Of a stretch of DNA of 64,000 nucleotides, positions 1-64,000 are shown in pieces (positions within the stretch are counted from its first letter, which is position 1; each line of letters starts with the position of its first letter). The position numbers and the translations under genes were made by a program. The stretch is from NCBI GenBank assembly GCA_902797685.1, contig CADBTQ010000007.1, positions 7,290-71,289 on the forward strand, given 5' to 3'. The stretch comes from an uncultured Eubacteriales bacterium. Lineage in GTDB: Bacteria; Bacillota; Clostridia; Christensenellales; CAG-1252. Under the pieces are notes generated by a model. It saw only the letters and a list, made by a program, of their open reading frames with translations, did no database searches and was not told the DNA's origin.

Positions 1-2091
1 GCAACGCTCCGTTTCGCTTTCGATCTTTTCACCCACCTTTTGATAGTCCACCGACGTATACTCGATACCTTGTGGATCGTAGATCATGCGGTCGTCCACC
101 CCGAAGATCGCGCTTAGAGTGTCAAAGCGCGAAGTGTCTCGCTGCGTGTTGGGGAAAGCGTAAAAATCCCGTCTGAACAAAAGGGAAAAACAAGTCCCGT
201 GGAAGGAGTCGGTCATCACGTACTTGGCGTGCATGAGCAAATAGACGATCTCCTCCAAACTGACGTTGTCCATATACCCCGAGTTTTGTAGCATGGCTGC
301 TTTTTCTTTGGGTTTGTATTGGCGGTCGGTGGTGGAGATCTGTTTGCACCCCAACGCTTTTGCCAAGTCGTCAAACGCCTGTATTTTGGCGGGAGTGGGA
401 TCCAAATAATAGGCGAAAACGTAGTCCCCTTGGGGCTTGCGCTCGGCGTTCCAACTCAAACGATCCCACACCGATCGGTCGCAAAGGAAGACGGGATCCA
501 CCACTTGGGTGGCGTTCACGTCAAACTTTTCTTTGAGGATGCGCACCCCCTCGAGTTCACGCGAGGAGATCGCGTCAAAACGGTGCAAAAGGGATTTGGC
601 ATAGGGGATAGCCTCGTTCGGGAAAAAGTATTTGGGATTGCCAAACGAGGTGGAATAGGCGATCTTGCGATTGTGGTCCGAGGCAAAGTTGAGCATAAAA
701 TTGTAGCCTGCCGAAGCGATCATCGCGTCGTAATACCACAACACGTCCGACCCCACGATATAGGTATCGAAAAACTGGTTGTTGCGCCACATCTCCTCGG
801 GGGGATACTTGGCGGTCATGCGGTAGTGATACTTGTGGTTAAAACTGCCCGCCGTGTTGCGGTCGAAGTTGGGCGGGGAGATAAAGGCGGTCGACAGCCC
901 CAGCGACGCGACGTACCGCTCCAAAGCGTAGGCGGTCAAGGTCGAGCCGTAGTTGGAAGAGGAAGTGTGGATCCACCAACCCAAAATGCCCACGTCCATA
1001 AGCGATTTTTCGGCGTAGCGCACCGCCTTAAACAAGCCGTCCTTGTCGAGATGGTAAAAGAAACATTTGCGCATCTCGTTGGGGTAGGTGGGGCGGATCA
1101 AAGCCCCGTTGGTCTTTTTGCAGGTGTCCACCGCCTCGGCGTAGGGCACTTGTTCGAAGCGCGTGCACACGGGTTTGATCTTGCCGAGCCATTCCGCGCC
1201 CTTGAGGGTGTGGGCGAAAACCAACGAAATGCCTCTGCCGTCGTTCCACTCTCTCTTGACTCCCCAGTAATCGCCCAAGGTGATATCGCCCACCCGCTCT
1301 TGGGTGGCATAGGGGCATTGATAGCACGCCGAACGCATATTGATGCCCGAGTAAAACACGCGCATGTATGCGTCGTTGTGCGCGCTGTACACCGTCGTTT
1401 TGTCGGCAAAATCCACTTTGATCAGCGTGCCCCAACCCTTGTCTTTGGAACGGAAATTGACGTGCGTGATCGTCTTCCCTTCGGGGTTGATTCCCTTCAA
1501 AAAAGAACGATACGCCTTGGGCGACGTCGCGCCGTGGCACATCAGATCCACCGTGATCAAATTGGGATAAGGCTTGCCCAACATGGTTTTGAGCGCGTCC
1601 ACTTGACAGGGACAACCGCAAAACAGCAGGGGCTTTTTGTCGTTAAGTTGCCGTTTGATCTCGCGATAAACCTTGTTGACGTCGCTTTGCACGTACTTGG
1701 ACGTAAGCAGTTTGGGCAGGTCTTTTGCGTCGTAGATCACCTGATGGGATACCCCCTTAAAGTCGGGATCGAACGCCGCTCCGCATACGGCGCCGCCCTC
1801 TTGCAGCACGCGATCGGCAAGCGCCTTAAACACGCCGCCGCTACTGCAGTGGTCTCTCACGTCGTCTTTGCACTGAACGCCAAAGGCGAGGTTGCCGTCT
1901 TCGAAGGTGTGTTTGCCGCTAAGCGCGGGGCACTTGGTAGCGCACAGCCCGCAGTCGATGCAGTTGTTTTGCACTTGAGGGTGCAAAAAACCTTCCTCGT
2001 TTTCGACAAACGCAACGGCGTTCACGGGGCAAATATTGGAGCATAATCTGCAACCCGTACAGCGGGCGGGATCCAATGAGGTGACGTTCAC
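1..2091 (-). CDS. Fe-S protein (two 4Fe-4S ferredoxin motifs, FrhB-like) fused to a polysaccharide pyruvyl transferase; the 3' end runs off the window
   Basis: Hand translation of the minus strand from GTG at 2091-2089 stays open to position 1 (697 codons). The GTG overlaps the upstream stop as GTGA. Sequence: VNVTSLDPARCTGCRLCSNICPVNAV..NNCIDCGLCATKCPAL.., later ..GILGWWIHTSSSNYGSTLTAYALERY.. and ..MTDSFHGTCFSLLFRRDF. It is absent from the ORF track because it has no stop in the window. The 575-aa + ORF at 319..2046 is its antisense shadow. Confidence 0.65.
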   Translation of the reverse strand, partial: MNVTSLDPARCTGCRLCSNICPVNAVAFVENEEGFLHPQVQNNCIDCGLCATKCPALSGKHTFEDGNLAFGVQCKDDVRDHCSSGGVFKALADRVLQEGGAVCGAAFDPDFKGVSHQVIYDAKDLPKLLTSKYVQSDVNKVYREIKRQLNDKKPLLFCGCPCQVDALKTMLGKPYPNLITVDLMCHGATSPKAYRSFLKGINPEGKTITHVNFRSKDKGWGTLIKVDFADKTTVYSAHNDAYMRVFYSGINMRSACYQCPYATQERVGDITLGDYWGVKREWNDGRGISLVFAHTLKGAEWLGKIKPVCTRFEQVPYAEAVDTCKKTNGALIRPTYPNEMRKCFFYHLDKDGLFKAVRYAEKSLMDVGILGWWIHTSSSNYGSTLTAYALERYVASLGLSTAFISPPNFDRNTAGSFNHKYHYRMTAKYPPEEMWRNNQFFDTYIVGSDVLWYYDAMIASAGYNFMLNFASDHNRKIAYSTSFGNPKYFFPNEAIPYAKSLLHRFDAISSRELEGVRILKEKFDVNATQVVDPVFLCDRSVWDRLSWNAERKPQGDYVFAYYLDPTPAKIQAFDDLAKALGCKQISTTDRQYKPKEKAAMLQNSGYMDNVSLEEIVYLLMHAKYVMTDSFHGTCFSLLFRRDFYAFPNTQRDTSRFDTLSAIFGVDDRMIYDPQGIEYTSVDYQKVGEKIESETERC

Positions 2092-5000
2092 GATCGTTTC
2101 TCCTTCTTGTGTAAAAATCGTTTGAGCTTTTGACGGAACAGGGTGTGATCCGCAAAAAACAGCACCAGCGCACGTTTCCAACGAGGCAGCCCCATAAACT
2201 GATTGGTCTGCACGATGGGCGTGCTCGCCTTGTCGATGGCGATCTCGGAGGGGGCGGCGACGCCTAGGCGGTGTTGCAGATTGTATTTCCAGATCTCGTA
2301 GAGAGAGGCGGCGTTGTAATTGTAGTAGAGCATATCTTCCGCCGAACAGCACCTAAACGTCCACAGATCCTTTTCGGGGATGTCGTTGATGAATTGCTCG
2401 AAGGGTAAGGAGATCTCGTCCGAGCGGAAGTCGAACATAAAGTCGTCTTTGCCGAACAAGCCGCAGTAATCGGCGATAAAATCGGTCATACCCCGCACCA
2501 TCTCCTCTTGGATATACCTCTCAATGTACCCGTAGCGGGAGTCGTCGTAGAGGGGCACGAGTTTGCCCTCGTCGAAGCGATAGCCGATACACGATGGCGC
2601 CGTCTCCGAGTAAAAATACTCTCTGACGATCGAGGTGATCTTGGGGGTGTATTGCAAAAAGCTGTAGATGCGGAATCCCTGCTTTTGGGAGAGCATGGAT
2701 GCGGACAAGCCCGACGAGTGCAAGAAGCAAACGTCGATCGGCCGTCCCGCCGCTTGACAGAGCATGGATTGGATGCGCCCGCTGTATCCAAGGTCGAAAG
2801 CAACCGTCCCTTTGGGGAAGACTTCCTGAACGGCTAAGGAGAAACGAGCGTTGTACTCGTCCAATTTGTCAAAGTCGAAATAGTGGTTGAGCACCGCGAT
2901 CGTCTTGTGGAACAAGGTTTGATCGGTCAAGTGATCTTGCGGGTCGATTCCCTGTTTTTCCAGAGCGGAAGAGATGATTTGTTTGTCGTCAAAGTAGTCG
3001 GACAACAATTCCATCAACGATTCGGGCGTGTGCTTGTGGATGGCGACCCACTCTTCCAACGCCGCCAGATCGTGCGCTTGTCCTATGGCGACGGGGATCA
3101 TCGAGCGGCGGGATACGCGGAAATAGTCGTACTTGACGTCGTCCAAGCCGCGCCCCTTCATCATGGCGTCGAAAGCCAAAAGGGGGATATACCCGTCCCG
3201 TGCCAAAAACACCACTTTGCGGTAGCCGTTTTGGCGGCAAACGTCGTAGATCCAAGCCGCCAATCCCAACATTTGGGTCCCGAGCAGGTAGTTACCCATA
3301 AAATAAGCGTTGGCGTTGTAGCGCAATTCGGGATTCCACGAAGGATAGGGTTTGGCGAACATACGGTTCATGGATACCGCTTGGGTGGCGTTGAGGTTGA
3401 TTTGAGCGCTCACTTGACCTATGTCGGCAAAAGTCAATACCCTCGGCGTGTGCATGATGTACGCGTCCGAAGTGTAGTTGTCGTAGTGGATGTTAGCGGC
3501 GATCTCGCGGGTATTGGGAACAAACGCCACCTCGAGCCCTTGCTCCTCGGCGCACACGTAGTCGGATTGCCAGTTGTCGCCGATATGCAAAATGGTTTTG
3601 TCCGGGTACTCCTTTTGGAGCAATTTGTACATATTGCCGCTTCCTTTGAGTTTGCCCGTCTCGGAGGAAACGAACAGCTTGTCCCAACCGTCGATGCCGT
3701 TGGCTTGGAGCAAGCGGAGCAAATAGGGTCTTTCGTAATAGGTGTCGGTGGTGACGATCACCGTTTTGCCGACCGCTTGGGCAAAGCGCAACAAGTCCAT
3801 ACCGCCCTCTCTCGGACGGCACAACTCCATATCCAACTCCTCTTCGTAGTTTTGCAGGCGTTTCGCCACGGTAAGCGACACGTCGTACAGCCGAGCAAAC
3901 GCCTCGTATATTTGGGTAAGGGTGCAATCCTCTATTTGGGGATCGGCGGCGTGGATCTCCTCTCGACAAATGCGCTCGGCGTCCTTGCGCTTGGATACAA
4001 AGTCCACGATCCCTTGTCGTTTGAGGTGGTCGGCATAGCGGATCGCCAAGAAAGAAAACGCGTCGTCGGGGGAGAGGAAGGGGCGCACCAACAAAGTGTC
4101 GAACAAGTCGAAAGACACCACGTCCGTCTTGGGATCGCGGATCCGTCCTCTCAGTTTTTCGGCAAAATGCTGATTGCTCTGCCACGTGGTGCGAATGTCG
4201 TAAAAATAAAAGTCGTCGGGGTGGGACAGTTCCAGTTGGGTCTTGTCAAACCCTTTGAGCAACAAGTCGCGATACTTGGGGTTGTCGTACACCCCGCGAG
4301 CGTACAAAATGTTGCAGTGAATGCGGAAGTTACGATCCTTGTATCGTTCAAAAGAGTCTTTGTAGCGCTCGTAAACCCCGTGTTTTTTCAAAAACGCCTC
4401 GAAAAAGCGGAACACTCGCGAGATGTCGTCGATATGTTTGGCGATGCGCTCCATCGAAATGCTCGCGCTGGTGGACGCTTGCTCGTTGCGGAAGTAAAAA
4501 TAAGCGTCGTGATCGGAAAACGCCATGCGCCGAGCATAGTAATACAGCACCGCCGAGTAGGCGATATCTTCCGCCATGATGAGGTGTTTGTCGATGGCGT
4601 CGTATTCGGGGCGCGCTTTGCGCCACAGTTCCATCGAGTACAATTTGTTCCACACCGTGTGCCAAGCGAAGTCGTACCCTTCGTCGTCCATAAAGACGTC
4701 CATGATGGCGTCCCCGACCAAGGTGGGGCGATGGAAGCAAAGGGACGCGTAGTTGTTTTCGATATAGTAATCTTTGCCGTTGTGCTGTACCGTGTTGGCG
4801 AGCACCATGTCCGCTTTTTCTTCCTCGGCTTTTTGTACGAGCAGTCGGATCCAATCCATGGAGATGGTGTCGTCCGAGTCCACAAAGCAAATATAGTCGC
4901 CCGTGGCTACGTCGGCACCCGCCAGTCTGGCGTGAAACAGTCCGCGGTTACGGTCGTAGGTGACCAATTTGACGCGGGGGTCTTTTTGGGCAAATTGCTC

Positions 5001-5156
5001 GATGATGGAGACGGAGTCGTCGGGGCTGGCGTCGTTGACGCAAATGATTTCCAAACGGGGATAGGTTTGTTGACAAATGCTCGTCAAACAAGCCGGCAGA
5101 TATTCATGCGTGTTATAAACGGGGACGACGACGGAGACAAGTGGTGATACGTTCAT
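2088..5156 (-). CDS. Glycosyltransferase family 2 domain fused to a HAD-like hydrolase domain and a large uncharacterised C-terminal region (1022 aa)
   Basis: N-terminus VSVVVPVYNTHEYLPACLTSICQQTYPRLEIICVNDASPDDS...FVDSDD has the GT2 signature. The middle has a HAD-type DxDxT motif (VVSFDLFDTLLVRPF). It forms an operon with the neighbouring polysaccharide gene. Confidence 0.75.
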   Translation of the reverse strand: MNVSPLVSVVVPVYNTHEYLPACLTSICQQTYPRLEIICVNDASPDDSVSIIEQFAQKDPRVKLVTYDRNRGLFHARLAGADVATGDYICFVDSDDTISMDWIRLLVQKAEEEKADMVLANTVQHNGKDYYIENNYASLCFHRPTLVGDAIMDVFMDDEGYDFAWHTVWNKLYSMELWRKARPEYDAIDKHLIMAEDIAYSAVLYYYARRMAFSDHDAYFYFRNEQASTSASISMERIAKHIDDISRVFRFFEAFLKKHGVYERYKDSFERYKDRNFRIHCNILYARGVYDNPKYRDLLLKGFDKTQLELSHPDDFYFYDIRTTWQSNQHFAEKLRGRIRDPKTDVVSFDLFDTLLVRPFLSPDDAFSFLAIRYADHLKRQGIVDFVSKRKDAERICREEIHAADPQIEDCTLTQIYEAFARLYDVSLTVAKRLQNYEEELDMELCRPREGGMDLLRFAQAVGKTVIVTTDTYYERPYLLRLLQANGIDGWDKLFVSSETGKLKGSGNMYKLLQKEYPDKTILHIGDNWQSDYVCAEEQGLEVAFVPNTREIAANIHYDNYTSDAYIMHTPRVLTFADIGQVSAQINLNATQAVSMNRMFAKPYPSWNPELRYNANAYFMGNYLLGTQMLGLAAWIYDVCRQNGYRKVVFLARDGYIPLLAFDAMMKGRGLDDVKYDYFRVSRRSMIPVAIGQAHDLAALEEWVAIHKHTPESLMELLSDYFDDKQIISSALEKQGIDPQDHLTDQTLFHKTIAVLNHYFDFDKLDEYNARFSLAVQEVFPKGTVAFDLGYSGRIQSMLCQAAGRPIDVCFLHSSGLSASMLSQKQGFRIYSFLQYTPKITSIVREYFYSETAPSCIGYRFDEGKLVPLYDDSRYGYIERYIQEEMVRGMTDFIADYCGLFGKDDFMFDFRSDEISLPFEQFINDIPEKDLWTFRCCSAEDMLYYNYNAASLYEIWKYNLQHRLGVAAPSEIAIDKASTPIVQTNQFMGLPRWKRALVLFFADHTLFRQKLKRFLHKKEKRS

Positions 5157-5242
5157 GATAACTCCTCTATATTGCGCTCCTTTAGGAGTATCCCCTTAGT
5201 AGCGCACACGTAAACATATCATACCAAACAAATCCGAGTATG

Positions 5243-6847
5243 TCAAGAGTTGGCGTCCGCAAGAAGGTCCTCCGGCTCTTTGGGAGCGGTGGCTTTGAGC
5301 CAGCGGGCGCGGCGGACGAGGTGGGAGACGATCATGACGAGAGCGCAAAAGAGCGCGCCCAAAAGGAAGCCCGAAAAGTTGATCAAGGCGTCCTCGAAAC
5401 TGCCGTAACGCCCCGCGGTGATCTCGGGAAGCTGCAAAAACTCGCCGAGTAGGGAAGTAAATACGCCGATGACTATGGTGGCGGGGGCGATCATAAAGCG
5501 GTGACGGCGATAGGCAAACCACATAAGACCCAAGGCGCAAAAGCCTAAGGCGGCGTTGCCCATAAAGTGCCCCAATATCTTGCGCACCCACTTGACGAAG
5601 TTGCCGATAAGGGTGCATTTGACCCGATACGACCCGCTAAGCGAGGGGTCGAGCACGCTGGTGGCGGTGATGGTCACGTTGCCGAAGCGGTGTACGGTCA
5701 CCTGCCCTTTTTCGTCCACTTCGGCGATCTTGGGGTCGGAGGACGACCAAGTCACGCTGTCCCCGCCCGAGGTGTAAAACCCGACCGCTTGCACGTAATA
5801 GCGGGTAGTGGTATCCATGCCCGCTTTTTCGGGACCCACCACGTTGATGGCGGTGGGGTTGACCCTTCGGACGGACACGTTGACGACGTAACGGAAAGAG
5901 GGGTCGTAGAGATTGGTGACCTCGATCTTACCCTTGCCTTCGGCAATTCCTTGCATCGATCCGGACAGGGACGTCTTGACGATCTTGGGGGTCAGCGAGC
6001 GATATTGCGGTACAAACGTCGCCCCCTCTTGGGCGGTCACTTGCAAGGTATATTGGTGTCCGTACAGCAAATTCGTCGACGCCGCTTTGCCCCCGATATC
6101 CACGTATACGGCAAGGTCGGTGGGTGCAACGAACGGCGCGTCCAAGATGGTGACAGGGTACTCGTGACGGAACCCGTCGCGGGAAGCGACGAGACGGGTC
6201 TCTCCCGCCTTGAGGGCGCAAAAGCCCAAATCGCCGAAGTAAAAATACTCCTCGTCCCACTCCCATTCGCACCAAATAAAGGTGCTGGGTTTGTCTTGAT
6301 CCGTCTCCCCGTCCACTATGGGATAGCACACGGGGTAGAGGACGGTGTACAAGTTGATCTCAGACGGGATATCCGCCGCAAAATCGTTGGGCGGGGGAGC
6401 GCAGGTGAGGGCGATACGCCTTTCCACGTCGGTGGACATGGCGGAACGTGCGACGATGGTCACGCCCGCGTATTGGTGGAAGGTGACCACGCCCTTGTCG
6501 TCCACCGTGGCGGCGTCCCCGTTGCTCGACGACCACTTGAGGGTGGGGTCGGTGGCGTTGGACGGGTAAACGGACGGATTGAGCGGGTAGGGTACTCCCA
6601 GTTGGGGTTCTCCTTCGGGCGAAAAGCCGATGGACGATACCACGACCGTGCCCGTATTCACCGCAAAAGTGGTCACCACCTTGTCGGCGACTTGCTGTCC
6701 GGTGGCTGCCGAACTGGAACCGCCTTTGACGTTTTCCACCACCAAAACGGTCGCCACCACCGCAAAAAGAACGGCGAACACAATGGCGCCGATCGTGCGG
6801 AACAGGGGTTTGATGGGGGGTGTTTTGATCTTAGCGGCGGTACTCAT
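5243..6847 (-). CDS. Membrane-anchored protein with Big_2-like Ig repeats and a C-terminal VanZ-like multi-TM domain (534 aa)
   Basis: N-terminal TM helix (IGAIVFAVLFAVVATVLVV). Repeated ..GVVTFHQYAGVTIVARS.. and ..GQVTVHRFGNVTITATS.. segments typical of Big_2. The C-terminus KILGHFMGNAALGFCALGLMWFAY...FSGFLLGALFCALVMIV is VanZ-like. Confidence 0.55.
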   Translation of the reverse strand: MSTAAKIKTPPIKPLFRTIGAIVFAVLFAVVATVLVVENVKGGSSSAATGQQVADKVVTTFAVNTGTVVVSSIGFSPEGEPQLGVPYPLNPSVYPSNATDPTLKWSSSNGDAATVDDKGVVTFHQYAGVTIVARSAMSTDVERRIALTCAPPPNDFAADIPSEINLYTVLYPVCYPIVDGETDQDKPSTFIWCEWEWDEEYFYFGDLGFCALKAGETRLVASRDGFRHEYPVTILDAPFVAPTDLAVYVDIGGKAASTNLLYGHQYTLQVTAQEGATFVPQYRSLTPKIVKTSLSGSMQGIAEGKGKIEVTNLYDPSFRYVVNVSVRRVNPTAINVVGPEKAGMDTTTRYYVQAVGFYTSGGDSVTWSSSDPKIAEVDEKGQVTVHRFGNVTITATSVLDPSLSGSYRVKCTLIGNFVKWVRKILGHFMGNAALGFCALGLMWFAYRRHRFMIAPATIVIGVFTSLLGEFLQLPEITAGRYGSFEDALINFSGFLLGALFCALVMIVSHLVRRARWLKATAPKEPEDLLADANS

Positions 6848-6935
6848 ATCTTATTTTATCACAAATTGTTTTGCGTGTGCAACGGGGAAGGGCGTATTCC
6901 GTGCAAAAAAATCTAACGATTTTTGGTGATAAGGC

Positions 6936-6965
6936 TTGCTTGGGGGTATGCCGATTTGGTACAAT
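6936..6965 (+). promoter_or_regulatory. Putative sigma70-type promoter of guaB (TTGCTT-N18-TGgTACAAT, extended -10)
   Basis: Hexamers read directly from the sequence, 32 nt upstream of the guaB ATG. An AGGAGG RBS follows. Confidence 0.45.
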
Positions 6966-6997
6966 GTTGATAATAACCGTTTGACAAAGGAGGACTT

Positions 6998-8500
6998 ATG
7001 GCTCACTACTGCGATCAACCGTCGAGGACTTTCAGCGAATATCTGCTCATTCCGGGCTACACGGACGAAAACTGCATCCCCCAAAACGTGGATCTTAGGA
7101 CGCCCTTGGTCAAGTTCCGCCAAGGAGAAACGAGCGCCATCACCCTCAATATCCCCTTGACCAGCGCCATCATGCAATCGGTCAGCAACGATACCATGGC
7201 GATCGCGCTTGCCAAAGAGGGAGGGCTCAGCTTTATCTATGGGGCGCAAACCCCCGAAAACCAAGCCGAAATGGTGCGCCGCGTCAAAAAGTACAAGGCG
7301 GGCTACGTCATCTCGGACAGCAACGTCCGTCCCGACGACACCTTGGCGGACGTGTTGGCGTTGGTCGAAAGGCAGGGGCACAACACGGTGGCGGTCACCT
7401 CGGACGGCTCTCCCAACGGGGTGTTGATGGGCATCGTCACTTCGCGCGATTATCGCGTCAGCCGCATGAATCCCTCGGACAAAGTGGCGACCTTTATGAC
7501 GCCTTTGTCCAAGTTGGTGGTGGCGGACGAGTCCACCACCCTTACCGAAGCCAACGACATCATTTGGGAAAACAAACTCAATTCCCTGCCTTTGGTGGAC
7601 AAAGAGGGTAGGCTCGCCTACTTCGTGTTCCGCAAAGACTATTCTTCCCACAAGGAAAACCCCAACGAGATCCTGGATCATAACAAACGCTATCTGGTCG
7701 GCGCGGGTATCAATACGCTCGACTACGAAAAGCGGGTGCCCCTTTTGTTGGAAGCGGGCGCGGACGTGTTGTGTATCGACAGTTCGGAAGGGTACACCGT
7801 GTGGCAAAAACGCACCTTGGACTACATTCGCTCCCACTACGGCGACAAGGTCAAAGTGGGCGCGGGCAACGTGGTGGACCGCGACGGATTTTTGTTCCTT
7901 GCCGAGGCGGGCGCCGACTTCGTCAAAGTGGGTATCGGCGGGGGCAGTATCTGTATCACCCGCGAGCAAAAGGGTATCGGTCGCGGACAAGCCAGCGCGG
8001 TCATCGAGGTGGCGGCGGCTCGCGACGAATACTTCCGCAAGACGGGGGTGTATATCCCCATCTGTTCGGACGGGGGCATCGTGCACGACTACCACATGAC
8101 CTTAGCATTGGCGATGGGCGCCGACTTTTTGATGTTGGGTCGCTACTTCGCCCGTTTTGACGAAAGTCCCACCGAAATTATCAACGTGGGCGGCGCTTAT
8201 TACAAAGAATATTGGGGCGAGGGGTCCAACCGCGCCCGCAACTGGCAACGCTACGACTTGGGCAGCAAAACGGGGTTGAGTTTTGAAGAGGGCGTGGATA
8301 GCTACGTGCCTTACGCCGGCGCTCTCAAAGACAACGTCGCCAAGAGTTTGTACAAGGTGCGTTCCACCATGTGCAACTGCGGCGTGACCTCGATCGAGCA
8401 GCTGCATCGCGACGCCAAGATGACTTTGGTGTCCGCCACTTCCATCGTGGAAGGGGGCAGTCACGACGTGATCCTCAAGAGCAATACCCGCAACAATTAG
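6998..8500 (+). CDS. guaB: IMP dehydrogenase
   Basis: 500 aa. It has a CBS pair region and the catalytic loop [37 protein letters not shown] upstream. Confidence 0.9.
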
Positions 8501-8508
8501 GAGGCAAT

Positions 8509-10176
8509 ATGGCATATTTGACCGATATAGAGATAGCGCAGCGGCACGAGATGCTGCCCATCGACGAGATCGCAAAGGTGGCGGGGATCCCCGCCGATAT
8601 GTTGGAGCATTACGGCCGTTACAAAGCCAAGGTCGATCTGTCCTTGGCGTACCGCGAGCCCCAAGCCAAATTGGTGCTCGTCACCGCCATCAACCCCACG
8701 CCCGCCGGCGAGGGCAAAACCACCGTCACCATCGGTTTGGCGGACGGCTTGCGCCGCATCGGCAAAAAGAGTATCGTCGCTTTGCGCGAGCCGAGTTTGG
8801 GTCCCGTGTTCGGGCTCAAAGGGGGCGCGACGGGGGGCGGCTACAGCCAAGTGGTGCCCATGGAAGACATCAACCTGCACTTTACGGGGGATTTCCACGC
8901 CATCGGCGCCGCCAACAACCTGCTCGCCGCCATGTTGGACAACCACATCCACCAAGGCAACGAGTTGGATATCGATTTGGACAACATCGTGTGGACGCGT
9001 TGCGTGGATATGAACGACCGTCAGTTGCGTACCATCGAGTCAGGACTAGGCGGCAAAGCCAACGGCGTGCCCCACAAAGACCATTTTTGCATTACCGTCG
9101 CAAGCGAAGTGATGGCGGTGCTGTGCTTGGCGTCCTCGATCGCGGATCTCAAACAACGGTTGGGACGCATCGTGGTCGCTTACAACAAGCAGGGCGAGCC
9201 CGTGACCGCGCACGACTTGCACGCCGAGGGCGCGATGGCGGTATTGCTCAAAGACGCCATCAAACCCAACCTTGTGCAGACCTTGGGCGGCACGCCCGCG
9301 CTGGTGCACGGCGGTCCCTTTGCCAATATCGCGCACGGTTGCAACTCGGTGTTGGCGACCCGCACGGCGATGGCGTTGGGCGAGTATGCGGTCACCGAGG
9401 CGGGCTTCGGCGCCGACTTGGGAGCCGAAAAGTTTTTGGATATCAAATGCCGCATGGCGGGCTTGACCCCCTCGGCGGTGGTGTTGGTCGCGACCGTTCG
9501 CGCCCTCAAATTGCACGGGGGAGCGGACAAGGCGGAACTGGCGAAAGAGGATTTGGACGCTTTAAGTAGGGGCTTGCCCAACCTGTTGCGCCACGTCCAC
9601 AACCTGCAGGACGTGTACCGACTTCCCACCGTGGTCGCCCTCAATCACTTCGTCAGCGACGCCCCCGCCGAATTGGCGCTGGTGCAAAAGTCGCTCGAAG
9701 GCGTTTGCCCGGTGGTCTTGGCGGACGTGTGGCTCAAAGGTGGCGAAGGCGCCGAGGAGTTGGCGCGCAAGGTGGTCGAACTCTCCCAAAGCCCTTCCCG
9801 CTTCCGCTTCTCTTACCAACTGGACGAAGGGGGCATCGAGGACAAGATCCGCGCCCTTGCCACCCGTATCTACGGGGCGAAGGACATCGCGTTGGGCGAG
9901 GGGGTCAAAGAACAGATCGCCCGCTTGGAAAAGGACGGCTGCGGCAACCTTCCCATCTGCGTCGCCAAGACCCAGTACAGTTTTTCGGACAACGCCAACC
10001 TGTTGGGCGCGCCCGAGGACTTTACGGTGGCGGTCAGAGGGGTCAAAGTGTCCCAAGGCGCGGGATTCGTGGTGGTGTACACGGGCAAGATCATGACTAT
10101 GCCCGGGCTTCCCAAAGAGCCCGCCGCCAATCGCATCGACATCGACCCCGATGGGGTAGTGTCGGGACTGTTTTGA
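8509..10176 (+). CDS. fhs: Formate--tetrahydrofolate ligase
   Basis: [22 protein letters not shown]...[15 protein letters not shown]... The start was moved to the ATG at 8509, which sits behind AGGAGG. The 8371 start in the ORF track would overlap guaB. Confidence 0.92.
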
Positions 10177-10184
10177 GGTGAAAT

Positions 10185-11042
10185 ATGATACTGTTAGACG
10201 GCAAACAAACGGCAAAAGCCGTAAGAGAGAAGATCAAAATCTGCGCCCAAGAGGCGATGGCTAAGTGGGGCGACCCCATTACGTTGGCGGTGATACTGGT
10301 CGGGGAAGACCCCGCCAGTCAAGTGTACGTGGGCAACAAGATCAAAGGTTGCGCCCAAGTGGGATTCGAGTCCCGCAAGGTGGTGCTGCCCGAGACGGCG
10401 AGCCAAGAGGAAGTCGCCGCGTCTATCCGCGCCCTCAACGCCGACCCCTCGGTACACGGGGTGCTGTTGCAGCTGCCTCTGCCCAAGCATCTCGACGAGC
10501 AGGCGTTGCTCGCCTTGATCGACCCCGACAAGGACGTGGACGGACTGCATATCGTACAGCGGGGCAGACTGTTTTGCGGCTTGCCTTCTCTACTCCCTTG
10601 CACCCCCTTTGGGATCATGAAACTGTTGGAGACCTACGGGATCGATCCCGCGGGCAAGCGCGCGGTCGTGATCGGGCGCAGTAATTTGGTGGGCAAACCC
10701 TTGGCGATGATGCTCCTCAACGCCAACGCCACCGTGACCGTGTGCCACAGCCGCACCCTCGATCTACCCTCGGTGACCAAAGAGGCGGATATCCTCGTCG
10801 CGGCGGTGGGCAAACCCAACTTTGTGACGGCGGACATGGTCAAAGAAGGGGCGATCGTCATCGACGTGGGCATCAACCGCGTGGACGGCAAATTGGTGGG
10901 AGACGTCGATTACGACGAGGTCGCCCCCAAGTGTTCGTATATCACTCCCGTGCCGGGCGGCGTGGGACCCATGACCGTGACCATGTTGCTCGCCAACACC
11001 CTGAAGGCGTACGAAAACGTACACGCGATTGCCGCGCAATGA
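10185..11042 (+). CDS. folD: Bifunctional methylene-THF dehydrogenase / methenyl-THF cyclohydrolase
   Basis: 285 aa: [17 protein letters not shown]...[14 protein letters not shown]...[13 protein letters not shown]. Adjacent to fhs. Confidence 0.92.
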
Positions 11043-11292
11043 TATAGGCAAAGCCTATGATATACCCTTGGGGATATGATATAGACCTTCGGTCAATGAT
11101 ATACGGCTACGCCGCATGATATACGACCTACGGCCGTATTGCGGATAAAATCGAATAGATGGACTATTTGTCAAATCAAATAGACACCAAAATATCCCTC
11201 GAGGACTCGTCCCCGAGGGATATATCATATTCGAGCGCCGCTCGAATATATCATACCGCTTTGCGGTATATCATAGGCGCAGCCTATCTCAT
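11039..11292. repeat. Modular hairpin-array element, copy A1 (ATGATATA left arm / conserved core / TATATCAT right arm)
   Basis: ATGATATA occurs at 11039, 11057, 11076, 11096 and 11116, each followed by a different 3-5 bp GC stem with a 3-nt loop. The core contains TATTGCGGATAAA...TTTGTCAAATC...AATATCCCTCG. TATATCAT occurs at 11221, 11247 and 11267 (degenerate at 11285), separated by longer hairpins. Homologous copies lie at 48175-48447 and 52959-53250. Confidence 0.85.
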
Positions 11293-11305
11293 TGTGTCGA
11301 AGGCA

Positions 11306-12628
11306 CTACTTGCCCGATACGCCCAGTTTGCGCACCACCACCGAGGGGCAGCACACGCCGGACGGCAGGGACTTGCTGTCCGAGCCCACGGCGATCACGT
11401 CCCCAAAGAGGGACAACAGGTTGCCCGATACGGTCACGATATCCAACGCGCGATCCTTTTTGCCGTCCTTGATGAGGAAGCCGGTGGATTGCAGGGAGAA
11501 GTTGCCGCTTTGGGGGTTGAGCCCCGCGTGCAAGCCTTGTACTTCGGTGATGTACACGCCGTCGCCCACTTCGGCAAACAATTCCTCTTGGCTCTTTTTG
11601 CCGGGACGCAACACGAGGTAGGGAGAGCTAACGCCCACCGAAGAGCCGCGGCGATAGCCGTTGCCGGTGGATTGCACCCCCTCTTTGGCGGCGGTGGTCA
11701 GATTGTACAAATAAGTGTTGAGCACGCCGTTTTTGACGATGGGTTTGTTGCTTGTCGCCACGCCTTCGTCGTCAAACCAACGAGCGAACAAACTCTTGTC
11801 CAAAGGTCTGTCCTCGATGGTGACTTTGCTCGACGCCACCTTTTGACCCAATTTGCCGATGAGCAAGCTGGACTTCTTTTGCACTTCCTCGGCGGAGGCG
11901 TAATTGCAAAACACTTTGAGCAAGCTCGCCACCACGGACGGCGCCAGCACGGTCTTGTACTTGCCCGATTCGCAGGGTTCGCCGCCCAGTTGCGCCACCG
12001 TGTTTTCCACCACTTTGCGCGCCAATTCCTCTTCGTCCAATTCGTCGAAGTCGTTGCCGAACTTCATTTCGTAGTTGGATTTGACTTGTCCGTTTTCTTG
12101 CGCCACGGCGGCGCCATAGGTCACGAAGTAGTTGGACTTGCTGTGCAAATCGAGCCCCTTGGAGTTGAGCAGCAGCACTTCCTCGCTCGACTCGGAGTAA
12201 GCTACCGCCTCCACCTCGACGATACGGGGATCGCCCGCTTTGATCGCGGCTTCCAATTTGTGCATTTTGTCCAATTTGGTCTGGAAGGGGATATCGTGGA
12301 GCGCCTTGTTGAAGCTGGACACCTTTTTGTAGCGAGGAGACCCCTCGAAGATGACGATGGGATCCTCGTTTTCGATCACTTTGGCGTTTTGGACGATCTC
12401 TTTGACCAAATACGCGCACTTTTCTTTGCTGAAAGTGTCGCAGCTGGCGGCGCCCGCTTTGCCGTGGAGCAGTCCTCTGGCGTACACGTTTTGGGAGTCG
12501 TTGTTTTCGTAAGCGACTACCTCGCCGTGGAACAGTTGGAAGGATAGGGAAGTGGAGCGGTTGATGTACAACTCGGCTTCCTCCAACCCCGCCTCTTTTG
12601 CCATTTTGAAAAACAGATCGTACTTCAT
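11306..12628 (-). CDS. pmbA: TldD/PmbA-family metalloprotease, PmbA (TldE)-like subunit
   Basis: 440 aa. Family-typical N-terminus (..AELYINRSTSLSFQLFHGEV..). It overlaps the tldD-like gene by 4 nt, and the pair is a classic tldD/pmbA operon. Confidence 0.75.
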   Translation of the reverse strand: MKYDLFFKMAKEAGLEEAELYINRSTSLSFQLFHGEVVAYENNDSQNVYARGLLHGKAGAASCDTFSKEKCAYLVKEIVQNAKVIENEDPIVIFEGSPRYKKVSSFNKALHDIPFQTKLDKMHKLEAAIKAGDPRIVEVEAVAYSESSEEVLLLNSKGLDLHSKSNYFVTYGAAVAQENGQVKSNYEMKFGNDFDELDEEELARKVVENTVAQLGGEPCESGKYKTVLAPSVVASLLKVFCNYASAEEVQKKSSLLIGKLGQKVASSKVTIEDRPLDKSLFARWFDDEGVATSNKPIVKNGVLNTYLYNLTTAAKEGVQSTGNGYRRGSSVGVSSPYLVLRPGKKSQEELFAEVGDGVYITEVQGLHAGLNPQSGNFSLQSTGFLIKDGKKDRALDIVTVSGNLLSLFGDVIAVGSDSKSLPSGVCCPSVVVRKLGVSGK

Positions 12629-14028
12629 AGTTTGAGTTCTCCTCCTCTGCCGCCGACGGTGATCTCGCTCACCCTCAAAGTGGGTTGCCCCACGTTGGTG
12701 CGAATGCTACCGCTCGCGGCGCCGCACATACCTTGTCCCAATTCCAGATCGTTGGCGACCATATCGATCTTTTGCAGTATCTCGTTGCCCTTGCCGATCA
12801 AGGTCGCGCCCTTGACGGGCTCGCAGATCTTGCCGTCGCGAATGATATACGCTTCCGAGCAACCGAAGTTGAATTCGCCCGTGGTGGGGTCGACCGAGCC
12901 GCCGTTGAAGCCCACGGCGTACAGTCCCAACTTGGTGGCGGCGATGATCTCCTCTTTGGTGGACTTGCCATTTTCGATATAGGTGTTGCTCATACGCGAG
13001 GTGGGACAATAGCGGTAGTTTTGCCTGCGGCAAGCGCCGTTGCCCTCACGCCCCATGCGGCGACCGTTGAAGTCGTCCACCATGTAGTCCACCAAGATAC
13101 CGTCTTTGATGAGTTGACGTTTGGATCCCAAGTTGCCCTCGTCGTCGATGTCGATGGAGCCCCAAGCCCCGGGAATGGTGCTGTCGTCCACCGCGCTGAC
13201 CACCTTGCTGGCGATGGGTTTGCCGTACATCCCGTTAAAGCAGCTCAAGCCCTTGGCGATAGCCGACGCTTCCAAGGGGTGTCCGCACGCCTCGTGGAAC
13301 AGCACGCCGCCCCAACCGTTGCCGATGACGACGGGCATACGACCCGAGGGACATTCGGCGGCGGTCAACATGAGTAGCGCCTTGTTGGCGGCTTTGAGCG
13401 CGGTGTCTTTGGGGGTGACTTTGGTGCGGAAATAGGAAATATCCTGTTGCGCGCCCGGTCCCTCGTACGCCGACTCGAATCCGTTTTGATCGGCGGCGAT
13501 GACTTGATACATCATACGGCCGAACTCGCTGTCCCGCTTGAACCACTTGCCCTTGCTGTTAAATACCGCCACGAAGCGATGATTGTTGAGGAAGGTGCCG
13601 GTGTAGCGCACGATGCGTGGATCGCCAAGATCGGCAATGGCTTGGGTGCCCTCGCGGATGAGGGCGATCTTGTCTTCTTTGGAGACGTCGTCGTAACTAT
13701 GTACGACGGGGTTGCGGTTTTTGGCGCGGATCTGGGTGAGGTCTTCCACCGAGAGTACTCTCTCCCCGTTAAAGCGGTTTGCCAGCGAGCCCGCCAAGCC
13801 GATCAACCCCTTGCGGGTGAGGTCGTTGGTGTAGCCGTACACGCTCTCGTTGCCTCGGAGCAAACGGATCCCCACGCCTTGGGTGGAGTTGGAGCTCGAG
13901 CGTTCTACTTTGTTGTTTTCGATCTCCACCGAATAGGCGGTCGAATCCTCGTAGAATATCTCGGCGTAGTCCGCTCCCGAACGCAAAGCTTCGTTAAGGA
14001 CGTCTATCGCTAATTTTTTACTGATCAT
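12625..14028 (-). CDS. tldD: TldD-family metalloprotease
   Basis: 467 aa with the HExxxH-type motif FHEACGHPLE. Paired with pmbA. Confidence 0.85.
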   Translation of the reverse strand: MISKKLAIDVLNEALRSGADYAEIFYEDSTAYSVEIENNKVERSSSNSTQGVGIRLLRGNESVYGYTNDLTRKGLIGLAGSLANRFNGERVLSVEDLTQIRAKNRNPVVHSYDDVSKEDKIALIREGTQAIADLGDPRIVRYTGTFLNNHRFVAVFNSKGKWFKRDSEFGRMMYQVIAADQNGFESAYEGPGAQQDISYFRTKVTPKDTALKAANKALLMLTAAECPSGRMPVVIGNGWGGVLFHEACGHPLEASAIAKGLSCFNGMYGKPIASKVVSAVDDSTIPGAWGSIDIDDEGNLGSKRQLIKDGILVDYMVDDFNGRRMGREGNGACRRQNYRYCPTSRMSNTYIENGKSTKEEIIAATKLGLYAVGFNGGSVDPTTGEFNFGCSEAYIIRDGKICEPVKGATLIGKGNEILQKIDMVANDLELGQGMCGAASGSIRTNVGQPTLRVSEITVGGRGGELKL

Positions 14029-14137
14029 GCGTATCCTCCATAAAAAGGTTTTTCTTCATTATACCATATCAAAAAAACAAAAAACAAATCCGCTCGCCCC
14101 CATCTCGCAAAAAAAGTGTGAAAAATGTGGAAAAATC

Positions 14138-14171
14138 GGGGGGGGGGGGGGGTACTTGAAAAAAAAAAAAA
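14138..14171. repeat. Back-to-back homopolymer tracts: G15 (14138-14152) and A13 (14159-14171)
   Basis: Counted directly in the tldD/lipoprotein divergent intergenic region. The A tract starts inside a TTGAAA -35-like hexamer (14156-14161). Confidence 0.9.
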
Positions 14172-14273
14172 CGCGGAGGAGAATAAAAATATAGAAAGGC
14201 GAATGATACGCATTTAAGTGGATATGACCCACGCTTTTCGTTTATTTTCGCCCGCGTGCGTTAAGGAGAAAAA

Positions 14274-15317
14274 ATGAAAAAAAGATTTTGTTTGTCGTTG
14301 ATCGTCGCGTTGCTTGTCGCCCTCGCTCTGTGCGTGGGACTTTGCGGATGCAAGACGTCCGATACCCACACGTATTCCGTTTTTCAGAAAGAAGTCGATG
14401 AAGTATGGAACGCGGTGTCGCAACAAGAGGCTTTGCGTTTTGACGTGCGCATGATCGTCGCCGGGGAGCAGTCCCCTTCGTTGCTTAACGCGACGATACG
14501 GCAAAAGGGAGAATACGGACCTTGGGCGAGGGTGCAAGTCGGGCAAAAAGAGTATATTTTGTGGGATGATTCGGTCTGGGAGCCGGTGGGCGATACGTGG
14601 CGGCACACGGACCTTGACTCCTTGACTGCCGACGGTAGCGCGGTAATGTCCCTTGACGAAACGCTCGACCTTGTTCCGGCAGGCGACTTCGACCTGCCGT
14701 ATCGACTCACGCGCACCGAGGAGGACGAGGAAACGCTAAAGTACAGATACCAATTTGAGGCGAACGACTGGGCAAGTCTCTTTGCGCTGATCGGCGGGTT
14801 TGACGCGGAGATCGCGTCGATGAAAGACGAGTTAGCCGCTTTGGGCTATGACGTAAGCATATCCGGACTCTATGTGGAGCTTACCGTCAAACGGGGGCAG
14901 TTGACCGAGTTGACTTGCGGCTATACGATGGCGGTGGCACTCGGACCAAAATCGTCGGACGACGATAACGTCCAAATGATACCCGTGCAGCTTATCATGG
15001 CCTGCGATTATCCCGAGGAATGCGTCCTGCCGAGCGCCATGGTCGAATTGGCGAACGATAATGCTCGCCCCTTGCAACAGGTACCTCTGTGCGTTAAGAG
15101 CGTGAGAGATACTATTCGTCCCACCAAGGAAAAGCCCTCCCAGTACAACGTCGTGGACGGAGTAGAGGTGTCGGTCTACAACGATAAACGCGACGCTTGC
15201 GTCGTGGGTAGTAGGTTGTGGGCGGTCGATTATAAAACTGTGCGGGTGTATGCGTTGCCGGGCATGAGCGAGTGGTCAATTTGGAACTCAACCGTGCCGT
15301 TAGTCTCAAAAGTTTGA
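14274..15317 (+). CDS. Lipoprotein of unknown function, probably the 5' part of a disrupted paralog of 16047..17858
   Basis: Signal peptide plus lipobox MKKRFCLSLIVALLVALALCVGLCGCK. RBS AAGGAG. The signal-peptide DNA is nearly identical to that of the downstream gene. Confidence 0.6.
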   Translation: MKKRFCLSLIVALLVALALCVGLCGCKTSDTHTYSVFQKEVDEVWNAVSQQEALRFDVRMIVAGEQSPSLLNATIRQKGEYGPWARVQVGQKEYILWDDSVWEPVGDTWRHTDLDSLTADGSAVMSLDETLDLVPAGDFDLPYRLTRTEEDEETLKYRYQFEANDWASLFALIGGFDAEIASMKDELAALGYDVSISGLYVELTVKRGQLTELTCGYTMAVALGPKSSDDDNVQMIPVQLIMACDYPEECVLPSAMVELANDNARPLQQVPLCVKSVRDTIRPTKEKPSQYNVVDGVEVSVYNDKRDACVVGSRLWAVDYKTVRVYALPGMSEWSIWNSTVPLVSKV

Positions 15318-15966
15318 GCCCGGATCTGGTCGCTTTGTGTTTGCAGGGCAACACGTTTGAGGTGTACAGCGCCGTAAGTTACCGGTTGTTGTTACGCAGA
15401 AACGGTACGCCATTGTGTGCCGACGAACATTACGTTTACTATGCCAAACAAGGTGCGGGGGTTTGGCGGTGTATCGCATAGCCCGTGATACGGGTGCGGA
15501 AACGCCGATATGTCGTCCCCAAGAGATCCCGTCGGGTTATAGCGTAGACGGAGGCGTCGTGTTGCAAGACGGACACTCGGCATGGCGTTTTGACCAAGAC
15601 GGAAGCGAGAGCTATTGCGTCGCCCTTCCTTTAGGCGGCGTGTGGCTCAACACCGTCGATTCCCTCGTCAACGTCTAGCAGGGCAAACGATTGGACTTCG
15701 TCACGGGCATAGTGGGCGATCGGGATCGTTGTGAATACGTCATTCCCGAGGGGAAAGGCACCGTCTTGGACTGCCTTGCCGTTATGGGCGACTTGGACGT
15801 GATCCGGCTTGACGTCACGGGGGTCGGTGCGCGGCACTTCGTATATAACCGCACGACCGATACGCTCGGCAGGCAGTTGCCTGTTACTTGCACCCAATAC
15901 GTTTATCTCGACCAACATTATTTTGTGGGTATAGCAAGCGGCAAGATCATCGTCGTTTGGCACTAA
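15272..15966 (+). pseudogene. Frame-shifted or interrupted continuation of the upstream lipoprotein gene (fragments in two other frames plus an in-frame stop)
   Basis: ORFs 15272..15481, 15415..15678 and 15691..15966 resemble the C-terminal half of the 603-aa paralog. For example, FEVYSAVSYRLL..PLCADEHYVYYAKQ compares with YEIYSVADGSFV..PLALTQDHLFYVHEQ. Confidence 0.4.
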
Positions 15967-16046
15967 TCGCCGACGTTTATTTCGGCGTCGGCGCAAATCA
16001 ATTTGTACATTATAGACTGTTATCCGATCGATAAAGGAGGATCGAT

Positions 16047-17858
16047 ATGAAAACGAGACGTATCGCAGTAGCCCTCGTCGTTTGCATTGCGCTGCTTGTC
16101 GCCCTCGCTTTGTGCGTGGGACTTTGTGGATGCAAATCCGACGAAGAAAAACGACAGGAAGAGTACCAAGGGTATTTCGACGAGATCAATGAGTCCATGC
16201 AAAAAGTGTTTGAGCAGGAACAGATCTCCATGAAAATGAAGCTGACGGCAACGGGAGACGACGGCAAAAGCGATCCCGTTACTTCGTCGTTGACGGTGGT
16301 GCAAATGGACTCTTTCGTCAGTGAGTTCGGTACGCCGTGCGAGCGGCTTCGTATAGGGGGCGTTCCCTTGTATGCGTTCGAGGACTTTTTGATCGCGCAG
16401 TCGGGACGGGAGATCAAGACCGTCTCTTGGGACGAGGTGCCGTCTTATCTGAGACCAACGGCAAAAGAAACGATGGACAAACAGATCGTCGACCCCTTGT
16501 ATGAAATGCCGGACAATATCCACTGCACGATGACCAAACGACAACAACAAAACGAAGTCACGTATACGTTGGCTTTCGATTCGTTGATCGAAGACGTTTT
16601 GGCGATGATGGACGAGGACGTAAGGGCGGAAGTCAAAAAGGCGTTTGCGGACGTTAAAGTCAATGCCGATTGCCAAGTGTCGTTCGTCGTGACGGACGGG
16701 CTTTTGACGTTACAGCAAATCACCGCATGCGCGGACATCGACGACACCAAAGTGACGTTGACTTCCGCCGTGACGTTTGAGTATGACGCCGACCCCGTTA
16801 TTTCCGACAGCGTGCGTACCGAATATCAACTGGCTATGGGGACGCTCCACTTCGTCGAGAGGGTCACCCCCGCCGAAGAGGGGGTGGGCTTACCCCTCGC
16901 CGACGGCGGTCGCGGCGAAAAAAAGTATGAGTTGGGAAAGGTGATTTCTCCCCTCAACACGGTCTTCCGTAACGACCGATATCTCTTGATGGCGTCTTAC
17001 GACAAGATCGTGGCTTACGACCTCGACACGTTGACGATGGCGTATACAGCCGATCTTCGCAAAAAGAGTACTGTAAGCGCATGCGGCGACGGATACGTTG
17101 CGGTGCGTTTCGTCGACTTGCCCTTTTTGGGATACGAGATCTATTCGGTGGCGGACGGGTCCTTCGTTTGCCGCGTGGCGGACAGACCGCTCGCGCTGAC
17201 GCAAGATCATCTCTTTTACGTGCATGAACAAGCGGTCGGCAAAAGCAGAGAAAAAGAAATGCAGGTCAAAGTCCTTGACCGCAACACCAAAGAGGAAGTT
17301 ACGGTGGATACTTTGCCCCAGCACAAATGGTTGGGTACCCCCGTCGCGTACGTGCTCGATCAAGAAAAGGTTTTATTCGTCTCCATCTCCCGTTACAGCG
17401 GGCCCAACGCCTATTACGGCTTCGATCTGACCACGGGCGAATTGCTGTACAACGAAAGGGCTTCTTGGCGCAATTCGTGGGAGAACGTGGACGGGGATAT
17501 GGTGCAAGCCTACCCGGGTGGTTGGCGGTATCGCAACGGCGCCATGGTGCGCACCGCCGAAAAGATCGCCGTTGACGTGAAGACGGGGGTCGGCAGTCAA
17601 TACGTCGCGCCCAAATACCCGCCCCTCACCGTCGGAGACAAGCAGTACGAACACGCACGCACGGCAGCGGACGTCGGAAGATATGCGGTCGTGACTTTGC
17701 ACGATACGGACGGTTTCGGATACTTTTATTTGTTTGACAAGCAAGAGCAAAAGTATCTCTGCCGTTTGGATGACGATTACGGCGAGGGTTTGATGTTGGA
17801 CGAGGATACCATATTCTTGTTCGGGGCGTATTTCGCCGGGCTGATAGAACTGAATTGA
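16047..17858 (+). CDS. Lipoprotein of unknown function (603 aa), intact paralog
   Basis: MKTRRIAVALVVCIALLVALALCVGLCGCK lipobox. RBS AAGGAGG. The C-terminal half is beta-rich and repeat-like. Confidence 0.75.
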   Translation: MKTRRIAVALVVCIALLVALALCVGLCGCKSDEEKRQEEYQGYFDEINESMQKVFEQEQISMKMKLTATGDDGKSDPVTSSLTVVQMDSFVSEFGTPCERLRIGGVPLYAFEDFLIAQSGREIKTVSWDEVPSYLRPTAKETMDKQIVDPLYEMPDNIHCTMTKRQQQNEVTYTLAFDSLIEDVLAMMDEDVRAEVKKAFADVKVNADCQVSFVVTDGLLTLQQITACADIDDTKVTLTSAVTFEYDADPVISDSVRTEYQLAMGTLHFVERVTPAEEGVGLPLADGGRGEKKYELGKVISPLNTVFRNDRYLLMASYDKIVAYDLDTLTMAYTADLRKKSTVSACGDGYVAVRFVDLPFLGYEIYSVADGSFVCRVADRPLALTQDHLFYVHEQAVGKSREKEMQVKVLDRNTKEEVTVDTLPQHKWLGTPVAYVLDQEKVLFVSISRYSGPNAYYGFDLTTGELLYNERASWRNSWENVDGDMVQAYPGGWRYRNGAMVRTAEKIAVDVKTGVGSQYVAPKYPPLTVGDKQYEHARTAADVGRYAVVTLHDTDGFGYFYLFDKQEQKYLCRLDDDYGEGLMLDEDTIFLFGAYFAGLIELN

Positions 17859-17878
17859 CGGACGTTTTTAAGTCCAAA

Positions 17879-17925
17879 CAAAAATCCTTCGCCCGAGGAC
17901 GGACGAAGGATTTTTGGTATAAGTC
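17879..17925. terminator. Bidirectional rho-independent terminator between convergent genes
   Basis: AAAAATCCTTCG...CGAAGGATTTTT: an 8-bp GC-containing stem flanked by an A-run and a T-run. Confidence 0.6.
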
Positions 17926-17928
17926 GGG

Positions 17929-18660
17929 CTATACCCCTTGATCGTGATCTTCGGGACGGCGATGTTTGCGCTCCTCTTGGGGGAGGGGTTCGTCGCCCGC
18001 CATAGCGGCTTGATCCAAGCCGATCATGTCTTTGACGATCAAATTGTCGTCCTGTTTGTGCGCCGAGAACTTGCGCATGATCACGAACTTGTTGCCCAAG
18101 AAGCTGACGACGAACGCCGCGATGCCCGCGACCATTTGGGCGATGAGGTTGTAGATGGCGACCACGATGCCGGTGGCGTCAGGATCCGCTTTGGCAAAAG
18201 CGCCCGTGATACCGCCGCCGATCGCGGTCTGCATCAAGATGATGAGCACCGCCATCACGGTATAGGCGATGGCGCGGAAAACCACGTGATCTTTGACGTT
18301 GAAGGTCTTTTTGCGGTTGAGGATAAAGGTCAAAGCCTGTCCTGCGAACGATCCCACCAAAAAGCCGATGAACTCGCCCAAGCCCTTTTCGGTATAGTCG
18401 AAGATAAACCACTCGAACGGGGAGGACATATTGGGATCCGCCGCTCTCAAAATGATGGGCAACACCAAGGTGATGATCATCTGAGAGACGCCGCAGATCA
18501 GACTGAACAGGAAAAATAACACCATTTGACGGATGTTTTCGTGCGTTTTGATGTAGTGGATCAATTTTTTGATGCCCTTGAGTTGCTCTTGGGGGGCTTG
18601 TTGTTCTTGGGGCGTTTGCTCCGCTTGCTCCTCTTGGGGGGCTTTGACTTCCTCTTCCAT
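17929..18660 (-). CDS. GtrA-like four-TM membrane protein with a Q/E-rich N-terminal tail
   Basis: Four predicted TM helices and ..FILNRKKTFNV.. / ..FLGNKFVIMRKF.. motifs reminiscent of the GtrA family. The start was placed at MEEEV (18660), which sits behind AAGGAG. Confidence 0.5.
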   Translation of the reverse strand: MEEEVKAPQEEQAEQTPQEQQAPQEQLKGIKKLIHYIKTHENIRQMVLFFLFSLICGVSQMIITLVLPIILRAADPNMSSPFEWFIFDYTEKGLGEFIGFLVGSFAGQALTFILNRKKTFNVKDHVVFRAIAYTVMAVLIILMQTAIGGGITGAFAKADPDATGIVVAIYNLIAQMVAGIAAFVVSFLGNKFVIMRKFSAHKQDDNLIVKDMIGLDQAAMAGDEPLPQEERKHRRPEDHDQGV

Positions 18661-18834
18661 AGTCTGCTCCTTAACGTGGGATAGTCCCATTATAAAACAA
18701 TCGCGCGGGCACTGTCAATAGCCAAAACGACCTCTTGCGCACCACCTTAGCGCGGTTTGAGGGGTCGGGAGCGTAGAAAAGGTTATCCACTTGTCAACAT
18801 TAACAAAAATTAATAATTTGCCTTTATCACCAAT

Positions 18835-18863
18835 TTGACTACCAAAAAAGGCTGTGTTACAAT
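18835..18863 (+). promoter_or_regulatory. Putative str-operon promoter TTGACT-N17-TACAAT
   Basis: Hexamers read directly, 55 nt upstream of the L7Ae-like gene. Confidence 0.5.
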
Positions 18864-18917
18864 GTCTTGTGCTTGTAGGAAGTACAAGTATGTATCATAA
18901 TGCATTGAGGTGTACTT

Positions 18918-19181
18918 GTGTCTACGGGCGTCAATGATTTAATTGCTAGTAACCCCGATCGACTTGTCGGGCTGAAACAGGTCGTGAGAGGTATTGCCGA
19001 CGGCAGTGTATGGTGTGTCATAGTGTCGTTGGATTGTGACGATTTTGTCAAACAAAAGGTGGAGGAAGCCATCGGCAACCGCCAAGTGGGGCTCAAATAC
19101 TTCGATACCAAGTCGAAGTTGGGCGCCTTGGTGGGGATCGAGGTGCCCGCCGCCGTAGTGGGACTGCTTCGTCACGACTAG
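18918..19181 (+). CDS. L7Ae-family ribosome-associated protein (YbxF/RplGB-like)
   Basis: 87 aa with a GTG start. It sits immediately upstream of rpsL, as ybxF does in Bacillus. Sequence ..LVGLKQVVRGIADGSVWCVIVSLDCD..KLGALVGIEVPAAVVGL. Confidence 0.7.
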   Translation: MSTGVNDLIASNPDRLVGLKQVVRGIADGSVWCVIVSLDCDDFVKQKVEEAIGNRQVGLKYFDTKSKLGALVGIEVPAAVVGLLRHD

Positions 19182-19243
19182 ACGTTGAGCGACCTCAGGG
19201 TTGGTGGAAGCTCATCCGATTATCTTAACAAGGAGGAAAACAA

Positions 19244-19615
19244 ATGCCAACAATCAATCAGTTAATTAGGCACGGTAGAGAAAAGCAAACCAAGAAGACC
19301 ATGTCTCCTATTTTGCAAAAGTGTCCCCAAAGGCGCGGCGTGTGCTTGTCGGTGACCACGACTACCCCCAAGAAACCTAACTCGGCTATGCGTAAGATCG
19401 CACGTGTCCGCTTGTCCAACGGCATGGAAGGTACCGTCTATATCCCCGGTATCGGCCACAACCTGCAAGAGCACAGCGTCGTGTTGATCCGTGGCGGACG
19501 TGTCAAGGACTTGCCCGGTGTTCGTTACCATATCGTGCGTGGCACTTTGGATACGGCAGGCGTTGCAAAACGTATGCAAGCCCGTTCCAAGTACGGCGCA
19601 AAACGGCCTAAATAA
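19244..19615 (+). CDS. rpsL: 30S ribosomal protein S12
   Basis: [14 protein letters not shown]...; canonical sequence and operon position. Confidence 0.97.
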
Positions 19616-19643
19616 TCATCAATCGGATGACCGAATCAACTAA

Positions 19644-20132
<489 letters not shown>

Positions 20133-20150
20133 TTTTGAGAGGAGCGAGTC

Positions 20151-22211
20151 ATGAGAGAACACGCGCTTGACAGCATCAGAAATATCGGGATCATGGCTCA
20201 CATCGACGCGGGCAAAACCACCACGTCCGAACGTATCTTGTTCTTTACGGGCAAGATCCGCAAAGAGGGCGAGGTGCACGACGGCGCCGCTACCATGGAC
20301 TGGATGGTACAGGAGCAGGAGAGAGGTATCACCATCACTTCCGCCGCCACCACCGTCTTTTGGAAGGGCGCGATGATCAACGTCATCGACACTCCCGGGC
20401 ACGTGGACTTCACCGTCGAGGTGGAGCGGAGCCTCAGGGTGTTGGACGGAGCCGTCGCCGTGTTTTGCGCCAAAGGCGGCGTAGAGCCCCAAAGCGAGAC
20501 GGTATGGAGACAGGCGGAACGCTACGGCGTGCCCCGCATCGCGTTCGTCAACAAGATGGACGTGGAGGGTGCCAATTTCCTGCGCGTCGTCGACATGATG
20601 CACTCCCACCTCAAAGCCAACGCTCATCCCATCGAGTTGCCCATCGGCAGCGCCAAAGAGTTCAGAGGTCTCATCGACTTGGTCAGCATGAAAGCGATCA
20701 TGTTTAACGAGGACGGAGACCGCGATCCCCAACCCCCTATCGACATCCCCGACGATCTCAAAGAGTATGCGGACAAGTATAGGTCGGAATTGGTGGAGGC
20801 GGTGTGCGATCTCGACGACGACTTGATGGAAAAATACCTCATGGAGGAGCCCATCTCCGAACAAGAGATCAAAGCTGCCATTCGCAAGGGCGTGATCGCC
20901 AACAAATTCGTGCCCGTGTTGTGCGGTACGGCATTCCGCAACCGCGGTATTCTCAAATTGTTGGACGCCATCGTGGAGTACCTGCCTTCTCCCGCCGACA
21001 TCGGCGAGACCAAGGGCGTGGATCCCAAGGACAGCGAAAAGGTACTCGTCCGCAAGTGCCAAGACGACGAGCCCTTCTCGGCTTTGGCTTTTAAGATCAT
21101 GACCGATCAATACGGCAAATTGGTCTTCACCCGCGTCTATTCGGGTGTGGTCAAGGTGGGCGACGTGATCCTCAACGCCAACAAGGACAAAAAGGATCGC
21201 GTTATGCGCATATTGCGTATGCACGCCAACGAGCGCAAAGATATAGAGGAATTGCGCGCGGGCGACATCGGCGTCATCGTCGGACTAAAAGAAGTGACGA
21301 CCGGCAATACTCTGTGCGACCCCCGTCACCCCATCGCTTTCGGGCAGATCACCTTTGCGGAACCCGTGGTACGACAGGCCATCGAACCCAGGACCAAAGC
21401 CAGCAAGGACAAGATGGTCTACGCTTTCGAGCGATTGGCGGAGGAGGACCCCACTTTCCGCACCTACGTGGACAAGGAGACGGGGCAGACCATCATCGCC
21501 GGTATGGGCGAGTTGCACTTGGAGATCATCGTGGATCGTCTCAAACGCGAGTTTAAGGTGGAGGCGGATATCGGCTCTCCTCAAGTCAGCTATCGCGAGA
21601 GATTGGTCAAGGCGGTCACCGTGGAAGGCAGACAGGTCAAGCAATCGGGCGGCAAGGGTCAATTTGCCCAAGCCAAAGTGGTGTTTACGCCGCTTGCTCC
21701 CGGTAGCGGCGTGACCTATCAAAGCCACATCGTGGGCGGCGTGATTACCCGAGAGTACACCGAAGCCACCAAGAAGGGTATCGACGACGCGAGGTTCAAC
21801 GGCAACTACGGTTACGAGGTGTTGGACTTCGACGCGGATATCGTGGACGGCGCTATGCACGAGGTGGATAGTAGCGAAATGGCGTTCAAGATCGCCGGGG
21901 CGGACGCGTTCCGTCAGGCGATACAACAAGCCGGCACCATTCTGTTGGAGCCCACTATGGCAGTGGACGTGACCGTGCCCGAAGCCAATATCGGGGACGC
22001 CATCAGTTCCATCGGATTGCGCCACGGCAAAGTGCGCGGACAGGAGAACGAAAACGGGATCTATCTCATCCATGCGGACGTTCCTTTGCGCGAAATGTTC
22101 GGGTACGCCCAGGCTCTTAGGACGGCGACGAGCGGCAGAGGGTCGTTTATGATGACCTTCAAATGCTTCGATCCGCTGCCCGAAGAGGCGAAGAAGAAAT
22201 TATTTTTCTAA
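20151..22211 (+). CDS. fusA: Elongation factor G
   Basis: ..[23 protein letters not shown]..; 686 aa. Confidence 0.97.
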
Positions 22212-22312
22212 TTAATTGAGTAGAAATACTTGATTTACGAGGGAAATGTTGGTAAGATAAAGGTACAAACCAACCCCTACCATTATGGTTATTATTCTAG
22301 GAGGAATTAACA

Positions 22313-23521
22313 ATGGCAAAACAAAAATTTGACAAGAGCAAAGTGCACGTTAACGTTGGTACCATCGGACACGTCGACCACGGCAAAACTACGTTGACCG
22401 CCGCCATCACCATGTATTGCGCTCACAAGGGCAACGCCGCCGTCATGAAGTATGACGAGATCGACAAAGCTCCCGAAGAGAAAGCTCGTGGTATCACAAT
22501 CAACACCGCTCACGTTGAGTACACCACCGAAAAACGTCACTACGCTCACGTGGACTGCCCCGGACACGCCGACTATGTCAAGAACATGATCACCGGTGCC
22601 GCTCAGATGGACGGCGCTATCCTGGTCGTGGCTGCTACCGACGGTCCCATGCCCCAAACCCGCGAGCACATCTTGTTGGCTCGTCAGGTGGGCGTGCCCT
22701 ACATCATCGTCTTCCTCAACAAGTGCGACCAAGTCGACGACGAAGAGTTGTTGGAATTGGTGGAAATGGAAGTCCGCGAATTGTTGGATAAATATGAGTT
22801 CCCCGGCGACGACACCCCCATCATCAAGGGTTCCGCTTTGAACGCTATGACCGCCGGTTTGGAAGGCAAATTCGACGATCCCGCTTTCGGCCCCATCCAA
22901 GAGTTGTTGGACACTTTGGACACCTATATCCCCGATCCCGAGCGTGCTACCGACAAACCCTTCTTGATGCCTGTTGAAGACGTCTTCACCATCACCGGTC
23001 GTGGCACCGTTGCTACCGGTCGTGTTGAGCGCGGTACCGTCAAAGTCGGCGACAAAGTGCAAATCGTCGGTCTCCAAGACGAACCCACCGACACCACCGT
23101 TACCGGCGTGGAAATGTTCCGCAAATTGTTGGATGTGGCCGAGGCCGGCGACAACATCGGCGCATTGCTCCGTGGTATCGATCGTAAGGACGTCGAGCGT
23201 GGTCAAGTTTTGGCGAAACCCGGCTCCATCCATCCCCACACCCACTTCACTTCTCAGGTGTACGTTCTGACCAAGGAAGAGGGCGGCCGTCATACTCCTT
23301 TCTTCAACGGCTATCGTCCCCAATTCTACTTCCGTACCACCGACGTGACTGGCACCATCGAACTGCCCAAGGGTGTTGAAATGGTTATGCCCGGCGACAA
23401 CATCGACATGGAAATCAAATTGATCACTCCTATCGCTATCGAGCAAGGTCTGCGTTTCGCTATCCGTGAGGGTGGCCGTACCGTAGGTTCGGGCGTGGTC
23501 GCTTCCATCATCGAGGACTAA
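22313..23521 (+). CDS. tuf: Elongation factor Tu
   Basis: [33 protein letters not shown]...; 402 aa. Confidence 0.97.
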
Positions 23522-23543
23522 TCGCTATTTAGCAAACAAAAGA

Positions 23544-23604
23544 GGGGATGTCCAAGAAAGACACCCCCTTTTTTTGTGGACGCCAATCGGCGTCCACAAA
23601 AAAA
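23544..23604. terminator. Tandem terminator hairpins after tuf; the second is flanked by T7/A7 and so is bidirectional
   Basis: GGGGATGTC-caagaaa-GACACCCCC followed by TTTTTTT, then GTGGACGCC-aatc-GGCGTCCAC followed by AAAAAAA. Confidence 0.65.
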
Positions 23605-23629
23605 GGATCTAATTAAAGGATCTAATTAC

Positions 23630-25687
23630 ATGAGTCAACGCAGCATAGTCAAAAACATCAAACGCAACACCCTCTATGAGGGGACGTTGAGAGGAAACAA
23701 ACGCGGGTTTGCTTTTCTTGCGCGCCGTGACGGCGGGCAGGATCTTTTCATCCCGCACGAAGGGTTAAACGGCGCCCAACACGGGGACGAGGTCGTCTGC
23801 CGTCTGACGGTGGGGGACAACGCCGAAGTGGTCAGGGTGCTATCCCGCGGGGTGACCCGCTTGGTGGGTACCCTTTGCTTGGGATACGGCTACGCCTATC
23901 TCCGTCCCGACGACCAATCCTATTACAGCAACGTCCGCTTGGGCGGCTGGGACCCCGATTGGCAAGAGGGGCAAAAGGCATTGGTGGACATCACCGAGTG
24001 GACGCCCAAAGGACCCAACGGGGACGTGGTCAAATTGCTTGGGTTTGCGGGCGAAAAGGAGAGCGAGATCTTGTCCGTACTGTATGCGGCGGGATTTAGC
24101 GACTCTTTCCCCGAGGAGGTGGAAAAAGCCGCGCTCCAACTCAAAATGGGCGCGCCCGAACGGGACAGAGACGACCTGCGGTCGCTGCTTACCATCACCA
24201 TCGACGGAGAGGACGCAAGGGATTTCGACGACGCCATCAGTATCACTCGCACCCCCAAAGGATACGATCTTTGGGTGCATATCGCGGACGTGTCCCATTT
24301 CGTCACCCCCGGCGGCGAGATCGACAAAGAGGCGTATAAGCGGGCGACAAGCGTGTATTTCCCCCGCAAGGCGTACCCTATGTTGCCCGAGGTGTTGTGC
24401 AACGGGCTGTGTTCGCTCGTGCCCAATCAAGACCGCTTTGCCCTCTCTTGCCGTATGTCTTTCGATCGGGAGGGTAATCGCAAAGGGGTGTATCTTGCCA
24501 AAAGCGTGATCAATTCGGACTACCGCATGACTTACACCAAGGTGCAAGCCATGTTGGACGGGGACGAAGTCATGCTCAAAGAGTACGCGCCCATCGCCGG
24601 GTTGGTGAGCGAGGCGAGGGAGTTGTCCCGCCTGCTGCGCGCCAAGCGAAAAGAGAGGGGCAGTATCGATTTTGTGACCCAAGAGAGCAAAGTCCTCTTC
24701 GACGGGGACAAGATACTGGGGGTAGAGGGCTACCACACCACCGAAAGCAACCAACTCATCGAGGACTTTATGATCGCCGCCAACGAAGCGGTCGCCGAGA
24801 CCTTGCGGGACGCGGGATATCCGTGCGCTTATCGGGTGCACGATCTGCCCGACCCCGACAAGCTCAAAGCGCTCACCGCCTTTGCGGGCTGCTTTGGATT
24901 GGCGCCGCACAAGCGGTATCTCCAAGCGGACGAGATCGCGGATTTCGTGCGCCGCACCGAGGACAGTCCCTATGCCACGGTGGTCAACCAAGTAGCGATA
25001 CGCTGTATGCAAAAAGCCGAGTACAGCCCCCGCAATATCGGGCACTACGGCTTGGGAAGCGAGTGCTACTGCCACTTTACCTCGCCCATTCGCCGCTATC
25101 CCGACCTCATGGTGCATCGCTTGGTCAAGCGGTATTTGGAAGATCTCGAACAAGCGCCTGACGGGGAGGAACCCCGCATGGATAAAGTTACCCGCAAGGA
25201 GATCGACCAAGACCTCAACAAGCGGTGTCAGCATTGCAGTCAGATGGAGCGCGCCGCCGAAAAAGCCGAGCGGGACATCGTCGCCTACTATATGGCGGTG
25301 TATATGCAAGAGCACGTGGGACAGACCTACGAGGCGGTCGTGTCGGGCGTGACGGCGAGTATGTTGTTTGCCACTTTGCCCAACGGGATCGAAGGAGCGG
25401 TGGCGCTGGACGACTTGCGCGAGGGCTTTTATTTCGATTCCCTCCGCTTTGCCGTCATCAGCGAGCGGCATTCCTATCGCATAGGGGACATCGTCAAGGT
25501 GCGGGTGGAGGAGAGCAACCCCAAGACCCACAAGATCCGCTTTTCGCTGCCCGACGTCAAACCCAAACAAGCCAGGTTGGGGGACGTCGCCCGCCTTCAC
25601 AAGGGAAGCCCCAAGGGCAAAGCCCGTCCCCAAGACCATCGCAAACCCAAAAACCACGGGCGGTCGGGCAGGGGTAGGCGCAGGTAA
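23630..25687 (+). CDS. rnr: Ribonuclease R
   Basis: RNB-domain motifs (..TIDGEDARDFDDAIS..; ..HFTSPIRRYPDLMVHR..), an S1-like C-terminus and a basic tail. The start was moved to the ATG at 23630 because the 23576 start lies inside the tuf terminator hairpins. Confidence 0.85.
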   Translation: MSQRSIVKNIKRNTLYEGTLRGNKRGFAFLARRDGGQDLFIPHEGLNGAQHGDEVVCRLTVGDNAEVVRVLSRGVTRLVGTLCLGYGYAYLRPDDQSYYSNVRLGGWDPDWQEGQKALVDITEWTPKGPNGDVVKLLGFAGEKESEILSVLYAAGFSDSFPEEVEKAALQLKMGAPERDRDDLRSLLTITIDGEDARDFDDAISITRTPKGYDLWVHIADVSHFVTPGGEIDKEAYKRATSVYFPRKAYPMLPEVLCNGLCSLVPNQDRFALSCRMSFDREGNRKGVYLAKSVINSDYRMTYTKVQAMLDGDEVMLKEYAPIAGLVSEARELSRLLRAKRKERGSIDFVTQESKVLFDGDKILGVEGYHTTESNQLIEDFMIAANEAVAETLRDAGYPCAYRVHDLPDPDKLKALTAFAGCFGLAPHKRYLQADEIADFVRRTEDSPYATVVNQVAIRCMQKAEYSPRNIGHYGLGSECYCHFTSPIRRYPDLMVHRLVKRYLEDLEQAPDGEEPRMDKVTRKEIDQDLNKRCQHCSQMERAAEKAERDIVAYYMAVYMQEHVGQTYEAVVSGVTASMLFATLPNGIEGAVALDDLREGFYFDSLRFAVISERHSYRIGDIVKVRVEESNPKTHKIRFSLPDVKPKQARLGDVARLHKGSPKGKARPQDHRKPKNHGRSGRGRRR

Positions 25688-25725
25688 TACTTGCCAAGAG
25701 GGGCGCAAACGGATATAATAAGGAT

Positions 25726-26178
25726 ATGGACAAAAAAGACAACGTAATTGCCACCAACAAAAAGGCGTATCACGACTACTTTATCGAGGATACGTACGAA
25801 GCGGGCGTCGTTCTGGAAGGGAGCGAGGTCAAGTCTTTGCGCTTGCACAACGTGTCCTTTGTGGACAGTTACGTCCGCATCGACGGCTATAAGGTGTGGC
25901 TTGTCAATTTGCATATCAGCCCCTACGAAAAGGGGAGTTATTACAATCCACCCGCCAAAAGGGAGCGGATGCTGTTGCTCAACAAACGCGAGATCAACAA
26001 ACTCCGCGCCATGGTGGAGCGCAAAGGCTACACCCTCGTACCCACCCGCCTGTATTTCAAGCAATCCCTCGTCAAAGTGGAAGTCGGCGTTGCCAAAGGC
26101 AAGCACAACTACGACAAGCGCGAGGACGCCCGCAAAAAACAGATCGAAGAGGACAACCGCCGCCACGAGGACTATTAA
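25726..26178 (+). CDS. smpB: SsrA-binding protein
   Basis: 150 aa: ..IATNKKAYHDYFIEDTYEAGVVLEGSEVKSLR.. Confidence 0.93.
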   Translation: MDKKDNVIATNKKAYHDYFIEDTYEAGVVLEGSEVKSLRLHNVSFVDSYVRIDGYKVWLVNLHISPYEKGSYYNPPAKRERMLLLNKREINKLRAMVERKGYTLVPTRLYFKQSLVKVEVGVAKGKHNYDKREDARKKQIEEDNRRHEDY

Positions 26179-26206
26179 AAAAGGAGCGAACACGCTCCTT
26201 TTTTTA
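26178..26206 (+). terminator. Rho-independent terminator after smpB
   Basis: GGAGCG-aaca-CGCTCC followed by TTTTTTT. Confidence 0.7.
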
Positions 26207-26214
26207 TAAACAGG

Positions 26215-26276
26215 TTGACAATGGTTTACGATTTGGTTTACAATGCTAATAATTAAGTTTACGAAACGGTTTACAA
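26215..26276 (+). promoter_or_regulatory. Promoter TTGACA-N17-TACAAT overlapped by four GTTTAC(G/A)A direct repeats
   Basis: TTGACA at 26215-26220 and TACAAT at 26238-26243. GTTTAC occurs at 26224, 26236, 26257 and 26269, i.e. a 20-bp unit GTTTACGAnnnGGTTTACAA present twice, 33 bp apart. Confidence 0.5.
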
Positions 26277-26287
26277 GGGGGCGTGCT

Positions 26288-27505
26288 ATGAACTACGACG
26301 AAATGGTATTCGGGGCGGTTTATTACGGAACGAAGGACTTGCGGTTTGACAATCGCTACAAGTTTTTTTTGTCCAATCAGCAGTTGGCGGAATATAAGAA
26401 GTACAAGCAGAACTTGATCGAACGCGACCCGCGTATGCAGGCTTTGCCTCTTAGGTCGTACAATTCCGCCTGTCTCTTTTTTACCAAAGGCGAGGCGCTG
26501 ACCAACTTGTGGTCGACCTATCTCAACGTCGTGTTTTCGGATCGGCAACAAACGATGTTTGAGCGCAATTATCAAGATATGCTCTTGGCGCGCGTGTATT
26601 CGGAACTGGAGGGGTCGATGCAAATCGAAAACGTACCTACCACGCGCACGCGCCTTGAGCAGATCCGCTCAGGGAGCGACCCGAGAGACAAAAACGAATT
26701 GATCGCGCGCAATATGATGGCGGCGATCGACTATATCGAACAAAAGCCATCTTTCGATCGGGATCATCTCCGCCGTTTGTACGATATTTTGAGCAAAGAT
26801 TGTTTGGAAGAGGGACAGGAACCGGGTGGACGATACTATCGCGACGACGCGGTCTATATCGATCGCTACGAGGGTTGCCCCAAGGAACAGATCGAGCAAT
26901 GTATGGATAGTCTGTTTGCGTACGTCGACCAAGTGCTAGCCTCGGGCGACGGCTTGGCAAAGGAGTTTTTGCCGCACGTTTGTCACTACTACATTTTGTA
27001 CGTCCACCCCTATTTCGATTATAACGGCAGGACGGCGCGGATGGTATCTTTGTGGATCAGCCTTTTAAGCGCGCGAGAGGGCAGTTTCCCGCTGTTTTTG
27101 AGCGAAGCGATCAACGACAAAAAGAAAGATTATTACGACGCATTGCGTGAGACGCGGGATATGAATAACGATTTGACGTACTTTTTGATCTATCTTCTCG
27201 ATACGGCGATTCGCTATACGCTCGTCTACCAAAATGTGGATCATATCGCCGACCACGTCCTGCAACGTGGCTCGATCATGAGCGCCATCGACAAGGTCTA
27301 CGTCAAAAAAATATTGTTGGGAGCGTCAAACGGTTGGTTTGATTACAAAAAGTTTTTGACGGTCGCCAACGTGGACATTTCCAAGCAAGCCGCGCTGAAA
27401 GCACTCAACAAATTGGCGGACTACGGAGTGCTGGAGAGTAATATCAACGAAAAAAAAGTCAAGCTGTTTCGGCTTGACGGCAGTTGGCTCAAATATACCG
27501 TATAG
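26288..27505 (+). CDS. Fic/DOC-family protein with a C-terminal winged-helix-like region
   Basis: The Fic core motif is present in variant form: HPYFDYNGRTAR, compared with the canonical HxFx(D/E)GNGRxxR. The start was placed at MNYDEMVFG (26288). Confidence 0.8.
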   Translation: MNYDEMVFGAVYYGTKDLRFDNRYKFFLSNQQLAEYKKYKQNLIERDPRMQALPLRSYNSACLFFTKGEALTNLWSTYLNVVFSDRQQTMFERNYQDMLLARVYSELEGSMQIENVPTTRTRLEQIRSGSDPRDKNELIARNMMAAIDYIEQKPSFDRDHLRRLYDILSKDCLEEGQEPGGRYYRDDAVYIDRYEGCPKEQIEQCMDSLFAYVDQVLASGDGLAKEFLPHVCHYYILYVHPYFDYNGRTARMVSLWISLLSAREGSFPLFLSEAINDKKKDYYDALRETRDMNNDLTYFLIYLLDTAIRYTLVYQNVDHIADHVLQRGSIMSAIDKVYVKKILLGASNGWFDYKKFLTVANVDISKQAALKALNKLADYGVLESNINEKKVKLFRLDGSWLKYTV

Positions 27506-27506
27506 A

Positions 27507-27553
27507 ACCCAAACCAAAAACCGCCGACGGGATTTCGTCGGCGGTTTTGGGTT
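27507..27553. terminator. Bidirectional terminator between the convergent Fic and GNAT genes
   Basis: AACCCAAACCAAAAA-CCGCCGAC-gggattt-GTCGGCGG-TTTTGGGTT; the hairpin is flanked by A-rich and T-rich runs. Confidence 0.7.
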
Positions 27554-28007
27554 ATTCAAAATAATACGTCAAATTGAAATGGTCGGGGAGATCGGGGTCG
27601 ATATAGCCCGTGTCGACAAAACCGACCTTTTGGTAGACGTGCAAGGCGGAGAGATCCTCTCTGTCTACGCACACTTCCACGCAGTCGTATTTGCGTTCTT
27701 TTTGGAGCGCATGAAGGATCGCGGTCAGGGCTTGGGTGCCGTAGCCCTTGTTTTGGTAACGATGGTCGATCAAAAACTGTTGCAGGTCGTAGCAAGCGGG
27801 CTCCTCGTCCAAATCTTTGACGAGCGCCACCCCCACGAGCGTCTCCTCATCGGCAATGCCGATCACTTTGGCGCGATGGGCGCGGTAGGCGTATCCTCTT
27901 GCGACGATTCCCAACGGGCTGTCGAGGTAGCGCTTTTGATCGTCTGCGACCGACAGGCGGGCAACGTCCGACCAGTTGGTATCGTCGATTTCAACCAATC
28001 TGATCAT
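27552..28007 (-). CDS. GNAT-family N-acetyltransferase (151 aa)
   Basis: MIRLVEIDDTNWSDVARL...IDHRYQNKGYGTQALTAIL... (acetyl-CoA binding Q/RxxGxG/A-like motif). The longer 253-aa ORF-track version has a nonsense-looking N-terminus overlapping the PRTase gene. Confidence 0.75.
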   Translation of the reverse strand: MIRLVEIDDTNWSDVARLSVADDQKRYLDSPLGIVARGYAYRAHRAKVIGIADEETLVGVALVKDLDEEPACYDLQQFLIDHRYQNKGYGTQALTAILHALQKERKYDCVEVCVDREDLSALHVYQKVGFVDTGYIDPDLPDHFNLTYYFE

Positions 28008-28011
28008 ACCG

Positions 28012-28548
28012 TTACAGCAAAGGAATGGTCGCCAAGTATTTGACGTCGGGGCGATCTTTGGCGGGACCTTCGGCGAGGACGAACGCCTTGCAGTAGATCT
28101 CTCCGCCCGCCAATTCCACGATCTTTTCCAATCCCAACAAGCTGCCGCCCGTGGATACCACGTCGTCGAGGATGGCGACCTTTTTGCCCTTGAGCAGATC
28201 GGCGTCGTGTTTGGAGAGGTAGAGGGTCTGTTGGTGCCCCGTGGTGATGGACTTGACCGTCGCCTCGATACCGTCTTGCATATACAACTTTTTGGTCTTG
28301 CGGCATACCGCATAATAGCGTTGTCCCAACTCGCGCGCGGTCACGTGCGCCAGTTGCAAACCCTTGCTTTCGGCGGTGAGAATGATATCGCAACCCGCCA
28401 CCAGTTTTGCCATCTCTTTGCCGCAATGCTCGGTCAACTCGGTGTCGCCGTGCAAGTTAAAAAAGCAAATATTGACCCCGTTGGGCAAGGGCAAAATGGG
28501 CAATTCGGTGTGGAATCCTTTGATATCGAGGGGATAAAAGTCACTCAT
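28012..28548 (-). CDS. Phosphoribosyltransferase-family protein (adenine/xanthine PRT-like)
   Basis: PRPP-binding motif KKVAILDDVVSTGGSL; 178 aa. Confidence 0.7.
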   Translation of the reverse strand: MSDFYPLDIKGFHTELPILPLPNGVNICFFNLHGDTELTEHCGKEMAKLVAGCDIILTAESKGLQLAHVTARELGQRYYAVCRKTKKLYMQDGIEATVKSITTGHQQTLYLSKHDADLLKGKKVAILDDVVSTGGSLLGLEKIVELAGGEIYCKAFVLAEGPAKDRPDVKYLATIPLL

Positions 28549-28586
28549 GTTGGTTCTCCTTGTCGTCCCAAAGGGACGGATAGTTT

Positions 28587-28713
28587 ATTGCTGACGCAAT
28601 GCGATATATCTGTTGTCACAGATGCGATATATCCGCAGTCTCGGATGCGATATATCTGTTGTCACAGATGCGATATATTGCTAACGCAATGCGATATATC
28701 TTGCAAGCAAGAT
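28587..28713. repeat. Hairpin array B-left: 5 x GCGATATAT linkers alternating with 12-14 nt hairpins (period 21-23 bp)
   Basis: GCGATATAT occurs at 28601, 28624, 28647, 28670 and 28691. The hairpins are ATTGC-tgac-GCAAT, ATCTGT-tgtc-ACAGAT (twice), ATCCG-cagtct-CGGAT, ATTGC-taac-GCAAT and ATCTTGC-aa-GCAAGAT. Confidence 0.85.
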
Positions 28714-28743
28714 GTAGTGGGTCGCTTTGCTCCGAAAGATCGG

Positions 28744-29103
28744 TCAGTTTTCGCCGTTCTTTTTGGCAGTAGTCACGGAAGCGATCAATTTCCTACGTAT
28801 CGTACCGCACTTATTGAACAGCGATTTGTAACGATCGGGCGATAGCGCGCCGGTCTTGTACAATATCTCCAACCAATACTCCGTTTCGTAGCACTCCTTA
28901 AGCGCGATTTCCATTTTGTTGATAAAATCGGCGCGACTTTGTGCATAAAACCCTTCGTGTGCGTTGGCGCCGATGGAAGAACAGGCGCGAAGCAGTTGGT
29001 TGACGAAGATAGCCTTCCCTTGGATGTGTTCACAAAGCATTGTCAACTCCACCGTCAAATCAACCGCCAACTCTTTGATCGTTTTGTCTTGAGTCATCGC
29101 CAT
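28744..29103 (-). CDS. Four-helix-bundle protein (23S rRNA intervening-sequence protein / Avd family)
   Basis: 119 aa: ..VNQLLRACSSIGANAHEGFYAQSRADFINKMEIALKECYETEYWLEILYK.. matches the remembered family pattern (QLxRAxxSIxANIxEG...DFxxKxxIAxKExxETxYWLxLL). The start was placed at MAMTQDK. The 183-aa ORF-track version runs into the right hairpin array. Confidence 0.78.
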   Translation of the reverse strand: MAMTQDKTIKELAVDLTVELTMLCEHIQGKAIFVNQLLRACSSIGANAHEGFYAQSRADFINKMEIALKECYETEYWLEILYKTGALSPDRYKSLFNKCGTIRRKLIASVTTAKKNGEN

Positions 29104-29121
29104 CTTTCCATTATCCACAGC

Positions 29122-29228
29122 ATCTCCCTTAGGAGATATATCGCGCCGAAGGTATATCGCACGCAAAGCGTATCTCGCAAATCCGCTCTGCGGATTTATC
29201 TCGCCGCAAGCGTGCTCTGCACGCTTGC
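29122..29228. repeat. Hairpin array B-right: AT(A/C)TCGC linkers (reverse complement of the B-left linker) alternating with hairpins
   Basis: The linker occurs at 29138, 29154, 29172 and 29198. The hairpins are ATCTCC-ctt-AGGAGAT, ACGC-aaa-GCGT, AAATCCGC-tct-GCGGATTT and GCAAGCGTGC-tct-GCACGCTTGC. The last abuts the proS stop codon. Confidence 0.8.
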
Positions 29229-30680
29229 TTAATACGCTTTGGCGAAGTAGATCAATTTCCCTTTTCCGTTTAGGGGCTTGCCGCAGCAAACGCATTTGTC
29301 CCCGATGGGGGTTTGGTCAAAGGGCATACAGCGGGAACTCGCGGCGGTCAACTCTTTGATCTTGTCCTCGCAGGCGCGCTCGCCGCACCACATGGTACGC
29401 GCGAAGTGGCCGCTATCCACGGCGGCTTTGAGTTCGTCCACGTTGGCGACGTCCACGATATGGCTATCGCGGAAAGCGGTCGCCTTGACGAGCATATGGC
29501 GTTGCACGTCGTCAAGCAACTTGGCGATCTCGTCCGCCAACCCGTCCAAAGACAAGGTGTCTTTGCCGAAAGTGTCGCGGCGGGAGACCACGCACACGTT
29601 ATTTTCGATGTCGCGGGGACCGATCTCCACTCTGAGGGGCACGCCCTTCATCTCCCACTCGTTGAACTTCCAACCCGGAGATTGATCGCGATCGTCCAAT
29701 TCGACGCGGATGCCCGCCCCTTTGAGCAAAGCGGTCAACTCTTGCGCCTTTTCCAGCACGCCCGCCTTGTGCATCGCCACGGGGACGATCACCACTTGGA
29801 TGGGCGCGACCTTGGGGGGAAGCGCCAAACCGCGTTGGTCGCCGTGCGCCATTACCAGTGCGCCGATCAAACGGGTAGACACGCCCCAGCTGGATTGGTA
29901 GGGGTATTTGAGGGTGTTGTCCTTGTCAAGGTATTTGATATCGAACGCCTTGGCAAAGTTTTGTCCCAAGTTGTGCGAAGTGCCGCTTTGCAAGCTCTTG
30001 CCGTCCAACATCATCGCCTCGATGGTGTAGGTGGCGTCCGCACCCGCAAACTTTTCCTTATCCGTTTTGCGACCGGTCAGCATGGGGATAGCGAGCACGT
30101 TTTCGGCAAACTCGCGATACACCTCGAGCATTTGCAAGGTCTCTTCTTGCGCCTCTTCGGGGGTGCGGTGGGCGGTGTGACCCTCTTGCCACAAAAACTC
30201 GCTCGTCCTAAGGAAGGGGCGGGTGGTCTTTTCCCAACGTACCACGTTGGCCCATTGGTTGATCTTGACGGGGAGATCTCTCCACGACTGGATCCACTTG
30301 GCGTACATGGTGCCGATGATGGTCTCGCTGGTGGGGCGCACCACCAATTTTTCGGGCAACTCCTCGTTCCCGACGTGGGTCACCAAGGCGACTTCGGGCG
30401 CAAACCCTTCCACGTGCTCCGCCTCTTTGGTGAGGAAGCTGTACGGGATAAAGAGGGGGAAGTATGCGTTTTGATGTCCGGTCGCTTTGAAGCGAGCGTC
30501 CAATTCGTGCTGAATATTCTCCCACACGGCGTAACCGTAGGGACGGATGACCATCGTGCCCTTGACGGGGCCGTAGTCCACCATGCCCGTCTTAAGGACG
30601 ACGTCGGTGTACCATTGGGGGAAGTCCGCCTGCATGTCGGCGATCTCTTTGACAAAGGATTGTTCTTTTTTGTCTGCCAT
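29229..30680 (-). CDS. proS: Proline--tRNA ligase (archaeal/eukaryote-like short form)
   Basis: 483 aa: ..FPQWYTDVVLKTGMVDYGPVKGTMVIRPYGYAVWE.., ending ..YFAKAY. The start was placed at MADKKEQ behind AAGGAG. Confidence 0.92.
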   Translation of the reverse strand: MADKKEQSFVKEIADMQADFPQWYTDVVLKTGMVDYGPVKGTMVIRPYGYAVWENIQHELDARFKATGHQNAYFPLFIPYSFLTKEAEHVEGFAPEVALVTHVGNEELPEKLVVRPTSETIIGTMYAKWIQSWRDLPVKINQWANVVRWEKTTRPFLRTSEFLWQEGHTAHRTPEEAQEETLQMLEVYREFAENVLAIPMLTGRKTDKEKFAGADATYTIEAMMLDGKSLQSGTSHNLGQNFAKAFDIKYLDKDNTLKYPYQSSWGVSTRLIGALVMAHGDQRGLALPPKVAPIQVVIVPVAMHKAGVLEKAQELTALLKGAGIRVELDDRDQSPGWKFNEWEMKGVPLRVEIGPRDIENNVCVVSRRDTFGKDTLSLDGLADEIAKLLDDVQRHMLVKATAFRDSHIVDVANVDELKAAVDSGHFARTMWCGERACEDKIKELTAASSRCMPFDQTPIGDKCVCCGKPLNGKGKLIYFAKAY

Positions 30681-30823
30681 AGTCAACTCCTTGTTGTTTG
30701 CGTTTATTGCGTACTCATTATACACGCCCGCGCCCAAAAAGTAAATAAATTATCTTTGTTTTTGTGGTATATCCTCGCAAAGTGTTGTATAATGGGGTTA
30801 CGATAGTTCGCAAGGAGAACAAT

Positions 30824-32125
30824 ATGCAAGATTACGACAAGCAAGTAGTGGACACTTTGTCCGATCTCATCCATTTCAATACGGTCGAAGCCCCCGCGGC
30901 GGGGGAGGGCGCCCCCTTCGGTTTGGGCGTCAAAGCGGCTTTGGATTATACCCTCCGCCTGTTGGAGAGTTGGGGCTTTCGCACCCGCAACTTAGACGGC
31001 TATTGCGGTTGGGCGGAAGTCGGCGAAGGCGACCTCTTCGGGGTGCTGTGCCACTTGGATACCGTGCCTTTGGGCGAGGGATGGCGTTACGATCCTTTGT
31101 CCGCCACCATCGCGGACGGCAAACTGTACGGCAGAGGCTCCCAAGACGACAAAGGACCTTTCGTCGCCAGCCTGTACGCGCTCAAAGAGTTGTTGGACGA
31201 GGGCAAGATTCCCTCTAAGCGCGTCCGCTTTATCTTCGGTTGCAACGAGGAGACGGGTTGGCAATGTATGGACCGCTACCTCGCCACCGAGGAGCATCCC
31301 GTGATGGCGATCAGCCCCGACGGCGATTTCCCCGTCATCAACTGCGAAAAGGGGTTGGGACACTTCGAATTGGTGTTCGACCGCCCCGAGTGGTTGCTCG
31401 ATCTCAACGCGGGCTACCGCGTCAACATGGTGCCCGATAAGGCGTATGCCCGCGTCAAGGGCATCGGCGACAGATTGGGCGACGCCCCCTCGCACGGCGT
31501 AGACGTGGAGTGGGACGGGGACGAGTGCGTTTTGAGAGCCAGTGGCAAATCGGCGCACGGCTCCACCCCGTGGTTGGGCGAAAACGCCCTTCTCAAGATC
31601 CTGTCCGTATTGGTGGGCGTGGACGAGGTCGCGACCGCTTTGGGCAAGGGCTTGTCCCGCACCAACGGCTCGGCGGCGGGCGTGGGCTTCCACGACGACC
31701 AGTCGGGGGACTTGTCCCTCAACGCCGGTTACGCCAGATTGGAAGACGGCTGCCTCAAAGTGGGTTTGGATATCCGTTTCCCCATTTCCTTCTCGCACGA
31801 GATGGTCACGCACGGCTTGGAGAGCGCTTTCCCCATGGCGAAAGTCGTGCTCAAACACGCCCATCCCAGCTTGTACCTCGCGCCCGATCATCCCCTGGTG
31901 TCCGCCCTCTTGGATTCGTACGCCGAAGTGATGGGAGAGCGTCCCGCCCCCTTGTGCATCGGCGGCGCGACCTATGCGCGCGCCCTTCCCAACGCGGTGG
32001 CGTTCGGTCCCGTCTTCCCGGGGGACGAGGAGATGTGTCACCAAGTGGACGAGTACGTCCGACTGGATCGCTTGGTGCAAATGCGCCGCATTTACAAAGT
32101 GGCGTTTGAAAAGATCTGTTTTTAG
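30824..32125 (+). CDS. M20-family dipeptidase (PepV/Sapep-like)
   Basis: ..CHLDTVPLGEGWRYDPLSATIADGKLYGRGSQDDKGP..; start at MQDYDKQ behind AAGGAG. Confidence 0.8.
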   Translation: MQDYDKQVVDTLSDLIHFNTVEAPAAGEGAPFGLGVKAALDYTLRLLESWGFRTRNLDGYCGWAEVGEGDLFGVLCHLDTVPLGEGWRYDPLSATIADGKLYGRGSQDDKGPFVASLYALKELLDEGKIPSKRVRFIFGCNEETGWQCMDRYLATEEHPVMAISPDGDFPVINCEKGLGHFELVFDRPEWLLDLNAGYRVNMVPDKAYARVKGIGDRLGDAPSHGVDVEWDGDECVLRASGKSAHGSTPWLGENALLKILSVLVGVDEVATALGKGLSRTNGSAAGVGFHDDQSGDLSLNAGYARLEDGCLKVGLDIRFPISFSHEMVTHGLESAFPMAKVVLKHAHPSLYLAPDHPLVSALLDSYAEVMGERPAPLCIGGATYARALPNAVAFGPVFPGDEEMCHQVDEYVRLDRLVQMRRIYKVAFEKICF

Positions 32126-32228
32126 GCGATCGCGCCGAAATCGACAAACATTGAATTATTGGGGGACGTTAGACGACTAACGCCCCTTTTTTTGATCGGA
32201 ATGATGGCTAACTTGTCCCGTTTGTCGC

Positions 32229-32972
32229 TTACACCAACACCGCCACGATCGATAGGCAAAAGGTGTAGATACCGAAGATCAGGTAGCTTTGCCCAAAGGC
32301 TTTGAGCATCAGGCGCAAGCCGACGAGCCCCGATACGAAAGCGGACAAGGTCGCGGCGGCGAGGGTGATGGGAGACAGCCCCGCCAAAGACACCCCTTTG
32401 ACGATCTCCAGCCCGAGCCCGCCCACGATGACGGGAATGGACGCCAAAAAGGACAACGTCACCGCCCTCTCTTGGGGGATGCCCGCTATGCGCATGGCGG
32501 TCACGGTGGCGCCCGAACGGCTTAGCCCCGGCAGCACCGCGATCCCGTGTACCGCGCCCACCCACAAGGCGTTGGGGACGGAGAGTTTTTTGTCCCCTTT
32601 GGGCAGGGTGCGCGCGAAAAGCAACAGCACCGACGTACCCAAAAATCCCAACGGTAGCCACGCCCCCTCCACCAAGGAGGGCGCCCATTTGGTCAGCGCA
32701 AAAGCGACCCCCGCCGTGGGCAAGCACAGAAGAGCGAGCCACCACGTCCCTGCTCTCACGGGGTGCCGTATGCACGCCCATATCTCCCGCCTCATCACGA
32801 TCCCCACCGCTACGAGGGTGGCAAGGTGAAGCAACAGGTTGAGAAAAACCGAGGGCGGCGCCACCCCCATTCGCTCCAAAAGAAGCAAGTGTCCGCTACT
32901 GGATACGGGCAAAAACTCGGTCAGCCCTTGGGTCAGTCCCAACAGCAATCCCTTCAACAAGTCCAACCACAT
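32229..32972 (-). CDS. uppP: Undecaprenyl-diphosphate phosphatase
   Basis: MWLDLLKGLLLGLTQGLTEFLPVSSSGHLLL...; 247 aa, multi-TM. Confidence 0.9.
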   Translation of the reverse strand: MWLDLLKGLLLGLTQGLTEFLPVSSSGHLLLLERMGVAPPSVFLNLLLHLATLVAVGIVMRREIWACIRHPVRAGTWWLALLCLPTAGVAFALTKWAPSLVEGAWLPLGFLGTSVLLLFARTLPKGDKKLSVPNALWVGAVHGIAVLPGLSRSGATVTAMRIAGIPQERAVTLSFLASIPVIVGGLGLEIVKGVSLAGLSPITLAAATLSAFVSGLVGLRLMLKAFGQSYLIFGIYTFCLSIVAVLV

Positions 32973-33108
32973 ACAAAACCCCCGTCAAAAGATTGAAAAA
33001 ACGCCGCGCTTGGTGTATAATAGTAGTCCGAGACAAATGCGCAAGCATTTGCTATACGACAAAATACAGTATGTGGCAGCCCCTTGGGGTATGCTCAAAG
33101 GACGAGAT

Positions 33109-34200
33109 ATGAAATTAGGTGTGGTAGGACTGCCCAACGTGGGCAAATCGACGTTGTTTAACGCCATTACGCAAGCGGGTGCCGAGTGCGCCAACTATCC
33201 CTTTTGCACGATAGAGCCCAACGTGGGCGTGGTCGCCGTGCCCGACCATCGCCTCGCCAAATTGGCGGCGTTGTACGACAGCCAAAAGGTGACCCCCGCG
33301 GTGTTGGAGTTTGTGGACATCGCCGGGCTCGTCAAGGGGGCGAGCCAAGGGGAAGGCTTGGGCAACAAGTTCCTCTCCCACATCCGCGAAGTGGACGCCA
33401 TCGTGCACGTGGTGCGCTGTTTTGACGACGGCAACATCACCCACGTGGACGGCAAAGTGGATCCCGTGTCCGACGTGGAGACCATCGACTACGAGTTGAT
33501 CTTTGCGGACATGGACACGGTGGCTCGCCGCGTCGCCCGCATCAAAAACGCCGCCAAGAGCGGGGACAAAAAATTGCTCGTCGAGTTGGAAGCGGTGGAA
33601 AAGATCGCCTCGCTGTTGGAGCAAGGCCGTCCCGTGCGGGATATGGGCTTGACCCCCGAGGAGTACGCCTTCGTCGCCGACTTGTTTTTGCTGACCGCCA
33701 AACCCGTGATCTACGTCGCCAACATCGGCGAAAACGACATCGGCAAAGAGGACAACGCCCACGTGTCGGCGCTTAAAGCCATCGCCCGAAAAGAGGGCGC
33801 CGAGGTGATCGTATTGTGCGCCAAGGTGGAAGAGGAATTGGCGGCTCTGAGTCCCGAAGACCACGCCATGTTCGCCGAGGAATACGGCATCAAGGAGAGC
33901 GGTTTGGATCTTTTGATCAAGGTGGGTTACAAGACGCTCGGCTTGATCTCTTTCCTCACCGCGGGCGAAAAGGAGACCCGCGCTTGGACTATCACCCAGG
34001 GCACCAAAGCCCCCCAAGCCGCGGGCAAGATCCACACCGATTTCGAAAAGGGCTTTATCCGCGCCGAGATCGTCAACTGGCAAGACCTGTTGGATTGCGG
34101 CTCCCTCAACGTCGCCAAGGAGAGGGGATTGTTGCGCAGCGAAGGCAAGGAATACGTGATGAAAGACGGAGACGTGGTGTTGTTCCGCTTTAACGTGTAG
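33109..34200 (+). CDS. ychF: Redox-regulated ATPase YchF
   Basis: [21 protein letters not shown]...; 363 aa. The longer ORF-track start at 32839 overlaps uppP and is rejected. Confidence 0.92.
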
Positions 34201-34208
34201 GAGGAGAT

Positions 34209-35888
34209 ATGGACTACAAGAGAGAGATCGCCAAACTATTTGCCCCTCACCTCACCGAGGAGGAGGCGTACAGCCTGCTCGTGCCCCCCAAGGATATCGC
34301 CATGGGGGATATTTGCTTGCCCTGTTTTCGCTTGGCAAAGACCATGCGTATGTCTCCCGTCGCTATCGCCGACAAGTTGGCGGCGGAATTGACCTTGCCC
34401 CCCTTCGTCGCCGAAGTCAAATCGGTAGCGGGCTACCTCAATTTCAAGTTCAGTTCGCACGACTTCGCCTCCACCGTGTTGGGCAACGTGTTGTCCCAAG
34501 GGGCGGTTTACGGCAAGTCGGACTTGGGCGCAGGCAAGACCGTGTGCATCGATTATAGCTCCATCAATATCGCCAAACCCTTCCATATCGGGCATTTGTC
34601 CACCACCGTGTTGGGCGCGGCGCTCTACCGGCTGTATAAGGAGTTGGGCTACAACGTCGTGGGCATCAATCACCTGGGGGATTGGGGCACCCAATTCGGC
34701 AAGTTGATAGTCGCCTATCACAAGTGGTCGTCCAAAGAGGAGATCGAGCGTGGCGGCGTGCGCAAGTTGGTGGAGATCTACGTCAAGTTCCACCAAGAGG
34801 CGGAAGACCATCCCGAGTTGGACGAGGAAGCGCGCTCTTGGTTCAAAAAGTTGGAAGACGGGGACGAGGAAGCGGTGTCTTTGTGGAAGTGGTTCAAGGA
34901 GATCACCCTCGCGGACGACGTGCCCATTTACGACCGCTTGGGGGTGCATTTCGACTCTTACGCGGGCGAAAGCTTTTACAACGACAAGATGGACGCCGTG
35001 GTGGACGAGTTGGCTGCCAAGGGGTTGCTGACCCTCTCGGACGGGGCGCAGATCGTGGAACTGGACGGCATGCCCCCCTGCATCATCCGCAAGTCGGACG
35101 GGGCGACTCTGTACGCCACCCGCGATTTGGCGGCGGCGTTTTACCGCAAGTCCACCTACGACTTCGCCAAGTGTCTGTACGTGGTGGCGTATCAACAAAA
35201 CCTCCACTTCAAGCAATGGTTCGAGGTGGTACACAAGATGGGCTACGAGTGGTACAAGGACTTGGAGCACGTGGCGTTCGGTATGGTGAGTTTGGAGGAC
35301 GGCGCCATGAGCACCCGCAAGGGCAACGCCGTGTGGCTGACGGACGTACTGGATAAGGCGGTGGAGAAAGCCGCCGAGATCATCAAGCAAAAGTCCCCCG
35401 ACCTCGACGATCCCAACGAAGTCGCCGAGATGGTGGGCGTGGGTAGCGTCATCTTTTCGGCACTCATCAACAACCGTATCAAGGACATCGAGTTCCGCTA
35501 CGACAAGATCCTCAATTTCGACGGGGAGACCTGCCCCTACGTGCAATACACCCACGCCCGCTGTGCGTCTTTGCTCGCCAAAGCGGGGGAGTGGCAAGCG
35601 CCCCGAGATTACGGCGCCCTCTCGGACGACGTCGCCAAGGACATCCTGCGCAATTTGGAGAGGTACCCCTCTCTGCTCAGGGAAGCCGCCGACAAAAACG
35701 AGCCGAGCATGATCACCCGCCACGTGGTGGATCTGTGCAAGTTGTACAACAAGTTCTACTTTGACAACAAGATCCTCACCGCTCCCGACGGCGTGCGCGA
35801 AGCCCGCTTGGCGTTGACTTTAGCGGTCAAGACGGTGATGGAAAACGGCATGGCGATCATCGGCATCCGCTTGCCGGACAAGATGTAG
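34209..35888 (+). CDS. argS: Arginine--tRNA ligase
   Basis: 559 aa: ..SSINIAKPFHIGHLSTTVLG.. (HIGH) and ..MSTRKG.. (KMSK-like). Confidence 0.93.
   Translation: MDYKREIAKLFAPHLTEEEAYSLLVPPKDIAMGDICLPCFRLAKTMRMSPVAIADKLAAELTLPPFVAEVKSVAGYLNFKFSSHDFASTVLGNVLSQGAVYGKSDLGAGKTVCIDYSSINIAKPFHIGHLSTTVLGAALYRLYKELGYNVVGINHLGDWGTQFGKLIVAYHKWSSKEEIERGGVRKLVEIYVKFHQEAEDHPELDEEARSWFKKLEDGDEEAVSLWKWFKEITLADDVPIYDRLGVHFDSYAGESFYNDKMDAVVDELAAKGLLTLSDGAQIVELDGMPPCIIRKSDGATLYATRDLAAAFYRKSTYDFAKCLYVVAYQQNLHFKQWFEVVHKMGYEWYKDLEHVAFGMVSLEDGAMSTRKGNAVWLTDVLDKAVEKAAEIIKQKSPDLDDPNEVAEMVGVGSVIFSALINNRIKDIEFRYDKILNFDGETCPYVQYTHARCASLLAKAGEWQAPRDYGALSDDVAKDILRNLERYPSLLREAADKNEPSMITRHVVDLCKLYNKFYFDNKILTAPDGVREARLALTLAVKTVMENGMAIIGIRLPDKM
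35829..35888 (+). repeat. Left copy of a perfect 60-bp direct repeat (last 60 nt of argS including the stop)
   Basis: AAGACGGTGATGGAAAACGGCATGGCGATCATCGGCATCCGCTTGCCGGACAAGATGTAG is identical to 37444-37503. Confidence 0.95.
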
Positions 35889-35985
35889 AATTCATAGCTA
35901 TTCGTCTTGGTGTGGGTCATATTATAGATATATTGTGCTATAATATGCAGTCATGGGCGTGGTTTTCACCGACATATTATTATCA

Positions 35986-36032
35986 ATAGAGAGCAACGCG
36001 GGCAGTTTTAATCTGCCCGCGTTGCTCTCTAT
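35986..36032. terminator. Perfect 20-bp-stem hairpin between argS and the convergent XRE gene
   Basis: ATAGAGAGCAACGCGGGCAG-ttttaat-CTGCCCGCGTTGCTCTCTAT. The right arm contains the XRE stop codon. Confidence 0.65.
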
Positions 36033-36250
36033 TTGATATTTATGGTTAAACCCAAAAAGTAATCTGCCGAAATGCCATACACCAATGACATTCTTCGTAG
36101 AATATCATATCCAGGTTTTGCTTTCCCATGCAGCCATTCGCTTACTTGGCTTTGCTTTACGCCTATCGTCTGTGCGAACGCGCTTTGAGATAGATTTTTT
36201 TCAATTAAAAAATCTTCTAGTATTTCACTAAACGTAACCTCTGTCTCCAT
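36029..36250 (-). CDS. XRE-family helix-turn-helix regulator (73 aa)
   Basis: ..LSQSAFAQTIGVKQSQVSEWLHGKAKPGYDILRRMSLVYGISADYFLG.. is a classic HTH_3-type sequence. Confidence 0.85.
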   Translation of the reverse strand: METEVTFSEILEDFLIEKNLSQSAFAQTIGVKQSQVSEWLHGKAKPGYDILRRMSLVYGISADYFLGLTINIK

Positions 36251-36261
36251 ATGGTCATTAT

Positions 36262-36313
36262 ATAGAATATTCTATTAGCGCGTCTTGACATATAGAATAT
36301 TCTATTATATAAT
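36262..36313. promoter_or_regulatory. Two copies of the 14-bp perfect palindrome ATAGAATATTCTAT; the second fills the spacer of a consensus TTGACA-N17-TATAAT promoter
   Basis: Palindromes at 36262-36275 and 36292-36305. TTGACA at 36285-36290 and TATAAT at 36308-36313, facing the + strand gene at 36341. Confidence 0.7.
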
Positions 36314-36340
36314 TTTAGCAACGAGTGACTGAGGTGGACT

Positions 36341-37435
36341 ATGGACGAAAATGATCAAGTTGAACTAAGAACGCAAGATGCAAATTCTTTTTTTTCTTCG
36401 TTACCTTTATATCATAGATCAAAGATTCTTAACCAGTATGTAGAGGAGGACAAGGAATATAGAAAAAAGTTGAGTGTAGGAATGCTTTCTCTCCTTCTCG
36501 CCGGCGGGGTAATTCTTGGGGGCGTATCAATTATTACATGGTGTTTTGACGAGGTTATAGGTTTCTCGATATTTATTGCTTTTTTGGTATTTGAGCTTGT
36601 TATGACCATAATTATTGGATTGGTCTGGCATAATGCAATTAAAAAAGGAGTCATGAGCAAAAGGAAACGTTCTTTAATGACGGAATCGGAGTTATGTGCC
36701 GATTATCTTGATAATCATCATCATGAAGTGATAATTCTTCAAAAGCGATATGCCGATATGATGGAAAACCATTTCTCCCCATCAAGTGTTTATTTGTTGC
36801 CAAACAAATATGAATTATATCTTGATAATGTAGCAAAGAGGTTTTGTCTCTTCCAATCATACAATGCAAAGTATTACGACTATAAGGACATAATAGGATA
36901 TGAGGTTTATCAAAACGAACAAGAAATGTCTTACCAAAGTGGGAATAGCGGGAAAGCCCTTCTGGGTGGTCTTGTTCTTGGTGTACCGGGCGCTATTGCA
37001 GGTGCCGCTGGATCTAGGCATATTAAACTTGAAAAAACGATAACCAATTTATCTTTGATTATTAAAGTTAATGATCCCTTAGAACCTATTATTCGGATTG
37101 TCTATCTTAATTCAAATCAACCATCACCCCCTGTTGTTGAAGGAACAGAACGACATAGTTCACTGCAACATAGCATACAAGAAATTTGCGCAGTGATTGA
37201 AATAATGAAATCACAAGCAAATAAGCCTCATACGAACCCAAATACAAAATCACCTATACCCGATGCCACCAATAATACTACAGTAGTCGCAAGGTTGCCA
37301 AGACAGCACATTATTAATAATGAAACTGATATAAAATCACGATTAACGGAATTGAAAGACTGGCACGATGAAGGACTAATTTCCGACGATGACTACGAAG
37401 AACTAAAAAAACAAGCACTATCTAAGTTGCGGTAA
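36341..37435 (+). CDS. Membrane protein with two TM helices, a glycine-zipper segment and a C-terminal SHOCT domain (364 aa)
   Basis: TM helices LSVGMLSLLLAGGVILGGVSIITW and FSIFIAFLVFELVMTIIIGLVW. Glycine zipper GKALLGGLVLGVPGAIAGAAGS. C-terminus RLTELKDWHDEGLISDDDYEELKKQALSKL (SHOCT pattern). Confidence 0.75.
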   Translation: MDENDQVELRTQDANSFFSSLPLYHRSKILNQYVEEDKEYRKKLSVGMLSLLLAGGVILGGVSIITWCFDEVIGFSIFIAFLVFELVMTIIIGLVWHNAIKKGVMSKRKRSLMTESELCADYLDNHHHEVIILQKRYADMMENHFSPSSVYLLPNKYELYLDNVAKRFCLFQSYNAKYYDYKDIIGYEVYQNEQEMSYQSGNSGKALLGGLVLGVPGAIAGAAGSRHIKLEKTITNLSLIIKVNDPLEPIIRIVYLNSNQPSPPVVEGTERHSSLQHSIQEICAVIEIMKSQANKPHTNPNTKSPIPDATNNTTVVARLPRQHIINNETDIKSRLTELKDWHDEGLISDDDYEELKKQALSKLR

Positions 37436-37443
37436 TATTAGAT

Positions 37444-37503
37444 AAGACGGTGATGGAAAACGGCATGGCGATCATCGGCATCCGCTTGCCGGACAAGATG
37501 TAG
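37444..37503 (+). repeat. Right copy of the 60-bp direct repeat (orphan argS 3' fragment)
   Basis: Identical to 35829-35888. Confidence 0.95.
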
Positions 37504-37655
37504 TAACGCCAAAGCGAAATGATGTTTCGCCTAATGGCGAAGTGATGTATGCGCCAAGCGCAAATGATGTTATTGGCTTGCGCCAAAAGTGATGTTTTCT
37601 TTGCAAATTGCAAAGAAAGTGATGGAAGCCGCACAGCGTGCGGCTTTTTTGATGG
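37504..37655. repeat. Hairpin array C with recurring RTGATGK motif
   Basis: ATGATGT at 37519, GTGATGT at 37542, ATGATGT at 37564, GTGATGT at 37589, GTGATGG at 37619 and TTGATGG at 37649. Interleaved with GCGAA/TTCGC, GGCG/CGCC and GCGCAA/TTGCGC stems and the 21-bp palindrome TTCTTTGCAA-a-TTGCAAAGAA. Confidence 0.7.
37628..37650 (+). terminator. Rho-independent terminator, probably the native argS terminator
   Basis: GCCGCAC-agc-GTGCGGC followed by TTTTTT. Confidence 0.7.
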
Positions 37656-37806
37656 GATTTTCCTTGATTCGTTAGTTGAAGGGGTGACCATGACGGCGAA
37701 CGCATTTTTCGGTCGGCGGCGAAAACTTTTTGTGTTTCCGCTTGAAAACCCGCTTTCCGTTGTGTTACTATTAAAAGAAAAGGGTGCTTTCTTATTATAT
37801 AGAACG

Positions 37807-39855
37807 ATGACCGATCAAGAGTTTTGGGCGCAATACGGACAGGGGCTCAACGCCAAGCAGCGTGCCGCCGTGAGTCAGATCACGGGGGCGGATCTTTTGT
37901 TGGCTGTCCCCGGCAGCGGCAAAACCACCGTGCTCGTCCACCGCGTGGGCTACATGGTGTTGGTCGGTGGGGTCGAGCCCGAGCATATCCTCACCATGAC
38001 CTACACGGTCGCCGCCACCGACGATATGCGGGAGCGGTGCGCCGCTATCTTTGGGCACGAGTTGGCGGATAGGGTCAACTTCGGCACCATCAACGCGGTG
38101 GCTTTGGAGGTGATCCGCTATTTCGGTGAGGTCACGGGACGGGAAGCGCCGCCACTGTATCCCGACGAGAGGTTGGTGGGCGGTATCGTCGCGGGACTAC
38201 TGCGTAGGCAGGGCAACTATTTTCCCACCGAGTACGATTTGAGGCTCGCTCGCACCGCCATCACTTACGTCAAAAACCAAATGCTCAACCACGGGGAATA
38301 CCGCACGGTCGAGGCGGGGGAGATCGACGTGGAAGCCTTGATGGACGGCTACGAGGAAGCCATGCGAGAGGCGGGTTGGATGGACTTCGACGACCAGTTG
38401 GTGTACGCTCACCGCATTTTGTCCCACTATCCCGCCGTACAGGCGTATTTTGCCGCCAAATACACCCATATCTTGGTGGACGAGGCGCAGGACACGTCCA
38501 AAATACAGCACGCCATCATTCGCCTGCTTGCGGGGGACAAGCCCAACCTGTTTATGGTGGGGGACGAGGACCAAAGTATTTACGGTTTCCGCGCGGCGTA
38601 CCCCGAGGCGTTGATGGACTTTACCAAAGACTACGAGGGCGCCACCGTGGCGTACCTCGACCAAAACTACCGCTCCACCCAAGGGATCGTGGAGATCGCC
38701 CAGCGGTTCGTGGGCAAAAACGTCAATCGCCGTCCCAAACGCATGGTCGCCGTGCGCGACGTGGCGGGCGGGGTAGAGAGGGTGCAACTGGGCACGCGGT
38801 CGGATCAATACGACTACCTCGTCAAGGTCGCCGCCGCCGTCCCACGCGATACCGCCGTGCTGTATCGGGACAACGAGTGCGCCATTCCCTTGATCCAACG
38901 GCTGTTTAAGCAGGATATACCCTTCCGAGGGGTGGGCTTCAATATGGCGTCCTTTTTCGATCACCGCTCGGTGCGGGACGCGTTGGATATTATGGAGTTT
39001 GCCTTCTTCCCGCGGGACAGGGAACGCTTTATGCGCATCTATTCCCGCTTGGGCTGCCGTATCAAGCGCGAGGACGCCGACTACGCCTGCAAGCAAGCCG
39101 CGGGCACGGGTACGCCCATCCTCAACGTGTTGCTTCGCCGTTACAAATCCCAATACGCCAAAGCCGCCGACGTGCTGTCCGCCGTGGACGCTTTGATCGC
39201 CATCTCCAAGTGCGGCACCGCCGAGGACGCCTTGGCGATATTGGTGGAGCATTTTTGCCGCGCGGGCTCCACTTGGCTCAGCCCCAACAAACAGTATATC
39301 CTGTCCTCGCTGTCCGAGGGGACCAACGTCCACCCGATGGCGTTCCGCACCCATCTCAAAAGCTTGGCTGCCAAGATCGACGGGCACGTCAATCCCCCGT
39401 TAGGGATCATCTTGTCCACCGTCCACAGCGCCAAGGGATTGGAGTACGACGACGTGTACTTGATCGACGTGGTCAACGGGGTGTTCAACGCCCGTCAGCG
39501 CCGAGAGGAGCAGGAAGGCGACCCCGAAGAGGACAGGCGGCTGTTTTACGTGGCGATGACCCGCGCCAAAAACCATTTGTACGTTTTGAGCTACCGCGAC
39601 CACTCAAGCGACTATGCGAGCGAGTTGTTCGGCAAAATGCTCGCCCCCAAACCCAAAGCCGACTCCCGCCTCGCCGATTGGTGCGAGACCCACAAGGCGG
39701 GACATTACGTGCGCCACCGCAAGTACGGATTGCTCCGTATCGTCGCGGTAGACCAAGGCGCCGAGGACGCTACCGTGACCTTGGACGTGGCGGGCGCTCC
39801 CAAAAAGTTTTCACTCAAAGCCCTCTTGGACAACAAGATCATCTCGGACGAATAA
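37807..39855 (+). CDS. UvrD/Rep/PcrA-family SF1 DNA helicase (682 aa)
   Basis: Motifs AVPGSGKTTVL, ILVDEAQDTS, FMVGDEDQSIYGFRAA, QNYRST, TVHSAKGLEYDDVY and LFYVAMTRAK. The C-terminal ..GHYVRHRKYGLLRIVAV.. resembles the UvrD/PcrA Tudor-like tail. The start was placed at MTDQEFW (37807), because the 37549 start would read through the hairpin array and terminator. Confidence 0.85.
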   Translation: MTDQEFWAQYGQGLNAKQRAAVSQITGADLLLAVPGSGKTTVLVHRVGYMVLVGGVEPEHILTMTYTVAATDDMRERCAAIFGHELADRVNFGTINAVALEVIRYFGEVTGREAPPLYPDERLVGGIVAGLLRRQGNYFPTEYDLRLARTAITYVKNQMLNHGEYRTVEAGEIDVEALMDGYEEAMREAGWMDFDDQLVYAHRILSHYPAVQAYFAAKYTHILVDEAQDTSKIQHAIIRLLAGDKPNLFMVGDEDQSIYGFRAAYPEALMDFTKDYEGATVAYLDQNYRSTQGIVEIAQRFVGKNVNRRPKRMVAVRDVAGGVERVQLGTRSDQYDYLVKVAAAVPRDTAVLYRDNECAIPLIQRLFKQDIPFRGVGFNMASFFDHRSVRDALDIMEFAFFPRDRERFMRIYSRLGCRIKREDADYACKQAAGTGTPILNVLLRRYKSQYAKAADVLSAVDALIAISKCGTAEDALAILVEHFCRAGSTWLSPNKQYILSSLSEGTNVHPMAFRTHLKSLAAKIDGHVNPPLGIILSTVHSAKGLEYDDVYLIDVVNGVFNARQRREEQEGDPEEDRRLFYVAMTRAKNHLYVLSYRDHSSDYASELFGKMLAPKPKADSRLADWCETHKAGHYVRHRKYGLLRIVAVDQGAEDATVTLDVAGAPKKFSLKALLDNKIISDE

Positions 39856-40012
39856 CTTTCCGCGCCCGGCTTTTTGATATTTTTTGAAAAAAATCCCTTT
39901 TGGGCGGGACAAAACGCCTTGCAAAATCGTCTATCTTTATGAGAGGTGGACTCTCCGTGTTTTGTAACGAATAGCACCGCTGTTGCATTTCCCGCAAACC
40001 TTGCGGAATTAC

Positions 40013-40112
40013 GCCATTGACGGCGCACGTTCCATTGGGTACAATAGAGTAGGATACTATGAACGCAAGCACTTATACCATACCCCCATATAGCGACGAG
40101 TACCTTGCCCAA
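40013..40112 (+). repeat. Promoter+leader repeat R1 (100 bp; 3 mismatches to 41393-41492)
   Basis: Aligned by eye with an offset of exactly 1380 bp. Mismatches at 40031, 40091 and 40094. Confidence 0.9.
40017..40045 (+). promoter_or_regulatory. Near-consensus promoter TTGACG-N17-TACAAT inside R1
   Basis: Hexamers read directly. An ATG lies 13 nt after the -10. Confidence 0.55.
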
Positions 40113-40163
40113 TTTGATTGGATAGAAGCACTTAATCGGCTTTTCTTCGCAGGAAAAATGTAA
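40059..40163 (+). CDS. Possible 34-aa leader peptide, variant 1 (MNASTYTIPPYSDEYLAQ-FDWIEALNRLFFAGKM)
   Basis: Hand-translated. It shares its first 18 codons with 41439..41612. No SD sequence and an almost leaderless position; coding status is uncertain. Confidence 0.25.
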   Translation: MNASTYTIPPYSDEYLAQFDWIEALNRLFFAGKM

Positions 40164-40184
40164 TTCGGAGGGATATATAGAATC

Positions 40185-40526
40185 ATGAGTACTAATCCAA
40201 CAGACAACATGAGATATTGGCTTGTGATCCCCTTTATGGGCTTGTTTGTTGCGCATAGGCGCAGCATGCAATATTTGCAGTACAAACGACGTTATGATAG
40301 CAATATGGCAAAGAAGCAAATACTCAATATGCTTCTATGCGTCCTCACTGGCGTCATTACAATGGTCGGTTTTACGATAGCGATCGCTTTTTTGATACGT
40401 CTTTGGGTAAATGAGCCATTAAAATGGGGAAAGCTTATCGTTATGATCGGATCCCTGATCGGGGGTTGGTGCGCCGGTTTGCCATGTATAGGGTGGCTTG
40501 CCTATATCAAAAAAATGTGTTTGTAA
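40185..40526 (+). CDS. Small membrane protein, unknown function (113 aa)
   Basis: The ORF track protein has about three hydrophobic helices. GGAGGG lies upstream. The region is AT-richer. Confidence 0.55.
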   Translation: MSTNPTDNMRYWLVIPFMGLFVAHRRSMQYLQYKRRYDSNMAKKQILNMLLCVLTGVITMVGFTIAIAFLIRLWVNEPLKWGKLIVMIGSLIGGWCAGLPCIGWLAYIKKMCL

Positions 40527-40616
40527 AAGAGGTGTTATCATGAAGTATATTTTACTTCATTCTTGTCTTATTTATCATATCAGGGGCTCAATCAAATCAA
40601 TTGGGGGTTTTGATAT

Positions 40617-41339
40617 ATGGATAGGCTTTATATGTGGGTAATCTCGTCGGCGGTGGTCGTTTTGTCAAGCATCATTTTTGCGAAGACCAACAAGCGTAAG
40701 CCGCCCGAAGGAGTGGCAAACAAATATCGCGTGAAAGATACCTCGGTATTGCGCAAGTTGTTACATTTCAGGGATACCGAGCAGGAAGTGCACACGTATT
40801 TTACCGTGCTTCCCCCTTATCTCGCATTATTGGTGGCGATAGGTTGCTTGGTGATTTGGGGTGTGGATATGGGGACTAACCATGCTATAGAATCCAAACT
40901 GCCGAAAAGTGCCATCGTGGGGTTTTGGGTGTCATGGATGCTCGTGTGTGTGCTATACTACCTCGTTCTTTTTGTGTGGTGGGATATGGCTCGCACCAAA
41001 ACCCGTTCGACCAATCGCGAAGTGATCAAAATGGGGTTAGCCTTTGCCAAACAGGCAAAAAAAGCGAAAGGGGAGCAAGATGAGCTTTTTTTGGACAACC
41101 TTGTCGAAGGGAAAGATTTTGATTTTGAATGGGAGCGCAACCGCTATTACGTAAGGCATATCGACGGGGAGATGGGCGGTCCTGTGCAACTGTTTCGTCG
41201 GGAAGAAAGGGGCAAAACCTTGCTTGCGACTTACCAATCCCCTGCCGAGTTGTTGGTCGAAGGCGAGATAGGCGGACAGCCAATAGGGGATATTTATACG
41301 CAATGTAACGTTGTGCGGACGTATTCTCGCAAGGAGTAG
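40617..41339 (+). CDS. Membrane protein with a soluble C-terminal domain, unknown function (240 aa)
   Basis: TM segments WVISSAVVVLSSIIF, LPPYLALLVAIGCLVIWGV and IVGFWVSWMLVCVLYYLVLFVWW, followed by a charged soluble C-terminus. Confidence 0.6.
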   Translation: MDRLYMWVISSAVVVLSSIIFAKTNKRKPPEGVANKYRVKDTSVLRKLLHFRDTEQEVHTYFTVLPPYLALLVAIGCLVIWGVDMGTNHAIESKLPKSAIVGFWVSWMLVCVLYYLVLFVWWDMARTKTRSTNREVIKMGLAFAKQAKKAKGEQDELFLDNLVEGKDFDFEWERNRYYVRHIDGEMGGPVQLFRREERGKTLLATYQSPAELLVEGEIGGQPIGDIYTQCNVVRTYSRKE

Positions 41340-41392
41340 TCCAACTGTATATTGATTATACCGCTATTATCCTTTGTAGTTTGCAGGATACT

Positions 41393-41517
41393 GCCATTGA
41401 CGGCGCACGTCCCATTGGGTACAATAGAGTAGGATACTATGAACGCAAGCACTTATACCATACCCCCATACAGTGACGAGTACCTTGCCCAAGTGGCAAG
41501 GGTGGTTGGGGTGGCGC
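41393..41517 (+). repeat. Promoter+leader repeat R2 (left 100 bp = R1; right 59 bp = R3)
   Basis: 41393-41492 matches R1. 41459-41517 matches 44105-44163 with 4 mismatches. Confidence 0.9.
41397..41425 (+). promoter_or_regulatory. Second copy of the TTGACG-N17-TACAAT promoter
   Basis: Same hexamers as in R1. Confidence 0.55.
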
Positions 41518-41612
41518 TATTGTTGCTGTTGCATATGTACCTCAAGCGTGTCCCGTGGTCACATCAGTTGCCTTTTTTGTTGACATATATGAAAAACTAC
41601 GTAAATTGCTAG
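41439..41612 (+). CDS. Possible 57-aa leader peptide, variant 2 (MNASTYTIPPYSDEYLAQ-VARVVGVALLLLLHMYLKRVPWSHQLPFLLTYMKNYVNC)
   Basis: Hand-translated. Hydrophobic middle segment. Below the ORF-track size cut-off. Confidence 0.25.
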   Translation: MNASTYTIPPYSDEYLAQVARVVGVALLLLLHMYLKRVPWSHQLPFLLTYMKNYVNC

Positions 41613-41625
41613 CGGAGGTGTTCGC

Positions 41626-42540
41626 ATGACAATACAATATACACTTGACGATAAAAAACGTAGACGGTTATTCCAACAAATACTGTGGACACATATCAAA
41701 GCAGTGTTCATACTATTTTGCATAGCACTTGTTGTCGGTGTTGTCTGCATCGGCATTGGCTTTGGACTCAATTATCGCAACTTGTGGATAGATGGTCTTG
41801 CTTTTGTCGGGTTGGCATTCCTACTGGCGTGGATCTGCTTGGGCCATTACGCCAATGACAAGCAGTATATCTTGGGAGAGCGCAAAGGGACAAAACAATA
41901 TGAGTTGACTATCGACGAGGGTACCGTTCAACTTCTGGAGATGGACAGTGGGGTACTGGTGCGTTATAACGAAAACGATTTGCGAGTCAAAATCAAAACG
42001 GCTGACGCGATATACTTGGTGTTTGATAGGACGCAGGTGTTGTATTTTCCTCGGTTGTCCGAGATTGAGACCGTTCTACCCGATCCGCCGACTCAATCTG
42101 CCAAGAAGCGGAACAAAAAACAAATCGCTATCCTTCTCATCGCCTTGGTGGTTACATTTGCAATTATCGGTGGTGCTATCGGTTTTCTTGTTGGCGAATC
42201 GATGCAAATGAAACGATATCTGTCGGACGATACCTATCAGCAGCTGGATTGTCGTATCGTGCAGGTCTATGAAGAGTCGGGAAAACTCTGTGTCACGGTA
42301 GACATTCTCAGCGAGGGTCAAGACTTGCAACCCATTGACGGAGCCTATCGATTTGCATTTGTATCCGAAGGTGCTCGGTCGGCGGGTCTCGAAACGGGAG
42401 ACGTCGTTACTATCAAAACCACACCAAAGCGAGGCAAAGTATTGAATGCCTATTTGGCGGCATATCTTGTCAAGAATGATGTGATATACGTGGACTTCGA
42501 GACAGGCAAACACGACGTATGGCTGTGGCAAATGCAATAA
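41626..42540 (+). CDS. Membrane protein, 2 TM + soluble domain + TM + soluble domain (YcxB/bPH-like architecture?) (304 aa)
   Basis: RBS GGAGG. TM helices AVFILFCIALVVGVVCIGIGFGL and GLAFVGLAFLLAWICLG, followed by ..YELTIDEGTVQLLE..IYLVFDRTQVLYFPR... The family call is from memory only. Confidence 0.55.
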   Translation: MTIQYTLDDKKRRRLFQQILWTHIKAVFILFCIALVVGVVCIGIGFGLNYRNLWIDGLAFVGLAFLLAWICLGHYANDKQYILGERKGTKQYELTIDEGTVQLLEMDSGVLVRYNENDLRVKIKTADAIYLVFDRTQVLYFPRLSEIETVLPDPPTQSAKKRNKKQIAILLIALVVTFAIIGGAIGFLVGESMQMKRYLSDDTYQQLDCRIVQVYEESGKLCVTVDILSEGQDLQPIDGAYRFAFVSEGARSAGLETGDVVTIKTTPKRGKVLNAYLAAYLVKNDVIYVDFETGKHDVWLWQMQ

Positions 42541-42594
42541 TGTTCGTCAAGTCAACAAGCTGACGGAGTGGTGCTTTACTAGGAGTGATTGCTG

Positions 42595-43101
42595 ATGGAT
42601 AAAGTGGGGAGAATAAGAATGAACAAGCCAATATCTATAATCAAATCGGGGGATAAAGTAAACATAGAACTATTCGGGTCTACTGCCCCCGCGAATCTGA
42701 TCAATATAATGTCGCTCTTCTCATTTGAGTACCTCTTCGGCGAATTCTTTTCCGATCGGGACATCCCCAATGGCTATTGGGGGGATCATGAAAGACTGGT
42801 TAAACAATACATTGATTATAATAGACGAGGACACAAGATCATTAGAGTATGCGTGCCTCGTAGTGCGCTATCCCTTTTTATTAACTTGACGGATGCGCTG
42901 CAAACGACTATAAGCGGAACTATCGGCGAAGCGACTGACTGGGATGAATATCTTAATACTCATCAGGTGTGTGGTTCTCCCCTTACTTTTGTTTGGAATG
43001 ACAATTACAGTTCGTGCATAACTTTTGATCGCAAGCTCTATTCGCCTCAAAAGTTGATAACGGAAATACAATCCTTGCATTGGATAGAAGAAAACGTTTA
43101 A
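42595..43101 (+). CDS. Soluble protein of unknown function (168 aa)
   Basis: ORF track 42589..43101. The ATG at 42595 sits 9 nt after AGGAG. No motif recognised. Confidence 0.55.
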   Translation: MDKVGRIRMNKPISIIKSGDKVNIELFGSTAPANLINIMSLFSFEYLFGEFFSDRDIPNGYWGDHERLVKQYIDYNRRGHKIIRVCVPRSALSLFINLTDALQTTISGTIGEATDWDEYLNTHQVCGSPLTFVWNDNYSSCITFDRKLYSPQKLITEIQSLHWIEENV

Positions 43102-43107
43102 GATCGT

Positions 43108-44052
43108 ATGATTAGATTCAAAGGGATATTATCGGAAGAATGTCGTAAAGAGCGATCGCTTCGGGTTTATAAGAATCTTTTGGTCATGGGCTGGTTTGGC
43201 GTCGTCTTTATGACGGCAACAGGCGTGATCCTATGTGTGCTCAAACACACGTGGTACCCTATTATATTATCTTTGATCGGGGTCATCGGTTTGATTGGTG
43301 TGTACATAACAAAAAATAAGAATTCCGCACGTGTATATACGGTTATCGAGATCGACAATGAGTTTATCAGCGTTTTGGCGTTAGGGACGACGCGTCGCCC
43401 CGTTTCCGACGTCGATAGGGTTATCGACAGAGGCGGTTGGTATTATATCCTTTTCAAAAGAGGAGATTATACTAATAGCGTCACATGTGAGAAGAGTCTA
43501 ATAGTTGATGGGACGCTTCAGGAGTTTGAAAGCATATTTTTGGGAAAGGTCGTTACCGAAACCGATCCAAAAACTCAACCTTTAACACCCGAAGCCATAG
43601 CAAAAGAATTGTTCTTTGACAATAACGGAAATATCGAGCGCATGAAAAACAACGGATCGTTTGAGAGAATCCAACAATGTCATATCGACGATAACACGAT
43701 TCGCTTATGGAAGCAGGAGATAAAACTGAACTTACACCGCGTGATCTCGCACTGCAAAGGAAGCACGCGTGTCCATAATGTCGAAGACTACTTGTTGTTG
43801 GCGAACGAAGAAGAAAGAAGAACTCTATTGGCTCAACTCATCATCGACAAACAGATCGATAGTTTTTCACGGCTGCGCTTTTGCGAAATGGCTAAATGCT
43901 ACGTTACAGAGGATGTGTCCTTTTTGCAACTGCTCGAACAGGGGAAGGATATGATCGAGCGGGATCCATATAATATCGATATGTCGTTTTACAAAGAGTA
44001 TCCTAACACTGACTTGAGAGAGCAAACAAAACATCGCGTTAGCTTGCTATAA
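43108..44052 (+). CDS. Membrane protein, 2 TM + soluble domains (YcxB/bPH-like N-terminal architecture?) (314 aa)
   Basis: TM helices LLVMGWFGVVFMTATGVILCVL and PIILSLIGVIGLIGVYI, followed by ..YTVIEIDNEFISVLA..WYYILFKRGDY.. Confidence 0.55.
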   Translation: MIRFKGILSEECRKERSLRVYKNLLVMGWFGVVFMTATGVILCVLKHTWYPIILSLIGVIGLIGVYITKNKNSARVYTVIEIDNEFISVLALGTTRRPVSDVDRVIDRGGWYYILFKRGDYTNSVTCEKSLIVDGTLQEFESIFLGKVVTETDPKTQPLTPEAIAKELFFDNNGNIERMKNNGSFERIQQCHIDDNTIRLWKQEIKLNLHRVISHCKGSTRVHNVEDYLLLANEEERRTLLAQLIIDKQIDSFSRLRFCEMAKCYVTEDVSFLQLLEQGKDMIERDPYNIDMSFYKEYPNTDLREQTKHRVSLL

Positions 44053-44072
44053 GCTCGTAAACCGTACGTCAA

Positions 44073-44231
44073 ATGTCAGTAGATCAAAATAAAAAATGCA
44101 TAGTCATACCCCCATACAGCGACGAGTACCTTGCCCAAGTGGCAAGGGTTGTTGGTGTGGCACTCCTCGCCCGCGGCGTTTACGACGCTTGGGGCAACCA
44201 TAAGGTGCTCAATCCCGACGGAAGAGTTTGA
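44073..44231 (+). CDS. Possible 52-aa small protein, variant 3 (MSVDQNKKCIV-IPPYSDEYLAQVARVVGVALLARGVYDAWGNHKVLNPDGRV)
   Basis: Hand-translated. It shares IPPYSDEYLAQ with variants 1 and 2, and VARVVGVALL with variant 2. A terminator follows it. Confidence 0.3.
   Translation: MSVDQNKKCIVIPPYSDEYLAQVARVVGVALLARGVYDAWGNHKVLNPDGRV
44105..44163 (+). repeat. Repeat R3 (lacks the promoter part)
   Basis: 59 bp matching 41459-41517 with 4 mismatches. Confidence 0.85.
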
Positions 44232-44241
44232 TTTTCGTGAC

Positions 44242-44280
44242 AAAAAAGAAGGAGCAAGTTGCCTTGCCCCTTCTTTTTTA
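44242..44280. terminator. Bidirectional terminator (A6-stem-loop-stem-T6)
   Basis: AAAAAAGAAGGAGCAAG-ttgc-CTTGCCCCTTCTTTTTT. It lies between the cassette locus (+) and the convergent GT-B gene (-). Confidence 0.7.
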
Positions 44281-44318
44281 GGAGATATACGGTTGGTCTT
44301 ACCAACCAAGACAATGGT

Positions 44319-45758
44319 CTATTCTTTTTGGAGACCCGCCGCCAATCTCACGCACTCGTAAGCGCCGTCGTAGTAGCCGGTGGCTTTGAGTTCGTCGATG
44401 CGGTCGCACATATGGGCGAGGATCTCTTTGTCCGACAAAAGACGGTCGAACATTTCGTTGATGGACTCGGCGGTGGGGCACTCGAAGGTGCTGTCGCCTT
44501 TTTCTCTACCGTTGATGGCGCCGTACACCTCGTGTCCGCCGATATGGCGCATAAAAACTTTGGGGATGGGGTAGTACGCCAACTCGCTGGGCTTGGTGAC
44601 CAACAGATCGGACACTGGCATAAAGAGGTTGGTGGAGTACACGGCTTGGAAAATGTCGTTGTTGCAGAAGGCGTAGATACCGGTGACGTCCTTGGTGCGG
44701 ATGTCTTTGGCAAACGCTTTGAGCTTGTCGTACTCGTTGAAGAAGTTGTGGGTCTCGATGCCGCCCAACGCCTTGTTGAGCTTGTGATAGATGCCCTCGT
44801 GATCGCCGAAGTTGATAAACAAGGCGACCTTGCCCTCGTTGACGTAGGGCAACAGGTGCTTGATCATGGCGACGTACATATCGAAGCCCGCGCCCGCGCC
44901 GCCGACCGTCATGAGGATGCGCACGGGCTTGCCGGTGGCAAAGCGCTCTTTGCGCAGACGGTTGTCCTCTTCCAGGTTGACCAACAATTCGTGATCCACA
45001 AAGCAACCCACCATCTTGAGATCCTTTTCGGGGATGCCTTTGAGGGGCTTTTTGTCAAATCCGTTGAGCATCTTGTAGCCCAAGTAAGCATAGGGGGTTT
45101 GCACGGTGTGGATGGCGCCTTCCGACAGGTGCAGACCCATGGGCCAGTTGTCGGGGATGGCGTTGACCACGTGGGTCATGCCCGCATGGATAGCGCCTTG
45201 CGAAGGCCACACGTGGGTGGCGATGTAGGGGATATCCTTGGGGATGTTGCGGAAGATAGGCGCAAGCAGTTCGGAATTGGCTTGATCTTTGGCGTTGTAG
45301 CTGATCTTTTTGAAGCCCTCGCAGTTGAGGGGCTCCCACACCAATTTGTTGAACAGTTTGGACTTTTGGCTGATGCGGCTGGCGAGCGAATACATATCGT
45401 TTTGCTCGCGGATCATCTTGGAGCCGGTAGCGTCGAAGGACGCCAAGTCCAACCAATAGGGGTTGAATCCCAACGCCTTGGCGGCGGACGCCATGGCGAT
45501 GGAGATACGATAGTGACCAAATCCCATACGGATGTTGCCCACGATCAAGGCTTTGGGGTCAAACTCGTGGTTTTGCTTGTCAAACACGATGTTGTTGGCG
45601 CCGATGAAGTCTAAGGTGTCAATGGGCTTGAAACCGATCTTGTAGTCGGCTTTGGAGTCGTCTCCGTACTTCTTGACGTATTTTTGTTGGGACTTTTGGG
45701 CGGCTTTGACCGTCTTTTTGTCCATGGGGTTGCCAAAAATGACGCTGGATTTGTCCAT
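44319..45758 (-). CDS. Putative GT-B fold glycosyltransferase (MurG/MGDG-synthase-like), 479 aa
   Basis: ..GKPVRILMTVGGAGAGFDMY.. resembles the glycine-rich nucleotide-sugar loop of GT28-type enzymes. It is in an operon with a GPH sugar transporter. The family call is tentative. Confidence 0.45.
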   Translation of the reverse strand: MDKSSVIFGNPMDKKTVKAAQKSQQKYVKKYGDDSKADYKIGFKPIDTLDFIGANNIVFDKQNHEFDPKALIVGNIRMGFGHYRISIAMASAAKALGFNPYWLDLASFDATGSKMIREQNDMYSLASRISQKSKLFNKLVWEPLNCEGFKKISYNAKDQANSELLAPIFRNIPKDIPYIATHVWPSQGAIHAGMTHVVNAIPDNWPMGLHLSEGAIHTVQTPYAYLGYKMLNGFDKKPLKGIPEKDLKMVGCFVDHELLVNLEEDNRLRKERFATGKPVRILMTVGGAGAGFDMYVAMIKHLLPYVNEGKVALFINFGDHEGIYHKLNKALGGIETHNFFNEYDKLKAFAKDIRTKDVTGIYAFCNNDIFQAVYSTNLFMPVSDLLVTKPSELAYYPIPKVFMRHIGGHEVYGAINGREKGDSTFECPTAESINEMFDRLLSDKEILAHMCDRIDELKATGYYDGAYECVRLAAGLQKE

Positions 45759-45760
45759 GA

Positions 45761-47383
45761 TTATTCCTCCTCTCTCGACGTCGCTTCGCTTTGCTCGAGA
45801 TGACTATGGTTTTCTTGCTCGGATTCCTCTCTCGACTCCGCTTCGCTCTGCTCGGCGGGTTGCTCGTTGGTCTCGACAGCCTCTTCGGTGGGTTCGTCGT
45901 CTTTGTCTTTTTCGTTCTCGACGGCAGCCAAGAACGCGGCGTCCGACTCTTTGGCGATGATCTTCATGATCTTCTTTTCACGATACATGAGAAGGATCGC
46001 GCCGCCCGCCAAGCAGAAGCCGATGGCGACCAACGCCACGATCAACAGACCGTTGGTGGAGGGGACGATATCGTTGCTGGTCTTGTCTTGGGTGGTACCG
46101 ATGATGGCGAGAGAGGTAAACGCCAACATAGCGATGGATTGACCCAGTTTCATGGAGAAGGTACGAGCCGCAAAGAACATACCCTCGCGGTTTTCGCCGG
46201 TGGTGATACTTTCGGCTTCGGCGACGTCAGCCACGATGGATTGCGGGATGATACCCAACAAAGCCATAGGCAAAGCGGCGATCACGCAGATAGCAAAGCC
46301 CATCACGTAAGCGACGGGAGTGCCGCCGTCCACGGTACGATCGATGAAGTTGAGGTTGGTGAGTGCGGCGATGAGGTAAGCGACCGCCAAGCCGACGAAG
46401 CCGGCGATGACGAGTTTTTTCTTACCGAACTTTTTGACCAACTTGGTCACGAAGGGATACAACGCGGCGGAGAGTACGGTCATTACGCCCATCAGGATCA
46501 TGACGTACAACTCGGGCAGGTGCATACTCACTTTGACGAAGAAGGGGAGACCCGTTTGGAACAGGGTCAGACCGATCCAGTACATGATGTCCGAGCCGAC
46601 GAAAACGCGGAAGTCCTTGTTTTTGAAGGTGGACGCCAAGGATTTGAACATATTGGATTTGCTGGGCTCCGCGTCCACGAACTCCTTTTCTTTGAGCAGG
46701 AAGGTGGGCAACAACATCATCACCAAGGCGATGACAGCCAGCACGATAAAGATCACGCGATAGCTCCAAGCGAAGCTCAAGCCGGCGCCGCGCAGCACGC
46801 CGCCGAACAGGAAGGGCAGGTAGGCGAGCAGAGTACCCACGAAGAAGGTGAGGGAGATGGCGGTGGAGATCGCCATGCGGTCCTCTTGCGTCTTACCGAA
46901 CTCGGAGATCAAGGCGTTGTAGGGGGTGCAGTACATCGTCATAAACAGGTAGAACAGGATGATGAACACGGACACCCAAGCCACGTTGCCGCCCGAGGTG
47001 TGGTCGATAGGCGCGCAGAACAGCAACACGGTCACGACCGCAAAGGGCACGGCGGCGTATTGCATAAAGGGGATGCGACGGCCTCTCTTGTTGCGGCTAC
47101 GGTCGGACAGCGAAGCGATAAGGGGATCGGTCACGGCGTCAAACAGACGGGAGATCGCGGTGATAAGACCCAAGATGGTAAGGAATCCGCCGATCACCAA
47201 ACCGGGAGCGATGTACTTGATGGCGCCCGCTTTGACGTCGTCCGCGGTGGGAAGATAGAAGGTGACCAACCAAGTGTTGATGATGCCGCCCAGAATGGAC
47301 CAGCCCAGTTGTCCCAAAGCGAAGATCCAGATCTGCTTTTTGGACAGTCGTTTGCCAATCGGCTTTTCTTGTACGTTTTCCAT
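45761..47383 (-). CDS. MFS transporter, glycoside-pentoside-hexuronide (GPH):cation symporter-like, with an acidic repeat tail
   Basis: ..LSKKQIWIFALGQLGWSILGGIINTWLVTFYLP.. is a typical GPH/MelB N-terminus, with about 12 TM helices. The C-terminal tail carries two EQSEAxSREE repeats. Confidence 0.75.
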   Translation of the reverse strand: MENVQEKPIGKRLSKKQIWIFALGQLGWSILGGIINTWLVTFYLPTADDVKAGAIKYIAPGLVIGGFLTILGLITAISRLFDAVTDPLIASLSDRSRNKRGRRIPFMQYAAVPFAVVTVLLFCAPIDHTSGGNVAWVSVFIILFYLFMTMYCTPYNALISEFGKTQEDRMAISTAISLTFFVGTLLAYLPFLFGGVLRGAGLSFAWSYRVIFIVLAVIALVMMLLPTFLLKEKEFVDAEPSKSNMFKSLASTFKNKDFRVFVGSDIMYWIGLTLFQTGLPFFVKVSMHLPELYVMILMGVMTVLSAALYPFVTKLVKKFGKKKLVIAGFVGLAVAYLIAALTNLNFIDRTVDGGTPVAYVMGFAICVIAALPMALLGIIPQSIVADVAEAESITTGENREGMFFAARTFSMKLGQSIAMLAFTSLAIIGTTQDKTSNDIVPSTNGLLIVALVAIGFCLAGGAILLMYREKKIMKIIAKESDAAFLAAVENEKDKDDEPTEEAVETNEQPAEQSEAESREESEQENHSHLEQSEATSREEE

Positions 47384-47447
47384 GACTGTGTCGTTGAACG
47401 GCAGTCGTCTAATCTACCGCTCTTTCTCCTTATCTTTTTTGCTTGCG

Positions 47448-48050
47448 TTAGACGCGCAAGTTGTTGAGCCTGTACACGAATACGTCGATCAAAGCCTGCA
47501 CCTCTTGCTCGCCGCGTGAGTCTTGGTTGAGTACCACTCGGTTGAGGGTCAGCTTTTTGCAAAGCCCCATGAGGGCGTGTGTGGTAGCGAGATAAAACAG
47601 TTTGACGTCCTCGATCTCCTTGACCGTGCCGTCTTCCCGTCCCAAGCGGTAGGCGGCGAGATAGTCCTCGAAGTAGGGGAGAAGGGTATTTTCGTACTCG
47701 TCCAAACCCGCATTGGGGATGACGGTGGCGTCAAACTCGGAGATAAAGCGGAAGTAGTCGGGGCGCTCTCTGTAAACGGTAAGGAAGTCCCCGTAAAAAG
47801 CGCGCAATTTGTCCAAACCCGCTTTCGGTGCGCTGAGATCGAAAAAGTGATCCCTAACGTCTGCCGCCATGCGGGTGGCGACCGCCACGACCAAGTTTTG
47901 CTTGTTGGCAAAGTAGCGATACAACGTAGCCTCGCCCACGCCCACTTTGACGGCGACGTCTTTGATCGTAACGCTCGAGATACCCTTGTCCAAAAACAGT
48001 TGGGCAGAGGTCTCCACGATATAGTCGATCTTAGCTTGTTGTACGCTCAT
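47448..48050 (-). CDS. TetR-family transcriptional regulator
   Basis: MSVQQAKIDYIVETSAQLFLDKGISSVTIKDVAVKVGVGEATLYRYFANKQNL (TetR HTH). An alternative TTG start lies at 48062. Confidence 0.85.
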   Translation of the reverse strand: MSVQQAKIDYIVETSAQLFLDKGISSVTIKDVAVKVGVGEATLYRYFANKQNLVVAVATRMAADVRDHFFDLSAPKAGLDKLRAFYGDFLTVYRERPDYFRFISEFDATVIPNAGLDEYENTLLPYFEDYLAAYRLGREDGTVKEIEDVKLFYLATTHALMGLCKKLTLNRVVLNQDSRGEQEVQALIDVFVYRLNNLRV

Positions 48051-48063
48051 TTTCCCTCGCAAG

Positions 48064-48131
48064 TGATAGTCAATCTATCAAAATGATAACCTATCTATCA
48101 AAATTATATCTTATATAATCAACCCTGTCAA
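48064..48131 (-). promoter_or_regulatory. Consensus promoter (TTGACA-N17-TATAAT on the minus strand) followed by two palindromic operator-like sites
   Basis: -35 = reverse complement of 48126-48131; -10 = reverse complement of 48103-48108. Inverted repeats TGATAGtcaatCTATCA (48064-48080) and TGATAacctatcTATCA (48084-48100) lie between the -10 and the start codon. Confidence 0.6.
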
Positions 48132-48174
48132 TACCCATTTTTGCAAAAGTTGCGAAAAAACGCATTTTTTTGCG

Positions 48175-48447
48175 ATGAGATAGACCCTCGGTCAATGATA
48201 TATCGGCAAGCCGATATATGATATACGCCTTAGTCGTATTGCGGATAAAGCTATCAGACGTGTCATTTGTCAAATCGATCAAACACCACAATATCCCTCG
48301 GAGGCTTTGCCCTCGAGGGATATATCCTGTTCGAGCGCGGCTCGAATATATCATACCGCAGTGCGGTATATCATAGGCAAAGCCTATCTTATTGCCTTTG
48401 GCTTGCCAACGGCAGTGCGGTATATCGTATCACACGTGATCTATCAT
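48175..48447. repeat. Modular hairpin-array element, copy A2
   Basis: Same core (TATTGCGGATAAA..TTTGTCAAATC..AATATCCCTCG) and right-arm hairpins as A1 and A3. The left arm has 3 hairpin modules. Confidence 0.85.
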
Positions 48448-48546
48448 CTCCCCGCGGCTTCGGAACGTTTTTTTCTCTGTGAACGATAAGGGGAACACGG
48501 GTGGATTATTCCTTTTTTGGTTTATATTTTTTTTCTCAAAAAAGGG

Positions 48547-48575
48547 TTGCTTTTTTTACTTGCTCGCCGTATAAT
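48547..48575 (+). promoter_or_regulatory. Putative promoter TTGCTT-N17-TATAAT for the lipoprotein/surface-protein module
   Basis: Hexamers read directly, about 90 nt upstream of the ATG at 48667. Confidence 0.45.
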
Positions 48576-48666
48576 GTTGAGGCTGTCCCCGATTTCGGAC
48601 GAAAAAAAGCAATGTGTGCGACAAAAAAGTCGTGTTTTTTGCTTTGTAAAATATATGGAGGAAAAT

Positions 48667-49218
48667 ATGACAAAAATCAACAAAATAACGATTATTCTCT
48701 TGCTGCTTGTTTTTTGCGCGCTCTGTTCCTTTGGGCTTGTCGGATGCAGGAGCAAAGCACCTAGCGACCAGAGTTATTGGTATGGGACGTACAAGTATGA
48801 CGCGTCCTTAACTCGTGTTATTATTGAAATAGAAGGTGATGACTCTTCCAAGACAGGGATGTTAAGCACTTTGCGCCAAGACGGAATAGATATAATCGCT
48901 TACGATGGTCTTCGTAATTATGATTTCGAGTGGGGCACGGATAATTACAGCCTATTACAGTGGGAAATAGAGAATATACAGCACGACATCATCGTAAATA
49001 AAAAAGGATTTCATATGGGGCACGGGATCATGCAATGGGCTGAGCGGGAGTTTATTTCCGAGTTATCCAAGGATCCCGCAAGCATACGAAGCGTAAGTTG
49101 CCTTGGTCTTGGTTCGTTCGACCAGTTGGCGGTTCGATATAGTGTCGTATTGCCGATCACTTTGCCTAAGGGCAATATGACGATTAAGTTTTTCGTGGAC
49201 TACATAAAAGCAAAATAG
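48667..49218 (+). CDS. Lipoprotein of unknown function (183 aa)
   Basis: MTKINKITIILLLLVFCALCSFGLVGCRS lipobox. The ATG at 48667 lies 5 nt after GGAGG. The ORF-track start at 48517 is upstream of the promoter. Confidence 0.7.
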   Translation: MTKINKITIILLLLVFCALCSFGLVGCRSKAPSDQSYWYGTYKYDASLTRVIIEIEGDDSSKTGMLSTLRQDGIDIIAYDGLRNYDFEWGTDNYSLLQWEIENIQHDIIVNKKGFHMGHGIMQWAEREFISELSKDPASIRSVSCLGLGSFDQLAVRYSVVLPITLPKGNMTIKFFVDYIKAK

Positions 49219-49247
49219 CAGCGTCCACGGTGATAAGAGGTAGAAAA

Positions 49248-52200
49248 ATGACAATTAAGCATAAAATGAGTGGTATCATAACTGTTTTATCTATACTGAT
49301 TACGGTGTTGGTAATTTCCTCTGCGGGAAGTGAAGCGACCGCTTCCGCTGACGACATCTTTACTCCTGATGATGAATTTGTTTATTGTGTTACAAAGGAC
49401 GGCGTAGGCTTATGGAATTATATTGAAGAATATAATGAATGTGAAATTGCGGTATCGGAATTAATTACGCATTATAATATCAATATTGGTCAAACATTCG
49501 GTAACGGTGTTATTATACAAAACATGTCTACTGCACACAGTTTAGTATGTTCGCAGGATGATAACATAGTTAAGTTTGTACCTAAGACTGCTTTCATCAA
49601 CGTTGGCACGGTAATGCATATCGGTGAGGACTATGGGTTTGTCATCAAAACCACTGTGGATACAGATCCTGATAATTCGAGTAGGCACTATAATCGTAGT
49701 ACTGTCATTATTATAAAGAACGAAAGCCATTGGCAAGGTGATATGTTTTGTATAAAACTAACTGTTTGCGCTACTATTGATTACTTCTGTTTTGATCAAA
49801 GTGGCGTCGTTGCTCTTTTGCAGGAAGTAGATGATGGTAGCAATATAGGGCGTATTACCTCAACGAAATGGAACTTGATCAAGAGTGCGGGCGTAGACGG
49901 TTGGGTTGTGGTGCCGGCTATACGTTTATATAACGTAGACACTTATGGACATCCCATTGTTACAGTTGCAAAATCCAATAACCTGACGTTAAGTAATCTT
50001 TCGATTGGGTCACGTATCTATAATTTGCAGAGTTATAATACATGGGATTCGGAATATGACCCCAACACGGACGACGGATATTATTTGATCGGTGCGCAAT
50101 ATTTTTATCAAGTAACACAAAAACATGGTGAGTGGAATACCCAAAGCAGCGTTGTAGGGATGGTTAAAGAGTTTGGGAAGATTGCTTTGGGTGCACTTGT
50201 TGATACGGTCGCTGATTATTTGAATTTGTCCTCTCTGAATACGTTTTATGAAGCAAGTGAAGGTTTGCTTGCGCTGACCGGACAAATACAAACGGTCCAA
50301 GATGTACACTTGACAAACAATGAAAACGGTTTGGTGTATCCCGATTTCGCTTATGCAGGGGTTAATACTCGAACCAATCAAATCGCTCAATTCGGGCGGT
50401 TAGTAAAAGATAGCAGTATGCTCTTTGACCAAACAGCCGGAATATTATGCTATGGTAAGGACGAGTACATAGAGGCAAGGTTTAATTATTCTCATACGGA
50501 TGGCAAAGCTGAGCCCACAAGGTTGGATTTGTCAGTGGGTGGATTGGTAATCGACAACCGAGAGGGTGGCGGTAATGACGCAGTAGTTAACGAGGCACAA
50601 CTATTTACTTATAAGAATTGCGGGGCGAGCATTGCGCCTTCTCTTTCTCTTAATCTATGCCAAAGTAGAATCTATTACGCAATTTATGATAGTGCAATAC
50701 CTTCCTATGTCTTTACCCCCACGTATAATGGTACCTATGCGTTGCAGTTGGACGGAAATGTCGGCACGGTGGAGATAGACGGGCAAGTGGCGTCGGGTAA
50801 CAACGGCTGTTACCTTTTCGAGGGCATTGCCAACACGCCTGTCAACATAGTATTGCGTCCATCGGGTGACACTATCATCAAAGGCACGTTGTCGATAGAC
50901 GTCCATCAAGGCGCGCAGGCTTTTCCGTCCAACCAGACGAGAATTACCAAGATCGACATTCCTACGGACGGCATCTATGCGGCGTGCAATAACTCTTTGC
51001 AAGTAAATGCGTTACTCAAAAGCGACTTTTCGGAGTATCGAGCGGGAGGGGTCGGTTGGTCGGACACGGCGAATATGATCCCGCTGCCCGCCGGCACCTA
51101 TTATTTGCTCGTCGACAACGATACAGACCATAGTATAGAGGCAGGAACTTTCTTAGAGAAGGTAACGTCCAACAACTTGGTGTCGTCTGTGGCGAAGTCG
51201 GTATCATTGACCGACAAGTATTCATTTTACCGCGCGTCGGCGGAGCGAGACAAAGGATATTGTATCGCCCCCCAAAACGAATCGTTATCTCCCGTGTACT
51301 ATACTTTTGTTGATTCAACGTTTTGTAGTTTTTCGCCTATGGCGGTAGGCGGCAACTATGCTCGCATTAGTTCACAACCTATCGATACTTATTATTACGT
51401 GGGTGTGAGGCTGTATGAAGGCATAGCAGACGCGCAACTATTGTGGAAGCAAGACGCGGGCAGCGGTGCGTGGCTCGTCGACGGGGCGTCTGTCGGCACG
51501 CATTGTTCGTTGGAGCGCAATCGTTCTTATACAATCTCGTATTTTCATAATGGGCAATATACCGTGTCGGACATTGATTTGGACGGGAGCTCGTCGCCTA
51601 ATTTCAATTTGGTAAACAACACGTTTACCATATTGCCTACGGCGGATTTGGGGCAGACCTTCGTGCTGCGGGCGCAAGCCGGTCTCGGCGCACATTACGA
51701 TTGTCAACTGACCATTACGACAGTACGAGAGAACAAGATATCGCTATCCGCAACAAACACGGCGACCGCTTGTGCCGTCAATTGGACGGCGCTGTTGCCG
51801 GGGATTACCGAATTTGACGTTGAATTATACGGGGATTCAACCGGCACGCACGCCGTTAGGACCGTAACGACCGACGGGGCGATGAGCGGCACCGTCAACT
51901 TGCTCTCAATGACCGGTACTCACTATACGCGTGCCGTGGTACGCAGAGTCGTGTTTGAGGGGAGATCAAACGTAGGCGATAGCTATGAGACTGCGATTGA
52001 CAACTGGTTCGGCGGCGGATCGGGCGTGGAGAATGCACCGTATTTGATTAAAAATATACGGCACTTTAATAACATTTACCATGCCAACGCCGCTTATTAC
52101 AAACAAACGGTGCATTTGAATTTCGGCGGTACGGCACCGCGGGCGGGCGTAACCTTCAACGGCAATTACAATGGCAACAATAAACGGATATCCGGTATCG

Positions 52201-52901
52201 TTCGCACCGTCACTATGACGGCTAGCAGCCCGACGTCAGGCAGTTTCGGCGGGTTGTTTGATATTTGCGGTGGCACTATTCGGGGCATTTCGTCGTACGT
52301 CGCGACAGTAAGTGTTACTGTTTATAACGTGCTATCCGCTTATCATATCGGCGGCGTTGTCGGCACTATGACGGAGGGTAGTTCCATTGCGGGATTAATG
52401 TTTGCCACTACGGTGTCGAGCAACACGCATAGCGCATATGGCACTATCGGCGGTGTGGCGGGATTGTCCGGTGGCGTGGTATCTGCGTTAGCATTCGGCT
52501 CCATCAATTTGAGCGGTTGCGGCAATATGGGCGGCATCGTTGGGCACAATTGTGCGAGCGGTCGAGTGAGCGGCGGGTTGGTAGACACCCAAGTTAATTT
52601 TCGTGTATATTCCGGATTCAGTCCCAATATCGGCGGCGCGGTAGGGCTCAACGAAGGATACGTTCATACGTCATTGGAAGCGAATATTACGGTAGTAGGG
52701 AGCATGGACTCCATTTTGTTGAGGAAATGCACCCCTCGGGTGGGAATACTGGTTGGATATAATCACTTGGGCACGGTGACCCACGGCGAGTTGGACGATA
52801 CGTGTTCGATAGACGTTTCGTCGCTGACCGGCGCAACCTTGACGTATGCGACGGGCGCGGCGATCGGACGAGACGAACCAGCGCCCGAGCAAAACGGATA
52901 A
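49248..52901 (+). CDS. Large secreted/surface protein (1217 aa) with PPC-like beta domains and C-terminal GLUG-like glycine-rich repeats
   Basis: Signal peptide MTIKHKMSGIITVLSILITVLVISSAGSEATASA. ..LPAGTYYLLVDNDTD.. is PPC-like. Repeated GGVVG/GGVAG/GGIVGHN/GGAVGLN units near the C-terminus are GLUG-like. No LPXTG motif was seen. Confidence 0.7.
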   Translation: MTIKHKMSGIITVLSILITVLVISSAGSEATASADDIFTPDDEFVYCVTKDGVGLWNYIEEYNECEIAVSELITHYNINIGQTFGNGVIIQNMSTAHSLVCSQDDNIVKFVPKTAFINVGTVMHIGEDYGFVIKTTVDTDPDNSSRHYNRSTVIIIKNESHWQGDMFCIKLTVCATIDYFCFDQSGVVALLQEVDDGSNIGRITSTKWNLIKSAGVDGWVVVPAIRLYNVDTYGHPIVTVAKSNNLTLSNLSIGSRIYNLQSYNTWDSEYDPNTDDGYYLIGAQYFYQVTQKHGEWNTQSSVVGMVKEFGKIALGALVDTVADYLNLSSLNTFYEASEGLLALTGQIQTVQDVHLTNNENGLVYPDFAYAGVNTRTNQIAQFGRLVKDSSMLFDQTAGILCYGKDEYIEARFNYSHTDGKAEPTRLDLSVGGLVIDNREGGGNDAVVNEAQLFTYKNCGASIAPSLSLNLCQSRIYYAIYDSAIPSYVFTPTYNGTYALQLDGNVGTVEIDGQVASGNNGCYLFEGIANTPVNIVLRPSGDTIIKGTLSIDVHQGAQAFPSNQTRITKIDIPTDGIYAACNNSLQVNALLKSDFSEYRAGGVGWSDTANMIPLPAGTYYLLVDNDTDHSIEAGTFLEKVTSNNLVSSVAKSVSLTDKYSFYRASAERDKGYCIAPQNESLSPVYYTFVDSTFCSFSPMAVGGNYARISSQPIDTYYYVGVRLYEGIADAQLLWKQDAGSGAWLVDGASVGTHCSLERNRSYTISYFHNGQYTVSDIDLDGSSSPNFNLVNNTFTILPTADLGQTFVLRAQAGLGAHYDCQLTITTVRENKISLSATNTATACAVNWTALLPGITEFDVELYGDSTGTHAVRTVTTDGAMSGTVNLLSMTGTHYTRAVVRRVVFEGRSNVGDSYETAIDNWFGGGSGVENAPYLIKNIRHFNNIYHANAAYYKQTVHLNFGGTAPRAGVTFNGNYNGNNKRISGIVRTVTMTASSPTSGSFGGLFDICGGTIRGISSYVATVSVTVYNVLSAYHIGGVVGTMTEGSSIAGLMFATTVSSNTHSAYGTIGGVAGLSGGVVSALAFGSINLSGCGNMGGIVGHNCASGRVSGGLVDTQVNFRVYSGFSPNIGGAVGLNEGYVHTSLEANITVVGSMDSILLRKCTPRVGILVGYNHLGTVTHGELDDTCSIDVSSLTGATLTYATGAAIGRDEPAPEQNG

Positions 52902-52958
52902 GCTTGCGTCGAATCGGTACACAGCCGCCAACACACCTGCGGCAGTGATTGCTTCACA

Positions 52959-53250
52959 ATGATATAGCCTATGGCTATGATATATCCCTTTGGGATATGA
53001 TATAGACCTTCGGTCAATGATATACGACCTATGGTCGTATTGCGGATAAAACTATTAGATAGGTGATTTATCAAATCAATCAAACCACACAATATCCCTC
53101 GGAGGCTTTGCCCTCGAGGGATATATCCTATTCGAGCCCTGCTCGAATATATCATACCGCTTAGCGGTATATCATAGGCACTGCCTATCTCATTGCCTTT
53201 GGCAAGCCATAGGCAGTGCGGTATATCATATCCCGTGGGGGATATATCAT
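52959..53250. repeat. Modular hairpin-array element, copy A3
   Basis: ATGATATA modules with ATAGCC-tat-GGCTAT, CCC-ttt-GGG, GACC-ttc-GGTC and CGACC-tat-GGTCG. The core and right arm are nearly identical to A2. Confidence 0.85.
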
Positions 53251-53424
53251 TTGCAATTCACCCGCTTTCGGTTGCCTGAAAACGGGTGAATTGTATTTAC
53301 CGCTCGGGCGTATCAAAATCGGGCGCAAAGGGGCGTTTTGCCCGCCGTTTTGGGAAAAATCGGGGATTTTTACCCCAAAATGCGATTATTAACAAAACTT
53401 AATCAAAATCAAAGCAACAAGTAT

Positions 53425-53453
53425 TTGACGGCAAAACCCTTTATATATATACT
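53425..53453 (+). promoter_or_regulatory. Putative S10-operon promoter TTGACG-N17-TATACT
   Basis: Hexamers read directly. A structured leader of about 195 nt follows before rpsJ. Confidence 0.5.
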
Positions 53454-53652
53454 TAAGCGTGCTCGGGCGGGGATAAGTCTCTTAACGGATGATGTATGAG
53501 GTTACCCGCACCTTAGGGATAGTTCATACGGACTAGTTCGATACAATCGGGCGCTAACTCAGGGCAAACTTCGGTTTGCCTATAAAAATGAGAGGCGTGA
53601 AACGCACGAGCGAGAAAACAAATTTGCGAGTTAGAAAACAGGAGGCAAAATT

Positions 53653-53961
53653 ATGGCAAACCAAACTTTGAGAATCAAATTGAAAGCGTACGATCACGAC
53701 TTGGTGGACGCAGTCGCCGCCAAAATCGTTGACGTTGTGTCCCAAAACGGCGCTAAGATCAGCGGTCCTATCCCCCTTCCCACCGAGAAAGAGGTCGTGA
53801 CCATCTTGCGTTGCCCTCACAAATATAAGGACAGCCGCGAGCAATTCGAAATGCGCACCCACAAACGTCTGATCGACATCTTCAATCCCAACCAAAAGGT
53901 CGTCACCGCTTTGATGAGCATCGACGTGCCCGCCGGCGTGGATATCAAGATCAAGATCTGA
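53653..53961 (+). CDS. rpsJ: 30S ribosomal protein S10
   Basis: [19 protein letters not shown]... Confidence 0.97.
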
Positions 53962-54020
53962 TCGCGCGAATCTATTATATCAATATTATAAGGAAATACA
54001 TTTGGAGGTGAACTTTATCA

Positions 54021-54677
54021 ATGAATAAAGCAATCGTCGGAAAGAAATTAGGAATGAGCCAAGTCTTCACTGCCGAAGGCGAAGTGATCCCCGTGACCGT
54101 GGTCCTGGCGGGTCCCTGCCCCGTGGTGCAAGTCAAGACTGTCGAGAAGGACGGGTACAAAGCCGTTAAGGTCGCGTTCGAACCCGCCGTGGCTCGCAAA
54201 GTGTCCGGAGACGTCAAGCCCTCTTACAAGGGTATCAACCGTCCCTTGGAAGGCGCTTACAAAAAAGCAGGCGTGGCTCCCCATCGTTATTTGAGAGAAC
54301 TCAAATTGGACGAGGAGTTGGAAGTCGGCGCTACCATCTCCTGCGACACGTTCGCAGAGGGCGACAAGGTAGACGTGGTCGGCAAGACTCGCGGTCGCGG
54401 TTATACGGGTGTTATCCAACGCTGGAATCATCACCGCATCCCCATGAGCCACGGTGCCGGTCCCGTGCACAGAGAGGTCGGTTCTATGGCAGCCAACTCG
54501 GATCCCAGCCGCGTGTTCAAAAACAAAAAGATGGCAGGTCAATACGGTAACGAACGCGTCACCATTCAAAACCTGACCGTTGTCAAGGTGGACGCAGCCC
54601 GCAATTTGCTCCTCATCAAAGGCGCAATCCCCGGTCCCAAGGGCGGTTTGGTCATCGTCCGCTCCACCGTCAAATAG
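54021..54677 (+). CDS. rplC: 50S ribosomal protein L3
   Basis: ..IVGKKLGMSQVFTAEGEVIPVTVV.. Confidence 0.97.
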   Translation: MNKAIVGKKLGMSQVFTAEGEVIPVTVVLAGPCPVVQVKTVEKDGYKAVKVAFEPAVARKVSGDVKPSYKGINRPLEGAYKKAGVAPHRYLRELKLDEELEVGATISCDTFAEGDKVDVVGKTRGRGYTGVIQRWNHHRIPMSHGAGPVHREVGSMAANSDPSRVFKNKKMAGQYGNERVTIQNLTVVKVDAARNLLLIKGAIPGPKGGLVIVRSTVK

Positions 54678-54688
54678 GAGGTCGACAA

Positions 54689-55321
54689 ATGATTAGCGTA
54701 AAAGTGTATGACAAAACTGCCAAAGAAGTAGGCAATATCCAAGTCAGCGAAGAGGTGTTCGGCCGCGATTTCAACGAGGCTTTGATCCACCAAGTCGTGG
54801 TTGCCCAGCTCGCCAATCGTCGTCAAGGCACCAAGAGCGCCCTCACCCGTACCGAAGTGCGCGGCGGCGGCAAAAAGCCCTGGAGACAAAAAGGCACCGG
54901 CAACGCCCGTCAAGGCAGCATCCGCGCTCCCCAATGGATCAAAGGCGGCGTGGTGTTCGCTCCCAAACCCCGCGACTTCTCCCAAAAGGTCAACAAGACC
55001 ATGCGTCGCCAAGCCATCAAGAGCGCTTTGTCCACTAAGTTGGCGGACGGCGAATTGACCGTGATCGACAACCTCAACCTCGAGGCCGCCAAGACCCGCG
55101 AAGCGCAAGCCATCCTCAACAACTTCGGCTTTGCCAAGAGGACCTTGATCGTCATCGACGGCGAAGATCAAAACTTGCTGCGCGCAACCAACAACATCCA
55201 AAACGTGACCTTGATCGACAGCGCTTTGCTCAACGTGTACGACATCGTCGCCAGCTACAACCTGTTGGTGACCAAAGCCGCCGTGGAAGCGATCGAAAAG
55301 GCATTAGGCGAGGAGGAATAA
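54689..55321 (+). CDS. rplD: 50S ribosomal protein L4
   Basis: ..GGGKKPWRQKGTGNARQGSIRAPQW.. Confidence 0.97.
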   Translation: MISVKVYDKTAKEVGNIQVSEEVFGRDFNEALIHQVVVAQLANRRQGTKSALTRTEVRGGGKKPWRQKGTGNARQGSIRAPQWIKGGVVFAPKPRDFSQKVNKTMRRQAIKSALSTKLADGELTVIDNLNLEAAKTREAQAILNNFGFAKRTLIVIDGEDQNLLRATNNIQNVTLIDSALLNVYDIVASYNLLVTKAAVEAIEKALGEEE

Positions 55322-55322
55322 T

Positions 55323-55613
55323 ATGAACAATCACGATATTATCATTCGTCCCGTGCTCAGCGAAAAGAGCTTTGAGGGAATTGCCGACAAAAAATACGTC
55401 TTTATCGTAGCTCCCAACGCTAACAAGACCGAGATCAAAAAGGCGGTCGAGGAAGTGTTCGGCGTAAGAGTGGCAAAAGTAAACACCGTCAATTACGACG
55501 GCAAAGTGAAAAGACGCGGCGCGTCGGTTGGCAAGAGAGCCGATTTCAAAAAGGCTTACGTCCAATTGACTGCCGACAGCAAATCTATCGAGTACTTCGA
55601 GAGTTTGACCTAA
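55323..55613 (+). CDS. rplW: 50S ribosomal protein L23
   Basis: ..IIIRPVLSEKSFEGI..; operon position. Confidence 0.95.
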   Translation: MNNHDIIIRPVLSEKSFEGIADKKYVFIVAPNANKTEIKKAVEEVFGVRVAKVNTVNYDGKVKRRGASVGKRADFKKAYVQLTADSKSIEYFESLT

Positions 55614-55624
55614 GGAGGTAGAAT

Positions 55625-56452
55625 ATGGCTATCAAGAAATACAAACCTACGTCTCCCGCTCGTCGTGGCATGTCGGTGTCTACCTTCGAGGAAATCACCA
55701 AAACCAAGCCCGAACGTAGCCTGATGGTCACCCTGCACAAGACCGGCGGTCGCAATGCGACGGGTCGTATCACGGTGCGCCACATCGGCGGCGGCAACAA
55801 AAAGAAATACAGAATCATCGACTTTAAGCGCAACAAGGACAACATCCCCGCCAAAGTCACCGCGATCGAATACGATCCCAACCGCACCGCCAACATCGCT
55901 TTGTTGACCTATGCGGACGGCGAAAAGAGATACATTCTCGCGCCCGTGGGCTTGAACGTCGGCGACACCGTGGAAAGCGGAGCGGACGTGGATATCAAAG
56001 TGGGTAACTGCTTGCCCTTGAGCTCCATTCCCGTCGGTACCTTCGTCCACAACATCGAGATGTATGCCGGTCGCGGCGGCGTGATCGCCCGCTCTGCCGG
56101 TATCGCCGCTCAGTTGATGGCAAAGGAAGCAAAAGGCGCTATCCTTCGTATGCCTTCGGGCGAAATGCGCTACATCCCCGCGGGCTGCCGCGCTACCATC
56201 GGTATGGTCGGCAACGTGGATAGCGAGATCGTCAACCTGGGCAAAGCGGGTCGTAAACGTCACATGGGCGTCCGTCCCACCGTCCGCGGTGTGGTCATGA
56301 ACCCCTGCGATCACCCCCACGGCGGCGGCGAAGGCAAATCCCCCATCGGTATGCCCAGCCCTGTCACTCCTTGGGGTAAGCCTGCTTTGGGTTACAAGAC
56401 CCGCAAAAAGAAGAAGGCCAGCAGCAAGATGATTATCAAGCGCATTAACTAG
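55625..56452 (+). CDS. rplB: 50S ribosomal protein L2
   Basis: [18 protein letters not shown]... Confidence 0.97.
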
Positions 56453-56462
56453 GAGGATTACA

Positions 56463-56744
56463 ATGAGTAGATCTGTTAAAAAAGGACCTTATGTTGAAGA
56501 AAGGTTGTTGAATAGAATCATTGATATGAACGAAGGCAAGAGCGAAAAGAAGGTCGTCAAGACCTGGTCCCGCGCTTCGACCATCTTCCCGGATATGATC
56601 GGTCACACGATCGCCGTCCACGACGGTCGCAAACACGTGCCTGTCTATATCACCGAAGATATGGTAGGTTGCAAGCTCGGCGAGTTTGCTCCCACCCGTA
56701 CGTTCAAAGGTCACGCCGGCTCCAAATCCGCCGGTGCCAAATAA
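56463..56744 (+). CDS. rpsS: 30S ribosomal protein S19
   Basis: [16 protein letters not shown]... Confidence 0.97.
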
Positions 56745-56758
56745 GGAGGTAGCACACT

Positions 56759-57148
56759 ATGGCAACAAGAATGAAAGAAAAGGCAGAAGCTCGTAAGCAA
56801 AACGCAGACCTTCGCCCCCATGCTACCGCCAAATACATCCGCATTTCCCCCTTCAAGGTGAGAGTTGTGTTGGACGTCATCAGAGGCAAGAGCTACACCG
56901 AAGCGGTGGCTATCCTCAAAAACACCAACAAAGCCGCGTCGGCAGACATCCTCAAGGTGCTCAATTCCGCCGCCGCCAACGCCGAAAACAACCAAAACCT
57001 GTCGAAGAGCGACTTGTACGTAGCAGAGTGCTTCGCCGGTCAAGGCCCCACTCTCAAGAGGATCCAACCCGTGTCCAAAGGCCGCGCTCACCGCATCCTC
57101 AAGCGTACCAGCCACATCACCGTCATCCTTGACGTCAAGAACAATTAA
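56759..57148 (+). CDS. rplV: 50S ribosomal protein L22
   Basis: ..[23 protein letters not shown].. Confidence 0.95.
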
Positions 57149-57158
57149 GGAGGAAATC

Positions 57159-57914
57159 ATGGGACAAAAAGTTAATCCTAACGGTTTGAGAATCGGTGTC
57201 AACAAGGAATGGGAAGCCAAATGGTTTGCCGGCAAAAAGAACTTTAGCGAGTACCTTGTTGAGGACGTAGCAATCCGTAACTACATCAAAAACGTGTACA
57301 AACCCGCTCCTTTGACCAAGGAAACCCCCGTGGCAGAGGGCGAAAACCAAGACGCGAGACCCCAACGCAAATTGGACGACCGTCCCCGCATCAGCAAGAT
57401 CGTCGTCGAGCGTTGCGATCAATACATCAAGGTCAAAGTGTTCACCGGTCGTCCCGGCTTGTTGATCGGCAAAGAGGGTAGCGGTGTGGAAGCATTGTCC
57501 AACGCGGTCAAAAAGATCTGCAAAGACAAGGGTCACACTTATCCCAACTACTTGATCGAGTTCGTGGCGGTCAAGACCGTGGACGCGGACGCTCAATTGG
57601 TGGCGGAAGAGATCGCCAACCAAATCGAAAAGAGAGTCAGCTTCCGTCGGGCGATGAAGATGAGCATGAAGCGCGCCATGCAATCGGGCGCGAAAGGTAT
57701 CAAGACCATGGTCAGCGGTCGTTTGGACGGCGCGGAGATCGCGCGTACCGAGCAATACCACGACGGCAGTATCCCCCTGCAAACCTTGCGTGCGGATATC
57801 GACTACGGTTTTGCGGAGGCAAGCACCACTTACGGTCGTATCGGCGTCAAGTGCTGGATCTACCACGGTGAAGTGTTTGGCAAGAAAGCAGAGAAGAAAG
57901 GAGGCGAAGCGTAA
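57159..57914 (+). CDS. rpsC: 30S ribosomal protein S3 (with an internal insertion of about 25 aa)
   Basis: [23 protein letters not shown]..., start behind AAGGAGG. It carries the extra segment [29 protein letters not shown]. Confidence 0.95.
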
Positions 57915-57916
57915 TT

Positions 57917-58348
57917 ATGTTAATGCCTAAGAGAGTTAAGAGAAGACGTCAGGCTCGCGGCCGTATGAAGGGCACCGCCCATCGCGGCAACGTGATCGCT
58001 TACGGCGAGTACGGTCTTGTCGCCGCCGAGTGCGGTTGGATCACGAGTAATCAAATTGAGGCAGCGCGTATCGCCATGACCAGATTTACCAAGCGTGGCG
58101 GTCAAGTGTGGATCGACATCTTCCCCCACAAGCCTATCACCAAAAAGCCCGCTGAGACCCGTATGGGTAGCGGTAAAGGTAGCGTGGAATACTGGGTCGC
58201 CGTCGTCAAACCGGGCAGAGTTATGTTCGAAATGGGCGGCGTGAGCGAAGAAGTGGCGCGCGAAGCGTTGAGATTGGCATCTCACAAACTTCCTGTCAAA
58301 TGCAAGATCGTCAAGAAGGACGAAATCGAAGAAGGCGGTGACGAATAA
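57917..58348 (+). CDS. rplP: 50S ribosomal protein L16
   Basis: [19 protein letters not shown]... Confidence 0.97.
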
Positions 58349-58572
58349 TGAAAGCTTCTGAATATGCAAAAAAGAGTACGGCCGATTTGCAAAACGAATT
58401 GACCAAGTTGAAAGCCCAATTGTTCAACCTCCGTTTCCAATTGGCGGCAGGACAGCTCGCCAACAACGCGCTTTTGAACGCTTGCAAAAAGGATATCGCG
58501 AGAGTAAGCACTATCCTTCGTCAACGCGAACTCAATATCGCCGAGGAACCCGCTAAGGGCAAGAAGGCGTAA
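58348..58572 (+). CDS. rpmC: 50S ribosomal protein L29
   Basis: ..LQNELTKLKAQLFNLRFQLAAGQL.. Confidence 0.95.
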   Translation: MKASEYAKKSTADLQNELTKLKAQLFNLRFQLAAGQLANNALLNACKKDIARVSTILRQRELNIAEEPAKGKKA

Positions 58573-58585
58573 TAGGAGGTAGACT

Positions 58586-58846
58586 ATGGCTATCGAGAGA
58601 AATTTGAGAAAAACCAGAGTGGGTGTCGTCGTCAGCGACAAAATGGACAAAACCGTGGTCGTGGCACTCGATGTGAAGTACAAACACCCTCTTTACAAAA
58701 AGACCGTTAAAGTGACCAAGAGATACAAGGCTCATGACGAAAACAACGAGTGCAACGTGGGTGACACGGTGGAGATCGCCGAGACCCGTCGCTTGTCCGC
58801 CGACAAGAATTGGCGCGTTGTCCGCATCATCACGAGAGCTAAGTAA
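58586..58846 (+). CDS. rpsQ: 30S ribosomal protein S17
   Basis: ..[19 protein letters not shown].. Confidence 0.96.
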
Positions 58847-58860
58847 GGAGGAATTGGAAT

Positions 58861-59229
58861 ATGATTCAACCCCAATCGAGATTGATTGCAGCCGACAACA
58901 CCGGCGCTAAAGTAATTCAATGTATCAAAGTGATGGGCGGCTCCTTCCGTAAGTTCGGCAACATCGGCGACGTGATCGTGGCGTCCGTTAAGACCGCGAC
59001 CCCCGGTGGCACCGTCAAGAAGGGCGACGTCGTCAAGGCAGTGATCGTGCGCACCACCAAGGGCGTCGGTCGTCCCGACGGCAGCCACATTCGTTTTGAC
59101 GACAACGCGGCAGTCATCATTGACTCGCAAAAACAACCCCGCGGCACCCGTATCTTTGGGCCCATCGCTCGCGAACTGAGAGATAAAGACTACATGAAGA
59201 TTATCTCTTTGGCGCCCGAAGTTCTGTAA
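58861..59229 (+). CDS. rplN: 50S ribosomal protein L14
   Basis: [17 protein letters not shown]... Confidence 0.97.
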
Positions 59230-59239
59230 GGAGGAGAGT

Positions 59240-59623
59240 ATGGAAATCAAGAAAGGTGATGCAGTAAAAATTATTGCCGGCAAAGACAAAGGTCAAACCG
59301 GTGAAGTCATCCGCGTACTCCCCAAGGACAACAAGATCGTGGTCGACGGCGTCAACAAGGTATTCAAGAGCGTACGCCCCCGCAGTGCCAACGAAAAAGG
59401 CGGCATCGTGGAACAACCCGCTCCCTTTGACGCAAGCAACGCCATGTTGATTTGTCCCGCTTGCCACGAAGCGACTCGCGTGTCTCACGCGGACGTCGAC
59501 GGTCGCAAAGTGCGTATCTGCAAACATTGCGGCGCCAACATCGACGAAAAAGCCGGCAAGGGCAAAGCTACGGCCAAGAAAGCCGCTCGTAAAGCGGCTC
59601 GCAAGGCTGACGACAAAGAGTAA
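59240..59623 (+). CDS. rplX: 50S ribosomal protein L24 (CxxC...CxxC variant with a K/A-rich tail)
   Basis: MEIKKGDAVKIIAGKDKGQTGEV..; contains CPACHE...CKHCG. Confidence 0.93.
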   Translation: MEIKKGDAVKIIAGKDKGQTGEVIRVLPKDNKIVVDGVNKVFKSVRPRSANEKGGIVEQPAPFDASNAMLICPACHEATRVSHADVDGRKVRICKHCGANIDEKAGKGKATAKKAARKAARKADDKE

Positions 59624-59637
59624 GTCGGAGGTAGACT

Positions 59638-60258
59638 ATGGCAGACAAAAAGAAAGAGAACAAGGTCCAAGCAGCCAAAGCTACTGCTGCTGTGGCCAAA
59701 GCAAGTGATAATCGCGAGTACAGACTCAAAACCCTGTACAACAACGAAGTCGCCCCCGCTTTGCAAAAGAAGTTTGGTTATACCAACGTGCACCAGATCC
59801 CCCGTCTCGAGAAGATCGTCTTGAACATGGGCTTGGGCGACGTCAAAGACAATGCCAAATCCTTCCAATTGGCGGTGGAGGAAATGACCCAGATCGCTGG
59901 TCAAAAACCCATCATCACCAAAGCGCGTAAGAGCGTGGCTAACTTCAAGATCCGCGAAGGTATGGACGTAGGTTGCAAGGTGACCTTGCGCGGCGCGAGA
60001 ATGTACGACTTCCTCGACAAATTGATGAACGTCGTGCTGCCCCGTGTGCGTGACTTCAAGGGTGTACCCACCAAGTCGTTCGACGGCCGCGGTTCGTACG
60101 CTATGGGCGTCAAAGAACAGTTGATCTTCCCCGAAATCAACTATGAGCAAGTGGAAAAGATCAGAGGTATGGACATCTGCATCGTGACCAGTGCCAAGAC
60201 CGACGAGGAAGCTAAGGAACTGTTGACCCTCATGGGAATGCCCTTCGCTCGCAACTAA
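59638..60258 (+). CDS. rplE: 50S ribosomal protein L5 (with an N-terminal K/A-rich extension)
   Basis: ..[37 protein letters not shown].. Confidence 0.95.
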
Positions 60259-60272
60259 TGGAGGAATGAGTT

Positions 60273-60458
60273 ATGGCAAAAACATCTTTGAAAAATAAAC
60301 AACAGAGACCTGCGAAATACGCCGTGCGCGCTTACACCCGTTGCAAGCTCTGCGGTCGTCCGCACGCTGTTTTGAGAAAATACGGTATTTGCAGAGTTTG
60401 CTTCCGTGAGTTGGCGTACAAAGGGGAGATCCCCGGCGTCAAGAAAGCAAGCTGGTAA
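60273..60458 (+). CDS. rpsZ: 30S ribosomal protein S14 type Z (zinc-binding)
   Basis: 61 aa; [20 protein letters not shown]. Confidence 0.95.
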
Positions 60459-60469
60459 GGAGGTAGACT

Positions 60470-60871
60470 ATGTTCGTAACAGATCCCGTAGCAGATATGC
60501 TTACAAGAATCAGGAACGCGTTGACCGCCAAACATCCCACCGTGGACATCCCCCGCTCCCGCGCCAAGATCGCGGTTGCCAATATCCTCAAAGAGGAAGG
60601 GTATGTCGCCGACGTGGAGTTGGTGGGCAACGAGGACTATACCGGTGTGATCCGCATTACTTTGAAATACGGTCCCAACGGTCAAAAAGTCATCAGCGGC
60701 TTGCGCCGTATCAGCAAACCCGGCTTGCGCGTGTACGCCAGTGCGGACGAGCTCCCCAAAGTGTTGGGCGGCTTGGGCATCGCCATCATCAGTACCAACA
60801 AAGGTATCATGACCGACAAGGCTGCCCGCTCCGCCAAGTTGGGCGGCGAAGTCATGGCTTACGTGTGGTAA
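60470..60871 (+). CDS. rpsH: 30S ribosomal protein S8
   Basis: ..[14 protein letters not shown].. Confidence 0.97.
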
Positions 60872-60884
60872 GGAGGTAGGAACT

Positions 60885-61430
60885 ATGAGTAGAATCGGAA
60901 GACAACCCGTAGAAATCCCTGCCGGCGTCACCGTCACCCTCGGCGAGGGCAACGTCGTGACCGTCAAAGGTCCCTTGGGCACCTTGACCCGCACCTTCGA
61001 CCCCGCTATGACCATCTCTATCGACGGCAACGTGCTCCACGTGACTCGTTCCAGCGATACCAAAAAGGTCGCCGCGTTGCACGGTCTGACCCGCGTGTTG
61101 ATCCACAATATGATCTTGGGCGTGAGCAAAGGCTTCGAAAAGGTCATGGTCGTCAACGGCGTAGGTTACAAAGTCGCGCAAACCAACCCCACCACCGTCA
61201 CCTTCACCGTGGGTTACTCCCACACCGTGGACGTCGTCGCTCCCAAAGGCATCGAGCTCAAAGCGCTCAGCGCTACCGAAGTTTCGGTCAAGGGTATCGA
61301 CAAAGAATTGGTGGGTCAAACCGCTGCCAACATCAAACGCATCAGGATTCCCGACGCTTTCCACCTCTACGGCATCCGCTATAAGGATGAAGTGCTGGTC
61401 AAGAAAGAAGTCAAGAAAGCCGGTAAATAA
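60885..61430 (+). CDS. rplF: 50S ribosomal protein L6
   Basis: MSRIGRQPVEIPAGVTV... Confidence 0.97.
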   Translation: MSRIGRQPVEIPAGVTVTLGEGNVVTVKGPLGTLTRTFDPAMTISIDGNVLHVTRSSDTKKVAALHGLTRVLIHNMILGVSKGFEKVMVVNGVGYKVAQTNPTTVTFTVGYSHTVDVVAPKGIELKALSATEVSVKGIDKELVGQTAANIKRIRIPDAFHLYGIRYKDEVLVKKEVKKAGK

Positions 61431-61442
61431 GGAGAGTAGGAT

Positions 61443-61811
61443 ATGATTAGCAAAATTGACAAGAATGCCGAGAGAGTAAAAAGGCATAAGAGAATCAGAA
61501 ATAGAATATCCGGTACCCAAGAAAGACCCCGTCTGAGCGTTTATCGCAGCGAAAAGCACATCTACGCCCAAATCATCGACGACGTCGCCGGCAAGACCCT
61601 GGTCGCCGCCAGCACCGTCGAAAAAGCCATCGCCGAGCAAATCGGCGAGTTGGCCAAAAAGGACGCCGCCAAAGTGGTGGGCAAAGCTCTGGCCGAAAAA
61701 GCCTTGGCTGCCGGCATCAAAGAGGTCGTGTTCGACCGTGGCGGTTATCTCTACATGGGTCGCGTGCAATCTTTGGCAGAAGGCGCCAGAGAGGGCGGAC
61801 TTGAGTTCTAA
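61443..61811 (+). CDS. rplR: 50S ribosomal protein L18
   Basis: ..[20 protein letters not shown].. Confidence 0.96.
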
Positions 61812-61825
61812 GGAGGACGATCGAT

Positions 61826-62359
61826 ATGGCAAGACAAGAAAAATTTGCAAGACACGAACAAAGCGAGTTCGACAAAGTTACCATTTCGATGAACCGCGTT
61901 ACCAAGGTCGTTAAGGGTGGTAAAAACACCCGTCAAGCCGCTTTGGTGTGCGTGGGTGACAAAAAGGGCCGTGTCGGATTGGGCATGGGCAAAGCCGCCG
62001 AGGCCGTGGACGCCATCAACAAGGCGGAGACCGCCGCTAAGCACAATATGTTTGCCGTCCCCATGGTAGGCACTACCATTCCTCACGAGATCATCGGTAA
62101 GTTCGGTAGTGGCAGCGTGTTGCTGCTTCCCGCCGAGGAAGGTACCGGTGTTATTGCGGGTGGTCCCGTGCGTGCGGTGTTGGAAATGGCGGGTATCCAA
62201 GATATCCGTACCAAATCCTTGGGCAGCAACAACCCCATCAACTGCGCCAAAGCCACCATCGCCGGTTTGCAAGCTCTGCGTACCGCCGAGCAGATCGCCG
62301 CTCTCCGCGGCAAGTCCGTGGAAGAGGTCGCTTCCTTGACTTTGGTCGAGAAGAAGTAA
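61826..62359 (+). CDS. rpsE: 30S ribosomal protein S5
   Basis: ..[17 protein letters not shown].. Confidence 0.96.
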
Positions 62360-62369
62360 GGAGGGAGAT

Positions 62370-62552
62370 ATGGCTCAAATCAAAATCACATTGGTAAAAA
62401 GCACCATCGGTGCTCTCAAAAATCAAAAGGCTACCGTCAAGGCGTTGGGTCTGCATAAGACCAACAGCTCGGTCGTGCGTGAAGACAACGACGTGACCCG
62501 CGGTATGATCAAGGTCGTCTCCCACCTCGTCAAGGTGGAAAACGCCGACTAA
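62370..62552 (+). CDS. rpmD: 50S ribosomal protein L30
   Basis: [28 protein letters not shown]... Confidence 0.95.
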
Positions 62553-62567
62553 GGAAGGAGGTAGACT

Positions 62568-63014
62568 ATGAAATTGAACGAATTGTCTAATCCCGACGCT
62601 AAGCAAAGCAAAAAGAGATTGGGTCGTGGTATCGGCTCGGGGCTCGGCAAGACCAGCGGCAAAGGCCACAAAGGTCAATGGGCTCGTTCGGGCGGCGGCG
62701 TCCGTCCCGGGTTCGAAGGCGGCCAAATGCCTTTGACCCGTCGTATCCCCAAACGCGGCTTTACCAACATCTTCAAGAAAGAGTATACCGTCATCAACGT
62801 CGGCAAACTCAACGAGTTGTTTGAAGCAGGCGAAACCGTGACCGCTCAAAGCATCGTGGAAAAGGGTTACATCGCCCAAATCGCTCCCTACGGACTCAAA
62901 GTCTTGGGCGGCGGCGAATTGAGCAAAGCCCTCACCGTGCAAGCAGCCCAATTCAGCGACAGCGCCAAAGCGGCTATCGAGGCCGCAGGCGGCAAGGCGG
63001 AAGAGGTAAAGTAA
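62568..63014 (+). CDS. rplO: 50S ribosomal protein L15
   Basis: [37 protein letters not shown]... Confidence 0.96.
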
Positions 63015-63015
63015 G

Positions 63016-64000
63016 ATGTTCTTAACGTTGAAAAATGCCTTCGCAGAGAAGGGAATAAGGAAAAAGTTATTGATGACGCTGCTGTTGCTGTTGCTTTTCA
63101 GACTCGGCAGCTTCATCCCCATCCCCGGCCTCTCTCCGAGTGCTTTCGGCAATTTGGCTACCAACGATTTCTTCAGCGTCATGTCGACGATCACCGGTGG
63201 CAACTTGGAGCAAGGCACGCTGTTTGCCTTGGGCATCCTGCCGTATATCAACGCTTCGATTATCATGCAGTTGTTGACCTTGATCATTCCTCCCTTGGAG
63301 AGATTGTCCAAGCAAGGGGAAGAAGGTCGCCGTAAGATGACCCAGATCACTCGCTACGCGTCCATCGTGTTGGCGATCGTGCAGGGCATCGGTATCGCTA
63401 TCACCTGGTACAACACCGTTCCTTCGGGCGGCGCCGCTCACGACTACATCACTCCGATGTTCGCTATTGGCGGCAACGGCTCGACCGTCGGCTTCGCGTT
63501 CAGTTTGATGATCATCATCCTGACCATGGTCGCGGGTAGCTGTATCGTCATGTGGCTCGCCGACCTCATCACCGAATTCGGTGTGGGCAACGGTGCGTCC
63601 TTGATCATCTTCGCAGGTATTTTGGTCGGTTTCGCTTCCGGTTTCATCGACGAGATGAAGTTGGTGTCGGGCGACGTGACCCAAATCTGGCGCGTGTTGT
63701 TGTACTTGGCGGTCGTCGTGATCGTGTTCGTGTTCATTATCTTTATCGATATGGCGCAACGCAACATCACCGTGCAATACGCCAAACAAGTCAAGGGCAA
63801 CAAGATGTACGGCGGACAAAGCACGCATATCCCCATCAAGGTCAATGCGTCCGGCGTCATGCCCATCATCTTCGCCAGCTCCTTCCTGATGTTCCCCCAA
63901 CTGATCGGCAGCTTGATCAACAACGGTCAAAACGCCTTCTACATTTGGTGGCAACAATACCTCGGAGTAGGTACTTGGGCGTATAGCGTACTGATGGCGC
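63016..64000 (+). CDS. secY: Preprotein translocase subunit SecY (5' part; continues beyond the window)
   Basis: Hand translation from the ATG at 63016: MFLTLKNAFAEKGIRKKLLMTLLLLLLFRLGSFIPIPGL...GTLFALGILPYINASIIMQLLT... It has no stop in the window and so is absent from the ORF track. Confidence 0.9.
   Translation, partial: MFLTLKNAFAEKGIRKKLLMTLLLLLLFRLGSFIPIPGLSPSAFGNLATNDFFSVMSTITGGNLEQGTLFALGILPYINASIIMQLLTLIIPPLERLSKQGEEGRRKMTQITRYASIVLAIVQGIGIAITWYNTVPSGGAAHDYITPMFAIGGNGSTVGFAFSLMIIILTMVAGSCIVMWLADLITEFGVGNGASLIIFAGILVGFASGFIDEMKLVSGDVTQIWRVLLYLAVVVIVFVFIIFIDMAQRNITVQYAKQVKGNKMYGGQSTHIPIKVNASGVMPIIFASSFLMFPQLIGSLINNGQNAFYIWWQQYLGVGTWAYSVLMA

Follow-up and report, generated by a model that had tools for sequence, protein, structure and literature searches.

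The locus described here, from an uncultured Eubacteriales bacterium, raises the question of why one and the same promoter and leader segment should stand ahead of unrelated gene sets, and by what route such an arrangement could have formed. It lies within a window, the whole stretch of DNA analysed, of 64,000 nucleotides (GCA_902797685.1 CADBTQ010000007.1:7290-71289), and had been described in a sequence-only reading as a small promoter-ORF-terminator unit split twice at the same point by incoming cassettes. Comparison with related contigs leads to a different answer: the locus is very probably a degenerate orphan RHS (YD-repeat) toxin/immunity array, now an immunity-only island, which has been reshuffled by homologous and illegitimate recombination. 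Its features are as follows.

39904 to 39948, plus strand: 45 nt element, GCGGGACAAAA-N11-ATCGTCTATCTTTATG, at the left island edge (sequence recurrence in contig L098)
40001 to 40112, plus strand: copy 1 of the orphan-module 5' unit (repeat search, core and promoter-part counts, promoter motif, L098 match)
40059 to 40163, plus strand: U1, a 34-codon fusion ORF of leader codons 1-18 and an unrelated 16-codon tail (ORF call)
40185 to 40526, plus strand: A1, 113 aa, two predicted TM segments (ORF call, TM scan)
40554 to 40613, plus strand: toxin 3' remnant, the last 19 codons, TSFLSYLSYQGLNQINWGF, and stop of an RHS C-terminal toxin gene
40617 to 41339, plus strand: A2, a 240 aa membrane protein (ORF call, L098 homolog)
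41381 to 41518, plus strand: copy 2 of the orphan-module 5' unit (repeats, core and promoter-part counts, promoter motif, L098 match)
41439 to 41612, plus strand: U2, a 57-codon fusion ORF of the 28 aa leader and an unrelated 29 aa tail (ORF call)
41626 to 42540, plus strand: B1, a 304 aa membrane protein (ORF call, TM scan)
42619 to 43101, plus strand: B2, a 160 aa soluble protein (170 aa if begun at TTG 42589)
43108 to 44052, plus strand: B3, 314 aa, with an N-terminal membrane-anchored domain (ORF call, BLAST)
44073 to 44231, plus strand: U3, the ORF as called
44105 to 44231, plus strand: copy 3, a promoter-less orphan RHS module stub (repeats, metagenome and L098 matches)
44242 to 44280, unstranded: stem-loop flanked by A and T runs (sequence)

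The repeats were recovered as first described. A 112 nt direct repeat (40001-40112 and 41381-41492, 93% identical, with three mismatches over its inner 100 nt) is accompanied by a second pair of 60 nt, also 93% identical (41459-41518 and 44105-44164). A 34 nt core occurs three times in the window at no more than one mismatch, against 0.00 expected from 100 shuffles, and the 65 nt promoter part occurs twice, against 0 expected. Copies 1 and 2 each carry the predicted promoter that had been noted in the segment, TTGACG-N17-TACAAT, identified by its match to the consensus (40017-40045 and 41397-41425). In copy 1, this sigma-70-like motif (-35 at 40017-40022, -10 at 40040-40045) precedes an ATG at 40059 and leader codons 1-18; copy 2 comprises the promoter, an ATG at 41439, leader codons 1-28 and a stem-loop at 41483-41501; and copy 3 consists of leader codons 8-28, the first ~14 residues of an RHS repeat-associated core domain (YDAWGNHKVLNPDG, 44181-44224) and a stop. 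The earlier account of the ORF set of cassettes A and B and of the small ORFs was likewise borne out, as was that of a comparatively AT-rich island (41-49% GC, compared with 54-62% in the flanks) with a hairpin past copy 3. This stem-loop is common to the U3 side and a convergent DUF6937/6938 gene (44319-45758, minus strand); upstream of the array lies a gene for a UvrD-type helicase.

The 28 aa leader, IPPYSDEYLAQVARVVG, which includes a PP motif and forms part of a module opening that reads MN.RTYTIPPYSDEYLAQV.RVVGVALL, has five matches among 1.84e9 representatives and is seen in this lineage only. Within the small ORF the window copies differ by eight synonymous and no nonsynonymous substitutions: the leader was selected as coding sequence, as expected for part of translated modules.

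Which modules these were is indicated by L098, a closely related contig from another sample, in which the same promoter, ATG and leader start intact orphan RHS C-terminal toxin modules. These run from the leader into the RHS repeat-associated core domain and a toxin tip, the ORF extending more than 300 codons into core and toxin, and an immunity gene follows each. The NCBIfam model TIGR03696 matches both orphan modules of L098 (E = 4e-23 and 3e-22) as well as its 1616 aa main RHS protein. The match in orphan 2 starts at residue 33, directly behind the leader; the leader itself is missing from the main RHS gene. Copy 1 is 95% identical to the start of intact orphan RHS module 2 (L098 10777-10876), and window positions 40547-41518, comprising A2 and copy 2, correspond at 98.9% DNA identity to L098 9931-10902, a block flanked by an orphan RHS toxin and by a second orphan module that likewise opens with this promoter, ATG and leader. 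Copy 3 matches both L098 orphan modules over 117 nt at 91% identity; against positions 7635-7696 in the main RHS gene the identity is 85%. U3 is an orphan module truncated after the very motif at which the TIGR03696 domain of the intact modules begins, and is by itself too short to match that model. Its tail matches RHS proteins in 10 metagenome loci, with 88% DNA identity over 43 nt to L081, and in L082 orphan modules start at the same motif. The window repeat, through U3 and L098, is therefore homologous to the pre-toxin region of rhs genes covered by TIGR03696. Rather than a self-contained promoter-ORF-terminator unit, it is the 5' end of orphan RHS toxin modules, intact in L098 and L109, and it is found at no fewer than three chromosomal sites: the rhs locus, the uvrD site and L109.

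The 64 kb window contains no full-length rhs gene, and tblastn with RHS proteins matches the U3 stub only; because of this, the link to the main rhs locus rests on L098. Since L098 alone shows these modules together with a full-length rhs gene, the window array is a detached, satellite array. The element at 39904-39948 looks like a putative ECF-sigma promoter and is single-copy in the window. L098 has four copies, of which one lies upstream of the main RHS gene, one follows the orphan array and two adjoin the ECF sigma gene.

The cassette genes fit the remains of such modules. P0009, 98.75% identical in amino acid sequence to A2, begins 4 nt past the stop of the orphan-1 toxin in L098, and A2 is thus, judging by this homolog, the probable immunity gene of that toxin. 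B3 is similar to a 154 aa protein of L088 (BLAST E = 3.5e-11), the ATG of which overlaps the stop of an RHS toxin gene, and to E165 of allele L091 (E = 2e-10), which places its N-terminal domain in a family that occupies the immunity position behind RHS toxins. A third case, F99 of allele L091, has a homolog directly after an RHS-CT toxin in L099 and L102. Three genes or families (A2, F99 and the B3/E165/C family) therefore have toxin-adjacent homologs elsewhere, the toxins being absent locally. A1, B1 and B2 were found to have no homolog beside a toxin, and are presumed to be immunity genes from position and architecture. In allele L108, A1 is followed by a different protein of 150 aa with N-terminal hydrophobic stretches (recognised by eye, outside the TM scan), and A1 therefore behaves as a separate cassette, presumably of the immunity type. 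B1, presumably also an immunity gene, consists of two TM segments (overlapping N-terminal hydrophobic windows being so taken), a soluble domain, one further TM segment and a second soluble domain; it has no homologs outside the species, and is the only cassette gene intact in all three alleles covering its position (window type, L091 and L092-094). B2 is mostly deleted in L091, and Phd/ParE stands in its place in L092/L093.

Toxin-coding sequence in the window is confined to the 19-codon remnant at 40554-40613, which encodes exactly the residues that terminate the L098 orphan-1 toxin; a further toxin 3' remnant is present in L091 (11798-11924). U1 is interpreted as what remained once a toxin body had been deleted. 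Proteins of the U2 type number two among 5.8e9 (P0001 and P0002). The cassettes, which had been taken for insertions into a small unit, would on this evidence be immunity genes left after toxin deletion.

At least four alleles of the locus exist within the same species (L091, L092/L093, L108 and the window type, L095-097/L105-106), with flanks 97-99% identical. Modules are thus polymorphic between strains, as in orphan RHS arrays, and the original description of a strain-variable, cassette-like locus with repeats at cassette boundaries stands. The stem-loop at 44242-44280 is kept in all alleles, and allele L092 has a 3 nt deletion in the promoter spacer. In L108 the U1 ORF is gone, the promoter being joined to the A1 leader at an AGGA microhomology. 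Junctions within the unit fall after the -10 box and at codon 5, codon 18, ~codon 25, codon 28 and codon 47, such that the splits do not share a point, and this scatter favours homologous and illegitimate recombination over a site-specific acquisition site.

The alternative of a dedicated site-specific acquisition or expression site, at which an unlinked recombinase serially captured cassettes in an integron-like manner at the 34 nt core (which contains the leader stem-loop), is highly improbable. It would accommodate the differing cassette content of strains, the presence of the core in all three window copies, the nearly coincident left edges of the promoter-less copies (window 44105, L091 10021) and the position of the copy 1 breakpoint in the loop of the covarying stem-loop. 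Scaffold L107 has a junction such as looping-out or duplication of cassette A would produce, but is interrupted by an N gap and could be a misassembled chimera. Against this proposal stand the six or more distinct junction positions and the demonstrable identity of the unit as the 5' end of RHS orphan toxin genes, while deletion and illegitimate joining are indicated by the toxin 3' remnants and by deletions at microhomologies. As had been stated at the outset, no recombinase lies nearby, in that a scan of the long ORFs from 32.8 to 54.7 kb yielded neither recombinase nor integrase domains, and the repeat search found no attC-like repeat after the genes. An att-flanked site-specific island was likewise rejected, given that junction positions vary among copies and alleles and that no recombinase is encoded by the nearby ORFs so scanned.

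A second alternative, that promoter, short ORF and stem-loop constitute a cis-regulatory leader (an attenuator or arrest peptide) governing the downstream genes and maintained in each copy for that purpose, is highly improbable. The synonymous-only differences between window copies and the PP motif would suit such a leader, as would the 7 bp stem-loop, 95% paired across nine copies with two compensatory pairs (in L109) and three G-U variants fitting the sense strand only. All of the covariation is supplied by a single sequence, however, and a score as high as the observed one arises in 19 of 500 shuffles; the folding energy of the leader is not unusual (z from -1.4 to +1.0), and the unit has no Rfam match. 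In intact modules the ORF continues into RHS core and toxin, and hence is not a leader peptide there; the tails behind the leader differ and look accidental; and in L108 the ORF is deleted with A1 unchanged. The orphan RHS model itself does not require the stem-loop. Tandem duplication of one promoter-gene unit followed by gene divergence is hardly credible and was excluded, as, despite the direct repeats and the membrane proteins in both cassettes, all-against-all BLASTP finds no similarity between A1/A2 and B1/B2/B3 (in agreement with the first description of the cassettes as unrelated), the repeats are 93-97% identical around unalignable genes, and another locus contains A2 together with its flanks as a block.

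The preferred reading, a degenerate orphan RHS array, has several known counterparts. Orphan rhs-CT/rhsI and cdiA-CT/cdiI arrays, for which a C-terminal displacement model has been put forward (Poole et al. 2011, PMC3150448), similarly repeat a conserved toxin-gene fragment ahead of each variable cassette, close each cassette with an immunity gene, vary between strains and offer homology for recombination. Immunity may be broadened by their orphan immunity genes, which are capable of being expressed (PMC3150448). By contrast, the toxin tips in the window are gone, the array is not found downstream of a full-length rhs gene within the 64 kb, and the repeat has a promoter, an ATG and a 28 aa leader foreign to the main rhs gene, whereas most described orphans are without translation initiation signals (PMC3150448). 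In Salmonella and other Enterobacteria, a conserved internal promoter, P2, lies upstream of main and orphan Rhs toxins (PMC7043789); as there, a conserved promoter precedes different modules and would, if the predicted activity holds here, make toxin/immunity transcription independent of full-length rhs. Salmonella P2 is situated 89 nt ahead of the PxxxxDPxGL motif, in core sequence that the main gene also has (PMC7043789), while the promoter in the window is in orphan-specific sequence upstream of the RHS-associated core domain.

Orphan immunity arrays of the Vibrio cholerae T6SS, with effector remnants and homology-facilitated illegitimate recombination (Kirchberger et al. 2017, PMC5361080), are alike in consisting of strings of immunity genes without effectors, in having homologs beside effectors in other strains, in retaining effector 3' remnants and in the proposed combination of homologous and illegitimate recombination without an integrase. 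They differ in being T6SS-delivered, in belonging to Proteobacteria, in their position at the 3' end of an intact effector cluster and in that their immunity genes have no individual promoter and leader copies. Their resemblance to integrons has been pointed out (PMC5361080). The window array too shares with integrons unrelated small genes in one orientation and strain-dependent cassette content; yet, as the sequence-only reading had recognised, it is not one, as no intI occurs among the ORFs scanned and no attC inverted repeat follows the genes. Its repeats precede the genes and carry predicted promoters, one per cassette in place of a single shared Pc, and its junctions lie at no fixed point. 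In rAID arrays of Bacteroidales, reportedly described by Ross et al. in 2019, orphan immunity genes are said to be separated by repeated intergenic segments with a promoter and an ORF 5' end, the array being headed by a tyrosine recombinase gene, the 5' end of which is the repeat. The window is similar in its promoter-bearing repeats between orphan immunity genes, but shows no recombinase among the ORFs scanned, and its repeat is the 5' end of an RHS orphan.

It is conceivable, though rather unlikely, that the promoter, leader and stem-loop are more than a relic and make up a dedicated, portable head for orphan modules, a recombinase-independent, integron-like platform for immunity genes in Bacillota. 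This suggestion draws on the orphan-specific distribution of the unit, its occurrence at three or more chromosomal sites, the purifying selection and the sense-strand stem-loop with its compensatory changes. If true, such a head would drive stand-alone mini-RHS toxins and immunity genes, would be a preferred recombination point for cassette capture, and might share its regulation with the main RHS gene by way of the ECF-type element (39904-39948).

Under the orphan RHS reading, every orphan module of this rumen Firmicute lineage opens with a sigma-70-type promoter of its own, an ATG and the 28 aa leader. Behind these stand ~95 residues from the end of the RHS core (YDAWGNHK...RYYDPEIGRF...DPTGTF) and a toxin tip that differs between modules; the immunity gene matching that toxin comes next. 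From the window the bodies of the toxin genes would have been lost, promoter and leader being fused to short out-of-context tails (U1, U2) or truncated (U3), leaving downstream the probable immunity genes A2 and the B3 family, presumably also A1, B1 and B2, and the single 19-codon toxin remnant. The 5' units are direct repeats; with the further copies that other strains and the main rhs locus contain, they would provide portable homology. RecA-type recombination between them, combined with illegitimate joins and deletions at non-homologous ends, could add, remove and reorder cassettes, which would account for the differing alleles within one species. Loci of this bacterial-warfare type, with orphan immunity genes, are already known, and the present one is found in an uncultured rumen bacterium. 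The retained promoters would maintain transcription of the immunity genes, and a cell without toxins of its own would thereby be protected from the RHS toxins of its neighbours.

Repeat, motif, open reading frame (ORF) and GC scans confirmed the repeats, promoters, ORFs and AT-richness that a sequence-only reading had described in an island at approximately 40001-44280, which has a GC content of 41-49%, against 54-62% in its flanks. A direct repeat of 112 nt and 93% identity was found between 40001-40112 and 41381-41492, and a second, of 60 nt and also 93% identity, between 41459-41518 and 44105-44164. A 34 nt core, CATACCCCCATAYAGYGACGAGTACCTTGCCCAA, occurs three times at no more than one mismatch, when shuffled sequence is expected to contain none, and the 65 nt promoter part is present in two copies against zero expected in shuffles. 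The promoter sequence TTGACG-N17-TACAAT is situated at 40017-40045 and 41397-41425. All eight differences between copies of the small ORF in the window are synonymous (two between copies 1 and 2, six between copies 2 and 3), so the leader has been under selection as coding sequence. No recombinase was present among the long ORFs scanned across 32.8-54.7 kb of the window. The ORFs again agree with the earlier description, and the locus is arranged as follows:

37549-39855, UvrD-type helicase, left neighbour of the island
40059-40163, U1, small fusion ORF
40185-40526 and 40617-41339, A1 and A2 (cassette A)
41439-41612, U2, small fusion ORF
41626-42540, 42619-43101 and 43108-44052, B1, B2 and B3 (cassette B)
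44073-44231, U3, stub ORF
44319-48062, minus strand, TetR-MFS(GPH)-DUF6937/DUF6938 three-gene module, its DUF6937/DUF6938 gene being the convergent right neighbour of the island, then the MFS transporter, then the TetR regulator

The repeated unit, consisting of a promoter, an ATG and a 28 aa leader, can be identified by comparison with metagenomes. A reconstructed version of the small protein returned only RHS/YD-repeat proteins, which were 65-80% identical to its C-terminal 20 residues (LARGVYDAWGNHKVLNPDG), the one exception being a weaker match of 33% over residues 11-46. The region of this motif is 88% identical over 43 nt to DNA of contig L081, and in contig L082 orphan RHS C-terminal modules form a classical array, every one of them starting at LARGVYDAWGNHKVLNPDG. 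Looking up the clusters of the cassette proteins settled the matter, as it led to a variant of A2 (P0009) on L098, a contig of a relative with intact orphan modules. This contig contains an ECF sigma gene, a 1616 aa RHS protein, a 143 aa gene, orphan module 1, the A2 homologue (beginning 4 nt past the orphan 1 stop), orphan module 2, a 173 aa membrane protein and a third unit copy, which has decayed, and L098 positions 9931-10902 are 98.9% identical to window 40547-41518, which comprises A2 and copy 2. Orphan module 2 has the same promoter and ATG as the window and reads MNTRTYTIPPYSDEYLAQVVRVVGVALLARYVYDAWGNHKVLNPDGTEN...RYYDPEIGRFISAD...DPTGTF, followed by a toxin tip. The NCBIfam model TIGR03696 (RHS repeat-associated core) matches the main RHS protein of L098 and both of its orphans (E-values of 4e-23 and 3e-22), starting in orphan 2 at residue 33, right behind the leader. 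As the L098 modules combine the same head with this core, the promoter and leader of the window are recognisable as the head of orphan RHS toxin modules, and U3 as an orphan RHS module cut off after ...NPDG. The small promoter-ORF-terminator gene that had been suggested as the ancestral unit was a misreading, and an independent small gene is ruled out, since intact copies continue into the RHS core and toxin. The leader is known from just five proteins among 1.84e9 representatives; scanning viral contigs with the reconstructed protein gave no confirmed match, and the DUF6937 protein, U3 and the database protein P0001 had no exact database record.

In three independent lines of sequence comparison, cassette genes occupy the place where an RHS toxin has its immunity gene. 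Firstly, A2 comes after the orphan 1 toxin in L098, and window 40554-40613 (TSFLSYLSYQGLNQINWGF and a stop), just 5' of A2, corresponds to the last 19 codons and stop of that toxin. Secondly, in L099-L104 an RHS-CT toxin precedes F99, a 99 aa protein of the sister allele L091, and L091 still has the final 40 codons of this toxin at 11802-11924. Thirdly, the N-terminal domain of B3 forms one family (E-values of 1e-8 to 1e-17) with the L091 genes E165 and C and with a 154 aa gene on the human gut contig L088, the ATG of which overlaps an RHS toxin stop. Backed by these toxin-adjacent homologues, A2 and B3 are likely to be RHS immunity proteins; A1, B1 and B2, which have none, are presumed immunity genes by position only. 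No cassette protein had a significant family in Pfam or NCBIfam, and B1 had no homologue beyond this species among 5.8e9 proteins. A likely role is hereby assigned to ORFan membrane proteins lacking any family match.

The only relative of the U2 protein, P0002, is found on L091, a contig that represents the same species as the window, given that its flanks are 97-99% identical for more than 4.6 kb on each side. The variation in cassette content expected of relatives by the sequence-only reading is evident in four allele types within this species:

Window type (also L095-097 and L105-106), from uvrD to the terminator: promoter and leader codons 1-18 (U1), A1, toxin remnant, A2, promoter and U2, B1, B2, B3, U3 stub
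L091: Cys-rich ORF X, promoter only, C, U2 (with another start), B1, B2 remnant, E165, toxin remnant, F99, promoter and 27-codon leader ORF, D, frameshifted copy of the uvrD 3' end
L092/L093: X, promoter and U2, B1, Phd/ParE
L108 (partial): X, promoter joined directly to A1 (95 nt deletion, AGGA microhomology), a different 150 aa gene

Six places in the unit have breakpoints: one lies just past the -10 box and the others at codons 5 (L099), 18, approximately 25, 28 and 47. Since they are scattered, toxin remnants are kept and a microhomology deletion is present, these junctions point to homologous recombination between heads, together with illegitimate joins and deletions, and not to a site-specific recombinase. 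Integron and att-site models are rejected, there being no recombinase among the long ORFs scanned across 32.8-54.7 kb, no attC and variable junctions, as is tandem duplication with divergence: a comparison of the proteins of cassettes A and B revealed no homology. The locus stands as a variable cassette array that is not an integron, as first read, and the ancestral unit and site-specific capture proposed alongside are discarded. None of 80 rumen and gut MAG loci compared by synteny through the DUF6937/6938 gene included any of the island or had the UvrD gene alongside, and no empty alleles were supplied.

Further rearrangements are visible around these alleles. On the metagenome scaffold L107 (418-1291), the A2 3' end is followed by a hybrid repeat, of copy 2 type upstream and copy 1 type downstream, and then by A1; this may be the expected product of recombination between copies 1 and 2, whether as a circle that was excised or as a duplication in tandem, or else a chimera created in assembly beside an N gap. 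The L091 island closes with its frameshifted uvrD copy (13091-13327; 81% identity over 163 nt, 99% over the last 72 nt), and direct repeats of the uvrD end stand on both sides of the whole 5 kb island; no such copy is present in the window. A Phd/YefM-ParE toxin-antitoxin pair replaces B2-B3 at L092 2460-3012 and L093 1239-1791, and in L109 an orphan RHS toxin is cut short at 3205-3380 by what is left of a ParE 3' end, hence the same hot spots gather other small selfish or defensive modules.

The leader coding sequence contains a 7 bp stem-loop, CCTTGCC-CAAGT-GGCAAGG, at 41483-41501 and 44129-44147 in the window and at 2764-2782 in L109; window copy 1 ends within its loop. It is 95% paired over nine copies, and three variants with G-U pairs are compatible with the sense strand only. 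Two pairs show compensatory change in the diverged copy of L109 (T-A to C-G and G-C to A-T), each costing an amino acid change, but this one sequence supplies all of the covariation, the score of which is reached by 19 of 500 shuffles. Folding of the leader RNA predicted the stem-loop every time, with ordinary total energy (z of -1.4 to +1.0), and an outer helix in some folds that appears not to be conserved. An Rfam search of 35.7-44.4 kb gave sub-threshold chance matches only. This evidence lends modest support to a putative structured element, which may act in mRNA stability, in translation control or as a recombination hot spot.

Other elements lie in and around the island. At its left edge (39904-39948) is a 45 nt element, GCGGGACAAAA-N11-ATCGTCTATCTTTATG, also found in L098 at 2685-2743 (minus strand), 3434-3473 and 12563-12607, where it stands 5' of the main RHS gene, behind the orphan array and beside the ECF sigma gene. 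As its GGGAC-N17-CGTC sequence resembles an ECF sigma promoter, the island and the RHS locus may share their regulation. A second cassette site that varies between strains, at 35829-37502, contains an AT-rich islet (35889-37443), with a gene (36341-37435) for a 364 aa protein having three TM segments and a C-terminal SHOCT domain, flanked by a perfect 59 nt direct repeat of the ArgRS 3' end (35829-35887 and 37444-37502); at this site L091 has a different 236 aa gene on the opposite strand, flanked by a 30 nt repeat. An AT-rich stretch at 48000-53000 (36-45% GC) contains 233 aa and 1223 aa (49230-52901) ORFs without Pfam matches, and L091 has, in two places, sequences similar to the intergenic repeats at 48175-48447. 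The TetR-MFS-DUF6937/6938 block is kept in many MAGs from rumen and gut, which by their record labels belong to several phyla (Bacillota, Spirochaetota and one Bacteroidota record), a distribution suggestive of a functional unit that is mobile or shared widely.

Rhs and CDI loci are characterised by arrays of orphan toxin/immunity modules in which a conserved fragment is repeated (PMC3150448), and conserved internal promoters precede main and orphan Rhs toxins in Salmonella (PMC7043789). Vibrio cholerae has orphan immunity arrays with effector 3' remnants, explained by homologous and homology-facilitated illegitimate recombination and explicitly compared with integrons (PMC5361080). The window locus fits this Rhs/CDI/T6SS kind of array, but differs in being detached, with no full-length rhs gene within 64 kb, in having lost every toxin tip, and in that the promoter, ATG and leader within its repeat are specific to orphans and missing from the main rhs gene. 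Aside from this promoter and leader and the stem-loop, the architecture matches what is already known; an orphan-specific promoter and leader with a covarying stem-loop pose a small question for polymorphic-toxin researchers.

We infer promoter activity, immunity function and a recombination route along the following lines. Every orphan module would bring its own promoter, predicted to be active, and upon deletion of the toxin body the retained promoter would drive a short fusion ORF and the immunity gene or genes behind it. Because such promoters would still drive immunity genes after toxin loss, the array could serve as an immunity-only island that protects from the RHS toxins which related rumen strains deliver. 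The homology by which cassettes are gained, lost or reordered would come from the heads in this island, in the main rhs locus (L098) and in further sites (L109). What looked like a mysterious 'expression site' would hence become a recognisable interbacterial warfare locus in which RHS immunity genes are kept and toxins are not. The alleles offer a strain-resolved view of its probable origin, with toxin bodies deleted, module promoters kept and cassettes shuffled at repeated heads, and the main use of the locus would be as a clean example, from an uncultured rumen Firmicute, of immunity-only islands arising from RHS orphan arrays.

Follow-up and report, generated by a model that had tools for sequence, protein, structure and literature searches.

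Gut-1 (Rfam RF01706) has been described as a stand-alone small RNA candidate that occurs in the human gut only (Weinberg et al. 2010, PMC2864571), and the genomic islets of Neisseria carry no mobility genes and are exchanged through homologous recombination in their flanks (PMC1538595, PMC3082526). The DNA that we have analyzed, a stretch of 64,000 nucleotides (64 kb; "the window") from an uncultured Clostridia bacterium, brings features of both kinds together at a site that has the divergent tetR gene on one side and the S10 operon for ribosomal proteins on the other. On balance we favor the reading that the segment of this site that some strains lack is an accessory, strain-variable surface-protein islet, gained, lost and swapped by the recombination of its host, with copies of a dispersed repeat, the A-element, serving as its boundaries and as portable homology. 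Such an islet would be of an ordinary and well-documented swappable type and no new kind of mobile element. The coordinates of the features are collected in Table 1.

Table 1. Features of the window discussed in the text (positions counted from its first nucleotide)
Feature	Position	Strand	Remarks
A1, third A-element copy	11036..11294	+	fills the convergent folD/pmbA intergenic region
tetR-family regulator, left conserved flank	47448..48050	-	Pfam TetR_N, E 2e-13
tetR promoter and operator-like repeats	48061..48131	-	TTGACA-17-TATAAT; two 20-nt TGATAG-N5-CTATCA (putative)
A2, resident A-element	48175..48452	+	orthologue of the single element in the empty allele
Segment missing from the empty allele	48453..53288	+	leader, lipoprotein gene, giant gene, A3 and 37 nt
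Module leader	48453..48666	+	putative -10 TATAAT near 48572; common to allele L054
lipo1, 183-aa lipoprotein	48667..49218	+	lipobox LVGC; GC3 0.50
Giant gene, 1217-aa secreted protein	49248..52901	+	signal peptide; all-beta multi-domain; putative GLUG-like beta-helix C-terminus
A3, second A-element, both arms complete	52957..53251	+	same position in both occupied alleles
Strong 13+6-bp hairpin	53252..53295	+	directly after A3; 3' half within the flank common to the empty allele
S10-operon promoter, leader and rpsJ, right conserved flank	53425..53961	+	TTGACG-17-TATACT

The three A-elements of the window share one orientation and measure ~270-300 bp each. Of the heptamer TGATATA there are 30 occurrences in the window as against 3.0 +/- 1.8 expected, clustered in the three elements. 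Each element consists of an arm, an AT-rich centre, a longer central hairpin and an inverted array opposite. The arms are built of tandem ~20-nt units in which the heptamer alone is conserved and the hairpin sequence changes from unit to unit; the stems, which average 5.1 bp (2.47 +/- 0.16 in shuffles), are kept as structure and not as sequence. They are perfect palindromes of odd length whose loops measure 3 nt, a form that suits DNA or RNA alike, and the z-scores of RNA folding span -4.6 (A2) to -11.9 (A3) across the elements. In A3 the arms at 52957-53004 and 53148-53195 (48 nt, 77% complementary) are terminal inverted repeats, and CAATGA(T/G)ATAG, as read on A1 and A3, stands at both ends of the element. 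The stop codon of folD falls inside the first unit of A1. The A-elements probably serve, in addition, as hairpin barriers that separate transcription units.

A covariance-model search places Gut-1 on both strands of all three A-elements. With 53.8 bits on the + strand, the A3 left arm exceeds the curated gathering score of 50 bits that we took as the cut-off for membership; the A3 of a second occupied allele, that of contig L054, reaches 53.8 bits also. The remaining arms score 18-47 bits, below the cut-off (A1, 47.1 on the + strand and 42.1 on the - strand; A3 right arm, 35.1 on the - strand; A2 arms, 29.2 and 18.5), and the right arms match on the opposite strand. Because the arms match on opposite strands, Gut-1 is to be seen as a single arm within a bipartite mini-hairpin array, and the published seed flanks of Gut-1 contain the same bipartite arrangement, with 75 forward and 85 reverse-complement motifs in the Stockholm file.

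A preliminary description of the locus had taken A2 and A3 for direct repeats, near-identical over the core and right arm. Direct repeats in the same orientation they are, but their identity is 88% over 199 nt (48233-48431 and 53034-53232, a spacing of 4801), the longest exact run between them is 42 nt (48287-48328 and 53088-53129), and their left arms are unlike in unit number and sequence, that of A3 being A1-like. Alleles of A2 have themselves diverged to 82-86% identity between strains, as compared to 96-100% in neighboring genes, so that the figure of 88% represents ordinary allelic divergence and gives no sign of fresh duplication. On the same figures the proposal that the module entered a pre-existing A-element and duplicated it finds no support: the polymorphism is recent and a duplication made at insertion should have left near-identical copies, whereas A2 and A3 differ by as much as A2 alleles from different strains do. 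A3 is thus no duplicate made at insertion; the single element of the unoccupied site is A2-type over its core and right arm, and the left arm of A3 is A1-like.

Between A2 and A3 there are, as the preliminary description had it, only the leader with its putative promoter, the lipoprotein ORF and the ORF for the giant signal-peptide protein. At 48616-48635, 5' of the ribosome-binding site, the leader carries a hairpin with a T-run that resembles a terminator, and lipo1 matched no Pfam family. The structural model of the giant protein (pLDDT 75.8) is all-beta, with tandem Ig-like domains, and matches Ig-like adhesin and S-layer folds. The protein itself had no Pfam match at E<=1, Glug (PF07581) included; Glug was matched in 4 of the 13 members of its family (best E 2.7e-7), a profile search brings up GLUG proteins, and the family profile aligns with the GLUG structure 3n6z_A (E 0.002; C-terminal residues ~900-1160 of the giant protein). 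The members of this unannotated family are ~1170-1260 aa long, share 23-31% identity and have in every case a small gene immediately upstream, for which, in the other genomes, a lipoprotein signal was read directly in L065 alone. In other Clostridia (L065 and L069) the small upstream ORF and the giant gene form a conserved, intrinsically low-GC module that adjoins housekeeping operons at other loci. These modules lack A-elements, a finding that the preliminary description would have counted against its account of the locus, but they are only distant relatives (two other genomes, ~30% identity).

That the module is less GC-rich than its flanks is borne out by its composition. Bulk GC is 0.39-0.41 over 48500-50500 and 0.49-0.53 over 50500-53000, with flanks at about 0.55; GC3 is 0.37-0.60 in the module, rising along the giant gene from 0.37 in the N-terminal third through 0.56 in the middle to 0.60 in the C-terminal third, as compared to 0.67-0.83 in tetR, the MFS gene, DUF6937, folD, argS and the ribosomal genes. 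By GC3 the module is atypical in composition throughout and differs from the core genes; only its first ~2 kb are visibly AT-rich.

The flanks are likewise as first described, with the MFS and DUF6937/6938 genes further to the left of tetR, and S10, L3, L4, L23 and onward on the right. Comparison of conspecific metagenome contigs, which rests on 4-5 metagenome lineages, reveals three alleles between them: an empty allele with one A2-type element, the A2-lipo1-giant gene-A3 allele of the window, and an allele in which A2 and A3 enclose three lipoprotein paralogs. The order that the preliminary description suggested looking for in relatives, tetR followed by a single A-element and then rpsJ, was found in three independent samples (ENA ERZ27252065, JGI 3300026549 and Logan SRR7971122), with a tetR orthologue 98% identical to that of the window, the MFS gene beyond it, and gene starts 752 bp apart rather than 5602 bp. 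Since strains with a single element exist, the module is an accessory, strain-variable segment. In BLAST comparisons of the empty contigs (L044, L045 and L046) with the window, homology ends at 48452 and restarts at 53289. The third allele, on a 113.8-kb contig (L054, from ERZ27292096), agrees with the window in A2, leader, lipo1 and A3 and has two further lipoprotein paralogs, in tandem with lipo1, instead of the giant gene; the giant gene is the allele-specific cargo (49255-52950 is replaced). One of its breakpoints falls within a conserved gene leader of 25 nt and the other 6 nt short of A3, and a relic right-terminal A unit remains 34 nt before A3. The locus has the layout of a minimal mobile element: the same conserved flanking pair, alternative cargo or none, and no mobility genes. 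A misassembly, in which the module was wrongly joined between tetR and rpsJ through the repeated A-elements, is highly improbable. Several short contigs do end in or near A-elements (L059 and L068; L055 and L057 end at 53468), but an independent contig (L066, 100% over 47927-49687) has exactly the same left junction, both junctions recur in L054, a contig of a different sample, and the 42-nt run is well under the k of 141 that the contig names suggest.

On this reading A2 is the resident copy, kept in strains without the islet, and A3, at the distal end of the islet, is another copy that has already diverged. With no mobility genes of its own, the islet would depend on the host's recombination for gain, loss and refilling, and in this the A-elements would act as boundary markers and portable homology and not as transposon ends. 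One route would be a double crossover between strains, in the conserved flanks or in the A-elements. Divergence in the flanks is patchy, with windows of 100% identity beside windows of 93-96%, as expected of recombination mosaics, and it is from these mosaic flanks that exchange by homologous recombination or transformation may be read. At the origin of the occupied site a second route may have operated: homology on one side only, in the rpsJ leader, would have anchored the exchange, and the right end of A2 would have been joined illegitimately across the 5-nt microhomology CTCCC, at the cost of ~24 nt of recipient DNA; homology-facilitated illegitimate recombination of this type was reportedly treated by de Vries and Wackernagel in 2002. 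The microhomology, at only 5 nt, counts against this explanation. At the junctions ~24 nt are replaced by 9 nt and no duplication is seen. We found no outgroup that keeps the tetR-rpsJ adjacency, nor any donor lineage in which a single A-element and then rpsJ follow the module.

The polarity may be that of an insertion or of a deletion. A deletion, in which the A2-module-A3 arrangement is ancestral and unequal recombination between short repeats of the right arms gave rise to the empty allele, with the islet lost and possibly circularized, seems to us possible but rather unlikely. The preliminary description had raised such a loop-out, and the 42-nt identical run makes it physically possible; A2 and A3 also share exact runs of 20, 17, 17 and 16 nt. 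A stretch of 54 nt is missing from the right arm in the empty allele, and a crossover of the first 17-nt CAGTGCGGTATATCAT of A2 with the second of A3 would remove exactly this stretch together with the module in one step, which favors a deletion origin, as does the terminal unit GATATATCAT of the empty allele, which is closer to the A3 of L054 than to A2. On the other hand, the observed empty alleles are not the product expected of a crossover in the core: the recombinant from the far longer 42-nt run is not seen, and the empty-allele element has the A2-type base at every A2/A3 difference in the core and right arm. Its right end, too, is A2-type, with the same CTCCC as the A2 flank; this is followed by TTCGGCGCGTCTCGGCGCCGTTTG, unlike the A3 flank of either occupied allele (TTGCAATTC...). 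About 41 nt of the empty allele are unique to it, and about 24 nt beside the element are absent from every occupied one; a deletion cannot create these ~24 nt.

Of the four breakpoints of the variable region, three fall within 10 nt of where an element ends (at the A2 right end, 9 nt past the right end of A3 and 6 nt before the left end of A3), and together with the relic unit between the L054 cargo and A3 they hint at end-specific events and not at generic homologous recombination. The A-elements might accordingly be attC- or REP-like recognition sites of a recombinase or HUH enzyme encoded elsewhere, which, by docking units of cargo plus A-element onto the end of an A-element already in place, would build up arrays like those of cassettes. 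The conservation of the hairpin set as structure, with which the curated covariation of Gut-1 in Rfam agrees, fits this idea. We nevertheless consider it improbable, as the window is without a recombinase, no A-element separates the three tandem lipoprotein genes of L054, the junctions are imprecise, A1 is fixed without cargo (5 of 5 conspecific contigs, one of them with a strongly diverged allele) and homologous modules elsewhere lack A-elements. Very improbable, in our view, is a composite or MITE-pair transposon, with the two A-elements as the ends of one unit and a transposase acting in trans. Multi-site ends are typical of Tn7- and Mu-type transposons, and the terminal inverted arrays of each A-element resemble them; the empty site, however, keeps one element and not zero, the same A2 and A3 enclose other cargo in L054, and no target-site duplication is seen around A1, A3 or the whole unit. 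As to the elements taken singly, we saw no direct repeat around A1 (..GCCGCG / TGTCGA..) or A3 (..GCTTCA / TGCAAT..), whose ends are uncertain by a few nt. Pfam detects no transposase, integrase or recombinase domain among the ORFs of the 64-kb window, and the region gave no plasmid or phage matches. Of the "composite or captured module" initially proposed, "captured" survives in a loose sense and "composite" does not.

Set beside known systems, the A-elements have the terminal inverted repeats of a MITE, but neither a target-site duplication nor an empty site for the element alone was seen. Like integron cassettes with their attC sites, the islet has structured imperfect palindromes in the same orientation bracketing its cargo, and alternative cargo at one site; it differs in that the module brings a leader of its own, several genes separate the sites and the A-element is much longer than attC, and no GTTRRRY-type core site could be read in the junction sequences. 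With no integrase among the window ORFs, an integron cassette array was rejected. We know of no RAYT or transposase partner for the A-elements, unlike the case of REP and CREE. REP/BIME and the Correia elements (CREE; PMC2649163) resemble them otherwise as small, dispersed, non-coding extragenic palindromes, intergenic or 3' to genes, with inverted ends and many hairpins, strain-variable and linked to points of rearrangement, although the A-element arms are tandem ~20-nt units with only a heptamer conserved and show no target duplication. Gut-1 has the layout of these arms, three mini-hairpins split by a conserved UGA(A/U)AU spacer (UGAUAUA in the A-elements), and its seed flanks have the same setting, following stop codons or terminators and lying between genes that converge. 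In contrast to Gut-1 as published, the motif here is one arm of a bipartite element, and it occurs in a Clostridia metagenome-assembled genome whose sample names suggest a rumen origin rather than the human gut. The giant protein would share with GLUG-repeat/IgA1-protease-type and Ig-like surface proteins a GLUG-like beta-helix and, in its model, the tandem Ig-like all-beta build; it has no recognized protease or cell-wall anchor domain. The junctions, read from sequence, would suit homology-facilitated illegitimate recombination (PMC3240628), one lying in good homology (the rpsJ leader) and the other at a 5-nt microhomology with a recipient loss of ~24 nt. The minimal mobile elements of Neisseria (PMC1538595, PMC3082526) likewise occupy a fixed site between conserved genes with alternative cassettes or nothing; in the islet described here, two diverged copies of a dispersed repeat stand at the borders as well.

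Comparison of the window with conspecific strains leads us to interpret the genes between tetR and rpsJ (S10 operon) as an accessory islet that is exchanged by recombination and bounded by dispersed copies of a Gut-1-type repeat, the A-element. In the window the islet holds a leader, a 183-aa lipoprotein gene (lipo1) and a 1217-aa "giant" gene with a signal peptide, which lie between the element copies A2 and A3. A TetR homolog of 98% identity was found on contigs from three samples (ERZ27252065, SRR7971122 and JGI 3300026549), and all three of these contigs carry an empty allele consisting of MFS-tetR, one element and rpsJ, in which the tetR and rpsJ starts are 752 bp apart vs. 5602 bp in the window; the arrangement of tetR, single A-element and rpsJ that the preliminary description had proposed to look for in relatives is thus present in three samples. 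By BLAST, homology between the empty allele and the window covers 44713-48375 (98.7%) and 48409-48452 and resumes from 53289 onward (99.7%), with ~41 nt of the empty allele lacking a counterpart in the window. A third allele (L054; ERZ27292096), reached by searching for exact matches to the S10 protein, is carried by a contig of 113.8 kb from a different sample; it follows the window as far as position 49254, rejoins it at 52951 and has two lipoprotein paralogs in place of the giant gene. Its left breakpoint is within a 25-nt leader present before each gene and its right breakpoint is 6 nt 5' of A3. Two short contigs (L066, L068) reproduce the window allele exactly; samples with the window-type allele are ERZ28613628 and ERZ28614005. 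Misassembly of the islet junctions is unlikely, since each of the two is seen again in independent assemblies and the exact runs in common do not exceed 42 nt.

Coordinates of the repeats, genes and inserts discussed in the text (A2' and A3' are the L054 copies of A2 and A3)
Feature	Sequence	Position	Strand	Remarks
A1	window	11036-11294	+	fills convergent folD/pmbA spacer; folD stop codon inside A1
A1 allele	L063	917-1167		
argS 3'-end direct repeat	window	35829-35888, 37444-37503		perfect, 60 nt
argS insert	window	35889-37443		1.6 kb; GC 0.37
HTH gene of argS insert	window	~36040-36251	-	Cro/CI (XRE)-like; recognised by eye
B repeats	window	40001-40138, 41381-41518, 44105-44164		
B repeat	L054	1995-2143		
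tetR operator repeats	window	48061-48100		TGATAG-N5-CTATCA, twice
A2	window	48175-48452	+	limits read from sequence; between tetR promoter and whatever comes next
A2 allele	L054	6953-7235		
A2/A3 direct repeat	window	48233-48431, 53034-53232		
Terminator-like hairpin and T-run	window	48616-48635		
Terminator-like hairpin and T-run	L069	~4040-4075		
Giant gene	window	49248-52901		
A3	window	52957-53251	+	limits read from sequence; after giant gene
tetR-rpsJ region	L054			tetR, A2', lipo1, lipo2 (182 aa), lipo3 (200 aa), A3', rpsJ
rpsJ leader in common	window; L058	from 53478; 1-477		
Module-bracketing repeat	L069	3832-3916, 8564-8648		Clostridia, GCA_964368645.1; 205-aa upstream ORF and 1188-aa protein

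A fourth context is provided by contig L058, which has only the rpsJ leader in common with the window; that leader is identical, but the upstream gene, terminator and promoter are entirely different. Two further contigs, L055 and L057, break at window position 53468, and together with L058 they appear to mark a second breakpoint just 3' of the -10 of the S10 promoter. The variable contexts and the contig ends make the stretch 5' of this promoter a rearrangement hot spot in the population. In relatives with 66% TetR identity tetR is not adjacent to rpsJ, so these relatives provide no outgroup polarity; exact look-ups of the TetR translation and of the giant protein matched no record, and the TetR proteins obtained from a contig-collection search were all distant and belonged to unrelated phyla. 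With all three allelic states at hand, the locus documents at sequence level how surface-protein genes directly 5' of the S10 operon are gained, lost and replaced within one species of an uncultured Clostridia lineage.

That same-orientation copies of the A-element bracket the lipoprotein and giant genes as direct repeats, as had been described, is confirmed, but "near-identical" overstates the likeness of A2 and A3, which are 88% identical across 199 nt with a longest exact run of 42 nt. The left array of an A-element is built of ~20-nt units in which a conserved (A)TGATATA is followed by a perfect 10-14-nt mini-palindrome with a 3-nt centre. The middle of the element is AT-rich (GCGGATAAA...TCAAATC...) and leads to a longer hairpin (ATATCCCTCG...CGAGGGATAT), after which comes a right array of the same type of units in inverted form (TATATCA). 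The window contains 30 occurrences of TGATATA (3.0 +/- 1.8 expected), clustered in A1, A2 and A3. The unit stems average 5.1 bp vs. 2.47 +/- 0.16 in 1000 shuffles, and whole-element folding yields z-scores of -11.9 (A3), -4.6 (A2) and, with DNA parameters, -7.6 (A1). The tetR operator repeats are similar to the A-unit consensus TGATATAG...CTATCTCA, which may be coincidence or may point to the heptamer as a half-site for protein binding; there is no tetR close to A1.

Gut-1 (Rfam RF01706), known as a small-RNA candidate motif, matches the left arm of A3 on the + strand with 53.8 bits (gathering score 50) and the right arm on the - strand with 35.1 bits; the corresponding scores are 47.1 (+) and 42.1 (-) for A1 and 18.5 (+) and 29.2 (-) for A2. 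In the published Stockholm file, which carries flanking sequence, seeds such as BAAZ01000095, BAAZ01025322 and BABA01021652 have the same bipartite layout as the A-element, with hairpin and GUGAUAU units leading through a centre to AUAUCAC and hairpin units, and their places are behind a stop codon or terminator and in the gaps of convergent gene pairs. Forward and reverse-complement motifs are about equally common in this file (75 and 85). These matches and the layout of the seed flanks make the A-element a member of a family that is known, though uncharacterised, and Gut-1 itself is one arm of a larger bipartite palindromic repeat; no paper saying so was found in the literature searched. Viral and metagenome scans with the A-core pattern GTATTGCGGATAAA..TATCCCTCG, which is too strict, gave only the known JGI contig and, on a phage-like contig, one match by chance. 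As the most useful by-product of the analysis, an orphan Rfam family, now 15 years old, gains a genomic identity as one arm of a dispersed, bipartite, hypervariable palindromic repeat of gene ends and of the borders of variable islets. Gut-1 matches should accordingly be annotated as repeat elements, which need not be sRNA genes, and their function, whether as insulator or mRNA-end stabiliser, as recombination site, or both, becomes testable.

Alleles of A2 are 82-86% identical across strains vs. 96-100% for the adjoining genes, and the divergence of A2 from A3 is no greater than that between two alleles of one element. Where A1 alleles (window and L063) and A2 alleles (window and L054) were compared, their flanks are 97-100% identical. 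Whole hairpin units are exchanged between such alleles with pairing kept, e.g., AGGCAAAGCCT for AGCCTATGGCT in the other allele, the number of units varies, and a recurrent ~25-nt deletion takes out the centre at both loci, a pattern suggestive of slippage, of gene conversion between copies, or of both.

The islet does differ in composition from the core genes around it, as the preliminary description had supposed: GC3 is 0.50 in the lipoprotein gene and 0.37, 0.56 and 0.60 along the giant gene (0.37-0.60 for the module) vs. 0.67-0.83. Within the giant gene GC3 jumps sharply from ~0.40 to ~0.60 near residue 500, and bulk GC rises likewise in the homolog of genome L065; the jump would be a trait of the family or else the seam of a recombination. 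Pfam returned nothing for either protein, and a word-indexed search with the giant protein found only itself and no close relative. An exhaustive HMMER search, by contrast, found 130 relatives (49 at E<1e-10), most of them 1170-1260 aa long and 23-31% identical, while a profile search returned GLUG proteins only. Over its C-terminal ~260 residues the giant protein is GLUG-like, the family profile matching 3n6z_A at E 0.002 and Glug being present in 4 of 13 homologs, and the AlphaFold model (pLDDT 75.8) is all-beta and multi-domain and resembles Ig-like adhesin, HA70 and S-layer folds.

In two other genomes, L065 and L069, a homolog of the giant protein lies behind one or two small genes, those of L065 being two paralogs with a common lipoprotein signal sequence. 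Both modules adjoin housekeeping genes, that of L065 preceding pgk-tpi-gpmI and that of L069 preceding EamA and pyrimidine genes; both are low in GC, with a rise from N- to C-terminus that is clear in L065 and weak in L069. Low GC is therefore a trait of the gene family, and we rejected it as a mark of recent foreign origin. No Gut-1 element is present at either locus, so the module is independent of A-elements. The possibility that relatives carry it without flanking repeats is thus borne out for A-elements in these distant relatives only, but in L069 another direct repeat is present, an 85-nt promoter-like region whose copies are 79% identical, have a 39-nt exact run and are spaced 4732 nt apart. 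The geometry of A2 and A3, a module between direct repeats of local sequence, is hence seen a second time with a repeat of a different kind. In the leaders of both modules (window and L069), promoter and ribosome-binding site are separated by a hairpin and T-run resembling a terminator, which may be an attenuator or regulatory leader. The ~1200-aa secreted protein and the small gene directly upstream constitute an unannotated, fast-evolving, intrinsically low-GC module family, which may have a part in the surface differences among strains of gut communities.

At the sites of the core and right arm where A2 and A3 differ, the element of the empty allele has the A2-type base (e.g., GTTCGAGCGCGGCTCG, ACCGCAGTGCGG), and its right end and CTCCC are also A2-type, while the left arm of A3 differs from A2 and resembles A1, its first hairpin recurring identically in the A1 of a different strain. 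A3 therefore did not arise by copying of A2 during insertion, and insertion into a pre-existing A-element with duplication of the element, one of the explanations offered earlier, falls. The empty allele also contains ~24 nt (TTCGGCGCGTCTCGGCGCCGTTTG) absent from the occupied alleles, which have TTGCAATTC there, and to the right of its element it reads CTCCCTTCGGCGCG... A crossover within the 42-nt core run did not produce the empty allele. Of the looping-out between A copies that had been envisaged, there is left a loss by unequal crossover between the 17-nt CAGTGCGGTATATCAT of the first right-arm unit of A2 and that of the second unit of A3, which would account in one step for the 54-nt-shorter right arm of the empty allele but leaves its differing flank unexplained, and which we regard as rather doubtful.

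We consider it fairly probable that the islet was gained by joining of the module and A3 to the resident element, or that alleles were exchanged. In the case of gain, the module and A3 would have been joined to the right end of that element, on the left through the 5-nt CTCCC microhomology with loss of ~24 nt and on the right within the homologous rpsJ leader, and would afterwards have spread via ordinary flank recombination; A3 might then be the form that the element 5' of rpsJ had in the donor lineage. Such a pair of joins, one homologous and one by microhomology, is the signature of homology-facilitated illegitimate recombination (PMC3240628). Transposition or integron-like insertion is disfavoured by the lack of Pfam matches to a transposase or integrase among the window ORFs, by the lack of a target duplication, by the element retained at the empty site and by the three tandem genes of L054, which have no element in between. 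Composite transposon and integron cassette were both rejected, and with them the earlier notion of a composite module in the transposon sense; in BLAST searches the complete region matched neither plasmids nor phages. The preliminary description stands as observation and, in part, as interpretation.

Other inserts in the window are bracketed by direct repeats. The insert at the argS 3' end, which is without integrase, contains the HTH gene, a divergent promoter in which ATATAGAATATTCTATTA boxes are repeated, and a membrane-protein gene (364 aa, GC3 0.30) that has no Pfam match; in one relative with 66% TetR identity (L049), argS adjoins uvrD with no called gene in between. The B repeat comprises a promoter (TTGACG-17-TACAAT) and a ~90-nt leader with a terminal CCTTGCC..GGCAAGG hairpin, and same-orientation copies surround two blocks of low-GC (GC3 0.45-0.58) predicted membrane-protein genes, the gene content of the array being different in the window and L054.

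Three of the four variable-region breakpoints are <=10 nt from element ends, and L054 has, 34 nt before A3', a relic of an A right-terminal unit that agrees with the unit of the empty allele at 21 of 23 nt (local score 36 vs. a shuffle maximum of 23). Both observations would fit an end-specific process at the A-element ends, to which we assign a low probability. With the recurrence of low-GC cargo between direct repeats (the argS 60-nt repeat and B repeats of the window, and L069), they also hint at a more speculative and quite improbable reading, in which Gut-1-type arrays would not be small RNAs but recombinogenic docking elements, whose ends would be preferred breakpoints where units of cargo plus element are added, swapped or lost in the neighbourhood of highly expressed operons. 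If true, gut and rumen Clostridia would vary their surface proteins through a cassette system that needs no integrase or uses an unknown enzyme. Among known systems, the closest analogies to the tetR-rpsJ islet are the minimal mobile elements of Neisseria and the islets bounded by REP or Correia elements.

Follow-up and report, generated by a model that had tools for sequence, protein, structure and literature searches.

Gene-less two-armed hairpin arrays from an uncultured Eubacteriales bacterium are members of the Gut-1 family, with newly identified carriers and linkage to tRNA and PF05635 genes

The Gut-1 motif was first described by Weinberg et al. in 2010 (PMC2864571), and our literature search found no later paper that mentions it. 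In the Rfam seed alignment (RF01706), read together with its flanks, GUGAUAU hairpins are followed by a short core and then by AUAUCAC hairpins, which is the same two-arm layout as that of the elements described here. One of the seeds is preceded by what we read as the 3′ part of a tRNA-Arg gene, truncated and therefore uncallable by ARAGORN.

REP/BIME and Correia elements are multi-copy extragenic palindromes that lie at operon ends and are co-transcribed with their neighbours. Their module number is variable and their orientation alternates, they are sites of rearrangement, and some have terminator activity or act as outward promoters. Avd, a four-helix-bundle adaptor that is basic and pentameric, acts together with a reverse transcriptase and structured RNA. 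The Avd protein of diversity-generating retroelements (DGRs) belongs to the PF05635 family (PMC10053308), and Coxiella burnetii's intervening sequence (IVS) is described as a selfish element that RNase III excises at the stem of its terminal inverted repeats (PMC4990558).

Here, we analysed a 64,000-nucleotide stretch of DNA from an uncultured Eubacteriales bacterium (the window), in which three homologous elements, A1, A2 and A3, were inspected and aligned in full (Table 1). They share a common plan in which short perfect hairpins joined by ATGATATA are followed by a core, a long hairpin and further hairpins with the linker TATATCAT, which is ATGATATA reverse-complemented. The ATGATATA linker occurs 22 times in the window, compared to 0.72 expected, and 20 of the 22 occurrences are within A1–A3. 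A1 is placed between the convergent genes folD and pmbA: the folD stop codon sits inside its first ATGATATA, it ends ~10 nt short of the pmbA stop, and its long hairpin with a T-rich tail has a terminator-like score on the minus strand. A2 is found between a TetR promoter region and a lipoprotein-like gene, and A3 between a 1223-aa ORF and the S10-operon promoter; together, these two bracket a strain-variable, low-GC two-gene insert (48517–52901). Arm hairpin 2 has a 5′ half (GATATATCCCT) to which the 3′ half of the central hairpin of A3 is complementary as well. The fold of A3 with its flanks reaches −158 kcal/mol whichever strand is taken (z = −11.8 and −12.8 versus shuffles). A3 had no BLAST match in plasmid or phage collections.

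Table 1. Positions within the window of the three elements, the parts of A3 and the PF05635 cassette.
Feature	Positions	Strand	Basis or remark
A1: 5-module upstream arm, core, long hairpin, 3-module downstream arm	11039..11294	+	
Six hairpins joined by TATATCGC, between the PF05635 stop and the apt start	28588..28712	-	repeat family D8
PF05635 four-helix-bundle gene, 119 aa, between two inverted arrays	28744..29103	-	
Five hairpins joined by GCGAGATA/GCGATATA, from the proS stop to directly before the PF05635 gene	29121..29228	-	
A2: 3-module upstream arm, core, long hairpin, downstream arm	48175..48447	+	
A3, whole element	52959-53250	+	alignment with A1, A2
A3 upstream arm, 4 hairpins joined by ATGATATA	52959..53038	+	sequence and Gut-1 match
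A3 upstream-arm hairpins: ATAGCC-tat-GGCTAT, ATATCCC-ttt-GGGATAT, ATAGACC-ttc-GGTCAAT, ATACGACC-tat-GGTCGTAT			
A3 core, ~50 nt, site of a proposed minus-strand promoter	53039..53091	+	
A3 core box GCGGATAAA	53042-53050		
A3 core box TTTATCAAATC	53067-53077		
A3 central long hairpin, 14 bp, ATATCCCTCGGAGG-ctttg-CCCTCGAGGGATAT	53092..53124	not assigned	
A3 downstream arm, hairpins joined by TATATCAT	53125..53250	+	
A3 downstream hairpins: TTCGAGC-cct-GCTCGAA, ATACCGC-tta-GCGGTAT, ATAGGC-act-GCCTAT, composite hairpin, ATATCCC-gtg-GGGGATAT			
Hairpin CAATTCACCCG...CGGGTGAATTG then TATTT, just past A3, ahead of the S10-operon promoter	53254..53293	+	
S10-operon promoter TTGACG-17-TATACT	53425-53453		

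When the whole window was scanned against Rfam, the only above-threshold match was Gut-1 on the left arm of A3, which at 53.8 bits (52957–53028, plus strand) exceeds the gathering score of 50. In local searches, the right arm of A3 scores 35.1 bits on the minus strand (53118–53195) and the arms of A1 score 47.1 bits (plus) and 42.1 bits (minus), all of which are below the cut-off and significant; the array at 28622–28702 scores 25.4 bits (E = 0.006), likewise below the cut-off and significant. Judged on 25 relatives, the family has at least three covarying tandem hairpins with a conserved, invariant linker. A1–A3 are gene-less new members of this known orphan family, for which the carriers and the linkage to tRNA and PF05635 genes are newly identified.

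Relatives were collected in a scan, with each species represented by one genome, for three ATGATATA motifs at spacings of 9–20 nt, which returned at least 118 loci. Several genome matches are hairpin-less tandem repeats that are unrelated to the element, and these were left out. Among the matches listed, the hairpin-bearing loci are almost all from uncultured gut or rumen Clostridia; the carrier groups are Acutalibacteraceae, Oscillospiraceae, Faecousia, "Eubacteriales" and Christensenella MAGs, and the carriers include many Oscillospirales-type MAGs and one complete genome with an isolate-style strain name (NZ_CP188040.1), in which a class-1 copy follows a tRNA-Asn gene (L078). The array unit consists of a short perfect hairpin and an AT-rich linker, (A/G)(T/C)GATAT(A), whose 8 nt are invariant across genera, and the modules of one array carry different stems. 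A second arm with the reverse-complemented linker is usual, and single-arm arrays also exist. In class 1, a TGATAT arm is followed by an ATATCA arm, and in class 2, an ATATCA arm by a TGATAT arm, making the two classes mirror layouts of one topology, while a third subfamily has GCGATAT/ATATCGC linkers. A viral-contig scan with the arm pattern gave mostly giant-virus contigs, which were set aside as probably unrelated repeats, and a metagenome scan with the window-type core gave one contig only, a cassette-less allele.

An earlier note on this DNA had described identical right-arm stems with different loops in A1, A2 and A3, and its description is exact in our alignment: TTCGAGC/GCTCGAA has the loops gcc, gcg and cct, ATACCGC/GCGGTAT the loops ttt, agt and tta, and ATAGGC/GCCTAT the loops gca, aaa and act. 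Its module counts of 5, 3 and 4 for the left arms, which do vary, are likewise borne out. By hand count, these three right-arm hairpins have, between the copies, 0/120 pairwise differences in the stems and 17/27 in the loops, the latter being near saturation. Selection on pairing alone does not account for such sequence identity among the stems of paralogues. Within the window, where the stems are invariant, this pattern alone is uninformative on the maintenance of structure. At the level of the family, by contrast, the proposal that loop-only variation reflects a maintained secondary structure holds, by covariation in 25 relatives. The test covered six hairpins and 42 pairs in 25 class-1 elements; because the MAFFT alignment placed H1, H4 and H7 inconsistently for RNAalifold, the columns of H1 and H7 were set by hand, and H4 is outside the pair count. 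Paired cells make up 96.9% of those observed, versus 88.3% after shuffling and 24–50% after sliding. Changes on both sides, i.e. double compensation, are seen in 16/42 pairs (85 cells), a value that 0/500 shuffles reach.

In addition to the local hairpins, we observe a long-range helix, P1, between the tail of the centre and the complementary 5′ half of the first hairpin, in many cases together with the hairpin loop. The upstream arm as a whole, and no other arm, is closed off by P1, which gives the element polarity, and where a tRNA gene is present, the tRNA-proximal arm is always the one closed. The P1 sequences vary by locus and subfamily, each being matched by its own partner (examples by locus: ATATCCGTTCC; ATATAAATTCC; AAATCCCT; CAAGCCGCAG; further examples: CATTGCGAAAG; CATTACGGAGT; TCCTTGCGAA; CAAGTCGCAG). 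The contiguous complement has a mean of 10 nt in self pairs versus 4.2 nt in non-self pairs, and P1 covaries between loci with loop positions included. Because the complementarity tracks loop positions, it fits a folded single strand and cannot be that of a protein site in duplex DNA. To judge from this covariation, the hairpins and P1 are evidently maintained by selection on a single-strand fold, with loops and module number free to vary. A "zipper" of both arms via their complementary linkers, which would form a ladder of four-way junctions, is not needed, as single-arm arrays exist. The 3′ partner of the first hairpin is also seen to be duplicated.

The genomic address of the arrays is distinctive. 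Among the matches listed, the 3′ end of a tRNA gene faces the array within 300 nt in 34/100 array clusters, usually 37–72 nt away, whereas the opposite tRNA orientation is found in 0/100. The tRNA genes linked in this way have many identities. In 813 kb, there are 10 occurrences of the bidirectional terminator TTTGTC...GACAAA, of which 9 adjoin an array, indicating that the terminator travels with the element. In 14 of the 25 class-1 copies, a near-consensus promoter, TTGAAA-N17-TATAAT, starts 1 nt past the last linker and points outward, with an upstream TG in 9 of these 14; a conserved promoter of the array's own, as for an independent small RNA, was not found among the copies scanned. The element is directional and located at transcription-unit junctions, where it follows a tRNA gene or an ORF stop and precedes the next promoter or ribosome-binding site.

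A second association is with PF05635 genes. In the window, the order on the minus strand at 28588–29228 is proS, array, PF05635 gene, array, apt, and TATATCGC, the linker of the array next to apt, is the reverse complement of the cassette's upstream linker. This cassette has an ORF flanked by inverted repeats and uses the linker GCGATATA, while A1–A3 have no ORF and use ATGATATA. The encoded protein scores 81 bits with Pfam PF05635 (cut-off of 33.8), is similar to an array-linked homologue at locus L042 (phmmer E = 2e-25) and has the uncharacterised PDB 2RLD as its closest solved structure (E = 3e-22). PADLOC returned nothing for this protein or for the genes of the insert. The gene downstream of many tRNA-linked copies also encodes a TIGR02436/PF05635 protein. 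Among the loci listed, all PF05635 genes (14/14) are less than 400 nt from an array, lying between the arms or just after them, although only about 13% of arrays have an adjoining PF05635 gene. In a sister species (L281) with an Apt that is 81% identical, the proS-apt spacer is only 77 nt long and contains a single ATATCGCA, the whole 28588–29228 cassette being absent; the cassette was thus inserted or deleted as a whole. Such a filled and empty site pair is seen for the PF05635 cassette only, with flanks that are too diverged to define the junctions.

Which nucleic acid folds is less readily decided. The stems of the elements are almost purely Watson-Crick. When elements are oriented by the upstream tRNA gene, the in-stem mismatches of the transition type are 38 G.U versus 10 A.C, many of them at homologous positions, an excess that points, modestly, to the sense strand of the neighbouring units. 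Since the sense strand is at once the transcript and, with co-oriented genes, the lagging-strand template, the G.U bias cannot split RNA from single-stranded DNA. Both strands of A3 fold equally well, and the stems of window-type copies are nearly pure Watson-Crick (188 Watson-Crick, 0 G.U and 2 A.C pairs on the plus strand), leaving no RNA-type signature in A1–A3 themselves. The position of the arrays is a further source of evidence. At five PF05635 loci that were fetched independently of the arrays, the array stops 15–25 nt short of the start codon, with the ribosome-binding site directly adjoining the last linker, and no terminator was seen after the upstream gene. Position thus argues for RNA in the PF05635-linked arrays and in A1, which starts in the folD stop. 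The tRNA-linked copies, which have a strong intrinsic terminator on one side and a promoter on the other, look untranscribed barring read-through. Finally, the PF05635 cassette of the window runs in the same direction as its genes, which lie on what GC skew indicates to be the lagging strand, and this too argues for RNA. Taken together, we prefer RNA over single-stranded DNA as the folded strand with moderate confidence.

On balance, we lean towards A1–A3 being gene-less copies of a transcribed Gut-1 hairpin-array module that is tied to PF05635 cassettes, folds as RNA and has no core promoter. In such a module, the folded strand would be the transcript rather than the single-stranded lagging-strand template, and the invariant linkers, displayed between hairpins, would serve as recognition sites for a trans-acting factor. 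The best candidate for this factor is an oligomeric, Avd-like PF05635 protein, whose binding we purely infer. A1–A3 may then be solo arrays that have been retained and whose effect on the ends of nearby transcripts would be one of processing, stability or insulation, and their core would hold no dedicated promoter.

The alternative that survives best, and which we regard as possible though distinctly less probable, is that the element is a repeat at the level of DNA, similar to a REP/BIME or MITE palindrome, that spreads and recombines as DNA and whose hairpins matter only in the single-stranded lagging-strand template, for example as a Y1/HUH substrate recognised via the linker. Between strains that differ at 4–6% of synonymous third codon positions, modules are gained and lost, with losses between direct repeats, the core is replaced, and copies swap modules with one another (L004 has the same hairpin 1 as A3, and in L124 the tail of A3 equals that of A2); the strain variants of A1 are L001–L004 and L251. 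By hand count, loop changes between strains affect ~12/53 positions, compared to 74/1441 third positions. The TetR-rpsJ spacer exists in three forms, with one element and no insert (L126, L250), with two elements around three paralogous small genes (L124), and, in the window, with two elements around one such small gene and the 1223-aa ORF. The genes between paired elements are mostly without a Pfam domain. A DNA-level repeat would also be consistent with the variable gene inserts flanked by elements, the near-perfect palindromic stems with very few mismatches, the inverted arms that present the motif on either strand, the tandem copies (L054, L252), the presence or absence of the PF05635 cassette between species, and the breaking of assemblies at array loci. 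The G.U bias fits as well, since in tRNA genes the sense strand usually doubles as the lagging-strand template.

Several observations nevertheless weigh against this DNA-level account. A Pfam scan of 106 flanking ORFs identified no recombinase, transposase or integrase, no target-site duplications were found at the ends of class-1 elements, and the terminal inverted repeats are only 6–12 nt, with terminal symmetry limited to TTTCAATGATAT/ATATCATTGAAA. With their loops near saturation, the paralogues are old and not identical copies of recent origin. In a species whose FolD is 84% identical, an orthologous element follows folD and still has TATTGCGGATAA, the ATATCCCTCG hairpin and ATACCGC/GCGGTAT; the retention of these specific stems across species, despite the turnover seen between strains, indicates long-term purifying selection and not junk. 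In addition, the orientation of the PF05635 cassette in the window is opposite to the lagging-template rule, although this is a single case.

A simpler explanation, which we consider unlikely, is that the arrays are passive boundary modules with no dedicated partner, whose hairpins block 3′ exonucleases, aid termination in both directions and separate transcription units, as in E. coli REP. In line with this explanation, the arrays are always intergenic and at unit junctions, and terminator-like features accompany them, including the TTTGTC...GACAAA terminator in 9 of its 10 occurrences, the long hairpin and T-rich tail of A1, which would serve pmbA, and the hairpin with TATTT after A3. What it leaves unexplained is the invariance of the 8-nt linker across genera, the covarying helix P1 and the fixed polarity, the identity of paralogue stems, and the tie to PF05635.

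The remaining two explanations are very improbable. If ATGATATA were an iteron- or centromere-like protein site in duplex DNA and the palindromic spacers incidental, one could account for an 8-bp motif that occurs 3–5 times per arm in inverted arms whose numbers tend to match (4/4 and 3/3 being dominant), but not for motif spacings that range from 17 to 36 bp with no helical phasing, spacers that covary as hairpins, a long-range complement that takes in loop positions, or the existence of single-arm arrays.

The other is the suggestion, made in the earlier note, that a sigma-70 promoter on the minus strand of the core produces a ~110-nt RNA of the left-arm hairpins joined by UAUAUCAU. Its sequence basis is real, as the core boxes GCGGATAAA and TTT(G/A)TCAAATC are present in 3/3 copies with a divergent spacer between them, and TTGACA/TTGATA-N17/18-TTTTAT is literally there on the minus strand of A1, A2 and A3. 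However, the −10 element is without the near-invariant A at position 2 and hence is not called by a scan with the sigma-70 consensus. The −35 box (TTTGTCAAATC) is missing in 5/10 copies compared: strain variants at the same loci (L004, L251 and A2 of L124) show its deletion or replacement, and neither tandem copy (E1, E2) of the sister species L252 has it. In other subfamilies, the corresponding place holds a core of ~30 nt, too short for a promoter, or a whole gene. Relatives with a conserved promoter have it outside the distal end and directed away from the element, and the G.U bias in relatives points to the sense strand of the unit upstream, which for the upstream arm is opposite to this RNA. 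On this evidence, neither the promoter nor the left-arm RNA that it would produce is supported. An IHF site or DnaA box in the core was also considered and rejected; by eye, TTATCCGCA agrees with 8/9 DnaA-box positions, and it is not kept in the relatives.

Returning to the transcribed Gut-1 module, a more far-reaching version is that Gut-1 is the nucleic-acid half of a new cassette of gut Clostridia, in which an Avd-like PF05635 oligomer binds the linkers to form a ribonucleoprotein that controls, processes or mobilises the cassette. We put this forward as a speculative proposal that is rather unlikely to hold in full. If true, its modes could be IVS-like excision, retro-mobility by means of a host reverse transcriptase, or pairing of the toxin/antitoxin-RNA kind, and A1–A3 would represent relics or trans-acting sites that were seeded at the ends of tRNA genes and operons. 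Gut-1, in Rfam since 2010, now has carriers, a full architecture, a preferred address directly behind tRNA genes and a candidate PF05635 partner, which together turn two orphan features, Gut-1 and PF05635 (the "23S rRNA intervening-sequence protein"/Avd family), into one testable hypothesis. For annotators, the arrays serve as a warning, as they break assemblies and mark strain-variable insertion slots.

Compared with known systems, the arrays resemble REP/BIME and Correia elements in being multi-copy extragenic palindromes with variable modules. An assignment to REP/BIME was rejected, as the modules of one array differ in stem and no Y1 transposase is found among the 106 flanking ORFs; unlike REP, the arrays are also without a GTAG-type head and have no RAYT nearby. 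They differ from Correia elements in lacking both a TA duplication and 26-bp terminal repeats, and from REP/BIME and Correia elements alike in their strong linkage to tRNA 3′ flanks and PF05635. As for integron attC sites, A1–A3 have no R''/L''-L'/R' boxes (GTTRRRY) and the 106 flanking ORFs include no integrase.

The likeness to the IVS with a PF05635/S23p ORF lies in a gene that is bracketed by inverted repeats in a transcribed region beside stable-RNA or housekeeping genes, and in its sporadic occurrence among relatives. Here, however, the flanks are arrays of small hairpins in which the linkers, not the whole arms, are complementary, and most copies, A1–A3 included, have no ORF. The host site is also an mRNA or tRNA spacer rather than 23S rRNA, the cassettes being found in the proS-apt spacer or behind tRNA and methyltransferase genes. 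The array-linked gene is from the same protein family as Avd, with the difference from DGRs that no reverse transcriptase, template repeat or variable repeat was seen beside any array here.

The closest relationship is with Gut-1 itself, which shares the gut habitat, the tandem short hairpins with a conserved purine-rich linker (GUGAAAU/GUGAUAU in Gut-1, AUGAUAUA in the window) and, in the flanks of its seeds, a second arm with reverse-complemented linkers. Whereas the Rfam model comprises three hairpins of one arm, is typed as an sRNA gene and is drawn from metagenomes only, the element of the window is two-armed and 260–300 nt long, with a core, a long hairpin and a covarying closing helix.

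The four-helix-bundle gene of the PF05635 family and the two hairpin arrays that flank it form an insert between proS and apt (see the table). In the sister species, the spacer between proS and apt is only 77 nt long and contains one ATATCGCA. Among the matches listed, together with L279 and L280, contigs that carry PF05635 genes are mostly shorter than 2 kb, and two contigs terminate inside the PF05635 gene of the window. These cassettes seem to be points where metagenome assemblies break, a sign that many similar copies may be present per genome or per community. In two related loci (L082 and L266), the upstream arm is repeated after the PF05635 gene, such that direct repeats of one arm bracket the other arm together with the gene. 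Whole elements are also found in tandem, with three copies at L054 93-635 and two at L252 10856-11330.

Cassette, variable slot and control region, with positions in the window unless a related contig (L124, L126) is named
Feature	Position	Strand	Description
PF05635 cassette	28588-29228	minus	four-helix-bundle gene (28744-29103) flanked by two inverted Gut-1-like hairpin arrays
tetO-like palindromes TGATAGTCAATCTATCA and TGATAACCTATCTATCA	48063-48131		adjoin a perfect TTGACA-17-TATAAT on minus strand
TetR-rpsJ slot	48448-52958; L124 5215-7300; L126 3338-4091		variable among strains; bracketed by the gene-less hairpin-array elements A2 and A3

The content of the slot between TetR and rpsJ differs from contig to contig: two contigs have no insert, one (L124) carries three paralogous lipoprotein-like genes of ~183 aa, and the window carries one such gene and a 1223-aa ORF. 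GC content is low across the slot, and its genes have no match in Pfam or PADLOC. Abutting A2, the two palindromes and the adjoining TTGACA-17-TATAAT together look like the TetR/MFS control region.

The window contains other repeats as well. An exact 60-nt direct repeat (35829-35888 and 37444-37503), which corresponds to the 3' end of the ORF ending at 35888, stop codon included, brackets a 37%-GC segment with a 364-aa ORF (36341-37435); this segment looks like an insertion with target duplication. Intergenic repeats with 93% identity (40001-40112 and 41381-41492; 41459-41518 and 44105-44164) sit inside a low-GC block of four ORFs (40-44 kb). This block is possibly a further region of cassette type, with a repeat of its own that is unrelated to the hairpin arrays.

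At 53175-53219, within the downstream arm of A3, the tail ATAGGCAGTGC (53209-53219) complements the hairpin ATAGGC-act-GCCTAT over part of its 5' half, its loop and its 3' half. The same tail occurs in A2 (48375-48420), where it mismatches that element's own loop (aaa). Either the tail forms a second long-range pairing that takes in loop positions, or the match is left over from conversion between copies.
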